Of a stretch of 46,880 nucleotides of DNA, positions 1 to 46,880 are shown in pieces; within the stretch, counting starts at the first letter, position 1; every line of letters begins with the position of its first letter. The stretch covers positions 1 through 46,880 of the forward strand of contig JAZOOE010000011.1 in assembly GCA_045654865.1 (NCBI GenBank). Reading direction: 5' to 3'. A model generated the notes under the pieces. It was not told the DNA's origin. It worked only from the letters and a program-made list of their open reading frames with translations, and did not search any database. The position numbers and the translations under genes are program-made. The DNA is from Acutalibacteraceae bacterium (GTDB taxonomy: Bacteria; Bacillota; Clostridia; Oscillospirales; Acutalibacteraceae).

Positions 1-381
1 TTGCCGCTTACCACGAAAGCGTTGTATATTGCTCAGTTTGCGGCGAGGAAATCTCAAGAACACCCGTAAACGGCACAACGCTTCCTCACACAGAGGAAAA
101 GATACCCGCCGTTGCTCCCGATTGCGATACGGACGGTCTGACAGAGGGCGTTAAGTGCTCCGCTTGCGGAGACATTCTTACCGCTCCCGAAAAAGATCCC
201 GCAAAGGGACACACACCCGCTGAGGCAGTTATTGAAAACGAGGTAGCTGCAACCTGCAAGATTGCGGCATACCACGAAAGCGTTGTATATTGCTCAGTCT
301 GCGGAGAGGAAATTTCAAGAACACCCGTAAACGGCACAACACTTCCTCACACAGAGGAGGAAATTCCTGCTGTCGCTCCCT
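1..381 (+). repeat. In-frame 261-bp (87-codon) direct repeat inside the Cys-rich protein gene
   Basis: nt 10-120 and 271-381 align at an offset of 261 with only a few mismatches (accacgaaagcgttgtatattgctcagt[t/c]tgcgg...cttcctcacacagagga). Confidence 0.9.
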
Positions 382-761
382 CCTGCACTCAGGCAGGCTG
401 GACAGCCGGTAGCAAGTGTACCGTCTGCGGTGACGTTGTAACAGCTCCCGAGACAGTAGGAAAGCTGGCACACGATATGGGTGAGTGGGTTCAGATTACT
501 GCTCCCTCCTGCACTGAAGAGGGCCTTGAAGAGGCTCAGTGTAAGGTATGCGGATATACACAGCAGAGATACACCCCCGAAAAAGAGCACGATTATGACG
601 AGAACGGCGTCTGCACCGAATGCGGAAAGGAAGAAACCTGTATTCATATCTGTCACAGAGACGACAATATCTTTGCAAAGGCAGTATGGTCAATAATCCG
701 CTTTATCTGCAGCATTTTCGGTATCGGCAAGACCTGCTCCTGCGGTGAAGCTCACTATTGA
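1..761 (+). CDS. 3' part of a secreted Cys-rich repeat protein; the gene begins upstream of the window
   Basis: Frame 3 is open from nt 3 to the TGA at 759-761, whereas the ORF track lists it only from the internal Met at 477. The translation is AAYHESVVYCSVCGEEISRTPVNG...CSCGEAHY*. It contains repeated C-x5-8-G-x4-5-C-x2-CG modules. Its tail is closely similar to the C-terminus of the LRR protein at 11730-14069. Confidence 0.8.
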   Translation, partial: AAYHESVVYCSVCGEEISRTPVNGTTLPHTEEKIPAVAPDCDTDGLTEGVKCSACGDILTAPEKDPAKGHTPAEAVIENEVAATCKIAAYHESVVYCSVCGEEISRTPVNGTTLPHTEEEIPAVAPSCTQAGWTAGSKCTVCGDVVTAPETVGKLAHDMGEWVQITAPSCTEEGLEEAQCKVCGYTQQRYTPEKEHDYDENGVCTECGKEETCIHICHRDDNIFAKAVWSIIRFICSIFGIGKTCSCGEAHY

Positions 762-800
762 TTTCGTTGCAATAGCTTATTGTAATTACTGAATAAAAAA

Positions 801-830
801 AGAAGCTGCAGAAGAAATTTTGCAGCTTCT
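801..830. terminator. Hairpin between convergent genes, probably a bidirectional terminator
   Basis: There is a perfect 10-bp stem, agaagctgca (801-810) / tgcagcttct (821-830). It is preceded by an A-run and followed by ttc, 40 nt after the stop at 761. Confidence 0.55.
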
Positions 831-897
831 TTCAATCAGTGTCGTATTATAATTCTGTCGATGATAAATCGGTTTTTATATTTTTATTCTTACGGAA

Positions 898-930
898 AAC
901 GGCTCGCCTCTCTGATGAAAGGCAGCCGTT
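898..930 (-). terminator. Probable intrinsic terminator of the acidic-protein gene array
   Basis: On the minus strand the sequence reads aacggctgcc-tttcatcagaga-ggcgagccgtt followed by ttttcc. It lies downstream of the stop at 1007. Confidence 0.5.
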
Positions 931-1006
931 CTCTTTATGTGCTTTATGTTGAAATTTTATCGGTAAAAATGATCATCTCCTTTTATTATGATTTATATGC
1001 TTCTGA

Positions 1007-1531
1007 TTATTTTTTTGAAAGGTGATTAAGAACAATATCGAGCATTTTGTTATCTGCTGTCATGATTGCACTATCAGCACAAGCCCCCTTGAAGATGACC
1101 TCGGCAAGAGCATCAAGATTCTTTTCAAGGAAAAGCAATACCTCAAAGATACCTTTTTCTATGATCTTTTCGGAGGGAGCTGAATTTTCACATTCAATGA
1201 AATGCTTTGTGCGGATTTCTCCGTCATCGTAATCAAGCTCAAAAATCGTGTTGTCATCAATGGAGCGGTTGTTGACTCTGCAGATAAAGTCTGAAAGTCT
1301 TTCCATCATATCGTCATCATTGATGTCGGCTCTTACTGGGATCTGAGCGTAAATGGTGAAGCTGTCATCTCTTACGACTATCTTGTGTATGACGTTGTTT
1401 ATAACTGCGTTAACAGAGGTGACAAAGGTGAATATGTTTTTGTTTCCGTTAAAGGAATAGTCAACTCCTGTTTTATTGAAAAATTCTGTGAGGACAAGCT
1501 TTGTTGCAACTGAAGTTTTAGTATCTGACAT
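1007..1531 (-). CDS. Small acidic cytoplasmic protein, YbjN/T3SS-chaperone-like (short type, paralog of 2356-2853)
   Basis: The protein is 174 aa with no signal peptide. The RBS is ttAAGGAGAaaaatattATG. It carries the core IPVRADI-x12-FICRVNN-x14-DYDDGEI, which is shared with the three neighbouring genes. The family assignment is from remembered YbjN (PF10722) features and is not HMM-verified. Confidence 0.7.
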   Translation of the reverse strand: MSDTKTSVATKLVLTEFFNKTGVDYSFNGNKNIFTFVTSVNAVINNVIHKIVVRDDSFTIYAQIPVRADINDDDMMERLSDFICRVNNRSIDDNTIFELDYDDGEIRTKHFIECENSAPSEKIIEKGIFEVLLFLEKNLDALAEVIFKGACADSAIMTADNKMLDIVLNHLSKK

Positions 1532-1572
1532 AATATTTTTCTCCTTAATATAATTGATTTTTTTCTGATTGA

Positions 1573-2250
1573 TTATTCCTCTGTGTCATCGATGTCTTCT
1601 GTCGCATCGGTTACGTCCAAGGGGAAGTCGTCTGCATCCTCGCCGTCTGTTGAATCATTAATCTGCTCTGCAACAGCGGCTGCTCTTTCTCTGAGTGCCT
1701 TGATGAGCTCATCCGGTGACGAGCCCTCCATGCCCAATGCCTTTGAAAGCATATCTGCAAGTGAAGTGGGCTTATTATCAGTGCCTTCGACCACTTCTTT
1801 TACCGGCTTGTCCGTGTATAAGATGTCCATAATGCCCTGAGAAAAGCGCTTTACCATGAGGGCGGGGTAGAATAAGGAATTTGCGATCATTTCATCTGTA
1901 AGCTCCATATCGTCGCAGGGAACCTCAAAAACGCTCTGAATCTCTCCGTCATTTCTGTCAAAATCAAAATGAGTTCTGATAAGGCTGTTGTTTATACGGC
2001 AGAAGAATTCATTTATTCTCTTGACTTTAGTTTCATCGGTTGTGTCTACCTTTACGGGGATCTTTCCGAGCACGATAAACTTGTTTTCCTTTATAATGAA
2101 AAGGTAGGAAAGTGACGAAATTGCACCGTCGAGTCCCGTGGCAAGAATAAATCTTCCCTTGTCCTCATCAAAGTGGTATTTGAGCTCGTGCTCATCAAAG
2201 TTGTTGATGATCTTCTGTGCGATTTCGTGTGAGTAAGTTCTTGTTGACAT
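1573..2250 (-). CDS. Small acidic protein, YbjN/T3SS-chaperone-like (long type with a poly-acidic C-terminal tail, paralog of 2890-3399)
   Basis: The ORF track starts at 2286, but AAAGGAGAaattattATG places the RBS inside that extension, so I start at the Met of MSTRTYSHE (2250). The core is IPVKVDT...FFCRINN...DRNDGEI. The tail is DSTDGEDADDFPLDVTDATEDIDDTEE. Confidence 0.7.
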   Translation of the reverse strand: MSTRTYSHEIAQKIINNFDEHELKYHFDEDKGRFILATGLDGAISSLSYLFIIKENKFIVLGKIPVKVDTTDETKVKRINEFFCRINNSLIRTHFDFDRNDGEIQSVFEVPCDDMELTDEMIANSLFYPALMVKRFSQGIMDILYTDKPVKEVVEGTDNKPTSLADMLSKALGMEGSSPDELIKALRERAAAVAEQINDSTDGEDADDFPLDVTDATEDIDDTEE

Positions 2251-2350
2251 AATAATTTCTCCTTTGTGATTTTTATGATTTTTCAAGGGTGTTTCCCTTG
2301 CTGATACTAATATAAACTATCCTATAAATGTATTTTTCGGGGGGTGATTT
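2251..2350 (-). promoter_or_regulatory. Promoter/5' leader of acidic-protein module 1 (duplicate of 3400-3500)
   Basis: This ~95-nt block is nearly identical to 3400-3497 at an offset of about 1150 bp (cccttgctgatactaatataa[a/g]ctatcct[a/g]taaatgtatttttc). It contains a small leader hairpin (caaggg-aaaca-cccttg) and a TATATT-like -10 on the minus strand. Confidence 0.55.
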
Positions 2351-2355
2351 TATGC

Positions 2356-2853
2356 TCAGTCTTTTCGTAACAAGGCTTCAAGCTTGCCTTTTGTCATTTT
2401 TATAGCAGCATCTGCCGAAATACCGTAGAAGATTATGGCAAAAACAGATTCCGCAACCTCCTCTGTGAAGGCGGTAATAGAAAGCAGTGCTTCCGTGATG
2501 ACGTCAACAGAGGGCTCAGAGCCTTCGCTTTCAATAAAGGTCTTACAGCTTATCTCACCGTCCTCGGGATCGATTTCAAGAAGTAAGGAGTTGTGCGTGT
2601 AATTCATTCGGCAGATAAAATCGTATAAAGCCGCAACCGCTCTTTTGTCGGTCATATCTGCTCTGATGGGAAGTAAATTTACAATAGCACAGCCTTCATC
2701 GTCAACTAATATGGATTTGACGGTTTTGCTGATTCTGCCGTGTAAGGATGCATCATATCTGAAAAGTCCGCGCTCCTCATCGTATGCATAGATAATGTCG
2801 AGGTTCTCAAGAATTGAGTGAATGTTTTCGATAAAAGCTTCTGATGTTGTCAT
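2356..2853 (-). CDS. Small acidic protein, YbjN/T3SS-chaperone-like (short type)
   Basis: The protein is 165 aa. The RBS is aAAGGAGAaaaacaaaATG. The core is LPIRADM-x12-FICRMNY-x11-DPEDGEI. It is a paralog of 1007-1531. Confidence 0.7.
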   Translation of the reverse strand: MTTSEAFIENIHSILENLDIIYAYDEERGLFRYDASLHGRISKTVKSILVDDEGCAIVNLLPIRADMTDKRAVAALYDFICRMNYTHNSLLLEIDPEDGEISCKTFIESEGSEPSVDVITEALLSITAFTEEVAESVFAIIFYGISADAAIKMTKGKLEALLRKD

Positions 2854-2889
2854 TTTGTTTTTCTCCTTTGTGTTTTTTTAGTTTTGTTT

Positions 2890-3399
2890 TCAGCTTGCTT
2901 GTCTTCTTGATTCAATTGATTCTTCACACGCTCTTATAATGTCGCATATGTCCTTGTCGGAATGCATGGCAGTAAGAAGCGCTCCGATATAATCTCTGAT
3001 AAGAAGCATTGTGCAGGCGAAGGCGTTTGTTATCATTTCGTCGGAAAGCTCCATATTGTCGAAGTTTACGCTGTATCTTGCCTGTATATCTCCGTCGGAA
3101 GAATCAAAGAAAAAGTGGACACGAGACATGCCGCTGTCTACACGGCAGAAAAATTCATTCATTCTTGCAATAACCTTTTTGTTATCGGGATCGGCGTTTA
3201 CGGGAAGGCTTCCGATAAGTAAAAAGTGACTCTTGTGAATAACGGCGTGAAAATTTATCTGACCGAGAAGAGGGGAAACGGCTGTTGAAAAGTGTATAAT
3301 TCCTGCTTCCTCATCAAAATCGTAATGAGGGCTTTGGTGGGCCTCAAGATGCTCCATAATCTTAGTTGCTGCATCCATTGAATATTCTCTTTCTGACAT
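2890..3399 (-). CDS. Small acidic protein, YbjN/T3SS-chaperone-like (long type)
   Basis: As in 1573-2250, the RBS AAAGGAGAaattattATG lies inside the track's N-terminal extension, so I start at MSEREYS (3399). The core is LPVNADP...FFCRVDS...DSSDGDI. Confidence 0.7.
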   Translation of the reverse strand: MSEREYSMDAATKIMEHLEAHQSPHYDFDEEAGIIHFSTAVSPLLGQINFHAVIHKSHFLLIGSLPVNADPDNKKVIARMNEFFCRVDSGMSRVHFFFDSSDGDIQARYSVNFDNMELSDEMITNAFACTMLLIRDYIGALLTAMHSDKDICDIIRACEESIESRRQAS

Positions 3400-3500
3400 A
3401 ATAATTTCTCCTTTTTGATTTTTATGATTTTCCAAGGTTTTTTTCCCTTGCTGATACTAATATAAGCTATCCTGTAAATGTATTTTTCAGGGGGGGATTT
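3400..3500 (-). promoter_or_regulatory. Promoter/5' leader of acidic-protein module 2 (duplicate of 2251-2350)
   Basis: This is the same conserved block as 2251-2345. It is flanked upstream, in gene orientation, by G7 (3490-3496) and G8 (3506-3513) homopolymers. Confidence 0.55.
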
Positions 3501-3552
3501 TTTGAGGGGGGGGTGATATACAGGGTGCCGAAAATACCCTTGAATGCCGAAA

Positions 3553-3594
3553 GGAGCTCTCTGCAGTCTTACGTCCTGCAGAGAACTCCTTTTT
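3553..3594. terminator. Strong hairpin between the glycosidase gene and the acidic-protein array
   Basis: The stem is ggagctctctgcag (3553-3566) / ctgcagagaactcc (3576-3589). The T-run (3590-3594) is on the plus strand, while on the minus strand the hairpin is followed only by tttcgg. The direction of action is therefore ambiguous. Confidence 0.5.
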
Positions 3595-3625
3595 GTTGAA
3601 TATTACTTTTTAAGGCTTTTGGCTT

Positions 3626-5569
3626 TTAATCTTCAATTACTGTCATGCTGTGAATGTCCACACGCTCTGCGGTGAAGTGTATTCCCTTATGGTCAAAGGT
3701 AAAGGGAACGTCTGTGCCCTCGGGTGCAAGATATACTCTTGAAGGCTTTTTGTCTGCCTTTACGGTACATTCCACGTTATAAAGCGGAACGGTGTCCTCA
3801 ATGACCTCGGTGTTTTTGCCTCTGACGGTGGTGTGAGCAAAAAGAAGATGGAGAATGCTTCTCTTTTCAGTCTCCTGTCTTGTAAGAGTCATAACAGCCT
3901 TATCGGGAATTGCGGCACTTGCCGAAACGTTGTCTCCCAGCATAGTCTTTATTACGTGAGTGAATATCTCCTTGAAGCAAAGATGTCCGTGAATGGCATA
4001 GGCTCTGAAAATGTCCCAGCCTATATAGGCTATATTTCCCTTTCTGACTACTGCGGGGAAGGACTGCTCCTCATTGTTGGGAGCGTGCATGTGTGAGCAG
4101 AAATGCTCTCTCGTACGGTTGAAGAAGGGATCCTGTCTGTAAGCCGATACTATGCCGTCATTAAGTCCCAGCTTGTAGGATTTACAGCGCATAATGTAAG
4201 CGGTATCTCCGTTTACCGTGGGGAAGCAAGGTACAAAGTACGTGGGGGAAAGCTCGTTCTCGCCCAAAAATTCGGCACCCGTGTCAAGTAAGAAGCTGCC
4301 GTCTCTTACAATGCTTTCGCCGCTTGCAATAACAAAGCCGCCGTTTGCCGTAAATTCCTTTACCTTGGCAATAAAGCTGTCGGAAATGCCCGCAACGTCA
4401 GGAAGAATGAGAAGCTTATAGCCCGTCAGCTCGGCTGTTTCGTCAATGAAATTATAAAGATAATTGTTTTCAAGCAGCATTCTGTTTGCGCCCGTGTCAG
4501 CAGGCTCGTTTCTGTTGCCGGTATATTCCTCTGCGCTGAGCACCGCTATATCCGCAACGTTTAAGGCGCCCTTGAGCCATGGCTCTCTTTCTCTGATTCT
4601 TGAATATGCCTTGCCGATAAGAGAATAGGTGACCTCGTTCATTTCACCTGAGGAATGCATCTGATCTCCGATGGAGCAGCCGGCGCCGTTCATAACGCTG
4701 AGAGCCGTTTCATAAATAAGGGCATTGGGATGCTTGAAGCCGCCGAATTCTCCCCAGCTCTGATGGAATTTGCCTGTCATTCCAAGATATTCCTTATCTC
4801 CGAGAGTTCTGACATAAGCGGCGGATAAGGGGAAGTGATCATATCCCCAGCCGCCTGTGGGGAGGCTTTCAAGCTCAAGGTGGGTATTGTAATTTATAAA
4901 GGTATGATTACCCTTGGGGATGTGTCCGCTGTTATGGAAAATTGTAGCCGTATCGCTGTGGCGTCTCACAGCCGCATTTACAGCGTTAGCGTATTTATCA
5001 AAAACAACCGTTGCGAATTTGTTGAGATGCTCCTCGTTGGTTACGTCCATTCCGAGCGCCTTCATATCGCGGATACAGCTTTCGCATACGCAGGTTTTGG
5101 GTGATATTATATCAAGGAAAATGCCGCAGGGGTTATAAAGCTCCATAACCTCCTCGATCTGATCGCAAAGCGCCCCCAGGTAGCCCGTGTTGAAGCAAAG
5201 AAGATGGAAGTGAGCCTCATTGTGAACCTTTTCTACCTCCTTTTCATCAAGGGAGTGGATTCTTCTCCATTCGGGGTGGGCATCATATGCCTTTTCGTCA
5301 AGACCTGCGGAAATATATACGGGTGCGTTTACACCAAGCTCACGGCAGACCTCAAGCTGTGCGCCCAGAAGATCGAAATCAAGTCCGGGATGCATTTCGT
5401 TTGCCTTTGTGGGGTGATATGACCAGCCGTGATGGCATTTTGAAAATACGGTAATGGAATCAACGTTTCCGATTTTAAGAGCTTTTGCAAACTGCTCCTT
5501 TGAAAATTTTTCACCTACCTTGAGAAGCGGTGAGGTGTGAAAATCAAGATGTACCTGACGAAGTCTCAT
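3626..5569 (-). CDS. Putative glycoside hydrolase, GH42-like / GHL6-type TIM barrel with a beta-galactosidase-trimerisation-like middle domain
   Basis: The protein is about 647 aa and cytoplasmic. The N-terminus MRLRQVHLDFHTSP...SITVFSKCHHGWSYHPT is as I remember it for GHL6/GH42-like proteins. The first ATG (5578) overlaps the RBS AAAGGA, so I prefer the ATG at 5569. The family is not verified. Confidence 0.6.
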   Translation of the reverse strand: MRLRQVHLDFHTSPLLKVGEKFSKEQFAKALKIGNVDSITVFSKCHHGWSYHPTKANEMHPGLDFDLLGAQLEVCRELGVNAPVYISAGLDEKAYDAHPEWRRIHSLDEKEVEKVHNEAHFHLLCFNTGYLGALCDQIEEVMELYNPCGIFLDIISPKTCVCESCIRDMKALGMDVTNEEHLNKFATVVFDKYANAVNAAVRRHSDTATIFHNSGHIPKGNHTFINYNTHLELESLPTGGWGYDHFPLSAAYVRTLGDKEYLGMTGKFHQSWGEFGGFKHPNALIYETALSVMNGAGCSIGDQMHSSGEMNEVTYSLIGKAYSRIREREPWLKGALNVADIAVLSAEEYTGNRNEPADTGANRMLLENNYLYNFIDETAELTGYKLLILPDVAGISDSFIAKVKEFTANGGFVIASGESIVRDGSFLLDTGAEFLGENELSPTYFVPCFPTVNGDTAYIMRCKSYKLGLNDGIVSAYRQDPFFNRTREHFCSHMHAPNNEEQSFPAVVRKGNIAYIGWDIFRAYAIHGHLCFKEIFTHVIKTMLGDNVSASAAIPDKAVMTLTRQETEKRSILHLLFAHTTVRGKNTEVIEDTVPLYNVECTVKADKKPSRVYLAPEGTDVPFTFDHKGIHFTAERVDIHSMTVIED

Positions 5570-5795
5570 AATATTCATCCTTTCTGTTACTTAATATTAT
5601 TAAACAGCAAAAGCTTTGTTTTTGTCAAGCATCGTGATGTCTTATATGGGATAAAATCTGTGCAACGGCTGTATTTTTATATGATTTTCGGAATATATGA
5701 AAAAGCCCCGAGAAAACAAAGCCGCCCCGATTCGTGATTCCGGCACAAATCGGAGCAGCTCATTCCTTGAAGCTTTTTAATTTGTCGAGAGTATT

Positions 5796-7085
5796 TTAGC
5801 TTTGACCGGCTTTTTCCTTGGTCGGTAGTTTAAGCCTTATGTCTGCCGTGAACGTCAGATTCTGACAGTCATAAATCAGGTCGCCGTTATATTTCTTAAT
5901 TGTCTTGTTGACGTTTTTCGTTCCGATACCGTGCTCGGCGCGGTTTTTCTTGGTGGTTTTCAGTGTATTATTCTTGCCGATCTTAACGTCCTTTTCCACG
6001 GGATTTGATACGCTGAGAATAAGGTTGTTGTTTCTGACGGCTGACTCTACTCTTATGGTACATCCGCTGAGCCTCTCCGTTGCCTCAATGGCATTGTCAA
6101 TGGTATTGCCGAGAATCGTGCATATATCCTTATCCTCAATTCCCTCTGACGGGAACTGACCGCTGAACACTATTTTATTATCCGACTGAGCGGCAACCAC
6201 TGCCTTTGTGTTCAATATGGTGTCCGCTATGAAATTGCCCGTGGATATTTTATTCAGCGTGCCCGAAATATCCGCATTCATAGCGTTTATATATTCTCTT
6301 GCCCTGTCGGTGCTGCCGCTTTCAAGCAAAGCATTTATAACGATCATGTGATTGCGGTAATCGTGACGGAACTGTCTTAAATTCTCGTCACCCTTGAGCA
6401 TTTTCTCCGAGAAATTTTTCTGATCGTTGAACTGTCGGAGAATTTCGTTTTGCTGATAGGTAAGGGAGAAGATTCTGAAAACGAAGAACAGAACACAGAG
6501 AATAACGCTTATAGTGGAGATAATATAAAGCACGTTATACCATGCGTAGGACTCGCCGAAGCTTTTATAATAGCCCGTCATATCGAAAAACAGAACTGCC
6601 GCAAATATCGGTCGGGGAACGGAGTCGAATACCTGAGGCATTATGTTGTTGGAGGATTGCTTTTGGGTGAATATTATGAAGAAAAGCATCAGAGCGTACA
6701 TTATGATGTATACTATGGCGCGTGCAAAAAGATATTCCGGAATATACGGCGCAAAAAGGGAATAGAACATTTCCATGGTGCACACACATAAAAGCAGGAA
6801 CCAAAGCCGTGTACCTTTTTTTACGTCCTTTGCAAGCCACAACACGCTGAGGGCATAGCAAATGCTTGAAACAACGTCAAGTATCAGCTGCTTGTCCTCC
6901 TCGGTGCCCTTAAAAAAGAAGATACAGAAAACAGCGTTTGCTGCGATTATAGCTCCCACCCCCAGTGCGGCGGGAATATTTTTTTTGAATTTACCTCCCA
7001 GCAGATATACTGAGGCAAAAACAAGAGTTATACATATAAGCACGTCGTGTGCCGTGTATAACAGAAAATCAAGAATGGTTGTCAA
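5796..7085 (-). CDS. AgrC-like membrane sensor histidine kinase (HPK10 type, GHKL ATPase)
   Basis: The N-terminal half is polytopic, with about 6 TM segments. It has the H-box FRHDYRNHMIVINALL, the N-box LGNTIDNAIEA and the G-box EHGIGTKNVNKTIKKYNGDL. It uses a TTG start with GAGGTG 5 nt upstream, 15 nt after the regulator stop. Confidence 0.85.
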   Translation of the reverse strand: MTTILDFLLYTAHDVLICITLVFASVYLLGGKFKKNIPAALGVGAIIAANAVFCIFFFKGTEEDKQLILDVVSSICYALSVLWLAKDVKKGTRLWFLLLCVCTMEMFYSLFAPYIPEYLFARAIVYIIMYALMLFFIIFTQKQSSNNIMPQVFDSVPRPIFAAVLFFDMTGYYKSFGESYAWYNVLYIISTISVILCVLFFVFRIFSLTYQQNEILRQFNDQKNFSEKMLKGDENLRQFRHDYRNHMIVINALLESGSTDRAREYINAMNADISGTLNKISTGNFIADTILNTKAVVAAQSDNKIVFSGQFPSEGIEDKDICTILGNTIDNAIEATERLSGCTIRVESAVRNNNLILSVSNPVEKDVKIGKNNTLKTTKKNRAEHGIGTKNVNKTIKKYNGDLIYDCQNLTFTADIRLKLPTKEKAGQS

Positions 7086-7100
7086 AAAATCACCTCTGGC

Positions 7101-7802
7101 TTACATATCGGCGTATTTGAGAAAGTTCACATATGCCTTGTGGAATAAGGCAAGATTTCTTCTGGATATCTCAATTTTTTCACCGTTTATAAGTGTTATT
7201 ATATGCCCGTCGATTTCGGCAATATATTTCATATTCACAAGAAACGTTCTGTGTGTTCTGAAAAAGCGGAAGCTGTTTATCTCTGAAACAAAGGCAGAAA
7301 GTGCCTTCTGTGAGGTGTAAGAGGTGTTGTTGCATCTTACCGTTGTATATCTTCCGCTTGATTCTATATACATAATCTCGGGTAATGAAACAAATATTGT
7401 GCCCGAGGGCATGGGAATCTCAACTCTGAGATATTGGTCAAAGCTTATAAGAAAGTCATCCAGAGCCTTGAAAAGAGTCTCTTTTTCAATTGGCTTGAGA
7501 AGATAACGGAAGGTGTTTACCTCAAAGCTTTTGAATACATATTCGCTGTATGCTGTTATAAAAATGATAACCGCCCTTTTGTTTGTAAGGCGTATTCTTT
7601 CTGCTATCTCCATTCCCGTTGCATCGGGCAGATTGTAGTCCAAAAGATAAAGATCGTAGTCCTCTGTCGAAGAAAAAAATTCAGCCCCCGTCATAAACGC
7701 ATTCAGCTGATATGAGATATTTTTTTCTTCCATATAGTCAGAAATGAGTGTCTTTAGTATATCAATTGTATAAGCTTCATCTTCACAAATTGCAATTTTC
7801 AT
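7101..7802 (-). CDS. LytTR-family response regulator (AgrA/ComE/PlnC-like)
   Basis: It has the receiver domain MKIAICEDE...LLDYNLPDATG and a C-terminal LytTR domain (IESSGRYTTV...FFRTHRTFLVNMKYI). The RBS is AGGAGAtatgaaatATG. Confidence 0.9.
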   Translation of the reverse strand: MKIAICEDEAYTIDILKTLISDYMEEKNISYQLNAFMTGAEFFSSTEDYDLYLLDYNLPDATGMEIAERIRLTNKRAVIIFITAYSEYVFKSFEVNTFRYLLKPIEKETLFKALDDFLISFDQYLRVEIPMPSGTIFVSLPEIMYIESSGRYTTVRCNNTSYTSQKALSAFVSEINSFRFFRTHRTFLVNMKYIAEIDGHIITLINGEKIEISRRNLALFHKAYVNFLKYADM

Positions 7803-7836
7803 ATTTCATATCTCCTGCCTTAAGTTATTTTACCAC

Positions 7837-7906
7837 AATATAGCACATAAGTAAAAGTATTTTCAATAAAATACGTACGAGTGGTCGATTTTTCGGGCGA
7901 ACGGTA
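7837..7906 (-). promoter_or_regulatory. Putative autoregulated promoter of the LytTR/kinase operon
   Basis: Read on the minus strand, the order is TACCGTTCG (7898-7906), then 20 bp later the degenerate site GACCACTCG (7878-7886), then TTGAAA (7861-7866), an 18-nt spacer, and TGcTATATT (7837-7845). Confidence 0.55.
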
Positions 7907-7971
7907 TTTTTCAGCAAAAAAAATACCGTTCATTACAATAAATATTGTATTATTGTGATTAAGTCTCTATA
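7899..7971 (+). promoter_or_regulatory. Putative LytTR-dependent promoter of LRR protein 1
   Basis: There is a perfect 12-bp inverted repeat, GAACGGTATTTT (7899-7910) / AAAATACCGTTC (7920-7931). The proximal site TACCGTTCATTACA is followed by TATTG and then TATAAT (7966-7971). Confidence 0.6.
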
Positions 7972-8001
7972 ATGAAAGAAAAAAACAAGGAGATAAATGC
8001 T

Positions 8002-11000
8002 ATGAAGAAGCTGTTATTTCTGGCAAGTGTAATTCTTGCTCTGGCTTTTGTTTTTTCTTTTGCCGCGGGTGATGAAAGCTCGGGGCTGTCCCCTGCCGTT
8101 ACGGTATATGCCGCCACTGCCGAGGGAACCTACGGCAATAATATATTCTGGACTATTGACGGTGATACACTTACTATCAGCGGTGAAGGTGCCATGGTTG
8201 ATTATGACCGTGCAAACGATATTCCGTGGTATAAATACAGAGCTGACATTGTTACTGTTAACATTGGGGAAGGTATAACGTCACTCGGATACTATGCTTT
8301 CGGTGAACTTTCTTCTTTAAAGGAAGTCAATATACCGGACAGTGTTACCTCTCTGGGTAAAAGTTTATTTATTGCTTGTGTTTCTCTTGAAAGTATAGAG
8401 CTTCCGTCAGGTATAGAGGAGATTCCCCAGAGTTGCTTTATGGGGTGTTCTTCATTGAAGGAGATAGTTTTTCCTGAAAATCTCAGAGTAATAGGGGTAT
8501 CAGCATTTCATTCCTGTGCTGCTTTGACTGAAATAATTTTTCCCGAAACGCTTGAAGAAATATCTGCGGGTGCATTCGCACAATGTGGTTCACTTGTCAG
8601 AGTTCATATATTTTCTGAAATTGTTTTCTCAGGTAATCCGTTCAGAGACTGTGACAATCTTATAGAATTTAAGGTTAATGAAGAAAACGAACGCTATAAG
8701 GCAATAGATGGCATACTCTACAATAAGGACGGAACTCATATTTATATTTATCCTGTGGGTAGACCTGATAAAACCTTTATTGTTTCCGAAAATATAAAAT
8801 CTATCGGTGTAGGAGTTTTTGAAGGATCAAATTATCTTGAAAGTGTCTATATTTACGCTGACATAATATCTGTTCCATACTATGCTTTTTCAAAGATGGA
8901 ATCTCTTAAATACATTTATCTGCCGCAGAGTATAAGATATATTTATACTTGTGCATTTTCAGAGTGTCCGTCTCTTCGGAGCATCAATATACCTTACGGA
9001 GTTGAAACATTAGATAATCAGGTTTTTTACAAATCAAAGTCTCTTACGAAAATTGTTTTGCCCGCAAGCGTAGTCTCTGTTGATGAAAGTTCATTTGCAT
9101 ATTGTGATGCATTGGAGCAGATTACTGTAATGAATCCAGATTGTGTTATAAAATCTGCATATAACGGTGTATCTGAAAATACGGTAATCAAGGGATATAA
9201 GGGTTCAACAGCGGAGACCTATGCATTGGAAAAGGGCTGTGAATTTGTGGAAATTACGGCATCGGACAGCTTTGATAATAATCTTTTATGGGTGCTTTAT
9301 GAGGACGGTTCTCTTGAAATTTCAGGTGACGGCGAAATGACGGAGTTTGCAAGTGCTTCTGCTGTTCCCTGGTATAAAAATGCAGGAGAAATCAGACAGC
9401 TTCATATAGAAGAGGGTGTAAAAAGTATATCGGCTTTTGCTTTCTATCAATGCAGTGCGCTGAAATCAGTAACGCTTTCCTCTACAATAAAAGAAATCGG
9501 TAATTTTGCTTTCTTTGATTGCATTACACTTGATGCTGTCAATATCGGTGCGTGTGCAGGGCTTGAGATAATCGGGAACAATGCCTTTGGCGGCTGCTCG
9601 TCGCTTTCATCTGTTGATATTCCCGCCGGTGTAAGAGAAATGGGAGAAAACGTATTTCTTCGCTGTACGTCTCTAATGGCTATAAACGTTCATGAAGAAA
9701 ACAACAGCTATTTCTCAGAATCGGGAGTGCTCTTCGGCTCTTACGGGGAAGACGTAGTCCTTATTTGCTATCCTCCTATGAAGGCCGATAAGATTTATAT
9801 TGTTGCAGATAACGTAACGGAAATCGCAGGCAGCGCTTTTGCATACTGCGACCTTATTGAAGAGGTTGAATTTTCACACAGCAGTCAGCTCAGAAGAATC
9901 GGTCAGGCGGCATTCTATGAATGCTCTGCCCTTAAATCCTTTACTGTTCCTCCTATGGTTGAGGAAATAGACGGCAATATTTTTGTTATGTGCTTCAGCC
10001 TTGAGGAAATATACACGGATTTATTCAATGAGCATTTCTTTGCCCGTGACGGCGTTCTTATGGATTGGGATGAAACCACGATCCTCATTTATCCTGCAGG
10101 CTCAAAAAGAACTGAATATATAATCCCCGAAACAATTACCACTATAGCAAAAGAGGCTTTCTGTCATTGTCCCTCTCTTGAAAAGGTGCTGTACCCCCAA
10201 GGAAGTGAGCTTTCCGTAATCAACGAATCTGCTTTTTACAGCTGTGAAAAGCTTTCCTATATAGCTCTTCCCGATTCACTTGAGGAAATCGGCGATTATG
10301 CATTTATGGATTGCACGTCTCTTGGTTTTGTTCATATTCCCGAAAACGTATCCCATATAGGCAGCTTTGCCTTTGGCGGCTGTGCTTCTCTTGAGAAGCT
10401 TGTTTTCTTCACCTTGGATTGTGAAGAATATATGATTATTGATTCTCAGATGTCAGTCACATTCTATGTTTATGAAGGCTCTGAAATTGAAGCTGCGCTC
10501 AGCGGTAAGGGTGAGATAAAATACCTTGTTCAGGTTCCCGAGGATGCGGTTTCCTATGCTGACGGTGTGCTCACGGTAAATCATCTTACGGACATTCCCG
10601 AAGCCGATGATGCATTTTGCTATCCCTGGACAAGATACGTTGGTGAAGCGACAGTTTTTGTTCTCAATCCCGAGCTTTCTGTTGCGGGCGGACTTTTCGA
10701 GGGCTTTTCTGAGGTGAAGACAATTATTGTTAATGCCTCTGCGGATTCCGCTCAGGGCACCATATTCGAAAAGAACGCTTTTGTCGGCTTCTCAAGCCTT
10801 GATATGGTCGTTACCTTTGATGATCTTTCCGTTCGTGACGGCGCTTTTGACGGCAGAGAAGAATTTATAAAATTCTTTGCAGAGGAAAGCATTGTTGTCG
10901 GCGGTGCAGAAAACGTAACCGTATTTTCATTCTCAGAGGGAACAGTCAGCTTTAAAGGAGATGGACTTTCTCTTACTGATTATCAGTTCCTTGATCTTGT

Positions 11001-11376
11001 GAGTGCTGTATGCTACGGCTATGGCGAAGAAACAGTGTTCTATATCGAGTTTTCTGCACTTGAAACAGTAGATTTCGCCTTTGATGCATCCTTTGACAGC
11101 GAAGCGGATGAAATAAGAGTCAGCTATGAGGAAATAAGAATAGTACCTCTTATCTCCTATGACGGCGAAAACTATGAGCCAATATCCTTTAATGATTTCT
11201 GTGTAAATGCGGCATACCGTGAATGGGTGGTTCTGATGCTCTCTCTCGTTGAGGCGGATGAGGAAGAGCCACAGCCTGACAATGACAGTATTCAGGTTAT
11301 CTTTGAAGAGGCAATAGGCTATATTCTTCACGCTATTATCACATTCTTCAATAAGATTCTGAATCTTTTTAAATAA
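8002..11376 (+). CDS. Very large secreted BspA-type leucine-rich-repeat (LRR_5-like) surface protein
   Basis: It has the signal peptide MKKLLFLASVILALAFVFSFAAG. The RBS AAGGAGAtaaatgctATG favours a start at 8002 over the track start at 7972. It contains dozens of ~23-aa repeats of the form I-x-IP-x-SV-x-x-IG-x-x-AF-x-x-C-x-x-L. The C-terminal end is acidic and finishes with the helix GYILHAIITFFNKILNLFK*. Confidence 0.85.
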   Translation: MKKLLFLASVILALAFVFSFAAGDESSGLSPAVTVYAATAEGTYGNNIFWTIDGDTLTISGEGAMVDYDRANDIPWYKYRADIVTVNIGEGITSLGYYAFGELSSLKEVNIPDSVTSLGKSLFIACVSLESIELPSGIEEIPQSCFMGCSSLKEIVFPENLRVIGVSAFHSCAALTEIIFPETLEEISAGAFAQCGSLVRVHIFSEIVFSGNPFRDCDNLIEFKVNEENERYKAIDGILYNKDGTHIYIYPVGRPDKTFIVSENIKSIGVGVFEGSNYLESVYIYADIISVPYYAFSKMESLKYIYLPQSIRYIYTCAFSECPSLRSINIPYGVETLDNQVFYKSKSLTKIVLPASVVSVDESSFAYCDALEQITVMNPDCVIKSAYNGVSENTVIKGYKGSTAETYALEKGCEFVEITASDSFDNNLLWVLYEDGSLEISGDGEMTEFASASAVPWYKNAGEIRQLHIEEGVKSISAFAFYQCSALKSVTLSSTIKEIGNFAFFDCITLDAVNIGACAGLEIIGNNAFGGCSSLSSVDIPAGVREMGENVFLRCTSLMAINVHEENNSYFSESGVLFGSYGEDVVLICYPPMKADKIYIVADNVTEIAGSAFAYCDLIEEVEFSHSSQLRRIGQAAFYECSALKSFTVPPMVEEIDGNIFVMCFSLEEIYTDLFNEHFFARDGVLMDWDETTILIYPAGSKRTEYIIPETITTIAKEAFCHCPSLEKVLYPQGSELSVINESAFYSCEKLSYIALPDSLEEIGDYAFMDCTSLGFVHIPENVSHIGSFAFGGCASLEKLVFFTLDCEEYMIIDSQMSVTFYVYEGSEIEAALSGKGEIKYLVQVPEDAVSYADGVLTVNHLTDIPEADDAFCYPWTRYVGEATVFVLNPELSVAGGLFEGFSEVKTIIVNASADSAQGTIFEKNAFVGFSSLDMVVTFDDLSVRDGAFDGREEFIKFFAEESIVVGGAENVTVFSFSEGTVSFKGDGLSLTDYQFLDLVSAVCYGYGEETVFYIEFSALETVDFAFDASFDSEADEIRVSYEEIRIVPLISYDGENYEPISFNDFCVNAAYREWVVLMLSLVEADEEEPQPDNDSIQVIFEEAIGYILHAIITFFNKILNLFK

Positions 11377-11404
11377 TCATTAATATAATAATACCTTAAT
11401 CACA

Positions 11405-11447
11405 GCAGGCATAAGGCGGTGTAATACCGTTTTGTGCCTGCTTTTTT
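11405..11447 (+). terminator. Intrinsic terminator of LRR protein 1
   Basis: The stem is gcaggcataa (11405-11414) / ttgtgcctgc (11432-11441) with one G-U pair. It is followed by tttttt (11442-11447). Confidence 0.8.
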
Positions 11448-11583
11448 GCTTTATGGGAAAATTCCTCCTGCAAGAAAAAAAGATTATATGTCCTTGTAAC
11501 GGAAGAAGGGCTTTCCCTCGGAGACGTCTATCCGAAAAACGGTCGACTGATGCGTACGGCTAAGCTGTTTTTTGTCGCTTATT

Positions 11584-11652
11584 TACCGTTCGCCCGAGAA
11601 TCCGACCGTTCATTACAAGTGCTATTGTTTTTTGTTTTTTTGGGCTTTATAA
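11584..11652 (+). promoter_or_regulatory. Putative LytTR-dependent promoter of LRR protein 2
   Basis: The direct repeats TACCGTTCG (11584-11592) and GACCGTTCA (11604-11612) start 20 bp apart. They are followed by TTACA, TATTG (11623-11627) and TATAAT (11647-11652). Confidence 0.65.
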
Positions 11653-11729
11653 TCTGAACAACCCCGATGATGACGGGAAAGAATGAACGGTTCAGAGCCG
11701 TTCTCACAAAACCATATTTTTGAAAGGAA

Positions 11730-14069
11730 ATGAAAAAAATGAAAAAAACAGCTTTGACACTCCTTGCAGCTGCTTTTGTTTTCTCTCTCTCATTTGCCCT
11801 TGCGGCTGACTACAGCGCACTTCTTCCCGAAGCCGCCGCAGCAGAGATTCTTGAAAGCGTAACCGTGGGTGATAATATTACCGCAACGCTTTATTCCGAT
11901 TACACTCTTGTTATTGACGGTGAGGGTGAAATGACCGTTCCGTTAGATTCTGCTGATGTAAGATATATTCACAAGATTGTTATCTCTTCCGGAATAACTG
12001 CAATTTGTGAATCTGCATTCAGCGATTTCAGTTATGTAGAGGAGGTCGTTTTTGAGGAAAACAGCCGTCTTGAAAAAATCGGTATTCATGCATTCAGTAG
12101 CTGTTATAGTCTTAATGAGATAAAAATTCCTGCATCGGTTACTCTTATTGACGAGTATGCATTTGCATATTGCTATAATCTCAATACAATAGTTTTTGAA
12201 GAAAACAGCCGTCTCAGAAATATAGGGGATCAGGCTTTTGTCAATATCGGAATAACAGAGCTTTCAATTCCCTCTTCTGTTGAAGAAATCTCCGGTGGTG
12301 CATTTTCAAGCAACAAAAATCTGAAAAGCGTAACCTTTGGTGCTGATTCAAAACTGAAGAGCTTAGGTGAAACAACCGAAAATCTGCCCTACTTATATTA
12401 TAATGGTGTTTTTGCCTATTGTGAGAAGCTTGAGGAAATAAAAATACCTGCAAGTGTAACAGTTATAGGCAATAAAGCATTTTATTACTGTACTAAGCTT
12501 AATAAAGTAGAAATTGAAGCAGGCAGCAAGCTTACGCGAATTGATGAATATGCATTTGCTAACTGCTATGCTATTGCTGAAATCAATTTCCCCGAAGGAC
12601 TTGTGGAAATAGGCAAAGCAGCATTCAGTAATAACTGCTTAACAAAAATAGCAATCCCTGCAAGCGTTGAAGAAATCGGGGAGAATGCATTTGAAGATTG
12701 TAACTATGTATCAGAGATCAGCTTTGCTTCCGGAAGTAAATTAAAGAGCATCGGTGATAGTGCATTCTCCGGTTGTAATGTATTAGAGAAGCTTCAGCTT
12801 CCCACAGGTCTTAAGACGATAGGTGAAAATGCTTTTGATGGATGCTATAAGCTTGACAGTGTAATTCTTCCTGATGGAATTGAGTTTGTCGGTGAGGCGG
12901 CATTTGTAGGTACAGCGGCTTCCGAAATCAGAATTCCTGCCTCTGTAACCTATTTCGGTGCCGGAAGCTACGGAAAGAATCTGGAGAGATACATTGTAGA
13001 AGACGGTAATGAGGTTTATGCTTCTGATTCAAACGGCGCTCTGTTTTCCAAGGATATGACAACGTTATATGTTTATCCCACAGCTTCACCTGCTAAGGAG
13101 TATACAATTCCTCAGGGTGTGCAGACTATTGCAGATTCAGCGTTTCTTTTTAACCTTAATCTTGAAAGTATTAAAATGCCTGATACTGTGAAAGAAATAG
13201 GGGATTTATCCTTAGCAATAATGTTAAGTCTTAAAGAAATACGTTTGTCATCAAAGCTTGAATCTGTAGGAGAAGAGGCTTTCTTAGGATGCTTTTATCT
13301 TGAAGAGCTTGTAATTCCTGCAAGCGTAAGATATATCGGCGCAGATGCTTTCAGTCTTTTGACTTCTGTAAAGAGAATAGAGATACACTCAAGAACTGTT
13401 GATTGTGATGACACGTTCCTCGGATTTTCTGCATTCCTTACAGATGATGTCGCAGAAAATCAGTTCAGAATAGATGTTATGGCAGATTATTATGAGTTCA
13501 TAATGTTCTATGATATATATGCTCCCGAAAATGAGAACAGACTTTATGAAATAAGTGAAAAGCTGGACGGCTTTGTCAATGAAGAAAATATCAGAACCGA
13601 TATTTATACGGTATATTGCTATGAGGGAGCGGTTGTAGAAGCGTATCTCAAGGAAAACAATGTAAAATATGCTTATCTTTGTGCTCATACTGAAATGGAG
13701 GTTATTCCTGCTGTTACTCCCGGTTGTTCCACGGACGGACTTACAGCCGGCATAAAGTGTGCTCTTTGCGGTGAAATTCTCACAGCACAGCAGATCGATC
13801 CTATGATAGGCCATGCTCCCGAAGTTCAGGGCGAAAAGGCTCCCGAAATCGGTGTTCCCGGATACACGGGTGATATGGTCTGCACCGTTTGCGGCGAGAC
13901 TGTTGAATACGGCGAGGAGATACCCGCTCTTGAGGACAATACTCAGCCCGAATGTGACCATATCTGCCACAAGGATGGTGTGCTGGGTATTCTCTGGAAG
14001 ATAATCGGCTTCTTTGCAAAGCTCTTCAAGACAAATCCCGTTTGTGAATGCGGAGCTGCTCACTATTAA
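11730..14069 (+). CDS. Secreted BspA-type LRR surface protein with C-terminal Cys-rich modules and a CxCGxAHY tail
   Basis: It has the signal peptide MKKTALTLLAAAFVFSLSFALA; the ATG at 11739 is perhaps the true start given the AAAGGA spacing. LRR_5-like repeats run throughout. The C-terminus carries two CxxCG modules and then ECDHICHKDGVLGILWKIIGFFAKLFKTNPVCECGAAHY*. Confidence 0.85.
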   Translation: MKKMKKTALTLLAAAFVFSLSFALAADYSALLPEAAAAEILESVTVGDNITATLYSDYTLVIDGEGEMTVPLDSADVRYIHKIVISSGITAICESAFSDFSYVEEVVFEENSRLEKIGIHAFSSCYSLNEIKIPASVTLIDEYAFAYCYNLNTIVFEENSRLRNIGDQAFVNIGITELSIPSSVEEISGGAFSSNKNLKSVTFGADSKLKSLGETTENLPYLYYNGVFAYCEKLEEIKIPASVTVIGNKAFYYCTKLNKVEIEAGSKLTRIDEYAFANCYAIAEINFPEGLVEIGKAAFSNNCLTKIAIPASVEEIGENAFEDCNYVSEISFASGSKLKSIGDSAFSGCNVLEKLQLPTGLKTIGENAFDGCYKLDSVILPDGIEFVGEAAFVGTAASEIRIPASVTYFGAGSYGKNLERYIVEDGNEVYASDSNGALFSKDMTTLYVYPTASPAKEYTIPQGVQTIADSAFLFNLNLESIKMPDTVKEIGDLSLAIMLSLKEIRLSSKLESVGEEAFLGCFYLEELVIPASVRYIGADAFSLLTSVKRIEIHSRTVDCDDTFLGFSAFLTDDVAENQFRIDVMADYYEFIMFYDIYAPENENRLYEISEKLDGFVNEENIRTDIYTVYCYEGAVVEAYLKENNVKYAYLCAHTEMEVIPAVTPGCSTDGLTAGIKCALCGEILTAQQIDPMIGHAPEVQGEKAPEIGVPGYTGDMVCTVCGETVEYGEEIPALEDNTQPECDHICHKDGVLGILWKIIGFFAKLFKTNPVCECGAAHY

Positions 14070-14095
14070 TTAAATAAACAGCTTCTGATAAAAAA

Positions 14096-14135
14096 GGACA
14101 GAGAACGTAAAAATTCTCTGTCCTTTTGTTTTTTT
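14096..14135. terminator. Bidirectional intrinsic terminator between convergent genes
   Basis: The stem is ggacagagaa (14096-14105) / ttctctgtcc (14114-14123). An A-run lies upstream and ttttgttttttt lies downstream. Confidence 0.85.
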
Positions 14136-14991
14136 ATCTGCATTTAAGCGTGATGCTTATGATTTCGGGGCGGTTGTTGATTCTGAAAGGAAAGGAGCTG
14201 TTGCCGATTCCTCTGCTGATTATCATTTTCGTTCCGTTTTTTTCGTGCATTCCGCTTTCATATTCGGGAAAGAAGCCCTCACCCGGTGAAAAGAGTCCTC
14301 CGATAACGGGCAGACGAATCTGTCCTCCGTGGGCGTGTCCCGTCAGCACGAGATCTGCCGAAAAATCGCAGTAAGAATCAAAAAGCTCGGGACGGTGGGA
14401 CAGCAGTATTGTAAAGCTGTCCTCGTTTTTTATAAGACCGCTTAATGCCTTGGTGATTTTTTCTTTGCTTGAGCTGCCCTTGATATTGTTTATGTCATCT
14501 GTTCCGCAAAGAGTCAGAGTATCGCTCAGCTGTACGCTTCGTCCGTGAAGAATATTGACTCCTGCCTCGGTCAGCTTTCTTTCAAGCTCACGAAAGCTTG
14601 TTATTGCCGTCTCGTGGTTGCCCATAACGAAGTAAACGGGGGCAATTCCCATAAGCTCCTTTGCAATGGCTGCGGCGGTATCAATGTCCGTTCTTCTTTT
14701 GTCAATAAGATCTCCCGTTATAACGATAACGTCAGGCTGTATTTTGCGTACGTTTTCAAAAATTTTATTTTTGAGCAGATGAGAATGAGTGTTGTGAATA
14801 TCCGAAAGATGCACGATTTTATAGCCGTCATCCGTCTGCGACAGACGGGGGCTTTCGCACACAAGCTGAGTGACAACGGGGACGTTGTTTTCAAAAAACA
14901 GATATGAAGCAGTTGCCGAAAGGGCTATAAGAGGAAAAATTATCATAAATGCCTTTTTGTAATTCCTGATTATAAAAACACGGAAAATCAA
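14134..14991 (-). CDS. Membrane-anchored metallophosphoesterase (YaeI-like calcineurin-type phosphoesterase)
   Basis: It carries the motifs VHLSDIHN, TGDLID, GNHE and GHAHGGQ. The TTG at 14991 overlaps the nadC stop; the alternative start is the ATG at 14946 (MIIFPLIAL...). Confidence 0.85.
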   Translation of the reverse strand: MIFRVFIIRNYKKAFMIIFPLIALSATASYLFFENNVPVVTQLVCESPRLSQTDDGYKIVHLSDIHNTHSHLLKNKIFENVRKIQPDVIVITGDLIDKRRTDIDTAAAIAKELMGIAPVYFVMGNHETAITSFRELERKLTEAGVNILHGRSVQLSDTLTLCGTDDINNIKGSSSKEKITKALSGLIKNEDSFTILLSHRPELFDSYCDFSADLVLTGHAHGGQIRLPVIGGLFSPGEGFFPEYESGMHEKNGTKMIISRGIGNSSFPFRINNRPEIISITLKCR

Positions 14992-15824
14992 TCTATTCGC
15001 ATTGAAATATCAAATGCCTTTACGGAGTGGGTGAGTGCACCCATTGAAATAATATCAATTCCCGATGCGGCCTTTTCTCTGATATTTTCAGCGGTGATAT
15101 TGCCGGATGCCTCGGTAAGTGCCCTGCCGTTTATATATTCTACTGCTTCCTTCATCTGAAGGGCGCTCATATTGTCAAGCATAATAATATCAGCACCCGC
15201 GCTTACTGCTTCCTTTACCTCGTCCATATTTCTTGTCTCTACCTCGATTTTGACGGTATGACCGATTTTTTCACGAAGTCGGCTTACTGTTGCGCTGATT
15301 CCGCCGCCTGCATCAATATGGTTATCCTTGAGCATAGCACAGTCGGAAAGATTAAAGCGGTGATTGCGTCCGCCGCCGCAGACAACTGCATATTTTTGCA
15401 GAGCTCTGAGTCCGGGCAGAGTTTTTCTTGTGTCGGCAATGCTGACTCCCGTTCCCTTTACAAGCTCAACACATTCATTTGTTGCGGTTGCAACGCCCGA
15501 GAGATGCTGTAAAAGATTGAGGGCTGTTCTTTCGCCCTGTAAAAGCATAGAAGCCTTGCCGTTCATAGTGGCAATAACGTCGCCCTCTTCTATTTTGTCG
15601 CCGTCCTTTTTGTAGACGGTGAACTGACAATCCTTATCAAGGAGCTGAAAAACTCTCATTGCAACGTCGATTCCGCAAAGCACACCCGTTGCCTTTGATA
15701 CGAATTTTGCCGTTGTAACGGTGTTTTCGGGGATGACGTATGCAGTTGCGGTATCGAGATAGTTTATATCCTCCTCGAGCGCCTTTTTTATAATATCGTC
15801 AATGTAGAACTGAGGTAATAACAT
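14988..15824 (-). CDS. nadC: Nicotinate-nucleotide diphosphorylase (carboxylating)
   Basis: It carries the motifs LQGERTALNLLQHLSGVAT, DTRKTLPGLR and CGGGRNHRFNLSD. The RBS is AAGGAGAcaaacactaATG. Confidence 0.95.
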   Translation of the reverse strand: MLLPQFYIDDIIKKALEEDINYLDTATAYVIPENTVTTAKFVSKATGVLCGIDVAMRVFQLLDKDCQFTVYKKDGDKIEEGDVIATMNGKASMLLQGERTALNLLQHLSGVATATNECVELVKGTGVSIADTRKTLPGLRALQKYAVVCGGGRNHRFNLSDCAMLKDNHIDAGGGISATVSRLREKIGHTVKIEVETRNMDEVKEAVSAGADIIMLDNMSALQMKEAVEYINGRALTEASGNITAENIREKAASGIDIISMGALTHSVKAFDISMRID

Positions 15825-15880
15825 AGTGTTTGTCTCCTTGGATTATCCGAAAACCGCACGTCCGATACCGAGAAAAAATA

Positions 15881-16150
15881 AATTCGGAATTAGGAATTCG
15901 GAGTATTGAAATTTAAGTTTTGGGGATTAAAAAGGGAATTATCGCAAGAAACGGGATTCGGGAAAAATGACAGCGTAAGTCATTTGTTTTGTATCGTCCT
16001 GTTATAAAAATTTTACCAACGAAAAAATTCGGGAATCGAGGAAAATAGAGACAGAAAGAAAAAGCTTAAGCTTCAGCATCTCCGAATTCCGAGTTCTGAA
16101 TTTGCATTTGTCATAAAACTACGTTTTCTCCGAATTCCGAGTTCCGAATT
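15881..16150. repeat. MITE-like 270-bp element with 23-bp terminal inverted repeats built from tandem heptamers, lying in the nadB-nadC spacer
   Basis: The left end is aattcggaattaggaattcggag (15881-15903) and the right end is ctccgaattccgagttccgaatt (16128-16150). The right end's reverse complement matches the left end at 20 of 23 positions. An extra direct copy lies at 16080-16102. Confidence 0.6.
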
Positions 16151-16173
16151 TTCAGCGGTCAAAGAACGCTGAA

Positions 16174-17640
16174 TTATGTATTTTCTTCAGCTTCCTTGAG
16201 GATTATGTATGCGCAGGTTGCAAGAGACAGTGCCTCGAGATATTTTGTTGTCTGAGCATATTTTGCTCCTCTGAGTCTTTTGAGAATGTTGTCTATCTGC
16301 TTCAGACCGAATCTGATGGCACCGGCATCGGGAAGCACGAAGAAGGCTCTTTGCATTATGCTTCTGATTTCCGTTCTCAGCCCCTCGGGCATGGGCGCTC
16401 CCGAGAAATCAAGGGTTACGGGCAGCTCGCTTACCTTGGCAAAGCCGTTTTGCATACATCTTTTTATGTCCTCGGCGGCTCGTCTTGAGAAAACGAGTGC
16501 TTCAAGAAGAGAGTTGCTGGCAAGTCTGTTTTTGCCGTGAACACCCGTATTTGCACATTCGCCGCAGGCATAAAGCCTCGGTACGGTGGTTTTGGAATCT
16601 ATATCAACCTCAATACCGCCCATAAGATAATGCTGACAGGGGAAGACGGGGATGAGATCCTTTGTTATATCTACGCCGTACTGCATGCATCCCTCTGAAA
16701 TAGCGGGGAAGCGCTCCTTAAGGAAGTCGGCGTCCTCGTGGGTTATATCAAGATAGAAGTTGTTGCTTCCGGTTCTTCTGCTTTCGAGAATAATGGATTT
16801 TGAAACGACGTCGCGGGGAGCAAGCTCAAGACGGTCGTCATATCTGTCCATAAATCTTTCCTTATTGCAGTTAAGAAGATATGCGCCCTCACCGCGTACG
16901 GATTCGCTTATAAGGAACTGCTCGCCGTTTTCGGAATTAAAGGCTGTGGGATGGAACTGAATATAGCTGAGATTTTTGATTTTTGCGCCCAGCTCGTAAG
17001 CGATTCTGATACCGTCACCCGTTGCGGATTTGGGGTTTGTTGTATACTTATAAACTCTTCCCACACCACCCGTGCAGAGCATACAATAGCTGCAGAATAC
17101 GCTTGAATATTCTCCGTCTCTGAGAATATCCGCTCTGAAGCCGCTTCTTACTCTTACAAGACGGCAGAGAACGGTATTTTCCATATAGATAATATTTTCT
17201 CTCTGTTCAACCTGACCGAGAAGGCCTCTCACCATTTCGGCACCGGTGCAGTCCTTGTAATGCACGATTCTTCTTTTACAGTGACCGCCCTCAAGAGTCA
17301 TATCCAGCTCGCCCTGAGCATCACGGTCAAAGCGCACGCCCATTTCCATAATTTTTCGTACGTCATCGGGGCCCTCGCGCACAAGAATATCCACGCTTTC
17401 GGGATCGTTTTCGTGTCTTCCCGCAATAAAGGTATCCTTTATATGAAGATCAAAGCTGTCATCCTCCAAGTTGAGCACGGCGGCAACACCGCCCTGTGCA
17501 AGATTTGAGTTTGACGTGGTTTTTGAATATTTTGAGAGTATCATTACGCTTGTATCGGATGCAAACTGTAATGCACCGTACATGCCTGCAACGCCCGAGC
17601 CTACAACAAGAACGTCAACAACCTGAGTATTATTTGCCAT
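16174..17640 (-). CDS. nadB: L-aspartate oxidase
   Basis: It has the FAD fold VDVLVVGSGVAGM and the typical NadB length and motifs (HPTA, RLYACGECA). The track's GTG start at 17652 is itself part of the GAGGTG RBS, so I prefer the ATG at 17640 (MANNTQ...). Confidence 0.95.
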   Translation of the reverse strand: MANNTQVVDVLVVGSGVAGMYGALQFASDTSVMILSKYSKTTSNSNLAQGGVAAVLNLEDDSFDLHIKDTFIAGRHENDPESVDILVREGPDDVRKIMEMGVRFDRDAQGELDMTLEGGHCKRRIVHYKDCTGAEMVRGLLGQVEQRENIIYMENTVLCRLVRVRSGFRADILRDGEYSSVFCSYCMLCTGGVGRVYKYTTNPKSATGDGIRIAYELGAKIKNLSYIQFHPTAFNSENGEQFLISESVRGEGAYLLNCNKERFMDRYDDRLELAPRDVVSKSIILESRRTGSNNFYLDITHEDADFLKERFPAISEGCMQYGVDITKDLIPVFPCQHYLMGGIEVDIDSKTTVPRLYACGECANTGVHGKNRLASNSLLEALVFSRRAAEDIKRCMQNGFAKVSELPVTLDFSGAPMPEGLRTEIRSIMQRAFFVLPDAGAIRFGLKQIDNILKRLRGAKYAQTTKYLEALSLATCAYIILKEAEENT

Positions 17641-17658
17641 CTGATTCGTCACCTCTGC

Positions 17659-18570
17659 TTAGCCAAGTCTTAACATCTCGTTTATGGGATGCAGAGCCTT
17701 TTCAATGAGCTGTCTGTCGAGCTCTATTTCTTCTCCGCCCTCGCCCTTAAGAGCCGCAAGCACCTTTTCGGGTGTTACGTATTTCATATCGCGGCAGACG
17801 AGCTTGTCGGGACAAAGATAATAAAAGCTCTTTTCGGGGTATTTGGGAATAAGATAATCGGCAACACCCTTTTCCGTACCGATTATCACGGGCTTGTCGC
17901 TTGCAAGAGCAAAGTCGATTATTTCTGCTGTTGAGCCTGCCATATCTGCGTGACGTACAGCCTCGGGAGCACATTCGGGATGAATTGCAAGAAGTGCATC
18001 GGGATGCAGGGCTTTTGCCTTTAATACGTCCTCTTCGGAGATCTGTGCGTGAATAGGGCAGTAGCCGTCCCAGAGAACGATATTCTTATCGGGAAAGCTG
18101 TCTCTTACAAAGCTGCCTAAGTTTTTGTCGGGGATAAAAAGTATTTCGGGTGCATCAAGCTGTTCAACTATTTTAAGTGCGCTTGACGAGGTTACGCATA
18201 CGTCACATTCTGCCTTCAGCGCGGCAGTTGTATTTATATACGCCACAACCCTTGCCTCAGGGTTGTTTTTCTTGTATTCTCTCACTCTGTCGGGGCTTAT
18301 CATTTCTGCCATAGGACAGGTGGCTTCGGGGGCGGGAAGAATAACCGTGGTTTCGGGGGAAAGTATTTTAACGCTTTCCGCCATAAAGCGGACACCGCAC
18401 ATAATTACTCTTTTTGCTCCTGCCGAAAGGCTCTTCTTTGCGAGTGCAAAGGAATCTCCCGTGATGTCGGCAAGCTCAATGATTTCGGGTGGCTGATAGG
18501 TATGTGCAAGTATCAGTGTACCGGTTTTCTCCTTAAGCCTTCTTATCTCATTAAGTATGTCCTTGTTCAT
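17659..18570 (-). CDS. nadA: Quinolinate synthase
   Basis: ILAHTYQPPEIIELADITGDSFAL and the three-fold repeat architecture are typical of NadA. The RBS GGGGGAttattATG favours a start at 18570 (MNKDIL). That is only 10 nt after the stop of the kinase gene at 18581. Confidence 0.95.
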   Translation of the reverse strand: MNKDILNEIRRLKEKTGTLILAHTYQPPEIIELADITGDSFALAKKSLSAGAKRVIMCGVRFMAESVKILSPETTVILPAPEATCPMAEMISPDRVREYKKNNPEARVVAYINTTAALKAECDVCVTSSSALKIVEQLDAPEILFIPDKNLGSFVRDSFPDKNIVLWDGYCPIHAQISEEDVLKAKALHPDALLAIHPECAPEAVRHADMAGSTAEIIDFALASDKPVIIGTEKGVADYLIPKYPEKSFYYLCPDKLVCRDMKYVTPEKVLAALKGEGGEEIELDRQLIEKALHPINEMLRLG

Positions 18571-18580
18571 AATAATCCCC

Positions 18581-19933
18581 CTATTCGGAAATTGCATTTA
18601 ATCGTATTACGAGGGTGAAAACTCCGTCCTCAAATTTTGTGAGCATTTCACCGTCATACTTTTTTGTTGTGCTTTCTATGCTTTTGAGTCCGAAGCCGTG
18701 ATTTTCCCTGTCCCCCTTTGAGGTGGTTCTCATTCCCCCCGAAAATCCCGAGGGAACGCTCAGTGCGGGATTTGAAATGCTTATAACGCTGTAGCTTTCA
18801 TCTCCGTGCATTTTAAGCTTTATATAACGGCTGTCGGGATCGTCGATTTTTCTGTTTGCCTCTATGGCATTGTCAAGGGCGTTACTGAGTATTATGCACA
18901 TATCCACGGGCTTGATGCTGTTTTTTTTCATATTCATAACGTCATAGCTTGTGGTAATGCTGTCAGACTGCGCCTCATAAAGCTTTTCGTTGAGGATAGC
19001 ATCGACTGCGGAAATTCCCGTAATTCTTACGTACTGCGATTCATCGGTTATTCCGCTCATTTCGCGAAGATATTTTTTTATTTCCTCAAGGTCGCCGTTT
19101 TCCGCGAGGATATTCATAGTAAGGATATGATTTTTTATATCGTGGCGGAAATTTCTCGTGCGGTTATAGGCGTTTTCTAAATTTTTAATGGATATTTCCT
19201 GTAACGAAAGCTGAGCGGTGAGCAGATCGTTTTCCCGTTTGATGCTCGCCTGACGCTGATTGAACCAGAACAGCACGAAAACAACGCCGTTTATCAGTAT
19301 TATTCCTATGCAGGAAATATATATGTAAGCCTTTATCTGTTGATTCAGGTTATATGTCTCAATTATATATTGGAATACAGAGAACGTGATAAGGGTTACT
19401 GCGGGCACCAGCAGAAGGCTTATCCACATTCTGAAGGTATTGCTTCCCTTGGCGCTGCCCTTCATAAGCACGCTTATGAGCACCGCAAGAGGTATCATTA
19501 TTATGTTTGAAAGCGTCAGTCTTAAAAGTGCCGAAAAGGCTGAATCCTCATCGGGCGGTACGGAAAAGCTGTTGCATATAAGCTCGTAAAGAAAGCCCGA
19601 TATGATTACGCTGAAGGCAAGAAGCGCCGAAAAGAGTATTCCCGCCGTAAGCTTTTTTTTCAGCCTTCCCGTATACATAGTAAACAGGAAAATTATCAGC
19701 ACCGCACATTCTGCGACGTATCTGAAATTCCCGATTCCCGTGTATTCCTGTAAAAGTATGACTGCCGCCGCAAGGACGACAAAGGGAATATAATCGTGCT
19801 GCTTCATTACGGCACGCGGCTTGAAAAAGTTGTTTATAAGCAGGAAGGCAAGCATGATCTCAAACACCGAGGAGAATATTCTTGCGGTGTTGAGAATTAT
19901 ATCCTGATAATTGTCTGCAATAAATTCAAGCAT
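18581..19933 (-). CDS. AgrC-like membrane sensor histidine kinase (second copy)
   Basis: The N-terminus is polytopic. It has the H-box FRHDIKNHILTMNILAENGD, the N-box LSNALDNAIEA and the G-box NHGFGLKSIESTTKKYDGEM. Confidence 0.85.
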   Translation of the reverse strand: MLEFIADNYQDIILNTARIFSSVFEIMLAFLLINNFFKPRAVMKQHDYIPFVVLAAAVILLQEYTGIGNFRYVAECAVLIIFLFTMYTGRLKKKLTAGILFSALLAFSVIISGFLYELICNSFSVPPDEDSAFSALLRLTLSNIIMIPLAVLISVLMKGSAKGSNTFRMWISLLLVPAVTLITFSVFQYIIETYNLNQQIKAYIYISCIGIILINGVVFVLFWFNQRQASIKRENDLLTAQLSLQEISIKNLENAYNRTRNFRHDIKNHILTMNILAENGDLEEIKKYLREMSGITDESQYVRITGISAVDAILNEKLYEAQSDSITTSYDVMNMKKNSIKPVDMCIILSNALDNAIEANRKIDDPDSRYIKLKMHGDESYSVISISNPALSVPSGFSGGMRTTSKGDRENHGFGLKSIESTTKKYDGEMLTKFEDGVFTLVIRLNAISE

Positions 19934-19936
19934 AGC

Positions 19937-20647
19937 TTATCTCATAGCCCATAAAAAGGCCTCGTTTGTCTCCTTTGCCCGTCTTTTGCTCACGGGAAGA
20001 GTCTCACCCGTGATAAGGGATATTTCGTTTTGCTTAACTGCGCTGATTTTTTTTGCATTTACAAGAAATGACTGATGGCATCGCACGAAATCGTGCTTTT
20101 TCAGCTGCTGCTCAATATCGTCCAGCTTGCCGTAAAAGGAATATTCCTCCGTACCGGTTTTTACGTTGATTATTCTTTTGTCACTTTCAAAATATATTAT
20201 ATCTGAAAGGGGAATGCCTACCGTTTCGGAGGATCTCTGAAAGGTGAAGCGCTCCTCTCCGCTTTTTGTCAGCTCGTCAAGACATTCGTTGAATACCCTT
20301 GCGAAGCCGTGAAGCAGCTCGGGCTTTAATATATACCGGAACGCTTTAACCTCATAGCCGGAGAAAACGTATTCAGCCGAGGAGGTGACGAAGACTATCA
20401 TAACCTTTGAATCAAAGGATCGGATTATTTTGGCGGCTGTCATTCCGTCGCAATCCTTCATTGTAATGTCAAGAAAAATCAGATCAAAGGGGGTATGCCC
20501 CGAGCGGTAACTCTCCACAAGACGGCTGCCGTCGTCAAATACGGTAATGCTGCCGTCGAGCTCAGTTTTTGCAAGACAATCCATGGTGCTCTTCTGCAGA
20601 AAGTCGCATATATATTTTTCATCGTCACAAATGGCAATATTGAGCAT
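19937..20647 (-). CDS. LytTR-family response regulator (second copy)
   Basis: It has the receiver MLNIAICDDE...FLDITMKDCDG and the LytTR C-terminal domain (FESDKRIINV...FVRCHQSFLVNAKKI). Confidence 0.9.
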   Translation of the reverse strand: MLNIAICDDEKYICDFLQKSTMDCLAKTELDGSITVFDDGSRLVESYRSGHTPFDLIFLDITMKDCDGMTAAKIIRSFDSKVMIVFVTSSAEYVFSGYEVKAFRYILKPELLHGFARVFNECLDELTKSGEERFTFQRSSETVGIPLSDIIYFESDKRIINVKTGTEEYSFYGKLDDIEQQLKKHDFVRCHQSFLVNAKKISAVKQNEISLITGETLPVSKRRAKETNEAFLWAMR

Positions 20648-20671
20648 CTGTCTCTTCCTGTTCTGATAAAA

Positions 20672-21220
20672 TTATTTGTTTTTCTTTCTGAAAATAACAA
20701 GCTTTGATGCAACGTAATTGAAAATTACAACGAATACGGCAATTGCAAGCTTTGCTATAAGGTGATGAAGTCCTACTGTAATGAGAAGCATAAAAACAAG
20801 CTCCTCGAATATTACAAAGGAGAGAATTCTTGCTCCGAGAAAGGAGATAAGTTCTCTGATGACGGTTTTTATTTTCCATGAGCTGCTTTCAAAAACGAAA
20901 AGCTTGTTCGTGACGAATGCGAAAAGCACGGAAACAATCCAGGCTATTGCGTTGATGAGAAGCACCCACTTTATCTCAAAGGGAGTGTCTGAGATATTCA
21001 GCGTGAATAATATTCTTTCCTCATAGCTCTCACCCACCATCGCACCTACCGAAAGATAGGTTGCAACGTTTACTACCGTGGTGCAGACACCGAATACAAG
21101 GTATGAAATTATCTCGTACTGTAAAAGCTTTTCAACTCCGGGGATTTTAAGAAGCTTTTTGAATACGGGCACGGAGAATATTCTGTTGTAGATTTTTTCG
21201 TAAAATTCTTTAAGTTTCAT
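20672..21220 (-). CDS. GtrA-family membrane protein
   Basis: The protein is 182 aa with 4 TM segments. It carries the GtrA-like motifs FAFVTNKLFVFES and FNYVASKLVIFRK. Confidence 0.8.
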   Translation of the reverse strand: MKLKEFYEKIYNRIFSVPVFKKLLKIPGVEKLLQYEIISYLVFGVCTTVVNVATYLSVGAMVGESYEERILFTLNISDTPFEIKWVLLINAIAWIVSVLFAFVTNKLFVFESSSWKIKTVIRELISFLGARILSFVIFEELVFMLLITVGLHHLIAKLAIAVFVVIFNYVASKLVIFRKKNK

Positions 21221-21270
21221 TTTGTCTTCTTTCAGAAGGAAGGGCGCAAAGCCCTTCCTCTTATTTCAGG

Positions 21271-23763
21271 TTATTTATTTTTCTTTGCAGCCTTTTCCTG
21301 AGCCTGTGCAGCCTTTTCCTTTTCTTCCTGCGCCTTTTCCTGTGCATGCTTTATCTCAAGACGCTTTTTTGCATCCTCGTAAAGCTCTGTAATTTCGCCT
21401 AAATGCGTGCTGTTTTCCTTCTGAGTGATAACCTTCTTAGCATCAAGATAGGGCTTTGCTGCACGGTTGAAATATACGTGGCTGTCGGACTCCTTCTTGA
21501 TGGAGGCCTGAAGCTGCTTCTTTTCGCTCTTGAGAGAAGCAATAGCCTCCGAAAGCTCAGCCTTCAATGCGGAATTCTTTGCCTTTTTAGCCTCAGAAAG
21601 TCTGACATAAAGCTCCTTCATCTCAGCGTTGATTGCATCCTCGCGTTCATAAAGACGGTCGGTTACTGCAAAGTCGGGCTGAACGAGCTCTGTTACGTTC
21701 TTGAAATATTTGTTTACGGAATTTATAGCCGTAAGCTTTTTCTTTGCGTTTTCAATGGCAATCTTTCTGATTTCCTTTTCTTCCTTTGTTTTAGGCATAG
21801 CCTTGGCAGCCTTGAGCTCATTCCTGACATCGGTCTTGTTCATTGAAAGAACGGCATTGATGCCCATACTGTAAAGCTCGCTTGCCTGATTATACTGGAA
21901 GCGTCCTGCGGGGGATGAGAATTTATCAAGCTCCTCACAGACGAATTTTGCAATTTTGACCTCGGTTGCATATTCCTTTGCCTTTTTGAATTCGGCTTTT
22001 CTCTGAGCCTTGTCTGCAATACCTGCAAAGCTCTTCTTGTCGGGGGCTTCTGCGGTGACGTTTTCAAGACTTCTTGAGTTTCTTATAATCTCAATACCCT
22101 CTACGATGGTTTCGTCTGTCAGAGCCTTATTGCCGAAGTCCTCAAACATAGCGCGGATCTTGAGCACGCGTACAACGGACTTCTGCTTAACCTCGTTGAA
22201 GTCATACCAGAAGAAGGGAATAACGTTCATAAATGCGCCTACTGCGGCAAGGATTATAAGTATCTGTAAAAGGTTAAGAAGCACGTCTGTGTCATAAAGC
22301 GCGCTGGTTGCGTTGGAGTAGTTGTCCTGTCCCTGTGTCAGCTGGTCGGCAAGGATCTGTCCTACGGTTTTTCCGTCGCCGAGCATTCTGTCAAGGATGC
22401 TTTGGTCGGAGGTTACCTTGAGCGCATTTTCCTCCGTAAGACCGCTTTTTTCATAAACAATGGGAAGAACACTTGATGTGGCAAGAGTGATAACGGTACC
22501 GATGGTGGCAACAGCTGAGAACATACCGTCAATTCTTTCACCGGTCTTATACTGCTGATAGTCACGGATGTCAGCCTGAATTGCGGGGTTGAGAATGTGT
22601 GCAAAGGAGCCCATAAGAGCATTGAGCCACAGACAGCCCATAACGAGCCATATAGTAGCGTTGGAAATATCCTGACAGCAGGGAAGCATCAGAAGAATGA
22701 ATAATACGTTGAAAAGGTTTGTTACGACAAGCACGGCCTTCTTGCCCCACTTTTTGATGCAGAAGGGAGCAAGCAGCATTCCCCAGAGGGAGGCGTTTCC
22801 GTAAACGGTTACGATAAGTGCGTATTCGTTACTGTTGCAGGCGCCGCCGTAATTGTAAAGCCACGCAAGGATGTTTGAATAGGATGCCTCAAGGAAGCCT
22901 ATCCAGCCTGCAAGAGAGATGATCCAGAAATACTTGTTCTTTGCAACGGCTCTGAGAGCGTCAATGAACTTAATCTGAACAACGTGGGTTCTTGCCTGAA
23001 CGATCTTTTCCTCTGTGTTTTTGTAAACAAGAATGCAAAGAAGAAGTCCGAGAATCGTAAGAATGGGGTAGAGAAGTCTGTAAACACGGATATCCGTGGT
23101 GTTGGTATGGAAGAGATTACCTGCAATAAGAGGAGTAAACAGGTTAACGAGAGTGGGAGCAAGAGAATAAACGATGCTCTTTACGGATGCGATGTTTGCT
23201 CTCTCCTGAGAGTCGGGAGACAGAACGTGGATAAGGTTTTCGTATGCATCGTAGAAGAAGTAATAGAAGAAGTGAAGAAGAAGGTTTATGACGAAAATGA
23301 TTGCGCACTTTGCCACGTAAGCCTTTGATTCTCCGAATATTTCTCCCTGAAGGAAGGGTATGTCCGAAAATCTGCCGTAGGGTATCCATACCATAGCAAG
23401 ACACAAAAGTGCGGAGGGAACAGCCATGGTAAGTATGTAAGGACGGTATTTACCCGCCTTGTTTCTTGTGTTATCTATGATGTTTGCTCTGATGCCCGTA
23501 AGGGGAATGTTTGCAATTACGCATATAATATACATCAGGTAAACGTGCGTAGGCTTTACGCCGAGAGTCATAGTAAGAAGTGTGTTATTTGCTGAGAGAA
23601 GACAGGCTGTACCGAGGGTGATGATCATATAAGCACCGATGCCGCCTACGGAATAACCGAAAATACCCTTATAGGGAACGTACTTCCCTATGGGCGGCTT
23701 GTTCCAATAGGTTCCGATGTCCGACAGTAAGCCTTTTGCTTTTTCAATAAGTTGCATAACCAA
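21271..23763 (-). CDS. GPH/MFS_2-like transporter fused to a ~300-aa Lys/Glu-rich helical C-terminal tail
   Basis: The N-terminal ~520 aa are polytopic (about 12 TM, with IFGYSVGGIGAYMI, a GPH-like N-terminus). The C-terminal ~300 aa have low-complexity coiled-coil character (..KEEKEIRKIAIENAKKKL..KAQEEKEKAAQAQEKAAKKNK*). Confidence 0.65.
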   Translation of the reverse strand: MVMQLIEKAKGLLSDIGTYWNKPPIGKYVPYKGIFGYSVGGIGAYMIITLGTACLLSANNTLLTMTLGVKPTHVYLMYIICVIANIPLTGIRANIIDNTRNKAGKYRPYILTMAVPSALLCLAMVWIPYGRFSDIPFLQGEIFGESKAYVAKCAIIFVINLLLHFFYYFFYDAYENLIHVLSPDSQERANIASVKSIVYSLAPTLVNLFTPLIAGNLFHTNTTDIRVYRLLYPILTILGLLLCILVYKNTEEKIVQARTHVVQIKFIDALRAVAKNKYFWIISLAGWIGFLEASYSNILAWLYNYGGACNSNEYALIVTVYGNASLWGMLLAPFCIKKWGKKAVLVVTNLFNVLFILLMLPCCQDISNATIWLVMGCLWLNALMGSFAHILNPAIQADIRDYQQYKTGERIDGMFSAVATIGTVITLATSSVLPIVYEKSGLTEENALKVTSDQSILDRMLGDGKTVGQILADQLTQGQDNYSNATSALYDTDVLLNLLQILIILAAVGAFMNVIPFFWYDFNEVKQKSVVRVLKIRAMFEDFGNKALTDETIVEGIEIIRNSRSLENVTAEAPDKKSFAGIADKAQRKAEFKKAKEYATEVKIAKFVCEELDKFSSPAGRFQYNQASELYSMGINAVLSMNKTDVRNELKAAKAMPKTKEEKEIRKIAIENAKKKLTAINSVNKYFKNVTELVQPDFAVTDRLYEREDAINAEMKELYVRLSEAKKAKNSALKAELSEAIASLKSEKKQLQASIKKESDSHVYFNRAAKPYLDAKKVITQKENSTHLGEITELYEDAKKRLEIKHAQEKAQEEKEKAAQAQEKAAKKNK

Positions 23764-23948
23764 AAAAACTCCCTTATAAATATACTTATATTAATAATAA
23801 CACACACATTTTTCTAATTCAATAATATTTTTATTTCTACACCCGTCAGTCGCGAAAAACCGACGGGCTGCACCAAAATATTTGACATTTTTTATATTTC
23901 TCTTTCCTTTTTAAGAAATATATGATACTATAAATTGGGTGATACTGT

Positions 23949-24983
23949 ATGTATAAAAAATACGCTGAATTTGCCACAGAGAAGGCGGTTGAAATACTCG
24001 GCATCGATTCCCCCACGGGATATACCGCCGGAGCTGCCGAATTTGTGAAAAATGAATTTGAAAAAATCGGCTGTAAGGCTTTTATAACAGAAAAGGGCGG
24101 TGTAGCCGTTGATCTGGGCGGCAAGGACGAAAGCAACGCTCTTCTTTTAGAGGCGCATCTTGACACGCTTGGCGGTATGGTTGCCGAGATCAAAAGCAAC
24201 GGACGCCTGAGAATAACTCCTCTCGGAGGCCTCAACGGATATAACACGGAATGCGAAAACTGCCGTGTTATCACAAGAGACGGACGCGTTTACAACGGTA
24301 CGTTTCTTCTTAAAAATCCATCCATACACGTAAACGGAGAGTTCAACAAAACTGACCGAAGCTTCAATAATATGGAGGTCGTGCTTGACGAGGACGCAGA
24401 AAATGCCGCTGACGTCAAGGAGCTCGGTATTATGAACGGTGACGTCGTTGCCTTTGAAACAAGAACCATAGTTACCGATTCGGGATATATAAAAAGCCGT
24501 TTTCTTGACGATAAGCTGAGTGTTGCGGCTATTCTCGGCTTTGCAAGGCTCATAAAGGATGAGGGCTTGGTGCCCGAAAGGAAAATATATCTTCATATAA
24601 CCGTATATGAGGAGGTAGGCCACGGAGCTGCCGCCGTACCCTTTGAGGGTGTGACGGAGGTGCTCAGCGTGGATATGGGCTGTGTCGGTGACGGACTTGA
24701 TTGTACGGAAAAGCAGGTTTCGATCTGCGCAAAGGATTCAGGCGGTCCTTATAATTACGATATGACGACAAGGCTTATTAAGGCGGCTGAAAAGACGGGC
24801 GCCGATTTTGCGGTGGACGTTTATCCTCATTACGGCAGTGATGCAGAGGCAACCCTCAGAGCGGGCCACGATTTCCGCCACGGGCTCATAGGTCCGGGAG
24901 TCTATTCCTCTCACGGCTATGAAAGAAGTCATATCCTCGGCGTTGAAAACACTATCAGATTGCTCGCAGGCTTCGTAATCTGA
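23949..24983 (+). CDS. M42-family aminopeptidase/endoglucanase-like (FrvX/PepA/YsdC type)
   Basis: The protein is 344 aa. ..LEAHLDTLGGMV.., FLDDKLSVAAIL and YEEVGHGAA are typical of the M42 family. Confidence 0.85.
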   Translation: MYKKYAEFATEKAVEILGIDSPTGYTAGAAEFVKNEFEKIGCKAFITEKGGVAVDLGGKDESNALLLEAHLDTLGGMVAEIKSNGRLRITPLGGLNGYNTECENCRVITRDGRVYNGTFLLKNPSIHVNGEFNKTDRSFNNMEVVLDEDAENAADVKELGIMNGDVVAFETRTIVTDSGYIKSRFLDDKLSVAAILGFARLIKDEGLVPERKIYLHITVYEEVGHGAAAVPFEGVTEVLSVDMGCVGDGLDCTEKQVSICAKDSGGPYNYDMTTRLIKAAEKTGADFAVDVYPHYGSDAEATLRAGHDFRHGLIGPGVYSSHGYERSHILGVENTIRLLAGFVI

Positions 24984-25220
24984 ATTTCGGAATTCTAAGG
25001 CTTAAAGCTTTACATTCGTTGTGTATATAAACAGATGTCGAGGTCATAAAAATTTGTTGTATTAGCGAAAGAAAAAAATAAGCCGGACAAAAAGCAGATC
25101 TAAAAGCGAGTGTGCAACAAAAGGTAAAAAAATTTATGTTTATCGGGAAAGGACTTCGGATTTCAGGAGAATCAAAACAATAAAAATCTCCGAATTCCGA
25201 ATTCCGAATTCCGAATTCGC
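24984..25220. repeat. Second, more degenerate CCGAATT-type element, ending in a (CCGAATT)x4 microsatellite
   Basis: The left end is aatttcggaattctaagg (24984-25000). The right end is ctccgaattccgaattccgaattccgaattcgc (25188-25220). Four perfect heptamers lie at 25190-25217. The element fills the whole intergenic space. Confidence 0.55.
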
Positions 25221-25236
25221 AGGAAGTGGTGAACAG

Positions 25237-26352
25237 ATGAAAATCAACTATTGTGTTCCGTGTCTTCTGGGGCTTGAGGGGCTTATTGCCGATGAGCTCA
25301 GGGATATGGGAGCCCAAGAGGTAAACGCCGAAAACGGCAGAGTTTTGTTTTCGGGAGACGAGCATATTCTTGCAAGAGCAAATATATGCTCACGCTTTGC
25401 AGAAAGAATACTTATAATGCTTGGAAGCTTTGAAGCTCATTCCTTTGAGGAGCTTTTTCAGGGTACAAAGGCACTTCCCTGGGAGAACTGGGTGGGAAAG
25501 ACGGACAGATTCCCCGTTAAGGGCTATTCTCTCAATTCCGATCTTTTCAGCGTCAGCGACTGTCAGTCCATTATCAAGAAGGCTGTTGTTGAAAGACTCA
25601 AGACAAAGTATATGATCCCGTGGTTTGAGGAAACGGGGGCATTATATCAGATACAGTTTTCCATTATGAAAAATCAGGTATCCCTTTATATTGATACCTC
25701 GGGCAGAGGACTTCATAAGCGCGGCTACCGCCCCGATGCCAATGCGGCTCCCCTCAAGGAAACGCTGGCGGCATCCCTTTGTCAGATATCAAAGCTCAGA
25801 CACTACCACACACTTTACGATCCCATGTGCGGCTCGGGCACCATTCTCATTGAGGGAGCACTGATGGCTCTCAATATTGCTCCGGGCCTTTACAGAAAGT
25901 TTACCGCTGAAAGCTGGAGGCAGTTCCCCCCTGAAATATGGCAGGAGGAGAGAAGAAGAGCGGTAAGTCTTCAGCGCAAGGATATTGAGTTTCACGCCTA
26001 TGGCTACGACATAGATGAGGAAGCTCTCAAAATTGCCAGAGAGAATGCAAGAAAAGCAAGAGTTGAGGAATACATAACCTTTGAAAAGCGTGATATAAAA
26101 TATTTTGAGCCCGTAACCGAAAGGGCAACCGTAATTGTCAATCCGCCCTACGGTGAAAGACTGCTTGATATTGACAATGCAAGACAGCTTTATAAAACCA
26201 TGGGACAGCGCTTTATCTCTCAGAAGGGCAGAAGCTATACCGTAATTACTGCGGATGAGGAATTTGAAAAAGCCTTCGGCAGAAAAGCGGACAAGCGCAG
26301 AAAGCTTTATAACGGAATGATTAAGTGTCAGGTCTATATGTATTTCAAATAA
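25237..26352 (+). CDS. THUMP-domain class I SAM-dependent RNA methyltransferase (YpsC/RlmL-N-like)
   Basis: It has a THUMP-like N-terminal part, a SAM site (DPMCGSGTILIEGA) and NPPYGERL. Confidence 0.9.
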   Translation: MKINYCVPCLLGLEGLIADELRDMGAQEVNAENGRVLFSGDEHILARANICSRFAERILIMLGSFEAHSFEELFQGTKALPWENWVGKTDRFPVKGYSLNSDLFSVSDCQSIIKKAVVERLKTKYMIPWFEETGALYQIQFSIMKNQVSLYIDTSGRGLHKRGYRPDANAAPLKETLAASLCQISKLRHYHTLYDPMCGSGTILIEGALMALNIAPGLYRKFTAESWRQFPPEIWQEERRRAVSLQRKDIEFHAYGYDIDEEALKIARENARKARVEEYITFEKRDIKYFEPVTERATVIVNPPYGERLLDIDNARQLYKTMGQRFISQKGRSYTVITADEEFEKAFGRKADKRRKLYNGMIKCQVYMYFK

Positions 26353-26367
26353 GGTGAGGAAAAAGAT

Positions 26368-28143
26368 ATGAGTACAACGCAGATAGTCACGTCGATAGTT
26401 CAGATGCTTTGCGGTCTTACGTTCTTCCTTTTCGGTATGAACGTTATGTCGGGCAATCTTGAAAAGATTGCCGGCGGTAAGCTTGAGGGACTTCTCAAAA
26501 GGTTTACCTCAAATCCGTTTTTCGGAATTTTGTTCGGTGCAGTTATAACTATTGCAGTACAATCATCCTCTGCTGTTACTGTTATGCTGGTCGGTCTTGT
26601 AAACTCCGGCATTATGCAGTTTGCGCAGACCATCTACATTATTTTCGGTGCCAACATCGGAACAACACTTACAGCCTGGATACTTTCGCTTTCGGGTATT
26701 GAAAGCTCAAGCATCGGAATGATGATGCTCAAGCCTGAAAATTTTTCTCCCGTGCTTGCATTCATCGGTGTTATATTTGTCGTATTTTCAAACAACTCAA
26801 AGAGAAAGAGCATAGGCTCGGTTTTCGTCGGCTTTGCTGTGCTTATGTACGGTATGGAGTTTATGGGCTCGGCTATGGAGCCTATAAGAAATATAGAGGG
26901 AATTGAAAACGTATTTATCAAGTTCAATAATCCTCTTTTCGGCGTGCTTATCGGTACCGTTATTACCGCTGTCATACAGTCCTCCGCCGCATCCGTCGGT
27001 ATGCTTCAGGCTCTGGCTCTTACGGGCCTTATCGACATCGGTATGGTTATCCCCATTGTTATGGGACAGAATATCGGTACCTGTGTCACCGCAGTTATTT
27101 CCTCCGTGGGCACAAATGCAAAGGCAAAGAGAGTTGCATTTTTACATACTGCGCTGAACGTTATCGGTACGGTTCTGTTCACCGCCGTATTCTGGATAGT
27201 GGACGTTGTTTTCGCTCCTGCCTTGTTCAGTCAGGTTGCATCCGCCTGGAGCATCGCTCTCGTTCATTCTATTTTCAACATTGCTCTTACGGTCATTCTG
27301 CTTCCTTTCTCAAAAATGCTCATCCGTCTTACCGAAAAATGTGTCAAGGACAAGGATGAAGAAAAGGGCAACCGTCATATCTTTGTTATGGATGAAAGAC
27401 TGCTTGCTATGCCCTCAATTGCAGTGGGTGAGTGTGACAACTATTCCGTAAAAATGGCAGACGATGCAAAGCAGATGCTTTTGTCCACCTTTGCAATTCT
27501 CTGCGACTATGACGAAAAAACTGCTCAGTGGATCACCGAGCAGGAGGAAAAGCTTGATGCTTATGAGGACGATATCGGAACGTATCTTGTTAAGGTTGCC
27601 GCCCTTTCTCTCTCCGATGAGGATTCAAGAAGAACGGGAAGAATGCTGCACTCCATCGGTAACTTTGAAAGACTCGGCGACCACGCTCTGAATCTTCTTG
27701 AAACTGCAAAGGAGATCAAGGACAAGAGTGTTACATTCTCTGCTGATGCATACAAGGAGCTGACCGTGCTTACGGATGCTCTTATTGAAATTATCACCAT
27801 CACCGTTAACGCATATACAAAGAATGACGTGCTGGTTGCTTCAAGAGTTGAGCCTCTTGAGCAGGTTATTGACAAACTCACGGAAAAGGTCAGAAAGAGA
27901 CATATCGACAGACTCAAGGCCGGAGAATGTACCATCGAGCTTGGCTTTATCCTCTCCGATATTCTCAATAACTTTGAGAGAATTTCCGACCATTGCTCCA
28001 ATATTGCGGTTGCAATAATTGAGGCTCAGAAGGACGAGTTTGAGGCTCATAATTATCTGAGCAGCGTAAAAGCCGGTAATGATGAATTTGATGCGGAATA
28101 TCACCAGTACAAGGAAAAGTACAACCTCAAAAAAGACGCATAA
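26368..28143 (+). CDS. Na+/phosphate cotransporter family protein with C-terminal PhoU-like domains
   Basis: It has duplicated Na_Pi_cotrans repeats (QSSSAVTVMLVGL / QSSAASVGMLQAL) and C-terminal PhoU-type repeats (FERLGDHALN, FERISDHCSN). Confidence 0.9.
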   Translation: MSTTQIVTSIVQMLCGLTFFLFGMNVMSGNLEKIAGGKLEGLLKRFTSNPFFGILFGAVITIAVQSSSAVTVMLVGLVNSGIMQFAQTIYIIFGANIGTTLTAWILSLSGIESSSIGMMMLKPENFSPVLAFIGVIFVVFSNNSKRKSIGSVFVGFAVLMYGMEFMGSAMEPIRNIEGIENVFIKFNNPLFGVLIGTVITAVIQSSAASVGMLQALALTGLIDIGMVIPIVMGQNIGTCVTAVISSVGTNAKAKRVAFLHTALNVIGTVLFTAVFWIVDVVFAPALFSQVASAWSIALVHSIFNIALTVILLPFSKMLIRLTEKCVKDKDEEKGNRHIFVMDERLLAMPSIAVGECDNYSVKMADDAKQMLLSTFAILCDYDEKTAQWITEQEEKLDAYEDDIGTYLVKVAALSLSDEDSRRTGRMLHSIGNFERLGDHALNLLETAKEIKDKSVTFSADAYKELTVLTDALIEIITITVNAYTKNDVLVASRVEPLEQVIDKLTEKVRKRHIDRLKAGECTIELGFILSDILNNFERISDHCSNIAVAIIEAQKDEFEAHNYLSSVKAGNDEFDAEYHQYKEKYNLKKDA

Positions 28144-28310
28144 ATCACCGTCTTTAACGCGCAGTTGAATTAAACGGACACAGCATCATTATAATTTATT
28201 CCCTCAGGACAGTACCTTCCCTGTCGGAACTGAGAGTCGCTTTGTTTGCGACGGCTTGCAGTACCAATGTACGGCTCAGCGCCGCCGCAAACAATAAATA
28301 CGGCAATTTC
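28142..28310 (+). repeat. ~169-bp intergenic/3'-UTR element, copy 1
   Basis: It starts aaatcaccgtctttaacgcg and ends aaatacggcaatttc. It is homologous along its length to the inverted copy at 30411-30578. Confidence 0.8.
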
Positions 28311-28324
28311 TGCGCTTTTTTGGA

Positions 28325-28384
28325 AAAAGACGCATAAATCACCGTCTTTAACGCGTAGTTAAATTAAACGTTTATTCCCTCAGG
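28325..28384 (+). repeat. Partial tandem copy (194-bp period) of the gene 3' end plus the start of the element
   Basis: aaaagacgcataaatcaccgtctttaacgcg[c/t]agtt.aattaaacg...ttattccctcagg occurs at 28131 and again at 28325. The second copy includes a pseudo stop-codon region of the Na/Pi gene. Confidence 0.85.
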
Positions 28385-28415
28385 GCAACACCTGCTCCGA
28401 GGGAGTTTTTTTTTT
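28375..28415 (+). terminator. Intrinsic terminator, probably the original terminator of the Na/Pi transporter gene
   Basis: The hairpin is tccctcagg...ccgaggga, followed by T10 (28406-28415). Confidence 0.7.
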
Positions 28416-28461
28416 GCGCTTGATTTTCGGCACCTTTGTACGGCTATCGGGGCGCAACCGT

Positions 28462-28507
28462 TGAAAAATAAGGCTTCGCAACCGATGTAAACTTTGGTTG
28501 CGAAGCC
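28462..28507 (-). terminator. Intrinsic terminator of the XRE-membrane regulator gene
   Basis: There is a perfect 12-bp stem, ggcttcgcaacc (28472-28483) / ggttgcgaagcc (28496-28507). On the minus strand it is followed by ttatttttc. Confidence 0.8.
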
Positions 28508-28551
28508 GTTTTCTATGTATTTATGCGGATTTTTTTGAAAATTTTCCAATG

Positions 28552-29241
28552 TTATTTTTTCATGGTTGCGACATACCAATAGTATGCGGGAATGAGCAGG
28601 AAGAGCAGCCACATAGGATGCCATAAGGATGCCGTAAAGCCCATAATAAGAAAGAGGATCACGGTGTATAAATAGACGGGGAGCTTGAGGAGCATTCCTT
28701 TTTTTGTCTTTGACAAAAATGCCCAGGCTGTGAGATAGTAGGCGGGAATCGTGAGGAAAAGCATCCATGCAGGGTGCCACAGACCTGATGAAAATCCGAT
28801 AACAAGGAATAATATGATTGCCGCGAGAAAATAGGGAATTCGGAGCATTTTTTTGCCGAGAGCGACAAGGTCTGCCGCCGCGGAGCTCTGCTCTTTTTCA
28901 CGGGGAGCATCGGCATAAAAATTATTCTGAGGAGCTGTCTTTCCTTCGGGAGCTTCTGTCGCAGCTGTCTGCTTTTCGGGTGCGGCCGCTTGTGCTTTTT
29001 GTTCCTTTTCTGTTAATGCACCGATGATCTCCTCTGCGGATTTATCACCGAGAATATCGTCGATTGAAACCGAATATAAGGATGACAGCATCAGCAGATT
29101 ATCCGTATCGGGAGATGCCTCGCCTCTTTCCCATTTGGAAATTGCCTGACGGCTGACTCCTATTTTTTCTGCAAGAGCCTCCTGAGAAAGTGAAAAATGC
29201 TTTCTGAGAGCAGTTAATTTTTTTGCTGTAAAAAGATTCAT
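28552..29241 (-). CDS. Membrane-anchored XRE-family HTH regulator
   Basis: The N-terminal HTH_3 is LSQEALAEKIGVSRQAISKWERGEASP. A Gln/Ala/Glu linker follows, and then two repeated two-TM units (..GLWHPAWMLFLTIPAYY.. / ..SLWHPMWLLFLLIPAYYW..). Confidence 0.85.
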   Translation of the reverse strand: MNLFTAKKLTALRKHFSLSQEALAEKIGVSRQAISKWERGEASPDTDNLLMLSSLYSVSIDDILGDKSAEEIIGALTEKEQKAQAAAPEKQTAATEAPEGKTAPQNNFYADAPREKEQSSAAADLVALGKKMLRIPYFLAAIILFLVIGFSSGLWHPAWMLFLTIPAYYLTAWAFLSKTKKGMLLKLPVYLYTVILFLIMGFTASLWHPMWLLFLLIPAYYWYVATMKK

Positions 29242-29284
29242 ACAGTCCTCCTGATATAATTATTTGATAAAATTCTGATTTTTA

Positions 29285-29300
29285 TTGACGTGAATGTCAA
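29285..29300. promoter_or_regulatory. Palindrome TTGAC-N6-GTCAA in the divergent XRE/acyltransferase spacer, a candidate operator overlapping a -35
   Basis: The sequence ttgacgtgaatgtcaa reads TTGACA on the minus strand, about 45 nt upstream of the XRE start codon. Confidence 0.35.
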
Positions 29301-29467
29301 GAAAATTACGGTTGCGCCTCGGTTGCGGTAAAAATTGCAAACCGGAGTGTATGGAGAAACCCCGTTTTGTAAACTCGAGTTGGTGTTTTTTTGTTTGCTG
29401 TCGGGATAAACTATGAATGCGGTGAGAGAAACCGCAGCATAACTTTATTGACAGGAGAAACTAATTT

Positions 29468-30397
29468 ATGAAAACAATCAAAACAGAACATTTCGGAATA
29501 CAGAGAAAAATAGTTGCAAATATGACAAGCGAGAGCTGGAGAAATATTCCCCACGTATCATATATGTACGAGGCTGACGTAACGGAGCTGTTTGCTCTTT
29601 ATAAGAAAATGAATTCCGAATACAAAACGAAAGTTACCTTTAATACTCTGGTGCTTAAAATCATAACAGAGGGACTTAAGGCGGCTCCCGAAATGAACGC
29701 TCATATTAAGTTTAACAGAAGATTGGTCAGAGGTCAAATAAATACTTTCGAAAATATAAATATTTCTATGCCCACCATTCTTCCCGACGGCAAGATGATG
29801 ACGGTTAACCTCAGAAATTTTGAGAGCCGTGACCTTGACGATATGACGGCGTATATCAATGACGTATCAAGGCGTGCGGAGAATACTAACCTTAATGAGG
29901 CTCTTTTTTCCGTATCTCTTCACGATACCCTCAAGGGGCTGAAAAGCGGTCACCTTATAAAGACTCTTTACAGACTTATCGGATCAAAAATGGGAAAGCA
30001 CCGTGTGCGTACCTTATCGGGGAAAGCAAAAAGAGAATATGAATCAATTCCCGATACCGAGAGACTGACCGCTTATGACCTTGAGCAGGGCACCGTTACC
30101 GTGTCAAATATCGGTTCTACCTATCTCGGACAAAAGGGTGCTATGGCTCTTCTTGAAATCGTACCTCCTCAGGTGTGCGCCTTCGGCGTGGGTGCAGTTC
30201 AGAAAAAGCCCGTTGTTACGGAGGGTGACAAAATCGAGGTCAGACAGATTCTGCCTATCTGTATTGCCTTTGACCACAGGGCGCTGGATTTCGGGGAGAT
30301 CGTGCCCTTTATGAAGAGGCTGGATGAGATTTTCGAGAATCCCGAAATTATCTATTCATGGCGCAAGAAGGACAACCGACGCTTCAAAGTTGCGTAA
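29468..30397 (+). CDS. Stand-alone 2-oxoacid dehydrogenase E2-type acyltransferase catalytic domain protein (no lipoyl or subunit-binding domains)
   Basis: The protein is 309 aa. It has TSESWRNIPHVSYMYEADVTEL, a CAT-like fold signature, and the active-site block AFDHRALDFGE, where the canonical form is DHRxxDG. The RBS is cAGGAGAaactaatttATG. Confidence 0.7.
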   Translation: MKTIKTEHFGIQRKIVANMTSESWRNIPHVSYMYEADVTELFALYKKMNSEYKTKVTFNTLVLKIITEGLKAAPEMNAHIKFNRRLVRGQINTFENINISMPTILPDGKMMTVNLRNFESRDLDDMTAYINDVSRRAENTNLNEALFSVSLHDTLKGLKSGHLIKTLYRLIGSKMGKHRVRTLSGKAKREYESIPDTERLTAYDLEQGTVTVSNIGSTYLGQKGAMALLEIVPPQVCAFGVGAVQKKPVVTEGDKIEVRQILPICIAFDHRALDFGEIVPFMKRLDEIFENPEIIYSWRKKDNRRFKVA

Positions 30398-30410
30398 GAT
30401 AAAACACTTA

Positions 30411-30578
30411 GAATTGCCGTATTTGTCGGATTTGACACCGGAGGGCGTACTATGGTACGCCGAGGCTGACAAAGACAAGGCGAATCAAAACTTCTGTCGT
30501 GGCTTAAACGAAAAAATAAGGATAAGTGCGTGGTTGCACTTATCCTTAAATATTACTTCGCGTCAAAGACGGTGATTT
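30411..30578 (-). repeat. ~168-bp intergenic/3'-UTR element, inverted copy
   Basis: The reverse complement starts aaatcaccgtctttgacgcg and ends aaatacggcaattc. The interior is clearly homologous to 28142-28310, including a conserved GTAC-loop-GTAC hairpin. Confidence 0.8.
30511..30547 (-). terminator. Intrinsic terminator of the radical SAM gene, embedded in the repeat element
   Basis: The stem is aaggataagtgc (30518-30529) / gcacttatcctt (30536-30547). On the minus strand it is followed by attttttc. Confidence 0.8.
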
Positions 30579-30607
30579 GCGAGGATTTTATAGGTTTTGT
30601 GAGTATT

Positions 30608-31432
30608 TTATTGAGTAAAGCGGGTGGCATACTGACACCTTGAGCATAGATTTTCTTCACAGCGGCTTTGGGAGAAGCCCTCGTATATTTTAACCGCTCT
30701 CGGGCTGTTGATTATATCCCCGAGGTTTTCGTTGAACAGATTGCCCAAAGGGATAGCGCCGTCCGCATCAAGACAGCAGGGCACCACGGTGCCGTCTGAG
30801 AGTATGCCTACATGATCGCGAAGTCCCATACAGAAGTGCACGTCCTGCCTCGGAGCATTGCTGTCGGGCCATATAAATTTCTGAGCCGATTCAAGATATA
30901 TTTTATCGGACAGTGTGTATCCCTTTCTGTTTTCTTTGAACGTGAATTCATTTTTCAGTACAGCGAGGATTTTATCGTTAAGAGAATTTTCTCCGCCCTC
31001 GTTCCAGAGCCTCAGCACGCAAATCGTACCAAGCTTTTCCGCTTTTTTGCAGAAGCTTATAATGTCGGACATATATTCCTCAAGGGAAACGGCAGTTTCG
31101 TTTGCCTCAAAGGAATGTAAAGAAAAGGTTACCTTATAGGGCACAGCTTCAAGAAGCTCATTGCCGCGCTTTGAAATAAGGAAACCGTTGGTTGCGACGG
31201 TGCAATTAAAACCGTCTGCGGCGGCTTTTTTCAAAAAATATGAAATATGGGGATGCAAAAGCGGCTCACCCATTAAATGAAAATACAGATATTTCGTATG
31301 CCCGTAAAGCTTCGGCAGAAGTCGGTCGAATTCTTCAACCGAAAGATATTTTTTGCTTCTTGAGGTTTTGTGGCAAAAGCTGCATTCAAGATTGCAAACG
31401 TTTGTTATTTCAAGATAGATCTTTTTGAACAT
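30608..31432 (-). CDS. Small radical SAM enzyme with a C-terminal SPASM/twitch-like Cys cluster
   Basis: It has CNLECSFC (Cx3Cx2C) at residues 13-20. The C-terminal cysteines are PCCLDADG...CEENLCSRCQY. The protein is 274 aa. Confidence 0.8.
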   Translation of the reverse strand: MFKKIYLEITNVCNLECSFCHKTSRSKKYLSVEEFDRLLPKLYGHTKYLYFHLMGEPLLHPHISYFLKKAAADGFNCTVATNGFLISKRGNELLEAVPYKVTFSLHSFEANETAVSLEEYMSDIISFCKKAEKLGTICVLRLWNEGGENSLNDKILAVLKNEFTFKENRKGYTLSDKIYLESAQKFIWPDSNAPRQDVHFCMGLRDHVGILSDGTVVPCCLDADGAIPLGNLFNENLGDIINSPRAVKIYEGFSQSRCEENLCSRCQYATRFTQ

Positions 31433-31593
31433 TCCCGTTTTTTCCTTTATGAAATTTCAGCCTTGCAAAAACGCATAGCCGTGTTCTGATGCTATAATAG
31501 CATAAAAATTACCGTCGGGCAATACCCGAGGATAGCACAAAAGGCGTAACGGGGATAAATGAATGCCTGAAGAGAAAAAAGCGCAAGCCGCAT

Positions 31594-31641
31594 AAAAAAT
31601 AAGACAGGGGACTCGGACAGATTGCTTTCTGTCCGAGCCCC
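31594..31641 (-). terminator. Intrinsic terminator of the dockerin protein gene 31703-33961
   Basis: The stem is ggggactcggacag (31607-31620) / ctgtccgagcccc (31629-31641). On the minus strand it is followed by cttatttttt. Confidence 0.85.
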
Positions 31642-31702
31642 GCTGTTTTGTTGATATTGCATTTTATTGAGACTGTTATAAGGCTTCAGGTCCTGTCGGG
31701 AC

Positions 31703-33961
31703 TTATAATGATTCAAGTCCTACAGAGGCTCGCAGAATAAGTCTTGCATCTGAGGATGTGATTTCGCCGTCCTTATCAGCATCAGCTGCCTTGAATTCGG
31801 GTGTGCCGGGAAGATATTTTTCAAGTCCTACGGAGGCTCTCAGCGCAAAGCGTGCATCCGAAGAGGTTATAAGCTCGTCACCGTCTATATCACCCGATAC
31901 CACGGGCTTTTTGCCCGTAAGCTCGCCGCAAAGGTCGCATCTGCCGTCAAATTCGCTGTCGGTATGCTCATCGGCACCATGCTTTACAACACGGTTTCCG
32001 TCAAGCACATAGCCGACGGGAATGTAAAGGTATCTCGTTTCGTCCATTGTGTATTTGCCGGTCTGAGGAACCATAAAATACACCATATCGAAGCGGTATT
32101 CCTTTTCACCGTCCGAAAGCTGATCCTTCAGCGTGTTCTGTGTTGTTTCGGCTCCGATATACAAGCACTCTTCTTCGTTGTTGGGGTCAAACTTATATAA
32201 GGTCTTGCCCGTAATTTTTTGTTGAGTGGAAATCTCGGTTTCTCCCACATGTATATTTACGGGGGATATGATTCTTTGCATTGTTGCGTGAGCCCAGTTT
32301 CCGAAGCCCTGACCGAAATCGGTTTCGTAGCGGTCCTCGATTATATAAAGGTTCCAGTATTCGTTTGTATCGCCCTCAAAGCTTTTCTTTACATTGGTTT
32401 GCGGCTTGCTGATAGTGTGGTCTGATTCAATATCGTTTTTATCCTTCCATTGAGGCATCCAGGGGGAAACTATACGGAATTTGCCGGATTCGGTTAGTTT
32501 TACGTAGTAGGTTGCGCCTCTTATAAGTTCGTAATTGAATCCGCCGCTGAATCCGTCTGCAAAGCTGCCACCCTCGCCCTCTGCAGGAATAATTCTGCCG
32601 TTTGCATCATACACCGTATAATCCCCCTTGCGTATAAAGACGGAGGTTGAGGGGGCTGTGAAGGTGAACCATTGGGGATTTTCCTCGGAAGCCTCGATAT
32701 CCACGGTTTTGCCGATTTCTATTTCCGGAACGTCTGCGGGAATCGGCTCGGTTTCGGGCGCGTGCCTTTCGAAGGTGACGGAGAAGCACGGCTCGGTATA
32801 GAAGCCTTCACGGACTATTGTAACGTACAGACTTCCCTGATAGTCGTCGTCTTTCATGCTTGTGAGCTTTCCGGTGAGTCTTCCGTTTTCGTCAAGGGTA
32901 AGTCCGTCGGGAGCGGAGAAAAACAGTTTTCTGCTGTAGCCTTTGTCGGCAAACTCGATAAGCTGTATATCTATTTCTTCGTTTTCAGCCAAATAAATGG
33001 TTTCTGCATGGATTACCTGCTCGGGCAGAGTATCTATAACCTCGTTGCAATCAATAACGTTTGCCGTGAATATACCCTTGAAGGCTGCTACAGAGATTAT
33101 TCCTTCATTTTTGCCGATTCCATTGATGCGGATATACCAGTTGCTTCTGCCGCTGATAACTTCATACAGCTTGTCATACATTACGCATACAGTTCTGCCG
33201 TCCGTGTATTCGATTGTGCATTTTATATTTTCGTCTGATATAACAGAGCTTCGGGGACCGTCCATCATAATCTCAGAGGTGAAAAAGCTGTCCTCAAAAC
33301 AGTTATAGCCGAGATAAAGAGGATAAATAAACTCCGCGCTTATATTTTTTATTGTGCAGGGGGTGACGATTGCACTTACGTAGCAGCTGCAGCCGCTGTA
33401 GCGGATACGTATATAGTGCTCACCCTCTGTCCAGTTTTCGGAATATTGATCTGTTATATAGTAAACCTCATAATCGGGAATTACGGAGCCGTCAGATGCC
33501 TCAAAATCATATCTGTAATCTTCACGGCGCGCAACAAAATCTTTTACGGTGCCGTCGGAATAGGTTACCGTGAGAATATCGCCCTCTCTGGTGTCAACGG
33601 TAAAAATGCCGCTTGAGCTTGCGTCGGTTTTATATTCAAAGGAATAGGGTGTGACGGGTGTGTAGAAAATTTCTTCCACGTAAATACCGTCATTCTCAGG
33701 ATAAGTGGTGCCACCCTCATAGCCGCCCGTTGTGGTTTCTTCATAATATCCGGTTGTTCCCTCGTAATATCCGGTTGTTGTTTCCTCATAGTACCCTGTG
33801 GTTGTTTCTTCGTAATATCCTGTGGTTGTTTCCTCGTAATAGTCCGTCGGGGCTGCCCTTGATACAAGGAGAGGAAGCTCTGCAATAAAGCAGGAGAGAA
33901 GAATAACTGCTGCAAAAATAACTGAAAGAATTTTTTTTGCAGTGATACTTGTTTTAGTCAT
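31703..33961 (-). CDS. Secreted dockerin-containing protein of unknown function with an N-terminal YYEETTTG repeat linker
   Basis: It has a signal/anchor sequence (KKILSVIFAAVILLSCFIA) and four to five YYEETTTG units. The C-terminal type-I dockerin has the duplicated segments DIDGDELITSSDARFALRASVGL and DADKDGEITSSDARLILRASVGL. Confidence 0.85.
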   Translation of the reverse strand: MTKTSITAKKILSVIFAAVILLSCFIAELPLLVSRAAPTDYYEETTTGYYEETTTGYYEETTTGYYEGTTGYYEETTTGGYEGGTTYPENDGIYVEEIFYTPVTPYSFEYKTDASSSGIFTVDTREGDILTVTYSDGTVKDFVARREDYRYDFEASDGSVIPDYEVYYITDQYSENWTEGEHYIRIRYSGCSCYVSAIVTPCTIKNISAEFIYPLYLGYNCFEDSFFTSEIMMDGPRSSVISDENIKCTIEYTDGRTVCVMYDKLYEVISGRSNWYIRINGIGKNEGIISVAAFKGIFTANVIDCNEVIDTLPEQVIHAETIYLAENEEIDIQLIEFADKGYSRKLFFSAPDGLTLDENGRLTGKLTSMKDDDYQGSLYVTIVREGFYTEPCFSVTFERHAPETEPIPADVPEIEIGKTVDIEASEENPQWFTFTAPSTSVFIRKGDYTVYDANGRIIPAEGEGGSFADGFSGGFNYELIRGATYYVKLTESGKFRIVSPWMPQWKDKNDIESDHTISKPQTNVKKSFEGDTNEYWNLYIIEDRYETDFGQGFGNWAHATMQRIISPVNIHVGETEISTQQKITGKTLYKFDPNNEEECLYIGAETTQNTLKDQLSDGEKEYRFDMVYFMVPQTGKYTMDETRYLYIPVGYVLDGNRVVKHGADEHTDSEFDGRCDLCGELTGKKPVVSGDIDGDELITSSDARFALRASVGLEKYLPGTPEFKAADADKDGEITSSDARLILRASVGLESL
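33707..33841 (-). repeat. Tandem ~24-bp coding repeats (YYEETTTG units)
   Basis: The unit ggttgtttc(c/t)tc(g/a)taatatcc(t/g)gt is reiterated 5 times, once as a 21-bp unit. These encode residues ~41-85. Confidence 0.85.
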
Positions 33962-34011
33962 AATGATACCGCCTTTCGGTAAGATTTCACAGCTTCCGGC
34001 CGTTTATCTTT

Positions 34012-34080
34012 ATTTTAGTCTCCTGAAAAATTAAAGCAATAGGCTATGTAATGAACGGTCGATTTTTGGTATGAACGGTA
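34012..34080 (-). promoter_or_regulatory. Putative LytTR-dependent promoter of the dockerin protein gene
   Basis: On the minus strand the order is TACCGTTCA (34072-34080), then 20 bp later GACCGTTCA (34052-34060), followed by TTACA, TATTG and TAAAAT (34012-34017). The geometry is identical to that at 11584-11652. Confidence 0.65.
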
Positions 34081-34154
34081 TAAAAGCCGTATTTTTGACG
34101 GAACGGGAAAGGGACTTCATAAGGTGATTTTTGCGGGGTTGCATAAAAAGCGGC

Positions 34155-34200
34155 AACAAAAAACGGCATCGCACACCTGAATGGGCGAAGCCGCTTTTTT
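34155..34200 (-). terminator. Probable terminator after the DUF1292 gene
   Basis: The hairpin is cggcatcgc (34164-34172) / gcgaagccg (34185-34193). T-runs are present on both strands. Confidence 0.55.
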
Positions 34201-34235
34201 TGCTTTTCGTTTTTCTTAATAATGTTATCGGAAAA

Positions 34236-34547
34236 TCAATCAACGAAATTGAAATCGTCCTTATGGTTTTCCATAAAAACGGCATAGATCTTGTCAACAA
34301 GCTCCTGATCGTCAATACCGAGATAGGTATCGTATTCGGAATCAAGCTCCTCAACCACCTCAAGGATGTGAACCAGCTCGTCCTCTTCGTCCGTTACGGG
34401 AAGAAGAACAACGTAGTCCTTGCCCTCAAACTCAACGAAATCGAGAATTTCAAATTTTTCTACCTTTCCGTCCTCGTCAACAAACTCAAAGATGTTCGTT
34501 TCCTCGGGCTCGGGTGTGTTGCTTTTGTTTTTGTTGTCTTTGCTCAT
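34236..34547 (-). CDS. DUF1292-family small acidic protein
   Basis: The protein is 103 aa. ..FVDEDGKVEKFEILDFVEFEGKDYVVLLPV..DELVHILEVVE.. is the typical DUF1292 pattern. Confidence 0.8.
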   Translation of the reverse strand: MSKDNKNKSNTPEPEETNIFEFVDEDGKVEKFEILDFVEFEGKDYVVLLPVTDEEDELVHILEVVEELDSEYDTYLGIDDQELVDKIYAVFMENHKDDFNFVD

Positions 34548-34578
34548 AATAAAAATTCCTTTCAGATTATTTGTGAAT

Positions 34579-36096
34579 TTATAAAGTAATATAAAGATTT
34601 TCCAGCTTTACTGCGGCTCTGAGCACAAGTCTTGCATCCAAGGAGGTTATCTCTCCGTCTCTGTCGGCATCCGCGGCAAAGTGAGTTTTGCCCGAAAGGG
34701 TGATAAGACCGACGGCGGCTCTGAGGGTATGACGTGCATCGAGTGCGGTGATGTCACCGTCTCCGTCGGGATCTCCCTTGCTGAAGGCAGAGGACACGGT
34801 GATGGAGAATATCTCGGAAAATTCCTTATAAATTACTATTATGTTCTGCTTTGTATCAATGATCGTGGGATCGGGCTTGCTGATGGAGTAATCGTCAATA
34901 TATACGAAGGAGCCGTCCGAATAAACAAGCCGTACTCTTATTCCGCTGAGGTCGATTATCTCTCCCTTGAGAAAGCTTGTTTCCACAAGGTTGCCGTTTT
35001 TGTCCTTGAATTCCACAAGGATGCTTTCGGGCTCAGCTACGGAGTAGCGAAGCTCAAGCGTAACAAAAAGCTCTCCGAAATAAACGTCGACCTTATTGCC
35101 GGGGCCGACAACGAAATCGGCAGGATTGCAACTGACGGTACAATCCTTTACGCTTACCTCTTCCTTTTCGCCGTTATCATATTCTGCCTCAAGCACGAGA
35201 CCGTCAAGCTCGGGCAGACGTGCGTTATCGTATACGGTAAGGCTTTCGGGAGGAGTCTTTACGGTAAGACCTATAAGCCTTCGGGGAGTGACTGAAATGC
35301 TGACGTCACAGTAAACGTCGGAATATCTGTAGCTTATTCTGATGGTGTGCTCACCCTTTGAAAGCACGCTGCCGTGAGCCTCCCCGTGACATCCGCTTAC
35401 GGTAAAGTCGGGATTTTTTGCAATCTGAGCAAATGAGAAGAGAGTGCTCGGCGCACCGTTTTCATAGTGAAGCTCTGCAATGAGAGCGGATAAATCAAGA
35501 GTCTCGTGCTCAAGATAAGAGACCTTAGGTGCAATTTTTACGCTCAGCGCCGTTACGGGCTGTCTTACCACCGTTACCGTGAATTCCGCGCTAAAGGAAT
35601 TCACGCCGTCGGGAGAATAAGATACGATAACGTTTTTTTCTCCGGGAGAATTCATTTCGGGAGTGAATACCGAGTACCCCGTGATATACGCTTCCGTTTC
35701 GTTTTTGTCAACGCTTACCACGGTAAGACCGTCAAGCACAAGGCTTTCGGTGCCGTCCGTATAGGTAAGCTTGTGGGGAAGAGTCTTTATTCTGATTTCC
35801 TTTATATCTGTTTCCTTGCCGTCGGTGCTTACGGGGGACAGTGCGCTTAACTGTATCCATCCCCACACGCCGTCCTTTGCAACGAAGGCATATCCGAAGC
35901 CCGAACGGATGTCGGTTATTTCAAGATAAGTATTTTTTGTTACCTCGCAAAGCCTGTTGCCCGTGATGCTTGGAACGTGATAGACGGTGGCAACGTCCTT
36001 TGTCACTATATACGTGTCTGCCGTCTGAGCTGCTGCCGCAGTAAGCGCAGAGATCAGCAATACGCCCGCAAGGAGAAAGCTCAATAATTTTTTCAT
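34579..36096 (-). CDS. Secreted dockerin protein with an SH3b-like N-terminal domain and repeated Big_3-like Ig domains
   Basis: It has the signal peptide MKKLLSFLLAGVLLISALTAAAAQ. Four units of the P-x-K-x-x-Y-x-x-G-x-x-LDL-x-GL-x-V type follow. The dockerin segments are DPDGDGDITALDARHTLRAAVGL and DADRDGEITSLDARLVLRAAVKL. Confidence 0.8.
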   Translation of the reverse strand: MKKLLSFLLAGVLLISALTAAAAQTADTYIVTKDVATVYHVPSITGNRLCEVTKNTYLEITDIRSGFGYAFVAKDGVWGWIQLSALSPVSTDGKETDIKEIRIKTLPHKLTYTDGTESLVLDGLTVVSVDKNETEAYITGYSVFTPEMNSPGEKNVIVSYSPDGVNSFSAEFTVTVVRQPVTALSVKIAPKVSYLEHETLDLSALIAELHYENGAPSTLFSFAQIAKNPDFTVSGCHGEAHGSVLSKGEHTIRISYRYSDVYCDVSISVTPRRLIGLTVKTPPESLTVYDNARLPELDGLVLEAEYDNGEKEEVSVKDCTVSCNPADFVVGPGNKVDVYFGELFVTLELRYSVAEPESILVEFKDKNGNLVETSFLKGEIIDLSGIRVRLVYSDGSFVYIDDYSISKPDPTIIDTKQNIIVIYKEFSEIFSITVSSAFSKGDPDGDGDITALDARHTLRAAVGLITLSGKTHFAADADRDGEITSLDARLVLRAAVKLENLYITL

Positions 36097-36117
36097 AATA
36101 CCATTCCGTTATATTTT

Positions 36118-37362
36118 TTACGGGAGAAGCCCGTTTTCAAGGAGAATTTCATACATATCATCAAGACCTACGGAGATTCGCAGGAGCGTTCTTGCGCTCA
36201 TTGACGATACTGTTGATTTCCCGTCAAGAGCAGCTCGTCTGAGAAGCTCGGGATCTGCATAATCGAGTCCCACTACCATACGAAGCACCATTCTTGCATC
36301 GTTTGCGGTTACTTCGCCGTCGGAGTCCACGTCACCGAATTTCTTTTCTTTTATATATTCTTCTCTTTGCTTTCTTTTTTCAAGCTCGCTTTCCTCAAGG
36401 GATACCCACTTTGCATAAAGCACCTTGTCGCCGGTTTCGCCGGGCTTTATTGCGCTTACTTTTTCTCCCGAAAAGTCGCTTTCATAGTACCAGCCGTCAA
36501 AAAAGAAGCGGGCATCGGGAGAGGTAAGGGGATTTATCAGCTGCTCTGTTCCCACCGTATAGCTGACGGGATTGAGGCTGTTATTTGCACCTACGAAGGT
36601 AAAGTTCATATCGCTTCTTGTGGTAATGTGATAATTTATTTCATAGACCTTCGGTATCCAATGGGTTCTGAGAGTGATTTCCTTTGTGCCCTCGGGGATT
36701 ACGTTTATTCGCTTGTCGTTGTCAGCAGACCAGCCGTCAAAGGTATAGCCTGCTCTCGAGGGGAGGGGTAACGCCGTATTCTGCTGTGTTTTTTCCGGAA
36801 AAACGAGAGGGATGCCCTCGGGAAGAATAAGACCGTCCGAGGTGATAAAAATCCTCATACTCTCCGACGGAGCAAATATATAGACCTTTTTGTCGGAGTC
36901 TTCGTCAGAATCGGCGGACGCCAGAAGAATTCTTGCGTAAAGCATAATTCCGCCGTTGGGAGCCTTATCGTATTTCAGCAGCTTCAGTATTTCCTCTGCG
37001 GAAAGCTCCGCCTCGGAGGAGGAAAGCTTTTTTGCCGTAAAAAATTGAGTACCGTTTTCGGACAGCTGGAGATAAAGCTCCGTGGGAGACAAAAGATATG
37101 CCTCGGGAGAGTTTTTCATGGCCTCTACGGTTTTATATTGCTCGAGAGCAAGGGAGCAGACGAATTCGCGCATAGCCTCAGCATCCGCAAGGTGATGGGT
37201 GAAGCTTACTGTGCATTTATCGGATACGCAGTTTTGCGTGAAAGCCGCCTGCTGTATTTCGGGGGCAGGGGTTATCTTATCCTGAGACACCAGTGAGAAA
37301 GCTGATATATGCATTGTGAAGACAAATATAAGCGATAAAAAAAGCGGTAATATTTTTTTCAT
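36118..37362 (-). CDS. Secreted dockerin protein with Listeria-Bacteroides (Flg_new) repeats
   Basis: The RBS AAAGGGAGtgaagagATG selects the start at 37362 (MKKILPLFLSLIFVF..) over the track start at 37434. The repeats are GYTFDGWSAD... and FFFDGWYYESDFSG..LYAKW. The dockerin segment is DVDSDGEVTANDARMVLRMVVGL. Confidence 0.8.
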   Translation of the reverse strand: MKKILPLFLSLIFVFTMHISAFSLVSQDKITPAPEIQQAAFTQNCVSDKCTVSFTHHLADAEAMREFVCSLALEQYKTVEAMKNSPEAYLLSPTELYLQLSENGTQFFTAKKLSSSEAELSAEEILKLLKYDKAPNGGIMLYARILLASADSDEDSDKKVYIFAPSESMRIFITSDGLILPEGIPLVFPEKTQQNTALPLPSRAGYTFDGWSADNDKRINVIPEGTKEITLRTHWIPKVYEINYHITTRSDMNFTFVGANNSLNPVSYTVGTEQLINPLTSPDARFFFDGWYYESDFSGEKVSAIKPGETGDKVLYAKWVSLEESELEKRKQREEYIKEKKFGDVDSDGEVTANDARMVLRMVVGLDYADPELLRRAALDGKSTVSSMSARTLLRISVGLDDMYEILLENGLLP

Positions 37363-37710
37363 CTCTTCACTCCCTTTCCGTGTCCGTCTGCGTGATATAT
37401 CAAGTACCGATACTATTATATAAATATAAGGCACCGCAAGTCAAGAAGAATAAGTTGGCAAGGGGATGTAAAAAAGGAGAATACCGCATAAAACTATATA
37501 CAACAAGGGGTTCTGCAGATATTGAGCCTGTGGAACCACAAAATTATGTGAAAATTTCAGAAATCGGTTAAATTTTTTGTTTTATACTGCGAATAAACCT
37601 CGCCATCCGACGTACCTGCGTACGCCGTCTAGCAAGCAAAACCAAGGCTCTCTCCTTGATTCCCCCTCTCGGTTTGTCCGTTCTTCATCTTTTTTCTATC
37701 TCCTTAAAAT

Positions 37711-37743
37711 GAGCTGTAAAAAACTTTCGTTTTTTTACAGCTC
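37711..37743. other. Symmetric A/T-flanked hairpin in a 420-bp gene-free region
   Basis: The hairpin is gagctgtaaaaaa (37711-37723) / tttttttacagctc (37730-37743) with the loop ctttcg. It does not follow any annotated gene on either strand. Confidence 0.5.
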
Positions 37744-37853
37744 CCTTCTGTCGGCAGAATGACGATTTATGACTAATTTAAAAGTTGCTATGGACTTTTT
37801 TTCAGGTTTATGATAACATAGAAATAGTTTTTTGAACAGCAGAGGTGTGAGTC

Positions 37854-39338
37854 TTGGCTAAAATAGGTTTTGATAATGACAAATATCTGAGAATGCAATC
37901 GGAATGTATACAGGAGCGTATTGCTCAGTTCGGAGGAAAGCTTTATCTTGAATTCGGAGGAAAGCTTTTTGATGATTATCACGCTTCAAGAGTGCTTCCC
38001 GGCTTTCAGCCCGACAGCAAGATAAAAATGCTTTACGAGCTTCGTCAGCAGGCTGAAGTCGTTATTGTAATTTCCGCGGATGCAATTGAAAAGAATAAGC
38101 GCAGAGGAGATCTGGGAATCACTTACGATTCTGATTGTCTTCGTCTTATAGATGCCTTCAGAGAGATCGGAATCTTTGTGGGCAGCGTCTGCATCACTCA
38201 GTTTGCTCAGCAGAGTGCCGCTATCAGCTTTCAGAAAAGACTTGAAAATCTCGGAATGAAGGTATACAGACACTATCTCATTCCCGATTATCCCGCAAAC
38301 ATTCCCCTTATAGTAAGTGACGACGGCTTCGGTCGTAACGACTTTATCGAAACCGAGCGCTCTCTTGTCGTTGTTACGGCACCCGGCCCCGGCTCGGGAA
38401 AAATGGCTGTCTGTCTTTCTCAGCTTTATCACGAGCATAAAAGAGGACAAAAGGCAGGATATTCCAAGTTTGAGACCTTCCCTATATGGAATCTTCCCCT
38501 CAAGCATCCCGTGAACGTGGCTTATGAGGCCGCAACAGCCGATCTCAACGACGTAAATATGATAGATCCCTTCCATCTTGAGGCATACGGTGTCACAACG
38601 GTAAACTATAACCGTGACGTTGAGATATTCCCCGTGCTCAACGCCATTCTGACAAAGATTCTCGGAGAAAGCATATATAAATCCCCCACAGATATGGGTG
38701 TAAATATGGTAGGTAACTGCATTTTTGACGATGAAGCCGTATGTGCGGCATCAAAGCAGGAGGTCATCAGAAGATATTATGAGGCAGCCTGTCTTGCACG
38801 TCAGGGGCTTGGCGATCCCGCAGTTGTGCACAGAATAGAAATTCTTATGAATCAGCTGGGTATTACCACCGCTGACAGGCCCTCTGCAGGAGCGGCTCTT
38901 AAAAAGGCTGATGAGACCGCAGAGCCCGCCGCCGCCGTTGAAATGCCCGATGGTGAGATAATTACGGGAAAGACCTCGGCTCTTCTCGGCGCATCCTCCG
39001 CTATGCTTATAAACGTAATCAAGAGGCTTGCCGATATTCCCGACGAGGTGCTTCTTCTGTCCCCCTCGATAATCGAGCCTATAACCAAGCTTAAAACGGA
39101 ATCAATGGGAAGCCATAATCCCCGTCTGCACGTGGATGAGGTGCTTATTGCTCTTTCAATATGTGCCGCCACAAATCCTGTTGCAAAAAAGGCGCTTGAA
39201 CAGCTTCCCGCTCTCAAGGGCCTTGAGGGACATTCCTCGGTAATGCTTTCCTCCGTTGACGTTCAGACCTTCAAGAAGCTGGGTATCAATATGACCTGTG
39301 AGCCCAAGAGTCAGACGAAAAAGCTTTACTATAAATAA
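37854..39338 (+). CDS. DUF1846 (UPF0371) family protein
   Basis: It uses a TTG start with AGAGGTG 6 nt upstream. KIGFDNDKYLRMQSECIQERI...YHASRVLPGFQPDSK is the conserved UPF0371 N-terminus. The protein is 494 aa. Confidence 0.85.
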   Translation: MAKIGFDNDKYLRMQSECIQERIAQFGGKLYLEFGGKLFDDYHASRVLPGFQPDSKIKMLYELRQQAEVVIVISADAIEKNKRRGDLGITYDSDCLRLIDAFREIGIFVGSVCITQFAQQSAAISFQKRLENLGMKVYRHYLIPDYPANIPLIVSDDGFGRNDFIETERSLVVVTAPGPGSGKMAVCLSQLYHEHKRGQKAGYSKFETFPIWNLPLKHPVNVAYEAATADLNDVNMIDPFHLEAYGVTTVNYNRDVEIFPVLNAILTKILGESIYKSPTDMGVNMVGNCIFDDEAVCAASKQEVIRRYYEAACLARQGLGDPAVVHRIEILMNQLGITTADRPSAGAALKKADETAEPAAAVEMPDGEIITGKTSALLGASSAMLINVIKRLADIPDEVLLLSPSIIEPITKLKTESMGSHNPRLHVDEVLIALSICAATNPVAKKALEQLPALKGLEGHSSVMLSSVDVQTFKKLGINMTCEPKSQTKKLYYK

Positions 39339-39367
39339 ATCAGCTTGAAATAAAATATGAAACTAAG

Positions 39368-39399
39368 GGAGAGTGAGAGGTAGTCTCGCTCTCCTTTTT
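39368..39399 (+). terminator. Intrinsic terminator of the DUF1846 gene
   Basis: The stem is ggagagtgaga (39368-39378) / tctcgctctcc (39384-39394), followed by ttttt. Confidence 0.85.
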
Positions 39400-39566
39400 G
39401 CTTGTCTGAAGCCTAAGGAATCCGAAAAAATTGATAAGCCTTGATAAACGGGGTATTTTGTTTTCTTGTTTTTTTCAAAATCGGGGATATATTTTCGGCA
39501 TTTTGCTGAAAATGTCGGACAAAAATCAGCCGAAGAGCCAAAATCCGACGAACGAGGACAATAATG

Positions 39567-39595
39567 TTGACAATTAGTCACAAACAATTTATAAT
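39567..39595 (+). promoter_or_regulatory. Consensus sigma-A promoter of the four-gene operon 39645-43964
   Basis: TTGACA (39567-39572) is followed by a 17-nt spacer and TATAAT (39590-39595), about 50 nt upstream of the start codon. Confidence 0.75.
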
Positions 39596-39644
39596 TTATT
39601 CATAAATTGCATTTCAGGCAATTTTTGGGAAATGGAGAATAAAT

Positions 39645-41057
39645 ATGTCAGAATTTAAGGTTGCTTTTATTGCTGATCTTCATCATTATTCGGAAAAGCT
39701 CGGCAACAGCGGCAGAGCCTATGAGCTCAGAGAGGGAAGCGATCAGAAGTGTCTCAAGGAGACGGGAGCCATAATTGATAAGGCCTTTTTGCAGATCCTT
39801 GAGGACTCGGCGGACGCTGTGTGTGTGGCGGGCGATATAACCAATGACGGTGAAAGAGTCAGCCACGATGAGATTTTTGAAAGGTTTTCTTTGCTTGCAG
39901 AAAAGAAAAGCGTTTACGTTATCACCTCAACTCACGATTGGTGCTCGGATCACAATCCGAGACGCTTTGAGGGTGAAGAGGTTTTCGGTGACGTTGATAC
40001 TATGTCTCCCGAGGAGCTGAGGAAAAGATATTCCGTATTCGGAAAAGAGAACTGTCTTTCCTCCTATCGTACTGCTCTCGGGCTTGAATCCAGATGCTAT
40101 CAGCTTTGTCCCGGACTGAGGCTTCTTGCGGTGCACGACGATTGTGACGGCCCCGGCGGCAGCTCAGGCTATTGCGAGGAGCATCTTGCGTGGATGACAG
40201 AGCAGTTAAAGGATGCAAGAGAAAGCGGCTGTAAGTGTATTGCCATGGAGCATCATCTTCTGCTTCATCCCTTTTGCAGACTTATAAACTCGGGACAGTC
40301 CATAGGAAACAATTTTGAAACGGCTGCCCGGCTTGCCGATGCGGGGCTTCGCCTTATGCTTGTCGGTCATTCTCACATGCAGAGAACCACCGAATTTGTA
40401 TCGCCTCAGGGCAATAAGATAACACAGATAAATCTCGGTGCGCTTACGGGGTACCCCGCACCTATAACCTATATAAGCTTTGACGGAGAAAACGCGGCGG
40501 TAAGCGTGCGCTTTCTTGATGAATTTACTTATAACGGAAATAAATGCGGTTTTAATTATTTTCGTGAGCATACTCTCGGAGTGCTTTTTAATCTTCTTGA
40601 GGCGGGTGCTGCCGACAAGGAGGATTTTTCACAAAGGCTTCGTGCGCAGGGTATAAAAGTCCCCTCGTTCGACACGCTTTATCCCGTGATACGCTTTGTC
40701 TGTAAAAGGCTTCTGCGTGCCCGTTGCGGTATGGTAGGCGGATTTATTAATTTTCTCACCCTCGGAAGAGCTATCCCCCGTAAGGCGCTCAGAGAGATAA
40801 AGGATATGCCTCTTTTACAGCTTGTGGGTGACGTGTTTCTGGGAATATTTGACGGCTCTGCATATCTCAAGGGGGCGCGCGAGGCTGAAAAAAGAGTTGT
40901 CTGCTCGGTGGGAGCACTGGCTTCCCGCATAATAAGACGGCTTCCCTTGAAAAACAAGGACGGAATACTGAAGACAACGGATCAGATAGAGGCTCTCACA
41001 CGAGAGCTTATGTATCCTTCCTTGCCCGATAATATGAATACCGTAATTGCATTATGA
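39645..41057 (+). CDS. Metallophosphoesterase family protein
   Basis: It carries FIADLHHYS, VAGDITNDGE, MEHHLL and VGHSHMQ. The protein is 470 aa. Confidence 0.8.
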   Translation: MSEFKVAFIADLHHYSEKLGNSGRAYELREGSDQKCLKETGAIIDKAFLQILEDSADAVCVAGDITNDGERVSHDEIFERFSLLAEKKSVYVITSTHDWCSDHNPRRFEGEEVFGDVDTMSPEELRKRYSVFGKENCLSSYRTALGLESRCYQLCPGLRLLAVHDDCDGPGGSSGYCEEHLAWMTEQLKDARESGCKCIAMEHHLLLHPFCRLINSGQSIGNNFETAARLADAGLRLMLVGHSHMQRTTEFVSPQGNKITQINLGALTGYPAPITYISFDGENAAVSVRFLDEFTYNGNKCGFNYFREHTLGVLFNLLEAGAADKEDFSQRLRAQGIKVPSFDTLYPVIRFVCKRLLRARCGMVGGFINFLTLGRAIPRKALREIKDMPLLQLVGDVFLGIFDGSAYLKGAREAEKRVVCSVGALASRIIRRLPLKNKDGILKTTDQIEALTRELMYPSLPDNMNTVIAL

Positions 41058-42280
41058 AAAATGATGCGCTGAAAATAATAAATGCCGCAATAAAGGCGGC
41101 GGATCCCTATGAGAATACCCTAAGGCTGCTGAACAGTCTTGCGCTTCCACGGAGGGTGAGCGTGCTTGCTGCGGGAAAGGCGGCCGTGCCTATGGCACGG
41201 GCGGCGTGCGACGTGCTTTCTTCACGGATAGCAAAAGCTCTTCTCGTAACTAAATATGAGCACGCGGGGGATTTTTTCCATCCTGCCTTTGAAGTAATCG
41301 AGGCGGGACATCCCGTAAGCGACGACAACAGTATTCTTGCGGCTCAGAAGGGACTGAGACTTGCCCGTGAGCTTTCAGAGGAGGACGTGCTTGTCGTGCT
41401 TTTATCGGGCGGCGGCTCGGCATTGCTTGGGGAAAGCAGGATCTCTCCCGAGGAGCAAAGAGATATAACGAAAAAGCTTCTTGAAAGAGGTGCGGATATA
41501 AGGCAGATAAATGCCGTGAGAAAAAGGCTTTCTCTCGTTAAGGGCGGTGCGCTTGCGGCGGCGGCATATCCCGCAAAGGTCGTGACGATCGCTCTGAGTG
41601 ACGTGCTTTCCAATGATAAAGGCGTTATAGCCTCGGGACTCACCGTAAAGGACGAGGAATCTGATGCTTTTGTTGACGGGGTGCTGAGGGAATATCTTTA
41701 CGATATCCCCGAGCATATAAGAAAAATTATTTTTACAAAAGACGAAATTAAGATAAATGACGGCGGTTATTATTTTGCAGGTGATATAAATATCCTCTGC
41801 GATGCCGCAGAAAAAGAGGCGGCGGCTCTCGGCTACAGAGTGCATTCGGGCAGACGCGACCTTACGGGTGAGGCGGCTGATACGGCACGGCTTCTGACGG
41901 ATATTCCCGAAACTTCTTCGGGACGCTGTTGCTACGTGTTCGGTGGTGAGACCGTTGTAAAGGTCACGGGCACGGGCAAGGGCGGCAGGAATCAGGAGGC
42001 GGCGCTGTCGGCGTCTATAGAGCTTCGCGGTAAAAAAGGAATCCTTTTTGCAAGTGCGGGCTCTGACGGGACGGACGGCCCAACGGACGCGGCAGGAGCA
42101 ATTGCCGACGGTAATACGTATAATATAATGAAAAGCCGCGGAGTGTCTCCCGAAAAGGAGCTTGCCGACAATAACTCATATTACGCTATGGCTTCGGCGC
42201 AGTCCCTTATCCTTACGGGACCTACCGGAACCAACGTTAACGATCTGATTATAATTTTGACTGAAGATTATGAAAAATAA
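41054..42280 (+). CDS. Glycerate 2-kinase / hydroxypyruvate reductase-like (DUF4147 + MOFRL)
   Basis: It has an ATGA overlap with the upstream gene. It carries ..LLSGGGSAL.., GGETVVKVTGTGKGGRNQEAALS and GSDGTDGPTDAAGA. Confidence 0.85.
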   Translation: MKNDALKIINAAIKAADPYENTLRLLNSLALPRRVSVLAAGKAAVPMARAACDVLSSRIAKALLVTKYEHAGDFFHPAFEVIEAGHPVSDDNSILAAQKGLRLARELSEEDVLVVLLSGGGSALLGESRISPEEQRDITKKLLERGADIRQINAVRKRLSLVKGGALAAAAYPAKVVTIALSDVLSNDKGVIASGLTVKDEESDAFVDGVLREYLYDIPEHIRKIIFTKDEIKINDGGYYFAGDINILCDAAEKEAAALGYRVHSGRRDLTGEAADTARLLTDIPETSSGRCCYVFGGETVVKVTGTGKGGRNQEAALSASIELRGKKGILFASAGSDGTDGPTDAAGAIADGNTYNIMKSRGVSPEKELADNNSYYAMASAQSLILTGPTGTNVNDLIIILTEDYEK

Positions 42281-42938
42281 AAAGATTGAGCTTGTGGATT
42301 ACACAAGAGGAGAAGAAATACTTAATATTCTGACGCACCTTGCGGGACTTGTTATTCCGGTATTTATAATAATGAGAATTTTTCCCTTGTGCGCAGATGA
42401 GCCCTTTTATATGCTGTGTGCTGTTTTATATACGCTCGGCTCCTTTCTCACCTTTGCGGCGTCTGTTGTATATCACGCCATACCGCCCTCGGATATAAAG
42501 GGAATTTTCAGAATAGTTGACCATACCGCCATATTTTTTGCTGTTGCGGGCACTATTACAGGCTGTGTTCCCGCTGTTTTCAGAGAGGGAGAGACTGTGG
42601 GTGCCGTGCTTATGCTGGTGCTTGCATGGGGAAGCGTTATTGCGGGCAGTATACTTACCGTATTTTTCTTCGAGAAAACCAAAACCATCAGAATGTTTAT
42701 CTATATTTTTTCGGCGGCTCTTTCCGCTCTTGCGGGAGCCGGAACGTTTCTCCGTTTGGATCCCGGTGCATTTATATGCCTTCTGACGGGCGGCGCGGTG
42801 CTTCTTATAGGCTGTGTGCTTTATAAGGCGGGAAAAAAGAAGAGATACGTTCACAGTATTTTTCACTTGTTTATATTGCTGGGACTCGGTATTTATTGTA
42901 ACGGCATATACTATTTCGTTTATCTTCCTATCATTTGA
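42270..42938 (+). CDS. Hemolysin III / PAQR family membrane protein
   Basis: The protein is 222 aa with 7 TM segments. It carries EEILNILTHLAG, DHTAIFF and HSIFHLF. Confidence 0.85.
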   Translation: MKNKKIELVDYTRGEEILNILTHLAGLVIPVFIIMRIFPLCADEPFYMLCAVLYTLGSFLTFAASVVYHAIPPSDIKGIFRIVDHTAIFFAVAGTITGCVPAVFREGETVGAVLMLVLAWGSVIAGSILTVFFFEKTKTIRMFIYIFSAALSALAGAGTFLRLDPGAFICLLTGGAVLLIGCVLYKAGKKKRYVHSIFHLFILLGLGIYCNGIYYFVYLPII

Positions 42939-42965
42939 CATCTTAAGGAATTGAGGTTTTGTAAA

Positions 42966-43964
42966 ATGGAAAAAAGAACAGTTTGTCTTACCGGTGCAAC
43001 AGGTCACGTAGGCTTTGCAGTGCTCAAGGAGCTGCAGAATTATGCGGATACTGACGTGAGGATCATTCTCAGAAAGGATCCCGGCTATTTTGACGGTCTT
43101 TCCTGCGAAAAGCTCAAGGGTGATATTACCGATTATGCTTCTCTCGTTGAAGCCTTCAGGGGCTGTGACATTGTATATCACGTTGCAGGCTGCGTTGAAA
43201 TAAAGCCCGGTAATGAGGACTTTGTTTATAAGGTAAACGTTACGGGAACGGAAAACGTTATAAATGCCTGCCGTGAAACGGGAGTTAAAAGGCTTGTATA
43301 TATGTCAAGCGTTGATACCTATATTCCTCTTCCCGAGGGACAGGTAATGACAGAGGTTTATGAATATGATCCCGATAAGCTGGAGGGAACCTATGCAAAG
43401 ACAAAGGCAGAGGCAACCGCAAAGGTGCTTGCCGCCAACGAGCCCGGTGTGCTTGAAACGGTGGTATGCCAGCCAAGCGCTTGTATGGGACCTTATGATT
43501 TCAAGGTATCAAGCATCGGCAGTATGGTGAGAATGTTCTCATCGGGTAATTTCCCCATTACAATGACCTTCGGTGCATATAACTTCGTTGACGTCCGCGA
43601 CGTTGCAATCGGTACCATTCTTGCAGGTGACAAGGGCGGTGCAGGTGAGGTTTATCTTCTTTGCAATCAGAGCTGCACCGTTGACGAGTTTATAAGACTT
43701 CTTGCCGAGGTTTGCGGAAACAAGCCTCCCAAGATCAAGCTCGGAAAGGGCATAATCGACCTTGCCGCCCCCGTAATGGAGGTATTCTACAAGGTATCGG
43801 GACAGTCTCCCATATTCACGCGCTACGCCGTAAGAAAGCTGTGCTCAAACTGCAACTTCTCCTTTGAGAAGGCTCAGAGGGAGCTTGGCTATAATCCGAG
43901 ACCTCTCAAGGAAAGCCTTGAGGACACTATGAAGTGGATAAAGGAATCTGAAGGCAAGGCATAA
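42966..43964 (+). CDS. NAD-dependent epimerase/dehydratase (extended SDR, dihydroflavonol-reductase-like)
   Basis: It has the Rossmann motif CLTGATGHVG and the catalytic YAKTK. The ATG at 42966 is preferred over the upstream TTG at 42951. Confidence 0.85.
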   Translation: MEKRTVCLTGATGHVGFAVLKELQNYADTDVRIILRKDPGYFDGLSCEKLKGDITDYASLVEAFRGCDIVYHVAGCVEIKPGNEDFVYKVNVTGTENVINACRETGVKRLVYMSSVDTYIPLPEGQVMTEVYEYDPDKLEGTYAKTKAEATAKVLAANEPGVLETVVCQPSACMGPYDFKVSSIGSMVRMFSSGNFPITMTFGAYNFVDVRDVAIGTILAGDKGGAGEVYLLCNQSCTVDEFIRLLAEVCGNKPPKIKLGKGIIDLAAPVMEVFYKVSGQSPIFTRYAVRKLCSNCNFSFEKAQRELGYNPRPLKESLEDTMKWIKESEGKA

Positions 43965-43993
43965 GAAAGACGTTAAATATCTGTATATAAAGC

Positions 43994-44040
43994 TACGGGA
44001 TGTGCTTCCTTGCGAGGCACCTCCCGTAATTTATTCTTTA
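43994..44040 (+). terminator. Probable terminator of the operon
   Basis: The stem is tacgggatgtgc (43994-44005) / gcacctcccgta (44017-44028) with one mismatch. It is followed by the T-rich atttattcttta. Confidence 0.5.
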
Positions 44041-44187
44041 TCCGATATTTGTTTTGCCTTTTTACGAAAAGTCGGGGAATTTAACTCAGACCTTAATTAC
44101 ATTGTTCTTCGCACTCGGGGGGACAACCCCGTTCTCCTTTGTCTTTTCGTGACAAGCACTGCATTTGTGTCCGCAAATGCAATTTAA

Positions 44188-44343
44188 GTTATGAGTTATA
44201 AGGTTCGCTTTCGCTCACCGTTATGATTTTGCTATCGCAAAAGTTATGATATGATTGCCTTTTTTTGCTTTCAACTTGGCGAAGTCAATTATAACGATGC
44301 GTAGCATCTCATAACTCATAACTTGCCGAAAGGCAATCATAAC
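44188..44343. repeat. Heptamer/hairpin array: 4 x GTTATGA-like units followed by 4 x TCATAAC-like units, separated by short hairpins
   Basis: The forward units lie at 44188, 44195, 44220 and 44243. The reverse units lie at 44289, 44309, 44316 and 44337. The spacers are themselves hairpins (ttttgc-tatc-gcaaaa; gatgc-gta-gcatc; ttgcc-gaaa-ggcaa). Confidence 0.7.
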
Positions 44344-44402
44344 TGCGCACCTGCTATATCGCAGGTGCGCCAAGGGGGCTTTCCTTTTTTGAAGCTATGA
44401 GA

Positions 44403-44433
44403 AAACGGCTGCCGATGTGACGGGCAGCCGTTT
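44403..44433 (-). terminator. Intrinsic terminator of the VOC/esterase operon
   Basis: The stem is aaacggctgcc (44403-44413) / ggcagccgttt (44423-44433). On the minus strand it is followed by tctcat after the ttt of the stem. Confidence 0.7.
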
Positions 44434-44448
44434 AATTATATAAGTTGC

Positions 44449-44850
44449 TTATGCCTTGAAGAATTCGAGCTGCTCACCGTCGGGGCCCTTGACAAAGCCG
44501 CAGGTGATAGTCATCTTCTCGGGTGAGGAATCAAGAGGAACGGTTTTGGGCTCTATAAAGGGAGTAAAGCCCGCCTCAAGAGCAACGGCATAAGCCTTTT
44601 CAACGTCATCGGTTGACAATGCAAGATGCTGCCATTTGCCCTCCTCGGCATATTGGTCGCCGCCGTTGGCAAACAGCTCAATGATGCCGCCGTCGCCGAT
44701 GTCGAGCATAACTATAAGACTTGCGCCCTCGCCCCAGCGTACCTTTTCGGTCATACCGAGTGCCTTATACATTGAAAGGCTCTTTTCGATGTCCTTACAT
44801 CTGAGTGCTATATGATGGAAGCCGAGGCCTCCTGATATTTTTGTTGCCAT
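44449..44850 (-). CDS. VOC (glyoxalase/bleomycin-resistance/dioxygenase) family protein
   Basis: The protein is 133 aa. It carries GFHHIALRCKDIEKS and ..WQHLALSTDDVEKAY.., the paired beta-alpha-beta-beta-beta modules. Confidence 0.8.
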   Translation of the reverse strand: MATKISGGLGFHHIALRCKDIEKSLSMYKALGMTEKVRWGEGASLIVMLDIGDGGIIELFANGGDQYAEEGKWQHLALSTDDVEKAYAVALEAGFTPFIEPKTVPLDSSPEKMTITCGFVKGPDGEQLEFFKA

Positions 44851-44851
44851 A

Positions 44852-45757
44852 TTATTTCTCCGTGTATTTTTTTATAAATTCGCAGATTTGGTCGATGCAG
44901 AGCTTGCCTTCCTTTGAATAGGGGAGAAGGCAGGCAAAAACGTGAGGAAGATTTCTGCCCTCGAATTTGGGGAAGTCAAGAAGCTGAGCTTTGATTGAGC
45001 GCGAGCACATATCCTTGTAAAGCTGTCTTGTCTGCTCTCTTGCAAGGGTGTCTCCCGAGCTTGTTATGAGAAGTGAGGGAGGAAAGTCCTCGGTGCAATC
45101 CAGCAGCTCATCAATATTCATATATTTCCTGTCGCTGACGGGAAGTCCCTTTTCGCCCCACATCATTCGGCAATAAAGTCCCATGGGGAGTGAGGTATTC
45201 ATATATGCAACGGGAGAGGTAAGAACGGCACAGTTGAAATCAAGACCGTGGTTGACGGTGCCGAAATGCGTGCGCAGATGCTCACTTCGTGAGAGAGCCG
45301 CCGTAAATGCGGCAAGCTGACCGCCCGCAGAGTCACCTGTGATTATGATTTTATCCGTATCACAGGGGAACTCTCCGAAGAGGCTTTTTGCCTTTTCGAT
45401 TGCTCTCGAAATATCCTGAAGCTGCATAGGAACGGTAACGTCGGGCACGAGACGGTAGCTTATGTTGAATACCACGAAGCCTCTTTCTGCAAGATACTGA
45501 CTGTAAATCTTGTTAAGGTCCTTTGTGCCGTACATCCAGCCGCCGCCGTGGATTTCAATGATTACGGGAAGCTTCTCGGTGGTGTTTTCGGGATAATATA
45601 CGTCTAAAAGATGATATTCGCTATGGGAATCCGTGTAAGCGATGTTGTTTATTTCCTTAATTCCGTCGGGCAGTGACAAGGTGGCAATTCTTTTATCGTC
45701 ATCAGCCTTTACAAATTTGTTCCAGAATAAACCAAAAACACTAAGAAGAACACCCAT
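44852..45757 (-). CDS. Alpha/beta hydrolase, HSL-type esterase/lipase
   Basis: It has the oxyanion motif HGGGW and the nucleophile elbow GDSAGG. The start at 45757 (MGVLLSV) avoids overlap with the upstream gene and has GAGG 9 nt upstream. Confidence 0.85.
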   Translation of the reverse strand: MGVLLSVFGLFWNKFVKADDDKRIATLSLPDGIKEINNIAYTDSHSEYHLLDVYYPENTTEKLPVIIEIHGGGWMYGTKDLNKIYSQYLAERGFVVFNISYRLVPDVTVPMQLQDISRAIEKAKSLFGEFPCDTDKIIITGDSAGGQLAAFTAALSRSEHLRTHFGTVNHGLDFNCAVLTSPVAYMNTSLPMGLYCRMMWGEKGLPVSDRKYMNIDELLDCTEDFPPSLLITSSGDTLAREQTRQLYKDMCSRSIKAQLLDFPKFEGRNLPHVFACLLPYSKEGKLCIDQICEFIKKYTEK

Positions 45758-45761
45758 ATTA

Positions 45762-46403
45762 TCAATCCTCGTTCTTTTGTTCCATATATGCACATACTGA
45801 GAGTATGAGCGTGCAGATGAAAATAAGAAGAATTGCAGTATAAGCTATGCCCAGCTTCATATATTCAAAGGTTGCAACGTTTCCGAGAAGAAGTCCCAGA
45901 AGCTGATTTGTGTTGCCGAGAAGTGAGTTGAGGTTGAATGCGCCGTTGAGGAAGGGCTTTGCAAATGCATTGAAGGATGCGTTCATCAGAAGTGAGCCTG
46001 CAATGCCGGCAAGGGAAAGAAGAATGCCTGCAGAGGGCTTCTTGGTTGCGGCACAGACGATGATAAGGGCAATTGCAATAAGAAGCACGATAACAAGGAA
46101 AACAAGTGCGATAATACCCCAGTGAAGACCGGGAAGCATATCAAGCATTTCCTGCTTTTTGTCGCCTGCAAAGGCATCCCATAAAGCTTTATAGGTGCCC
46201 ATTGAATCAGCGGCACCGCTTTTTATAACGTCAAGAATATCCTTGATGCTTATGAATTCGCTGAGACCGAAGTTGTCAAGAAGATTTACCTTTGACGAAG
46301 CGAGTCCCGAGGCTATATATATTCTGAAAAGAGGAAGGAATATAACAGCGGGGAATATCAGAGCGGTAAGTATGGGAGTAACGATTCTGTTTATTGTTCT
46401 CAT
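45762..46403 (-). CDS. Hypothetical integral membrane protein
   Basis: The protein is 213 aa with about 5 hydrophobic segments. The RBS is AGGTGAcagaaaaATG. I recognise no family. Confidence 0.65.
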   Translation of the reverse strand: MRTINRIVTPILTALIFPAVIFLPLFRIYIASGLASSKVNLLDNFGLSEFISIKDILDVIKSGAADSMGTYKALWDAFAGDKKQEMLDMLPGLHWGIIALVFLVIVLLIAIALIIVCAATKKPSAGILLSLAGIAGSLLMNASFNAFAKPFLNGAFNLNSLLGNTNQLLGLLLGNVATFEYMKLGIAYTAILLIFICTLILSVCAYMEQKNED

Positions 46404-46418
46404 TTTTCTGTCACCTGA

Positions 46419-46880
46419 TTATTTTTTATAGGAGGAGTTGAGCTGAACGGTTCTGTTGAATACGAGAGCACCGTCACGGGAATCGGGATCAACGGCAAAA
46501 TAGCCGTTACGCACAAACTGGAAGGATTCTCCGGGCTTTGCCTGAGCGAGTGAGGGCTCAACGAGGGCATCCTTGAGAATGATGAGAGAATTCTTATTGA
46601 GAGCATCCTTGAACTGCTCGTCGGGAATTGATGCGGGATCCTCATCCTCGAAAAGCTTATCGTAAAGACGAAGCTCAGCACTGACAGCGTCGGGACCTGC
46701 CCAGTGTATCGTACCCTTTACCTTTCTGCCGTCGGGTGAGTCGCCGCCCTTTGTTGCGGGATCGTAGGTGCAATGGATGCAGATAACCTCTCCGTTTTCA
46801 TCCGTTTCATAGGATGTGCAGGTAAGGAAGTAAGCACCCTTCAGTCTGACCTCGTTGCCGGGGAACATACGGAAATACTT
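46419..46880 (-). CDS. glnS: Glutamine--tRNA ligase, C-terminal anticodon-binding part (the gene continues beyond the window)
   Basis: The frame is open to the window edge. ..DGRKVKGTIHWAG...LRLYDKLF...GESFQFVRNGYFAVD...VFNRTVQL matches the GlnRS C-terminus as I remember it from E. coli (DGRKVKGVIHWVS..FQFEREGYFCLD..VFNRTVGL). Confidence 0.9.
   Translation of the reverse strand, partial: KYFRMFPGNEVRLKGAYFLTCTSYETDENGEVICIHCTYDPATKGGDSPDGRKVKGTIHWAGPDAVSAELRLYDKLFEDEDPASIPDEQFKDALNKNSLIILKDALVEPSLAQAKPGESFQFVRNGYFAVDPDSRDGALVFNRTVQLNSSYKK

Follow-up and report, generated by a model that had tools for sequence, protein, structure and literature searches.

The region considered here belongs to a stretch of 46,880 nucleotides from an Acutalibacteraceae bacterium, hereafter the window, in which the gene of a LytTR response regulator and that of a BspA-type LRR protein diverge from a 199-bp intergenic region. 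The genes that matter for the argument are the following.

7101–7802, minus strand: response regulator of 233 aa (RR1) with REC and LytTR domains (Pfam Response_reg 6e-15, LytTR 1e-21)
5796–7085, minus strand: membrane histidine kinase of the AgrC/ComD (HPK10) type (HATPase_c_5 1e-22, GHKL; SPOB_a)
8002–11376, plus strand: LRR1, BspA-type LRR_5 protein of 1124 aa with a signal-peptide-like N-terminus; ribosome-binding site AAGGAG at 7988–7993
11730–14069, plus strand: LRR2, BspA-type LRR_5 protein of 779 aa (Pfam)
31703–33961, minus strand: secreted protein of 752 aa with a C-terminal dockerin, third putative target gene
19937–20647: RR2, REC and LytTR domains, regulator of a second LytTR system
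18581–19933: HK2, AgrC-type kinase of the second system
28552–29241: Xre-type HTH protein

The phospho-acceptor set of the regulator (D8, D55, T83, K103) is invariant among 22 orthologues. When the protein was compared with solved structures, ComE (4cbv; E = 5e-8, residues 1–205) was the sole match across both domains, and in its sequence the regulator is more ComE-like than AlgR-like. The kinase has a long, hydrophobic N-terminus with about six membrane segments, as judged by eye, and the H-box FRHDYRNH. On the 3′ side of its gene there is a hairpin and then a GHL6 glycosidase gene with its own promoter, and the operon consists of the regulator and the kinase only. No gene for an autoinducer peptide, its processing or its export was seen beside the kinase at this locus, and the related loci described below have no conserved small gene and no AgrB or ABC-exporter neighbour. 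LRR1 and LRR2 are tandem paralogues. The second regulator, RR2, is 31% identical to RR1.

Within and around the intergenic region, the following elements were located, the promoter hexamers being predicted.

7898–7906, minus strand (7906→7898): distal box TACCGTTCG, next to which comes the conserved spacer CCCGAAAAATC
7878–7886, minus strand (7886→7878): proximal box GACCACTCG, 20 bp start-to-start from the distal box
7861–7866, minus strand (7866→7861): predicted -35 TTGAAA; TTGAA in 12 and TTG in all 14 of the 14 aligned loci
7837–7845, minus strand (7845→7837): predicted extended -10 TGcTATATT, after an 18-nt spacer
7899–7931: perfect inverted repeat with arms of 13 bp each (7899–7911 and 7919–7931) and a 7-nt loop
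7924–7937, plus strand: single box TACCGTTCA (7924–7932) with a conserved TTACA extension, matching the profile of foreign LRR promoters
7945–7950, plus strand: predicted -35-like TTGTAT, 21 nt from the box start
7968–7973, plus strand: predicted -10 TATAAT, after a 17-nt spacer

In the leftward direction, the promoter of the regulator/kinase operon is made of a direct-repeat pair, TACCGTTCG-N11-GACCACTCG, followed by the -35 and the extended -10. A sequence-only reading of this DNA had described exactly this order (a box, a degenerate box 20 bp further on, TTGAAA, an 18-nt spacer, TGcTATATT), and so it is found. The promoter string, TACCGTTCGcccgaaaaatcGACCACTCG, has 2 mismatches to that of the LRR2 promoter over its first 20 bases. 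Its TTGAAA, 18-nt spacer and extended -10 suggest basal expression plus feedback and, given the good TTGAAA and the extended -10, this promoter may even be largely constitutive. In the rightward direction, the same reading had proposed a box and then a TATAAT; both are present, with the hexamer at 7968–7973 instead of 7966–7971. The right arm of the repeat is the single LRR1 box TACCGTTCAttaca, 21 nt 5′ of the LRR1 -35, and the 9 bases found 20 nt upstream of this box, GTATTTTTC, overlap the distal box of the regulator on the opposite strand. Because the LRR1 promoter has one box instead of a pair, the boxes of the intergenic region number three, two assigned to the regulator operon and the third to LRR1; the arrangement is 2+1 and not 2+2. 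As for the inverted repeat, its location between a LytTR regulator and an LRR gene is borne out by the sequence and by the Pfam domains of both neighbours. It is indeed perfect, but each arm is one base longer than the 12 bp first reported: GAACGGTATTTTT at 7899–7911 and AAAAATACCGTTC at 7919–7931 are complementary at 13 of 13 positions. Four perfect repeats of at least 13 bp with a 3–20-nt loop occur in the window; such repeats were seen in one of 100 first-order Markov simulations (mean 0.01).

Two further promoters carrying box pairs, those of LRR2 and of the dockerin gene, came to light in the window and are absent from the earlier reading.

11584–11653, plus strand: LRR2 promoter, with TACCGTTCG at 11584–11592, GACCGTTCA at 11604–11612, -35 TTGTTT at 11625–11630 and -10 TATAAT at 11648–11653
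34012–34080, minus strand: dockerin-gene promoter, with TACCGTTCA at 34080→34072, GACCGTTCA at 34060→34052, -35 TTGCTT at 34039→34034 and -10 TAAAAT at 34017→34012

The LRR2 promoter string is TACCGTTCGcccgagaatccGACCGTTCAttacaagtgctaTTGTTT-17 nt-TATAAT and is preceded by a terminator (11404–11442); that of the dockerin gene is TACCGTTCAtaccaaaaatcGACCGTTCAttacatagcctaTTGCTT-16 nt-TAAAAT (34080→34012). At the regulator, LRR2 and dockerin promoters the box period is 20 bp, and the LRR1 promoter shares with LRR2 and the dockerin gene the proximal half of the arrangement (TACCGTTCAttaca...TTG at 21 nt). The distance from the start of the proximal box to the predicted -35 is 20–21 nt in all four promoters of the window and in the aligned foreign promoters. 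The canonical pair, [TG]ACC[GA][TC]TC[GA]-N11-[TG]ACC[GA][TC]TC[GA], occurs three times in the window and in none of 100 simulations. The heptamer ACCGTTC is found 14 times against 3.6 expected (maximum of 8 in the simulations), and half of these copies (7/14) lie inside the four promoter regions. The three target promoters combine weak predicted -35 hexamers (TTGTAT, TTGTTT, TTGCTT) with good -10 hexamers, a combination typical of activator-dependent promoters.

The arrangement was then compared with that in relatives. An exact look-up of the regulator protein in public assemblies gave no record, but orthologues are numerous at 57–79% identity; their sources, where a name is given, are gut bacteria of animals and humans, recorded as uncultured Acutalibacteraceae or Clostridia. 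Nineteen distinct related loci were fetched, 18 of which include the region upstream of the regulator (the sequence of L009 stops 144 bp before the regulator gene). Thirteen foreign regulator promoters, from loci whose regulators are 58–79% identical, could be aligned without gaps with that of the window from the distal box to the -10, the 18-nt spacer between -35 and -10 being kept in all 14. In this alignment the information content, in bits per column, reaches 1.57 in the distal box, 1.23 in the inter-box spacer CCCGAAAA, 1.40 in the proximal box, 1.22 in the -35 and 1.54 in the -10, against 0.41–0.77 in the flanks and the other spacers. On the divergent side, 12 foreign promoters are alignable from GACCGTTC[A/G]TTACA via TTGA(C/A) to TATAAT, and the distance from the box to its own -35 is fixed at 21 nt in 12 of 12.

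Two nhmmer profiles were built from these foreign promoters, the window being left out of both, and 50 block-shuffled windows served as control. The regulator-promoter profile (13 promoters) has exactly three strong matches in the window, at the promoters of the regulator (37.5 bits, E = 7e-11), of LRR2 (34.8 bits, E = 5e-10) and of the dockerin gene (28.3 bits, E = 5.5e-8), the best of the 50 shuffles giving 12.2 bits. The LRR-promoter profile (12 divergent promoters) matches the LRR1 promoter at 7925–7975 with 27.2 bits (E = 2e-7; best shuffle, 10.3 bits). Neither profile has a match upstream of the RR2 operon.

In the related loci, every one of the 19 RR1 orthologues has a box pair immediately 5′ of its gene, whatever the other neighbours. 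A divergent box stands head-to-head with this pair in 17 of the 18 loci that cover the region, L035 having none. In 15 of these 17 loci the gene adjoining the divergent box encodes a BspA LRR_5 protein; nine of the 15 were scanned and have a signal-peptide-like start, and six are assigned by precomputed LRR_5 annotation. Of the other two, L030 has as neighbour an unannotated protein of 402 aa that is truncated where the contig stops, and in L033 an ECF sigma/anti-sigma pair separates the box pair from LRR/FN3 genes. Further downstream, LRR, FN3 and dockerin genes of the relatives have box pairs of their own after a terminator. Profile matches with E < 0.1 are located 13–250 nt, typically 45–100 nt, 5′ of an ORF, with one exception (L001, 3555–3510), where no ORF was found. 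The target ORFs have a signal-peptide-like start, and those scanned encode BspA LRR_5, FN3 or dockerin proteins, two being without a match in the Pfam scan. These comparisons establish the motif with its architecture and conservation, and its linkage to the regulator gene and to genes of secreted LRR, dockerin and FN3 proteins. Box variants (ACCATTC, ACCACTC, GCCGTT) gave, by eye, no clean pattern of covariation with the regulator lineage. In JGI metagenome contigs, the pattern TACCGTTCGCCCG-N7-RACCGYTC has 3 matches, all in unrelated DNA of 56–59% G+C, a number close to the chance estimate.

The number of boxes varies with the distance between the two promoters. The compact 2+1 layout is that of the window and of its closer relatives (L001, L002, L022, L023, L025, L030, L031 and L032). 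Loci with long spacers (L004, L006, L007, L008 and L010) have a second, weaker LRR-side box 20–21 bp upstream. Between the head-to-head 9-mers, the separations in the relatives and the window are 6, 7, 8, 12, 16, 17, 18, 27, 28, 39, 40 and 48–50 nt, the value of 17 nt being that of the window and of L030. Centre to centre, this corresponds to 15 to 59 bp over 17 loci; half-site spacing is therefore not fixed.

These comparisons bear directly on the nature of the inverted repeat. A perfect repeat far beyond chance, placed between divergent promoters as is typical of operators, could be the site of a symmetric dimer of another family (for instance an Xre-, TetR- or LacI-type repressor) that would repress both promoters, and the window does contain a gene for an Xre-type HTH protein. 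However, a dimer of fixed geometry could not tolerate arm spacings of 6–50 nt among relatives, in which the complementarity of the arms is limited to the 7–8-bp core. Moreover, each arm is locked to its own -35, and where the same 9-mer recurs in the window, at three other promoters, its copies run in the same direction. Because of the variable spacing and of the fixed place of each box relative to its own -35, a palindromic operator is very unlikely. A role as a nucleic-acid hairpin, either an RNA terminator or attenuator or a DNA cruciform, has in its favour the predicted single-strand stability of the repeat (-11.7 kcal/mol, z = -5.8). Nevertheless, the flanking genes point away from each other, and on either side the predicted -35 box comes only after the repeat, so that no transcript from these promoters should include it. 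The stem is A/T-rich, its length is not conserved (7–8 bp in the relatives), no T-run follows it on either strand, the terminator scan made no call, and Rfam has no match anywhere in the window. A transcribed hairpin or terminator is ruled out by the missing T-run, the diverging genes, the location upstream of both promoters and the empty Rfam search; the hairpin explanation as a whole, cruciform included, appears extremely improbable. The repeat is better described as the place where the distal box of the regulator and the LRR1 box, each with its own orientation and each preceded by an A-tract, meet head-to-head. Judged from this organization, it is no functional unit, its arms being split between two different promoters.

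Shared motifs may also be left over from the duplication of a promoter together with its gene, with no regulatory role. In agreement with such an origin, the tandem paralogues LRR1 and LRR2 have ACCGTTCATTACAA...TATTGT in common in their promoters. However, the boxes also precede genes that are not paralogous (the regulator operon, the dockerin gene and FN3 genes), and at 58–79% regulator identity the box flanks have diverged to background, with boxes, -35 and -10 kept. We regard this explanation as highly improbable. A different question is which protein reads the boxes. RR2 might recognize them, or a LytTR regulator whose gene lies in another part of the genome, and the adjacent regulator would then be no more than one of the targets. 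RR2 does have REC and LytTR domains and is accompanied by an AgrC-type kinase, and related LytTR proteins recognize similar cores (family consensus, PMC5600425; AlgR core, PMC4064291). Against this stand the low identity of RR2 to RR1, the empty profile searches 5′ of its own operon and the constant presence of the pair 5′ of RR1 orthologues. With the boxes linked to the gene of the first regulator in every related locus examined, RR2 is unlikely to be the binder, and so is a regulator from another part of the genome.

The boxes can be compared with the 9-mer consensus of the LytTR family, [TA][AC][CA]GTTN[AG][TG] (PMC5600425). The sequence-only reading had given this consensus correctly and fitted it to the repeat arms; the fit holds, with a register shifted by one base, and amounts to 9/9 for ACCGTTCAT, 8/9 for ACCGTTCGC and 7/9 for ACCACTCGT. 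Taken alone it carries little weight, because the generic 9-mer occurs at chance frequency in the window (38 occurrences, against about 46 by a rough degeneracy estimate); as a strict pair it occurs once. The earlier reading as a whole, a divergent promoter with LytTR boxes that autoregulates the two-component system and drives the LRR gene, agrees with every computational test made. Its likening of the layout to agr P2/P3 is supported for the boxes, their distances to the -35 and their divergence, all conserved in relatives, but corrected as to number, 2+1 boxes instead of 2+2. The switch had further been called auto-induced. Positive feedback on the regulator's own operon is predicted from the computational analysis; with no pheromone or processing gene beside the kinase, the term is supported solely in this transcriptional sense.

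Like S. aureus agr P2/P3, the region consists of divergent promoters, one of which drives a regulator/kinase operon, with imperfect direct repeats that fit the 9-mer just 5′ of the -35 (PMC5600425, PMC4227749). Both systems also pair a REC+LytTR regulator with an AgrC-type kinase and have non-optimal spacers between -35 and -10, of 18 nt at the autoregulated promoter here and of 18 and 20 nt in agr. AgrA repeats likewise lie just 5′ of the -35, the proximal one being centred near -60 (PMC4227749, PMC5600425). In contrast, each agr promoter has one repeat pair (2+2) with a 12–13-bp spacer, whereas the window has three boxes and an 11-nt spacer; it is the long-spacer relatives that display the 2+2 layout of agr. 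The resulting period of 20 bp, with the 11-nt spacer found in every locus, differs from the 21–22 bp reported for AgrA and SilA. Moreover, LytTR activators are described as binding repeat pairs, whereas one box stands alone at the LRR1 promoter. The system of the window has no agrBD-like gene for a peptide or its processing beside it, and its putative target is a secreted LRR protein, that of agr being a regulatory RNA.

Other relatives in the family lead to similar observations. In Streptococcus pyogenes sil (P3/P4, SilA) and Lactobacillus plantarum pln, as is predicted here, a LytTR regulator activates several promoters, divergent ones included, through two repeats. SilA repeats are 10 bp long with an 11-bp spacer, and the SilA regulon has been defined by a conserved promoter arrangement (PMC2766830). 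Direct repeats just 5′ of the -35 are common to SilA and the window. The loci of sil and pln include a gene for a peptide pheromone, and what they control is bacteriocins and transporters. In the window no such gene was seen, and the putative targets are surface or secreted proteins of the BspA-LRR, dockerin and FN3 kinds. In Pseudomonas aeruginosa, AlgR sites read CCGTTCGTC (algD RB1/RB2, algC ABS1) and CCGTTCATC (rhlI), and they can work singly and inverted too, as at algD RB3 (PMC4064291). The cores of the window, CCGTTCGCC and CCGTTCATT (CCGTTCG/CCGTTCA), are nearly identical to these footprinted sites (PMC4064291). However, AlgR sites show no fixed 20-bp pairing and occur anywhere between -702 and +391 of the transcription starts, in a Gram-negative system whose kinase is AlgZ/FimS. 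Judged by its sequence, the control region belongs to the AgrA/ComE/AlgR type, as a representative that is conserved and otherwise unremarkable. The 20-bp period, the conserved single-box promoter that faces an autoregulated pair and the lack of a linked peptide gene set it apart from the AgrA/SilA/PlnC/ComE kind.

Considering all these properties, we find it likely that the 199-bp region consists of two back-to-back sigma-70-type promoters built on boxes of the LytTR domain of the adjacent regulator, the inverted repeat being a by-product. Position and analogy mark the boxes as presumed activator sites, with the adjacent regulator as their putative binder. In such a mechanism, the AgrC-like kinase (5796–7085) would phosphorylate the regulator (7101–7802), and a dimer of the phosphorylated protein would occupy the direct-repeat pair TACCGTTCG-N11-GACCACTCG, which covers about -76 to -48 of the regulator promoter (box positions are estimated, counted back from the predicted -10). 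Occupancy of the pair would raise transcription of the regulator-kinase operon and thereby create positive feedback. On the LRR1 side, the lone box TACCGTTCAttaca, which faces the other way and spans about -56 to -43, would be bound by a further regulator molecule, and this molecule would recruit RNA polymerase to the weak -35 (TTGTAT) of the LRR1 promoter. LRR2 and the dockerin protein would be switched on by the same regulator via full box pairs. A single box may give LRR1 an activation threshold different from that of the paired promoters. The affinity of one box for the regulator is probably lower than that of a pair, so that induction of LRR1 might take a higher level of the phosphorylated protein than induction of LRR2 or of the dockerin gene. 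The perfect repeat, for its part, would have arisen when two A-tract-preceded boxes met head-to-head after spacer shrinkage in this lineage.

It may also be imagined that the three-box layout forms one coupled nucleoprotein switch, where the LRR-side box is active only with a regulator dimer bound opposite. Such coupling would proceed through DNA bending or higher-order regulator contacts, with a preferred helical phase between the two sides. Were it so, these relatives of Ruminococcus bromii would fire the feedback loop and the LRR adhesin together, on a signal perceived by an orphan AgrC-like kinase and with no peptide pheromone involved. Over the first 13 loci, the agreement of the distances with 10.5n + 5.5 bp was equalled by random sets in 1.5% of trials. 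After the addition of six more loci, with L032 (21 bp) as a clear exception, 15% of random sets did as well; the apparent 10.5-bp phasing between the two promoters is no longer significant and is at best conjectural. We consider the coupled switch quite unlikely. Independent back-to-back promoters, the reading that we prefer, are an expected variation on a well-known theme.

For the uncultured gut and rumen Acutalibacteraceae group, the analysis delivers a concrete candidate regulon: a single two-component system with an AgrC-type kinase seems to govern its own production together with that of secreted BspA-type LRR, dockerin and FN3 proteins, kinds of proteins that mediate adhesion and cell-surface assembly. 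In the library searched, no paper ties a LytTR regulator to the regulation of BspA or LRR proteins, and the regulation of BspA-like proteins in gut Firmicutes appears to be unstudied. Through this region the AlgR-like CCGTTC core gains an example from the Firmicutes, and LytTR promoters with one box gain a predicted case that is conserved. The box definition TACCGTTCGCCCGAAAAnnGACCGTTCATTACA-N7-TTG could be used for full regulon prediction in complete genomes of Acutalibacteraceae.

A complete pair of LytTR-type boxes is found far from the first regulator, about 22 kb away, within 34012-34080 on the minus strand, where it lies upstream of the gene of a 752-residue dockerin protein (31703-33961, minus strand). 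The upstream neighbours of this gene, 36118-37434 (Listeria-Bacteroides repeat) and 34579-36096 (Big_3 and dockerin domains), carry no box. This arrangement suggests a surface system resembling a cellulosome or amylosome, with only some of its members included in the regulon.

The window also holds a second LytTR two-component system (18581-20647, minus strand):

19937-20647, minus strand, RR2, response regulator with REC and LytTR domains, 31% identical to the first regulator
18581-19933, minus strand, HK2, protein with a HATPase_c_5 domain

Directly upstream of this system are a GtrA-like gene (20672-21220) and an MFS gene (21271-23763), and no match to the CCGTTC-type box profile was obtained upstream of it.

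The 5′ leader of LRR2 contains, at 11685-11703 on the plus strand, a second inverted repeat derived from the same core, GAACGG-ttcagag-CCGTTC, located some 30 nt past the -10 element of LRR2 and called on the minus strand by the terminator scan. The equivalent place in the related locus L022 is occupied by a different hairpin, AACGGA-taactg-TCCGT. The LRR2 leader repeat could be either an extra site for the regulator or a leader stem-loop.

Relatives also vary in the spacer between the arms of the inverted repeat at 7899-7931. The region upstream of the regulator reads GGTATTTTTTCTGAATTACC in L032, which is the spacer version of the window shortened by 5 nt, and TTTTTTCAGCG in L022, where it runs the other way with respect to the regulator gene. 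The shortened spacer together with the reversed orientation hints that the loop may have been inverted or rebuilt via recombination between the repeat arms. As for gene neighbourhoods, in L033 (1989-3340) the LRR/FN3 genes are separated from the regulator by an insert made up of an ECF sigma factor and a 236-residue partner gene; there, the divergent box pair is retained, with ACCACT cores, and is directed at this insert. L035 (2916-3500) has no LRR neighbour, a 143-residue ORF standing in its place.

Elsewhere in the window, four consecutive ORFs (1007-3435, minus strand; 174, 237, 165 and 181 residues) without a Pfam match at E ≤ 0.001 follow a GHL6 glycosidase gene. No Rfam riboswitch was detected in the whole window, which includes an NAD biosynthesis cluster (14988-18597, minus strand):

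14988-15824, minus strand, nadC
16174-17652, minus strand, nadB-like FAD oxidoreductase
17659-18597, minus strand, nadA

Three further perfect inverted repeats, of at least 13 bp and with short loops, occur at 14092-14127, 30517-30548 and 37711-37743. The one at 14092-14127 is situated between two convergently oriented genes, whose ends are at 14069 and 14134, and is therefore probably a bidirectional terminator.

Follow-up and report, generated by a model that had tools for sequence, protein, structure and literature searches.

A conserved two-box promoter module as the putative site of a LytTR response regulator ahead of surface-protein genes in an uncultured Acutalibacteraceae bacterium

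Introduction

Promoters controlled by response regulators of the LytTR type are the closest described counterparts of the locus analysed in the present work. These regulators recognise repeats of 9 bp with 12 bp between them; in the case of SilA, the repeats are 10 bp long and the spacer 11 bp (PMC2766830). The VirR boxes of C. perfringens and the RgaR targets of C. difficile are both made up of two imperfect direct repeats about 21 bp apart, located just upstream of the -35 region; at spoZ, whose promoter depends on RgaR, the G residues critical to the repeats occupy -51 and -72 (PMC10602386). The regulons of VirR and of RgaS-RgaR are small, comprising toxins, agrBD or a small RNA; the AgrC-like kinase and the LytTR regulator are not located beside peptide-pheromone genes, and RgaS and RgaR are unlinked.

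In the agr system of S. aureus, the divergent P2/P3 region embeds LytTR boxes for both the regulator operon and the target transcript, the kinase is of the HPK10 type, and the P2 site corresponds to ACAGTTAAG-N12-ACAGTTAGG (PMC8228455). The two promoters have an over-long -35/-10 spacing (18-20 nt); they are suboptimal and depend on the activator (PMC4227749). Lastly, ComE, BlpR, SilA and the lactobacillal PlnC/D act on several operons through direct repeats of 9-10 bp, between which lies an AT-rich spacer of 11-12 bp (PMC2766830); their own two-component operon is auto-induced, and the targets are bacteriocin or competence genes.

Virtually nothing has been described about how gut Clostridia regulate BspA-type LRR and dockerin surface proteins, and the literature library that was searched contained no paper joining LytTR with Acutalibacteraceae. 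We analysed a stretch of 46,880 nucleotides (the window) belonging to the 2.5-Mb draft MAG (74% complete) of an uncultured Acutalibacteraceae bacterium; the stretch was found in three gut-metagenome DNA runs and in zero RNA runs. It carries two paralogous genes coding for LRR proteins (LRR1 and LRR2), next to a kinase and a LytTR regulator. A first-pass annotation of the same DNA had proposed that LRR1, LRR2, the regulator and a dockerin gene share one activator-dependent promoter module with two half-sites, which would mark out a small set of co-regulated surface or secreted proteins.

Results

The promoter module upstream of LRR2

On a direct read of the sequence, the two half-sites (the proximal one, GACCGTTCA, spanning 11604-11612), the TTACA at 11613-11617 and the TATTG at 11623-11627 were all exactly where the first-pass annotation had placed them (Table 1). 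TACCGTTCG and GACCGTTCA are alike at seven of nine positions, with an identical ACCGTTC core; the start-to-start distance of the repeats is 20 bp at LRR2 and at the dockerin gene of the window, and 21 bp in a further module on contig C223 (see below). TATTG contains the TTG of the -35 hexamer TTGTTT, which is separated from the end of the proximal box by 12 nt and whose TTG lies exactly 20 nt from the start of the proximal core (ACC, 11605). The -35 region had been described as weak, and in fact TTGTTT agrees with the consensus at three of six positions and was missed by a consensus promoter scan.

Some of the other positions had to be shifted. The TATAAT of LRR2 had been assigned to 11647-11652, which reads TTATAA; that of LRR1 lies at 7968-7973 and not at 7966, and the upstream stretch ccgaaaaacggtcgactgatgcgtacgg, reported at 11533-11560, is found one base leftward (11532-11559). 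Hence, the constant geometry claimed between the C of CATTACA and the -10 stands, as does the value of 36 nt at the dockerin promoter, but those given for LRR2 (36 nt) and LRR1 (35 nt) both become 37 nt.

Table 1. Coordinates of the features of the window
Feature	Position	Strand	Details
AgrC-like (HPK10-type) histidine kinase	5796-7085	-	about 6 hydrophobic segments; H-box FRHDYRNH; HATPase_c_5
Response regulator, receiver and LytTR DNA-binding domains	7101-7802	-	233 aa; domain match E 1e-21; proposed binder of the boxes
Regulator's own promoter module	7878-7906	-	TACCGTTCG 7906->7898; spacer CCCGAAAAATC; degenerate proximal box GACCACTCG 7886->7878
Single strong box of the LRR1 promoter, TACCGTTCATTACA	7924-7936	+	-10 at 7968-7973
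Intrinsic terminator of the LRR1 transcript	11404-11452 (also delimited as 11404-11442)	+	strong; 18-pair stem, then T-run
Distal LytTR-type box TACCGTTCG	11584-11592	+	read from sequence; 14.3 bits; G at 11588 at about -72 (predicted start)
11-nt spacer CCCGAGAATCC	11593-11603	+	fits the conserved CCCGAAAAA-type spacer, a motif common across species; aligns with the regulator-promoter spacer
Proximal LytTR-type box GACCGTTCA with conserved TTACA extension	11604-11617	+	14.9 bits; G at 11608 at about -52 (predicted start)
Weak -35 hexamer TTGTTT	11625-11630	+	from the sequence and the 21-promoter alignment
-10 hexamer TATAAT	11648-11653	+	17 nt past the -35
Leader element, hairpin GAACGG-ttcagag-CCGTTC	11684-11704		holds a third half-site
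LRR protein 2, BspA-type LRR_5 repeats	11739-14069	+	domain match; ATG 11739, preceded by GGA as ribosome-binding site, is the likely start
Identical two-box module TACCGTTCA-N11-GACCGTTCATTACA	34047-34080	-	upstream of the dockerin-protein gene 31703-33961 (-)

Since the LRR1 transcript ends at a strong terminator, LRR2 needs a promoter of its own; its transcription would start at about 11660. The N-terminus of LRR2 is signal-peptide-like (MKKTALTLLAAAFVFSLSFALA). Within the 5' leader, at about +25 to +33, a third perfect half-site of full strength (AACCGTTCA, 11692->11684) is inverted relative to the other two. ACCGTTCA has only 106 copies genome-wide, so that a chance occurrence in the leader is unlikely; the half-site and its hairpin could act as an operator or as a roadblock, could fold into an RNA structure, or could be a relic. 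The hairpin is only mildly more stable than shuffled sequences (z = -1.8), the search of the leader/intergenic region against Rfam gave nothing below E = 0.1, and no consistent counterpart of the inverted box was seen in the other promoters. A simple activation model leaves this element unaccounted for.

The regulator pair and the divergent region

The hydrophobic segments, the FRHDYRNH motif and the HATPase_c_5 domain of the kinase, together with the adjacent LytTR regulator, make this pair AgrC/AgrA-like. Residues 1-205 of the regulator align with ComE (4cbv), revealing full-length sequence similarity; a second alignment pairs residues 131-222 with chain 3d6w (111 residues), which was deposited under the name of methyl-accepting/DNA response regulator. 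Both genes are transcribed divergently from LRR1. The region between the regulator gene and LRR1 (7802-8002) embeds two weaker modules arranged back to back, each consisting of one strong and one degenerate box, scoring 18 bits for the one facing the regulator operon and 15 bits for the one facing LRR1. As the latter has only one good box in this genome, the dependence of LRR1 on a dimer is less clear. In the ORF list, LRR1 starts at ATG 7972, which falls within the -10 TATAAT; the true start is probably ATG 8002, after AAGGAG (MKKLLFLASV…).

Rarity of the module in the genome

ACCGTTC occurs 14 times in the window, versus 4.1 ± 1.7 times in shuffled sequences. In the whole genome there are 340 copies, 9.4% of them in the 9.3% that is non-coding, i.e., with no enrichment outside genes. 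The pair is another matter: three exact ACCGTTC-N12-14-ACCGTTC pairs were observed in the 2.5-Mb draft genome versus 0.07 expected. A scan with a position weight matrix (PWM) assigned 29-30 bits to the three exact modules versus 20.8 bits for the best hit in the reversed-genome null; the PWM was derived from the very sites that it ranks top, the exact-match counts being independent of it. All three exact modules are intergenic and point to an ORF 69-117 nt downstream, namely LRR2, the dockerin protein and, on contig C223, a 240-residue lipoprotein-like protein with a Thr/Pro-rich linker and a Cys-rich C-terminal domain; each of these proteins has a predicted signal peptide. Moreover, the 13-mer ACCGTTCATTACA has four copies in the genome, every one located in one of these promoters. 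The genome-wide scan that had been suggested as a check thus places the top modules all upstream of genes for signal-peptide proteins and zero inside genes, supporting the proposed small surface/secreted regulon with its shared two-half-site module.

Conservation across relatives

Among 40 relatives, both the module and an orthologue of the regulator were found in one genome only, G013 (74% identity; the next best match has 45%). Ten orthologous regulator loci with 58-74% identity were retrieved from Acutalibacteraceae/Clostridia MAGs from ruminant guts, and the box-spacer-box arrangement is kept in the regulator promoter at all ten, in addition to this genome. Where enough upstream sequence is available, the reverse complement of ACCGTTC(A/G)TTACA is also kept, facing a divergent gene whose product has a signal-peptide-like N-terminus and the GxCGxNxxW motif, as in the LRR proteins of the window. 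Elsewhere in the other species the modules likewise precede genes for signal-peptide-like proteins, several of them with GxCGxNxxW; in G013 they stand before the genes for two or three LRR_5-like proteins and for a dockerin protein with 35% identity to that of the window. G440 has a box pair whose proximal member is degenerate (ACCGCTG, differing at two positions); this pair precedes an LRR2 homologue (43% identity) and follows the terminator of the first LRR gene, which is the syntenic position of the module in the window.

The alignment of 21 promoters from seven genomes gave the consensus tACCGTTCrCCCgAAAAA..gACCGTTCaTTACA-N7-TTG-(16-17)-TAtAaT, in which the boxes, the TTG of the -35 (in column in most sequences) and the -10 are column-fixed while the flanks have diverged. 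Most of the aligned promoters contain TACCGTTCrCCCGAAAAA (distal box plus spacer) and about half of them the proximal ACCGTTCaTTACA. The 3' extensions differ by box across species, with CCCGAAAAA following the distal box and TTACA the proximal one. The spacers of LytTR sites are usually merely AT-rich, and a spacer conserved in sequence is unusual.

A decayed module of the LRR2 type was also seen in G013 (contig C49, locus L018, 6228-6300), where the distal box is intact, the proximal one has decayed to AACTGCTTG, and TTACA, TATTG and the -10 are retained. It occupies the syntenic LRR2 position with no LRR gene downstream, which suggests a gene loss in that species.

A scan for ACCGTTCATTACA matched 37 of about 400 other genomes of the family, about four times the reversed control. 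The matches fetched as loci (including one of the four in G137) contained no two-box module, and most of them apparently lie in coding sequence; the excess does not speak for a wider spread of the module.

Discussion

Comparison with the known LytTR systems

The module upstream of LRR2 shares with the sites of LytTR regulators the imperfect direct repeats of about 9 bp, the 11-13-bp spacer, the recurrence at 20-22 bp, the location of the boxes just upstream of a poor -35, and the presence nearby of a presumably cognate regulator with boxes in its own promoter. ACCGTTCAT fits nine of nine, and ACCGTTCGC eight of nine, positions of the LytTR consensus reportedly given by Nikolskaya and Galperin in 2002, [TA][AC][CA]GTTN[AG][TG]. 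With their spacer of 11-12 nt and 20-21-bp phasing, the two also fit the rule of 9-bp repeats and a 12-bp spacer (PMC2766830).

As in the VirR and RgaR promoters, the two imperfect direct repeats, about 21 bp apart, stand just upstream of the -35; as regards the critical G residues, -51 and -72 at spoZ compare with about -52 and -72 here, given the predicted start. The small size of the regulon, here a predicted one, and the location of an AgrC-like kinase and a LytTR regulator away from peptide-pheromone genes are also shared. Conversely, the box (ACCGTTCA) is unlike the VirR-type box, kinase and regulator form one operon whereas RgaS and RgaR are unlinked, and LRR and dockerin surface proteins take the place of toxins, agrBD or a small RNA among the predicted targets. 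With the agr system of S. aureus, the locus has in common the divergent region serving the regulator operon and a target transcript, the HPK10-type kinase, the suboptimal promoters, activator-dependent in that system (PMC4227749), and the letters AC-GTT-A, shared by the P2 repeats and ACCGTTCAT; nevertheless, the -35/-10 spacing is the normal 16-17 nt instead of 18-20 nt, and the boxes carry unlike conserved 3' extensions (CCCGAAAAA and TTACA). The ComE/BlpR/SilA and PlnC/D systems (PMC2766830) resemble it in repeat and spacer length, in serving several operons and in the auto-induction of the two-component operon, which is here a prediction, but differ in their bacteriocin or competence targets.

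The polytopic HPK10-type kinase and the LytTR regulator of an agrBDCA locus are both present; in the 74%-complete genome, AgrB (PF04647) is absent and no agrD was found. Similarly, the double-glycine peptide gene and the C39 peptidase (PF03412) ABC exporter expected of a ComCDE/Blp/Pln system were not found in the genome, the absence of the exporter being provisional because the assembly is incomplete. None of the ten orthologous loci has a peptide-pheromone candidate beside the two-component genes. The lack of AgrB and of the C39 exporter argues for an Agr/VirSR-like way of working rather than for an agrBDCA or comCDE locus.

A putative target of the LytTR regulator

Five features of the module were observed directly: how it is built, how rare it is, where it is located, that other species conserve it, and that it occurs together with the regulator. 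They lead us to propose, with a probability of about 0.85, that the LytTR regulator encoded at 7101-7802, the partner of the AgrC-like kinase, binds to the module at 11584-11617. According to this proposal, which is built on sequence comparison, the regulator, once phosphorylated in response to whatever signal the kinase may sense, would occupy both 9-bp direct repeats as a dimer, the repeats starting 20 nt from each other and being centred at about -72 and -52; sitting immediately upstream of the weak -35, the dimer would recruit RNA polymerase to the LRR2 promoter (activation of the class-I type). From the position of the boxes and the weak -35 we infer activation rather than repression. The same regulator would feed back on its own operon and control LRR1, the dockerin-protein gene and the C223 lipoprotein-like gene, which together with LRR2 and the operon itself would constitute a small secreted/surface-protein regulon.

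The sequence of the boxes alone cannot assign the site to one paralogue, and the genome encodes four proteins with a LytTR domain: the regulator proposed here, a second response regulator (RR2, 19937-20647) and two small proteins on contigs C264 and C9. The site might, in principle, be bound by RR2, by a small LytTR protein from another contig or by an unrelated factor. We consider this very unlikely, given that the module tracks the orthologue of the 7101-7802 regulator perfectly and occurs in the own promoter of that regulator in 11 genomes. As for RR2, 20 of 24 congeneric genomes have an orthologue of it (59-86% identity); since 19 of these 20 lack the module, it was excluded as the binder. 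The pair to which RR2 belongs, a second AgrC-like kinase plus LytTR regulator (18581-20647, -), is conserved in 20 of the 24 congeners and has no relation to the module.

A pair of similar 9-mers might also arise by chance in an AT-rich intergenic region, the more so as the lone ACCGTTC is common and shows no preference for non-coding DNA; this reading is effectively refuted by the excess of exact pairs and by the gap between 29-30 bits and the null maximum reported above, as well as by the constant geometry to -35 and -10 in all modules and by the conservation in other species. It might further be imagined that the module is a cassette copied along with the LRR paralogues, or moved by recombination, with no present regulatory role. 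The paralogy of LRR1 and LRR2 would agree with such an origin, as would the match between the 5' half of the LRR2 module and the regulator promoter, the occurrence of one identical 27-mer in three modules of genome G442, and the decayed G013 module with no downstream gene. Yet the module precedes unrelated genes (for the dockerin protein, the Cys-rich lipoprotein, an M23-like peptidase and an FN3 protein), identity does not extend beyond the boxes, the spacer motif, the -35 TTG and the -10, flanks and leaders being different, and selection is required for the architecture to have been kept in species with regulators of only 58-74% identity. A mere by-product of duplication is therefore highly improbable.

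Origin of the likeness between the promoters

The first-pass annotation had suggested that the regulatory region of LRR2 was copied and rearranged from the divergent promoter. The halves do match the divergent promoters: the 5' half of the LRR2 module agrees with the regulator promoter at 21 of 24 positions, spacer included, and the 3' half aligns to the LRR1 promoter. A recent copy has less in its favour. The spacer motif and TTACA are shared by several species and the G440 box pair is syntenic, so that the likeness would reflect an old, selected site architecture, which explains it better than recent copying. The reported resemblance of the upstream stretch to the reverse complement of about 7864-7893 exists as an alignment but is only marginal (score 22 versus 15.1 ± 2.5); for the local alignment of 11532-11575, 11 of 500 shuffles score as well. 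The interpretation of 11532-11575 as a decayed second module was set aside as a mere possibility, its statistics being marginal and its half-sites reaching at most 5.2 bits.

Meaning of the module

Most likely, the TACCGTTCG/GACCGTTCA repeats are a conserved, ordinary case of the known activator-dependent type of LytTR promoter, and as to mechanism they would add nothing new for LytTR regulators. Their value is rather that they outline a concrete predicted regulon for an uncultured gut Firmicute, with five promoters and counterparts in at least nine other MAGs, and that they connect surface proteins, both LRR (BspA-type) and dockerin, with an orphan sensor resembling AgrCA. The consensus reported above, from the distal box to the TTG of the -35, could also serve the annotation of such regulons in metagenomes.

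We mention, as a speculative and rather unlikely possibility, that the AgrC/AgrA-like pair acts as a peptide-independent or eavesdropping sensor, without pheromone genes of its own, through which a host, dietary or foreign-species trigger would switch on a programme of BspA-type, adhesin-like LRR and dockerin surface proteins in uncultured Acutalibacteraceae of the herbivore gut. In such a sensor system, the inverted third box of the LRR2 leader might provide negative control as a second layer.

Further observations on the genes behind the modules

In the window, a gene coding for a radical-SAM/SPASM protein of 274 residues (30608-31432, -) is located 270 nt downstream of the module-preceded dockerin gene. 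On contig C223 (3-1449, -), two adjoining paralogues have in common a C-terminal domain rich in Cys (…CEYCGK…CPECGVFV); one of them has a lipoprotein-type signal and the upstream module, the other an N-terminal dockerin-like repeat. A module-preceded lipoprotein of G441 (locus L085) likewise has the CEYC motif (YYYVCEYCDATK).

In the genome of locus L054 (G442), the identical 27-mer mentioned above, ACCGTTCGCCCGAAAAAACGACCGTTC, occurs in three promoters (C46:19964, C109:4530 and C116:22464), which points to a larger regulon in that species; in the two examined, the flanks are unrelated, as are the secreted-protein genes that follow (for a 1527-residue SGNVT-repeat protein and an FN3 protein).

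Follow-up and report, generated by a model that had tools for sequence, protein, structure and literature searches.

A Cys/His-clasped amphipathic tail at the C-terminus of unrelated secreted proteins in uncultured gut Acutalibacteraceae

Many secreted proteins of uncultured gut Clostridia end in the same short tail, in which an amphipathic helix is clasped by two Cys/His knuckles (CxHxCH – amphipathic helix – CxCGxxHY-stop). The tail is not a quirk of paralogs: within a few related genera, thousands of otherwise unrelated secreted proteins terminate in it. The explanation that we favor, with a probability of roughly 0.45, is that it is a portable C-terminal module that retains Sec-exported proteins at the cell surface; its helix would reside in the outer leaflet of the membrane, in the manner of PBP5, and its knuckles would be metal-bound.

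Carrier proteins and parts of the tail

The window, i.e., the entire stretch of 46,880 nucleotides that was analyzed, encodes two proteins with the clasped tail (P0001 and P0003) and one with a helix-only tail (P0002).

3–761, forward strand: P0003, the 3' part of a gene truncated by the contig start, 252 residues visible (list of open reading frames)
639–758, forward strand: second clasped tail, a variant of 40 residues, CIHICHRDDNIFAKAVWSIIRFICSIFGIGKTCSCGEAHY (translation; profile E 5e-17)
759–761, forward strand: stop codon of the CIHICHRDDNIFAKAVWSIIRFICSIFGIGKTCSCGEAHY tail (translation)
7972–11376, forward strand: P0002 gene, a secreted LRR protein of 1134 residues with a helix-only tail (open reading frame; Pfam)
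11317–11373, forward strand: helix-only amphipathic tail of P0002, GYILHAIITFFNKILNLFK, lacking Cys/His knuckles (translation)
11730–14069, forward strand: P0001 gene, a secreted BspA-type LRR protein of 779 residues with the clasped tail (open reading frame; Pfam LRR_5, E 4.7e-98)
11730–11804, forward strand: predicted Sec signal peptide of P0001, MKKMKKTALTLLAAAFVFSLSFALA, followed by AD (basic N-terminal end, hydrophobic core, A-x-A site)
13680–13952, forward strand: stalk of P0001, consisting of Cys/His zinc-ribbon-like modules (C-x9-11-C-x2-C-G...H) and the acidic linker EEIPALEDNTQPE, which precedes the tail (sequence, AF2)
13953–14066, forward strand: clasped tail of P0001, 38 residues, CDHICHKDGVLGILWKIIGFFAKLFKTNPVCECGAAHY (translation; profile E 3e-27 in its own genome)
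13953–13970, forward strand: N-terminal knuckle C-x-H-x-C-H (alignment conservation)
13977–14033, forward strand: cationic aromatic amphipathic helix GVLGILWKIIGFFAKLFKT (AF2 helix over the same stretch)
14043–14066, forward strand: C-terminal knuckle C-x-C-G-x-x-H-Y, whose last residue is the free carboxyl end (alignment conservation)
14067–14069, forward strand: stop codon of the CDHICHKDGVLGILWKIIGFFAKLFKTNPVCECGAAHY tail (translation)

P0001 and P0002 start with typical signal peptides and contain LRR_5 repeats of the BspA type (Pfam E 5e-98 and 9e-118, respectively); the signal peptide of P0001 was assigned by reading the sequence and not by a predictor. P0003, whose N-terminus lies beyond the contig start, shows Cys/His zinc-ribbon-like repeats followed by the clasped tail. 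The original prediction that two neighboring proteins end almost identically proved exact on translation; both tails (13953–14066 and 639–758) follow the formula given above. The claim that all three proteins lack LPXTG, SLH, dockerin, and choline-binding elements likewise held, since none of them matched the respective models in Pfam or NCBIfam (including dockerin type I, PF00404), and no LPXTG-like pentapeptide occurs in their last 60 residues. Other genes of the window (a GHL6 glycosidase, an AgrC-like kinase with a LytTR regulator, four small acidic proteins, and nadC) were dismissed as candidate partners. A search for orthologs of P0001 in two genomes of the same genus (E 1e-20) gave no match and was uninformative.

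Distribution, terminal position, and passenger domains

When the 2.5-Mb genome was scanned in all six frames, the end CxCGx[AGS]H[YFW] occurred three times, in each case at the close of an open reading frame, and a looser scan added a fourth copy with the end ...CECGTVHI. The profile scores of the four copies range from E 3e-27 to 7e-14, whereas the next best site in the genome reaches only E 0.1. These results indicate that the resemblance among the tails is not due to chance.

Beyond this genome, a profile of 44 positions matched 2,464 protein clusters (at the 50% identity level). In 168 of the 170 database proteins inspected and at all 77 genome loci, the match extends to the last residue and the chain ends one residue past the His; the tail is never internal and is not restricted to paralogs. 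Almost all carriers appear to be exported: a signal-peptide-like start is present in every open reading frame at these loci that is not cut by a contig end, except for three short ones (170–272 residues), and in 128 of the 170 database proteins, the remainder of which look truncated at the 5' end. A profile check set beforehand had asked for many signal-peptide proteins that end exactly in CxCGxAHY, and this is what was found, in proteins with unrelated domains. In a set of 69 proteins, the passenger is most often an LRR_5 domain (46 proteins), and a dockerin occurs in only one, elsewhere in the chain. Other passengers comprise Flg_new_2, Lipase_3, DUF6273, CBM26, Glug, C-type lectin, and transglutaminase-like domains and also a phosphoesterase.

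The carriers come from a few genera of uncultured gut Oscillospirales in the family Acutalibacteraceae. The tail is present in 15 of 301 genomes and 10 of 185 genera of the family but in none of 400 further genomes of the order, with four copies in the present genome (74% complete) and up to 18 in a relative. No relative was found in the viral contigs searched, and a phage origin was rejected.

Helix-only tails and their interchange with the clasped tail

P0002 ends in an amphipathic helix (hydrophobic moment 0.60, hydrophobicity 0.90), and no remnant of a knuckle is found 3' of its stop codon. It is one of 24 open reading frames with an end of this type in the genome. Of the 20 complete frames whose end is an aromatic amphipathic helix, 19 have a signal peptide (odds ratio 73, p 2e-12), and the proteins with helix-only tails in this genome are secreted hydrolases. 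The sequence of such tails drifts among orthologs while their amphipathicity is kept, as expected for lipid binding.

The relationship between the two types of tails is most evident in the case of a secreted metallophosphoesterase. Among its 120 orthologs, 53 carry the clasped-tail pattern, to which two near-variants ending in CKCAVKHY can be added (counted by eye); at least 30 have helix-only amphipathic tails, and about 10 have no tail. One helix-only ortholog with 74% identity in the catalytic domain has the motif KIINFFxKLF in common with the clasped tail. In addition, a relative has the same helix but no knuckles. The helix core is thus homologous in the two types of tails (KIINFFxKLF, GFFWRIISFFKNLFG). 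The end of P0002 had been proposed to be related to the clasped tail, and the swaps among phosphoesterase orthologs that share this core, together with the knuckle-less relative, support this. In the closer homologs shown, an acidic linker rich in Pro and Glu precedes the tails. One homolog, which belongs to a separate cluster of related loci, carries an uncharged segment and then KIKGKK. Helix-only tails appear to be more widespread than the clasped tail, given how wide a range of homologs carries them.

Properties of the helix and predicted structure

The helix of the P0001 tail has a hydrophobic moment of 0.59, a mean hydrophobicity of 0.93, and a net charge of +3, which is typical of the tail helices in general (about 0.6, 0.9–1.0, and +3, respectively). 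The same calculation gave a similar moment and hydrophobicity for the PBP5 anchor. The summed cost of membrane insertion is +6.6 kcal/mol for the P0001 helix and +3.2 to +8.9 kcal/mol for the tails, compared with –2.1 kcal/mol for the LPXTG anchor of this genome, indicating that the tail helix does not span the membrane. A role in retention or anchoring is favored because helix-only tails can take the position of the clasped tail and because of the physicochemical properties of the helix.

AF2 predicts a helix in the tail with moderate confidence (pLDDT 59–72), as the original prediction had anticipated, but there is no membrane-spanning segment. The helix follows a confidently predicted stalk: in the model of the last 140 residues of P0001, the stalk forms beta strands, with a block-mean pLDDT of 82–94 for residues 21–100 of the model and 74 for residues 11–20. 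This difference in confidence fits a segment that might fold on a surface and not on its own. In searches with Foldseek against the PDB, the 44-residue model had no matches and the 140-residue model none below E 0.7. If the helix of 19 residues is straight, the knuckles are by our estimate about 28 Å apart, so that a single metal site shared within a monomer would require the FKxNPV segment to fold back.

No Pfam model matches the stalk of P0001 above its threshold. The tail is often preceded by CxxC stalk repeats, and its CxCGxxH resembles the CxxCG...H of these repeats. These features would suit a tail without any role in retention, i.e., the last, modified unit of a zinc-ribbon-like stalk that serves as a structural cap or oligomerization helix of released, soluble adhesins. 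We consider this quite improbable, because there are also passengers without a stalk, such as the phosphoesterases, in which the tail directly follows an acidic linker, because the tail is interchangeable with plain amphipathic tails, and because a broad, exposed Phe/Trp face is unexpected for a soluble cap.

Known signals and candidate partner enzymes

Searches of Pfam-A, NCBIfam 20.0, and PADLOC with the full proteins, and of NCBIfam and PADLOC with the isolated tail, yielded nothing over the tail, in agreement with the original view that it lies outside the named sorting signals. The sorting-domain models of NCBIfam did not match either the full proteins or the 38-residue peptide at E ≤ 1, PDB chains gave no significant sequence match, and in the literature covered, a text search for tail peptides and sorting-signal terms retrieved nothing relevant. 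A conserved neighboring protease or transferase, which had been considered a possible companion, did not materialize: clustering of the neighborhoods of 79 tail loci identified no conserved adjoining gene, and the sole recurring neighbors were TetR-type regulators (10 of 79 loci). Sortases are encoded in all 24 genomes investigated, tail-bearing and tail-free alike, and were thus rejected as the cause of the tail distribution. The single LPXTG-like substrate of the genome is quite unlike the clasped tail.

These results also bear on the possibility that the tail is a cleaved sorting signal, which a dedicated membrane enzyme would remove while attaching the protein to wall or lipid, in the manner of sortase, exosortase, or rhombosortase. 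The strictly C-terminal position, the pattern of many substrates with one signal, the multiple copies per genome, and the patchy taxonomic spread would all agree with it. By contrast, the tail lacks the tripartite form of such signals, having neither a membrane-spanning helix (+3 to +9 kcal/mol) nor a basic end, and its strongest conservation extends to the final residue. With no NCBIfam sorting domain matched, no enzyme gene conserved beside the tail genes, and sortase equally present in tail-positive and tail-negative genomes, this explanation is improbable. Thus, of the sorting or anchoring signal originally proposed, the anchoring part is favored, whereas a classical signal handled by an enzyme is not, as the helix does not span the membrane. 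Nothing was found in support of a lipidated Cys as the anchor.

Conservation and selection

The tail is under strong purifying selection. All but three of the 207 unique copies (204) are exactly 38 residues long. Identity at third codon positions is only 0.53, and identical residues are encoded by identical codons at a frequency of 0.59 compared with an expected 0.50. This near-saturation of third positions implies that selection on the tail protein is both old and strong. In the set selected by a regular expression, which itself fixes C1, C5, H6, C31, C33, G34, and H37, position 3 is His in 97% of the copies (Cys in 3%) and position 38 is Tyr in 99%. In an HMM-derived alignment of 69 proteins, C1, H3, C5, and H6 and likewise the Cys, Gly, and His residues of the C-terminal knuckle are invariant, including all seven Cys/His. 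The hydrophobic face of the helix is also highly conserved, with F21 and F25 at 100%, L24 at 98%, I17 at 96%, and W15 at 95%; the variable positions (19, 22, and 26) are on the polar face.

Residue identity on the hydrophobic face is far above that of helix-only tails and exceeds the need of generic lipid binding, which speaks for specific packing, receptor binding, or self-assembly. The strict HY-COOH ending suggests that the free carboxyl end is recognized or used as a ligand. Both observations would be explained if the tail were a docking or assembly module, whose aromatic face and knuckles bind a specific surface receptor, or other tails via metal bridges, bringing many cargoes onto one scaffold with a target other than the lipid bilayer. 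The strong, old conservation of residues and length, in the face of the drift of helix-only tails, agrees with this, as do the large number of cargo proteins per genome and the patchy, clade-limited distribution; by our own reasoning, the seven ligands would suit a site of two metals that is formed between chains and has one bridging Cys. However, the 79 loci offer no conserved neighbor and no candidate receptor, the proteins of the window do not match any dockerin or cohesin model, and the replacement of the tail by very different helix-only tails among orthologs is poorly explained by one specific receptor. We regard docking as a doubtful alternative.

A bolder version, which we consider unlikely, is that the tail tags cargo for an undescribed surface-display system that depends on metal, in which the aromatic face, the seven Cys/His residues, and the C-terminal carboxylate are joined through zinc bridges to a dedicated receptor or to each other. 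In that case, each cell would assemble dozens of adhesins and hydrolases on its surface, and perhaps release them, according to the metal available, and the tail would represent a sorting or docking principle that involves neither a membrane-spanning segment nor a known enzyme.

Chemistry of the Cys/His knuckles

Two observations lend indirect support to the idea that the Cys/His pairs may bind metal: at ligand position 3, His is exchanged for Cys throughout an entire subfamily, and genes for DsbB, VKOR, and cytochrome c maturation are missing from 12 of 12 tail-positive genomes. None of the zinc-ribbon models in Pfam covers the tail.

An alternative is covalent chemistry of the Cys residues. 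The tail contains the motif CX3CH, which is kept in every variant and might serve as an attachment site of c-type heme, and the only match in a sequence search of the PDB, a weak one of 12 residues that covers CQHLCHN in an EGF module (1apq; E 3.2, non-significant), might hint at an EGF-like disulfide knot of four Cys. However, genes of the CcsA/CcmC/CcmF family (PF01578) are absent from all 12 tail-positive genomes examined, whereas the same search was positive in 9 of 14 control genomes; DsbB and VKOR are also absent from all 12. Moreover, the four Cys of the tail differ from the six-Cys pattern of EGF, and the hosts are presumably strict gut anaerobes, judging from their source. Based on the missing genes and the non-significant EGF match, both heme attachment and a disulfide knot were rejected and are close to refuted; covalent chemistry of either kind is extremely improbable.

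A proposed model for surface retention

We infer that the tail binds the membrane and metal and thereby retains its passenger at the cell surface. After export through the N-terminal signal peptide, the last 38 residues would remain at the membrane. The central helix of about 19 residues, with its broad, nearly invariant Phe/Trp/Ile face and its narrow Lys face, would lie flat in the outer leaflet of the cytoplasmic membrane, like the C-terminal helix of Escherichia coli PBP5. The flanking knuckles (C-x-H-x-C-H and C-x-C-G-x-x-H-Y, the latter extending to the free carboxylate) would bind metal, probably zinc, which may fix the ends of the helix or link tails together. The acidic linker rich in Pro and Glu and the zinc-ribbon-like stalk would keep the passenger (an LRR adhesin, a lectin, or a hydrolase) off the membrane.

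Retention is supported by the terminal position and portability of the tail, the many substrates per genome, the chemistry of the helix, its interchange with helix-only tails, the invariant Cys/His ligands, the lack of a conserved neighbor, and the lower confidence of the predicted helix relative to the stalk. Conservation of the face beyond the needs of generic lipid binding and the strict HY-COOH end count against it, as does the presence of sortases in all these genomes, which makes another anchoring route available. The patchy spread (10 of 185 genera), which would fit a co-inherited partner, and the distance between the knuckles on a straight helix are further points against it.

Significance

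Annotation pipelines label such proteins of gut Clostridia that have not yet been cultured as "hypothetical" or by their catalytic domain only. A tag of 38 residues on at least 2,464 protein clusters would make the surface proteome of these bacteria simple to search for and would be a candidate for a new family model in Pfam or NCBIfam. The tail might also serve as a compact tag for the display of proteins on Gram-positive cells. If the knuckles bind metal outside the cell, they would constitute a zinc site that is unusual for a strict anaerobe in being extracellular, and would add a metal-clasped version to the few known membrane anchors of the non-spanning kind.

Comparison with known systems

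Among the closest known systems is PBP5 (DacA) of E. coli, which has a membrane anchor of 18 residues at the outer face of the inner membrane (PMC2909392). Like PBP5, the tail-bearing proteins are Sec-exported and have, at the extreme C-terminus, an amphipathic, aromatic, non-spanning helix of about 18 residues, which would be placed at the outer face of the cytoplasmic membrane; signal peptide, predicted extreme C-terminal helix, and a hydrophobic moment of about 0.6 are all present. Unlike the tail, PBP5 has no Cys/His knuckles, and its anchor is not strongly conserved, not portable among unrelated proteins, and without sequence homology to the tail. The helix-only tails of exoproteins in gut Clostridia share the position, the acidic linker ahead, the homologous helix core, and the interchange among orthologs with the clasped tail but lack knuckles, vary in length, and are free to drift in sequence.

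The signals of the LPXTG/sortase, PEP-CTERM, GlyGly-CTERM, and PGF-CTERM systems resemble the tail in being short C-terminal tags on many exported proteins per genome with a patchy taxonomic distribution. By contrast, the tail does not have their arrangement of signature motif, membrane-spanning helix, and basic cluster; it ends in HY instead of Lys/Arg, is conserved to its last residue, and has neither an NCBIfam model nor a partner enzyme that was found. Dockerins, like the tail, are small, mostly C-terminal modules on diverse secreted enzymes of Clostridia and depend on metal, as the tail would in the proposed model; however, they are duplicated, Ca-binding, EF-hand-like segments (PF00404) without a match in the proteins of the window, and we know of no cohesin-like partner for the clasped tail. 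Zinc ribbons and knuckles also have closely spaced, paired Cys/His ligands that flank a structural element and exchange His for Cys at a ligand position, but the tail differs from them in its seven conserved ligands (C-x-H-x-C-H and C-x-C-G-x-x-H), the amphipathic helix between them, and its extracellular setting.

The clasped tail in the window and its genome

Three genes of the window encode proteins with related C-terminal ends. Two carry what we call the clasped tail, i.e., a CxHxCH knuckle, an amphipathic helix, and a CxCGxxHY knuckle followed by the stop (38–40 residues), and one carries a helix-only tail, an aromatic amphipathic helix without the Cys/His knuckles:

3-761: 5'-truncated gene of P0003, ending CIHICHRDDNIFAKAVWSIIRFICSIFGIGKTCSCGEAHY-stop, with the clasped tail at nt 639-758
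7972-11376: gene of P0002 (1134 aa), ending helix-only, GYILHAIITFFNKILNLFK-stop, at nt 11317-11373
11730-14069: gene of P0001 (779 aa), ending CDHICHKDGVLGILWKIIGFFAKLFKTNPVCECGAAHY-stop, with the clasped tail at nt 13953-14066

Translation of positions 13833-14072 and 519-764 reproduced the two clasped tails quoted in the original prediction letter for letter, and the helix-only end claimed there for P0002 is likewise seen in translation; no frame downstream of the P0002 stop encodes a similar Cys motif. Both P0001 and P0002 begin with an ordinary signal peptide and contain BspA-type LRR_5 repeats (Pfam). A six-frame scan of the genome (2.5 Mb, 74% complete; the window is its contig C11) revealed two more clasped tails, one on contig C66 ending in ...CECGTVHI and one on C213 cut at the contig end. 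Each copy forms the final residues of its reading frame; the four have profile E values of 3e-27 to 7e-14, and the next best genome position has an E of 0.1.

A widespread terminal module of exported proteins

When the final 50 residues of P0001 were used as the query of a word-indexed search, 36 proteins were retrieved; all end in ...C[DS]H[ILM]CHK.GF.GF.WKI..FF.KLFK.NPVCECGAAHY, with six more residues past HY in P0026 alone. Nearly all of them begin with a signal-peptide-like sequence (one seems 5'-truncated), and their bodies contain LRR_5, C-type lectin, DUF6273, or transglutaminase-like domains or no known domain. A profile of 44 positions (A1), built from 20 clasped tails, matched 2,464 clusters at E <= 1e-3, of which 1,218 reach E <= 1e-10, among 1.84 billion representative proteins. 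The stop lies one residue past the conserved His in 168 of 170 inspected proteins (the other two run on for 6 and 21 residues). A start that looks like a signal peptide is present in 128 of these 170 proteins, and the others resemble 5'-truncated metagenome gene calls. Scanning a single genome for each species confirmed 144 stretches with the tail. In the 79 loci that were kept (L001-L079), the motif is terminal in 77/77 matches, and every ORF uncut by a contig end has a signal-peptide-like start; the only exceptions are three short ORFs of 170-272 aa, where no such start was detected. Among 69 full-length members, Pfam identified LRR_5 in 46, and also Flg_new_2, Lipase_3, DUF6273, CBM26, Glug, and one dockerin.

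The expectation that many signal-peptide proteins with unrelated bodies would end in the motif was thus borne out, and the clasped tail is a genuine C-terminal module, widespread on exported proteins and uncurated. The best-supported role, held tentatively (probability about 0.45), is retention at the cell surface, in which the amphipathic helix would be interfacial and the clasps would bind metal.

Two divergent ends, ...CDCLCHQTNIWGRLFRVLRKLIKLFGYEGKCCPDSDI-stop (L080, G108:C1:56700-57300), where CC replaces CxCGxxHY, and ...CGCMCHKEGFVGWLWKNILCPICKFLGIEQDCACGIKHWTK-stop (L085, G019:C4:36400-36850), which is two residues longer, indicate that the family is broader than the strict motif.

Conservation and codon pattern

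Exactly 38 residues make up 204 of 207 unique tails. This set was selected on the Cys/His positions; in the alignment of 69 HMM-derived proteins, C1, H3, C5, H6, C31, C33, G34, and H37 are invariant without such selection. In the 207-tail set, G9, G12, W15, K16, I17, F21, K23, L24, F25, N28, P29, and Y38 are conserved at >=94%; positions 2, 8, 19, 22, 26, 27, and 35 are variable, and those inside the helix form its polar face. Such conservation of residue identity, and not of amphipathicity alone, favors the main rival of surface retention, a specific docking or self-assembly module, which we nevertheless consider rather unlikely. Cys stands in place of His3 in 3% of the 207 tails, and the Cys form (C[DS]CNCH) is the rule across one phosphoesterase subfamily, an exchange typical of a metal ligand.

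Among 78 tail-coding DNAs, mean amino-acid identity is 0.75, and identities at codon positions 1, 2, and 3 are 0.81, 0.87, and 0.53. The fraction of identical residues that share their codon is 0.59, whereas pooled codon usage predicts 0.50. The similarity is therefore due to strong and long-standing selection at the protein level and not to the recent spread of one DNA cassette. In the same sequences, taken from the window and L001-L079, codon usage is skewed at three conserved residues, the terminal Tyr (TAT, 78/80), the Pro of N-P (CCC, 63/77), and Asn (AAT, 97/126). The context of the stop codon or some local constraint on the nucleotides may underlie this skew; for Cys, His, and Gly, usage is mixed.

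Novelty, distribution, and partners

Pfam-A, NCBIfam 20.0, and PADLOC have no model over the clasped tail. A sequence search of the PDB matched no chain (the sole alignment was a 12-residue EGF-like coincidence, E 3.2), Foldseek found nothing significant for the tail models, and full-text literature searches with tail peptides and related terms found nothing. Members are named in few sources, and there either as hypothetical or after their catalytic domain alone.

The tail was matched in 15 of 301 sampled genomes of the window's taxonomic family (12 strongly) and in 10 of 185 genera, with up to 18, 13, 13, and 8 copies per genome and none in one genome of the same genus. It is absent from 400 further genomes of the order and was not found in viral contigs. 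The named loci are all from metagenome-assembled genomes, titled Acutalibacteraceae, Oscillospiraceae, Ruminococcus, Faecalibacterium, Candidatus Fimenecus, or Clostridia; where titles give a source, it is ruminant guts or faeces.

Clustering of all ORFs in the 79 loci revealed no conserved neighbor apart from TetR-family regulators in 10. The neighbors in the window (a GHL6 glycosidase, an AgrC-like kinase with a LytTR regulator, four small acidic proteins, and nadC) include no partner candidate. Sortase is present in 24/24 tested genomes irrespective of the tail and was rejected as an explanation of its distribution. A cleaved sorting signal handled by an enzyme is a less likely reading, and we regard it as improbable. 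The window's genome has four sortase-domain matches (contigs C174 and C16) and only one LPXTG-like substrate among the complete ORFs of its 74% complete assembly.

Helix-only tails and their interchange with clasped tails

In the same genome, 24 ORFs (>=150 aa) end in an aromatic amphipathic helix, e.g., ...FFDKLKAFFRSIVEFFRNLFK-stop (contigs C255, C140, C21, C220, C134, C49, C208, C137, C247, C119, C120, C35, C254, C257, C258, C121, C91, and C145; window 11317-11373). These ends are Phe/Trp-rich (FFxKIxxFFxxLF-stop) and free of Cys/His, and their carriers include proteins of 2,091-4,273 aa. A signal peptide is present in 19 of 20 helix-only ORFs with a complete 5' end vs. 367 of 1,785 other ORFs (odds ratio 73, p 2e-12). 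The carriers tested comprise secreted metallophosphoesterases, alpha/beta hydrolases, a PHP protein, and a GLUG protein; Pfam and NCBIfam have no model over their ends. Orthologues of one of these hydrolases, down to 54% identity, mostly retain an amphipathic end, although its sequence drifts.

A secreted metallophosphoesterase family, searched with the catalytic region only, provides the decisive comparison. Among its best 120 homologues, 53 have the clasped-tail pattern (plus two near-variants ending in CKCAVKHY, identified by eye), at least 30 have helix-only tails, about 25 have other hydrophobic or amphipathic tails (our estimate from their ends), and about 10 stop directly after the catalytic domain. 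A helix-only homologue with 74% catalytic-domain identity ends in ...FFNKIINFFKKLFGID and has KIINFFxKLF in common with the clasped helix, and a relative genome encodes the clasped helix without knuckles (GFFWRIISFFKNLFGIDRYVY-stop). In one clasped-tail locus, a homologue terminates in KIKGKK preceded by an uncharged segment; on a crude scale, this segment is not a strong membrane span. An acidic Pro/Glu-rich spacer precedes the clasped tail in the closer homologues shown. The proposed kinship of the two tail types is thereby upheld: by these comparisons, the clasped tail is a helix-only tail with two knuckles added, and it is located where relatives apparently carry other retention devices.

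Knuckle chemistry and stalk modules

The CcsA/CcmC/CcmF family, DsbB, and VKOR are each absent from 12/12 strongly positive genomes (control genomes match in each search); covalent haem at CX3CH and enzyme-made disulfides are therefore unlikely. The simplest reading of the knuckle sequences is that free thiols and imidazoles would bind metal. On a straight 19-residue helix, the knuckles would lie ~28 Å apart; a shared site in a monomer, possible in terms of length, requires FKxNPV to run back along the helix, and the sites would otherwise lie between chains.

Ahead of the tail, extracellular Cys/His modules of about C-x9-11-C-x2-C-G-x12-16-H form a stalk (window 3-638 and 13680-13913). They have only sub-threshold zinc-finger/zinc-ribbon matches in Pfam and look like an uncurated extracellular zinc-ribbon-like repeat. 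P0003 contains a near-exact internal repeat (AAYHESVVYCSVCGEEISRTPVNGTTLPHTEE[K/E]IPAVAP, residues 1-38 and 88-125; window 3-125 and 258-386), in which one stalk module has recently been duplicated in tandem.

Structure and physics of the helix

AlphaFold2 predicts a single helix at residues 16-30 of the 44-residue tail (mean pLDDT 74), with coil on either side. In a model of the last 140 residues of P0001, the stalk modules are confident beta structure (block-mean pLDDT 74 for residues 11-20 and 82-94 for residues 21-100), whereas the tail is less confident (59, 72, 67, and 48 for residues 101-140; helix 112-127).

Membrane spanning, which the original prediction had left to be checked, is not supported: the insertion cost of the tails (a crude sum on the biological scale) is +3.2 to +8.9 kcal/mol vs. 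-2.1 for the genome's LPXTG anchor, which means that the helix is no stop-transfer segment across the membrane. It has a hydrophobic moment of ~0.6, a mean hydrophobicity of 0.9-1.0, and a net charge of +3; one narrow face carries Lys or other polar residues, at positions 16, 19, 23, and 26. The same calculation gives similar values for the C-terminal anchor of E. coli PBP5. The consensus helix scores ~1.56 (own arithmetic) by the HeliQuest rule (0.944 x moment + 0.33 x charge > 1.34).

Follow-up and report, generated by a model that had tools for sequence, protein, structure and literature searches.

Does the 69-bp stretch at 34012-34080, which precedes a gene for a dockerin protein on the minus strand, place that gene under the same regulator as LRR genes elsewhere in the window, and if so, which regulator would read it? 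The window, meaning the whole stretch of DNA that was analysed (46,880 nucleotides), is contig C11 of an assembly of 2.50 Mb in 265 contigs that is 74% complete, and this assembly was the genome searched. The evidence presented below indicates that the stretch is probably an activator-dependent promoter of the sigma-70 type with a paired-repeat operator for the LytTR response regulator encoded at 7101-7802; the doubt that attaches to the operator reading concerns mainly which paralogue binds.

Architecture of the predicted promoter upstream of the dockerin gene

When the letters of the minus strand from 34080 to 34012 were re-read, they agreed at every element with the module layout given by an earlier, sequence-only reading of the same DNA. 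The order on this strand is TACCGTTCA-N11-GACCGTTCA-TTACA-N5-TATTG-...-TAAAAT, with the -10 hexamer ending 50 nt 5' of the ATG (33961). The distal half-site of the paired direct repeat, TACCGTTCA, occupies 34072-34080, and the proximal half-site, GACCGTTCA (34052-34060), starts 20 bp after it, which leaves a spacer of 11 nt and puts the proximal centre at about -51 from the predicted transcription start. The proximal half-site is followed by a TTACA extension (34047-34051), which is conserved in most of the 22 sites aligned in this study, then by five bases that read TAGCC at the dockerin site, and by TATTG (34037-34041). A weak -35-like hexamer, TTGCTT (34034-34039), of which TTG alone is conserved across sites, begins 12 nt past the end of the proximal repeat, and the -10 hexamer TAAAAT (34012-34017), conserved as TAnAnT in the anchored alignment, lies 16 nt past TTGCTT. 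The predicted leader of about 44 nt (33962-34005, minus strand) contains a Shine-Dalgarno-like AAGGCGG, and folding of the leader showed no significant structure (z-score -1.2). A CCCGTTC at 34107-34101 was considered as a third half-site and dismissed, as it lies 28 bp from the distal repeat and is out of phase.

The spacing had been described as identical to that of the copy at 11584. This holds for the half-site period, which is 20 bp in both, but not for the interval between the proximal repeat and the -10 hexamer, which is 34 nt at the dockerin gene compared to 35 nt at 11584 and 7925; the two modules are therefore near-identical in geometry rather than identical. A standard sigma-70 scan did not call the dockerin-gene promoter because its -35 element is poor, which is expected for a promoter that depends on an activator.

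Direct repeats of about 9 bp roughly two helical turns apart, a weak -35 element at a near-fixed distance and a boxed LytTR gene nearby are all features of LytTR response-regulator operators (AgrA/ComE/PlnC type), and all are found here. In the mechanism proposed on this basis, the kinase encoded at 5796-7085 would phosphorylate the regulator encoded at 7101-7802, a dimer of which would occupy the two ACCGTTCA half-sites, 20 bp apart and centred near -71 and -51. The bound dimer would then recruit or reposition RNA polymerase at a promoter where TTG alone serves as the -35 element, and the monocistronic, terminator-flanked gene 31703-33961 would be switched on. With the regulator's own operon in the regulon, the circuit would also be subject to positive autoregulation. 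It is the position of the box and the weak -35 element, and nothing else, that argue for activation over repression.

The candidate regulator

Two HPK10/LytTR pairs are present in the window, at 5796-7802 and 18581-20647. The first comprises the predicted binder, a response regulator with Response_reg and LytTR domains (7101-7802, minus strand), and its predicted cognate, an HPK10-type histidine kinase (5796-7085, minus strand) with a polytopic N-terminus of 6-7 hydrophobic segments, an FRHDYRNH H-box and a HATPase_c_5 domain. The regulator has a box in its own promoter, TACCGTTCG-N11-GACCACTCG (7906-7879, minus strand), which stands back to back with the promoter of the LRR gene 7972-11376. 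Relatives have such a box as well, with orthologues of the regulator boxed in their own promoters in genomes G013 (74% identity), G055 (73%) and G045 (68%); G055 mirrors the window in that an LRR_5 protein of 914 aa is encoded divergently and another LRR gene is boxed too. When GTDB genomes were scanned, seven more loci (L084-L090) with orthologues at 58-64% identity came to light, in Acutalibacteraceae and Clostridia MAGs that, to judge from their isolate names, derive from the guts of ruminants, including cattle and buffalo. The box lies beside the regulator in all seven of these loci and in the regulator's own promoter in six, and in four of the seven a second, divergent box faces a gene whose product is large and secreted (and in L086 rich in LRRs). 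Overall, the box accompanies orthologues of 7101-7802 (58-74% identity) in at least ten other Acutalibacteraceae genomes, where it is mostly paired, in the opposite orientation, with the box of a gene for a BspA-type LRR protein, and all loci with an orthologue of at least 58% identity are boxed, the own-promoter box scoring at least 20 bits except in L082 and L088.

The second pair shows no such association. The window scan found no ACCGTTC pair near its regulator (19937-20647), and in the fetched loci the relatives of this pair were never adjacent to a box. Because 7101-7802 carries the box in its own promoter and in those of its orthologues and the second pair never adjoins one, the binder is likely to be regulator 7101-7802 with kinase 5796-7085 rather than 19937-20647. 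The second pair lies directly behind a GtrA-family gene and a gene for an 830-aa MFS_2 fusion protein (window 18581-21220), and no repeat box was recognised there.

It is nevertheless conceivable that the box is real and that another LytTR regulator reads it, namely that of the 18581-20647 pair, one encoded on contig C9 or one that the assembly lacks, in which case the only promoter linking 7101-7802 to the motif would be its own. Related, module-like boxes occur in three genomes (G003, G036 and G018) in which no regulator was found at E <=1e-45 to 7101-7802, and the promoters of paralogues at 40-45% identity themselves contain similar half-sites (ACCGTTC/GCCATTC at L006-L010, and likewise at L069). 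Since there are boxes without a close orthologue and paralogues with related half-sites, more than one member of the clade may read the motif. The boxes in the three genomes may reflect either incomplete assemblies or several LytTR paralogues reading the motif, and a further LytTR regulator of the 7101-7802 clade could lie outside the 74%-complete assembly. However, 7101-7802 is the sole member of its clade in this assembly, the genome's other LytTR regulators being only 32% and 23% identical to it, and the distribution of boxes described above, present at every locus with an orthologue of at least 58% identity and absent beside the second pair and its relatives, also speaks against a different reader. 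Such a reader is accordingly considered unlikely, and regulator 7101-7802 is taken as the candidate in what follows.

The dockerin gene and its transcription unit

The gene at 31703-33961 (minus strand) encodes a secreted protein of 752 aa, with a signal peptide, YYEETTTG repeats, an all-beta core and a C-terminal type I dockerin. The dockerin matched Dockerin_1 at residues 690-742 with 23.6 bits, barely over the cut-off of 22.9, and contains duplicated D-x-D-x-D-G...SDAR-x-x-LR segments, corresponding to two calcium-binding repeats. The core (residues about 95-680, ~590 aa) is rare, and a Pfam search of the whole protein returned nothing besides the dockerin, with no carbohydrate-active catalytic or binding module. 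The AlphaFold model (pLDDT 77) shows beta-sandwich domains strung one after another, and a PDB fold search with this model returned only generic multi-Ig, cadherin and S-layer folds (TM ~0.1-0.2) and no enzyme fold. Because there is no carbohydrate-active module and the folds are generic, the product is better described as a dockerin-bearing surface protein than as an enzyme subunit; it is a non-enzymatic protein that a cohesin presumably holds at the cell surface. Two PF00963 cohesins in the genome score above the cut-off of 24.1 (26.0 and 25.2 bits) and one scores below it; cohesin modules lie at C35:5968-6336 and C8:23593-23949. A homology search of the dockerin protein against the LRR proteins of the window found no relationship. 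In a separate observation, residues 38-90, after the signal peptide, consist of five to six tandem YYEETTTG repeats; this stretch is predicted to be disordered (pLDDT ~25) and may be O-glycosylated or form a Tyr-rich stalk.

Three genes lie 5' of the dockerin gene on the same strand, encoding a protein with Flg_new and a degenerate dockerin (36118-37362), a protein with Big_3 and a dockerin (34579-36096), and a DUF1292 protein (34236-34547) that is also present in the syntenic locus described below. A terminator hairpin with a U-tract (34150-34205, minus strand; -25.2 kcal/mol, z -4.3) follows the DUF1292 gene, and because of it the box and promoter should be shielded from read-through. At the other end, an intrinsic terminator with a 14-bp stem (31608-31641, minus strand; -33 kcal/mol, z -9.1) closes the unit. 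By these predictions, the dockerin gene is an insulated monocistronic cassette, consisting of a terminator, the box and promoter, the gene and a second terminator.

The genome contains approximately 21 dockerin-domain matches, and the genus has many, at 55-69% identity. Among the ~21 matches only 31703-33961 has the box, in keeping with the suggestion that the regulation is gene-specific, and ACCGTTC is absent from 34080 to 44537, so that the other dockerin genes at 34579-37362 indeed go without the motif. A search of the 20 nearest genomes for a full-length orthologue of the dockerin protein returned dockerin-domain matches only. The DNA read sets that matched were bovine-gut metagenomes, with a word share of at most 0.14. 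None of the RNA runs contained the dockerin gene, and the metagenome contigs were too short or too divergent to span the box.

Conservation of the box at homologous genes and across the genus

Homologues of the dockerin protein were sought in larger collections. A word-indexed search of 5.8 billion proteins recovered one relative of the core, P0002 (43% identity, 990 aa), and an exhaustive phmmer search of 1.8 billion representatives recovered 13 relatives over the whole core or its C-terminal half, at 33-47% identity. The locus of P0002 is syntenic, with genes for DUF1846, Flg_new, Big_3/dockerin, DUF1292, P0002, radical-SAM, 2-oxoacid_dh and HTH proteins. The sequence 5' of P0002 reads TACCGCTCA-N12-GACCGATCG-TTACA-TAACC-GATTG...TATAAT or, with the proximal repeat and its extension taken together, TACCGCTCA-N12-GACCGATCGTTACA-N5-GATTG...TATAAT; outside these elements, the spacer and the window no longer align. 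Genome G013, whose regulator is 74% identical, encodes a 620-aa homologue of the 31703-33961 protein with a C-terminal dockerin, and a perfect TACCGTTCA-N12-TACCGTTCATTACA extends from 115 nt to ~80 nt 5' of its start codon. The box is thus kept before this dockerin-protein family in three species although identity between the proteins is down to 41-43%. At the dockerin site in the window the period is 20 bp, compared to 21 bp at the orthologous sites, so the spacing of the half-sites is not rigid, and among orthologous and sister sites in general the period is 20 or 21 bp. The G013 locus (L077, G013:C74) also has an extra lone half-site, TTACCGTTTATTACA, ~95 nt upstream of the box before the 620-aa homologue.

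When 58 genomes of the genus were searched for the pattern and the loci then fetched were inspected, 22 sites were obtained, which were aligned on the proximal repeat. Conserved in this alignment are the two ACCGTTC cores, a RYCCGAAAAAnC-like (CCCGAAAAA-like) spacer, TTACA, TTG and TAnAnT, and the rest varies; the consensus that the alignment gave is GACCGTTCATTACA. Seven variable bases separate TTACA from TTG, and TAnAnT lies 17 nt past the -35 hexamer. Because only the functional elements are conserved in the 22 sites, the alignment points to constraint, and a reading of the module as the product of recent duplication was rejected.

The same data bear on the view that recombination or duplication has spread the module as a promoter cassette, shared among these genes for historical reasons and with no specific regulator here, or, in a variant of this view, that the repeats are the site of a repressor or roadblock rather than of an activator. 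The dockerin gene is indeed self-contained from terminator to terminator, and relatives have some boxes that no protein gene follows. The copies, however, share functional elements only and differ in the 11-nt spacer and in the bases between TTACA, TTG and the -10 hexamer, and the box survives at orthologous promoters despite the low identity of the proteins. As for the variant, a position upstream of a weak -35 element is typical of activation. A shared history without a specific regulator is consequently regarded as improbable, and an operator read by a LytTR regulator is preferred.

Some boxes in the relatives are of interest in their own right. At L065 (G016:C91, ~9617-9760, plus strand), a full box and TATAAT precede a terminator hairpin by ~90 nt, the interval contains no ORF, and the unit could encode a small RNA that the same regulator controls. 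At L061 and L068, copies of the box lie 5' of tRNA genes with no protein gene behind. No conserved small ORFs were found behind the orphan boxes in relatives.

Singularity of the module in the genome

Matches to ACCGTTC-N13-ACCGTTC with at most two mismatches number four in the window compared to 0.16 expected, and perfect matches in the 2.50-Mb assembly occur at 11585 and 34079 only. The 13-mer ACCGTTCATTACA has four copies genome-wide, three in the window and one on contig C223, all four of which are intergenic and gene-facing. To avoid circularity, a PWM was trained on 12 sites that all came from other species of the genus. A PWM scan had been put forward in the sequence-only reading as one way to check its proposal; with the cross-species PWM, the sites at 11584, 34080 and 7906 scored 45.9, 42.2 and 29.4 bits, respectively, and the next-best match in the genome scored 14.2 bits, a gap to background of 15 bits for the weakest window site and 28 bits for the dockerin-gene site. 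In a second scan, with separate half-site matrices, the period left free at 19-22 bp and the reversed genome as control, the top three matches scored 38.4, 36.9 and 34.8 bits and the next 18.9 bits, with the control reaching at most 23.5 bits. By both the PWM and the pattern scans, the stretch at 34012-34080 is a genuine full copy of the module, the third one, as had been proposed. While ACCGTTC alone is a short word with 14 copies in the window, several of them intragenic, the notion that the box at the dockerin gene is a chance match without biological meaning is, on sequence evidence, effectively refuted, given that its 20 specified bases match exactly just twice in 2.5 Mb, that an independently trained PWM sets it far above background and that the box is kept before the homologous gene in two other species.

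The predicted regulon

Besides the dockerin gene and the regulator's own operon, the window contains two further module-bearing promoters. The sister module (11584-11653, plus strand) precedes the BspA-LRR gene 11730-14069, and a proximal half-site, TACCGTTCATTACA, with a promoter but a degenerate distal half (7924-7971, plus strand) precedes the LRR gene 7972-11376; both LRR proteins are of the LRR_5/BspA type. Outside the window, contig C223 carries a full box, AACCGTTCA-N12-AACCGTTCATTACA (~1548-1450, minus strand; 21-bp period, 34.8 bits), before an ORF for a lipoprotein-like protein of 239 aa with a Thr/Glu/Pro-rich linker and a Cys-rich C-terminal domain, for which a Pfam search gave no match. 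The predicted regulon thus comprises the regulator-kinase operon, two BspA-type LRR proteins, one dockerin protein and the lipoprotein-like protein of C223. In the leader of the second LRR gene (window 11684-11701), there is also an inverted half-site, TGAACGGT, the reverse complement of ACCGTTCA, followed by GCCGTTC, which may serve as an additional operator 3' of the promoter.

The proposed link between the dockerin gene, the LRR genes and the LytTR system is therefore supported by the shared box and strengthened by the comparative sites. In relatives, the box precedes genes for LRR_5+dockerin proteins of 1302 aa (G003) and 957 aa (G045) and for a 431-aa dockerin protein (G045), and in G013 it precedes genes for LRR_5 proteins with an amphipathic C-terminal tail. 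Of the 14 members of the dockerin-protein family (query included), five contain LRR_5 and five contain a dockerin. The divide that had been drawn between non-cellulosomal LRR proteins and a cellulosomal component does not stand, as the box in relatives would drive LRR_5+dockerin fusions and the core itself is fused to LRR_5 in those five family members. Because these fusions in relatives are boxed, the predicted regulon is better understood as a set of non-enzymatic surface proteins with an interchangeable anchor, either a dockerin or a C-terminal tail.

Boxed proteins without a dockerin were seen to end in a similar amphipathic tail (ILWKIIGFFAKLFK, FFRKIAEFFRNLF, LLLFFRKLFERIKSIF). Such tails are encoded at 11299-11376 and 13953-14069 of the window and at L066, L067 and L069, some with a CxHICH...CECGAAHY motif, and it is possible that the tail is an alternative anchoring or sorting signal in place of the dockerin.

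The signal and the wider meaning

The system had been called AgrCA-like. The pairing of an HPK10 kinase with a LytTR regulator is as described, but the label does not extend to agr quorum sensing, as neither an AgrB match nor an adjacent peptide gene was found. PF04647 (AgrB) had no match at E up to 0.01 in the genome, which is 74% complete, and 14 control genomes likewise had no match above the family cut-off. The two-component operon is bicistronic, with a terminator-like hairpin, read by eye, after the stop of 5796-7085. No peptide, exporter or bacteriocin gene was visible beside it, and around 5578-7971 there was no plausible small ORF with a ribosome-binding site, although very short peptides could escape such a search. 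Without a match to either component, a case for agr-like quorum sensing is not made; the switch would work like those of the Agr/ComE/Pln type, and no quorum-sensing label is applied to it.

A broader interpretation can be offered only tentatively, and is itself rather doubtful. It is that a peptide-less HPK10/LytTR switch, conserved in ruminant-gut Acutalibacteraceae, senses an external cue (substrate, host surface or neighbouring cells) and remodels a non-enzymatic coat of BspA-LRR and beta-sandwich proteins with interchangeable anchors. If true, this would be the first regulator shown to choose non-catalytic passengers for a cohesin scaffold. Ruminococcus-like gut bacteria have dozens to hundreds of dockerin proteins without known function, and the present findings suggest that some of these are signal-dependent surface or adhesion factors rather than degradative machinery. 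To this subject the analysis adds a readable operator, a compact predicted regulon and a named candidate regulator, and the link between box, LRR and dockerin recurs across species.

Comparison with known systems

In the ComE, BlpR and PlnC/PlnD regulons of streptococci and Lactobacillus plantarum, several operons are preceded by direct repeats of 9 bp separated by 12 bp. These regulons resemble the present system in having one HPK10-LytTR pair, scattered two-repeat boxes by the -35 element and autoregulation; they differ in sensing a locus-encoded peptide and in running competence or bacteriocin production, compared to the non-enzymatic surface proteins predicted here. VirR of Clostridium perfringens, a LytTR regulator, acts on a handful of scattered promoters that drive genes for secreted proteins and carry two phased direct repeats each, and the peptide-making genes of the VirS/VirR system lie outside the regulator operon, as any such genes would here. 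The box is different, however, and VirR targets toxins rather than adhesin-like and dockerin proteins, so the kinship is at the level of the domain family.

In Staphylococcus aureus, an AgrA dimer binds paired direct repeats just upstream of the agr promoters P2 and P3, both of which have suboptimal core elements (PMC4227749). The AgrA boxes are similar to those described here in that the regulator's own operon is a target and the boxes are divergent and intergenic (here at 7803-7971). The present case differs in its half-site, ACCGTTCA, in its period of 20-21 bp and in its proximal centre, which lies at about -51 (compared to about -60 for AgrA); in addition, no agrB or agrD was found, and the targets are surface LRR and dockerin proteins rather than the regulatory RNA or toxins controlled by agr.

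With respect to cargo, the closest comparison is Ruminococcus flavefaciens FD-1, whose dockerin proteins include 118 of unknown function and contain 28 LRR modules between them (PMC2930009). These belong to the same classes as the targets in the present organism, an Acutalibacteraceae MAG, and in its relatives; the FD-1 study catalogues such proteins and names no regulator or operator for them (PMC2930009). A full-text literature search returned just three papers in which LytTR and the cellulosome occur together, in none of them in the title or abstract. What is familiar in the present system is therefore the mechanism; what is new is the half-site ACCGTTCA, the lineage (uncultured ruminant-gut Acutalibacteraceae) and the cargo, BspA-LRR and dockerin proteins of unknown function.
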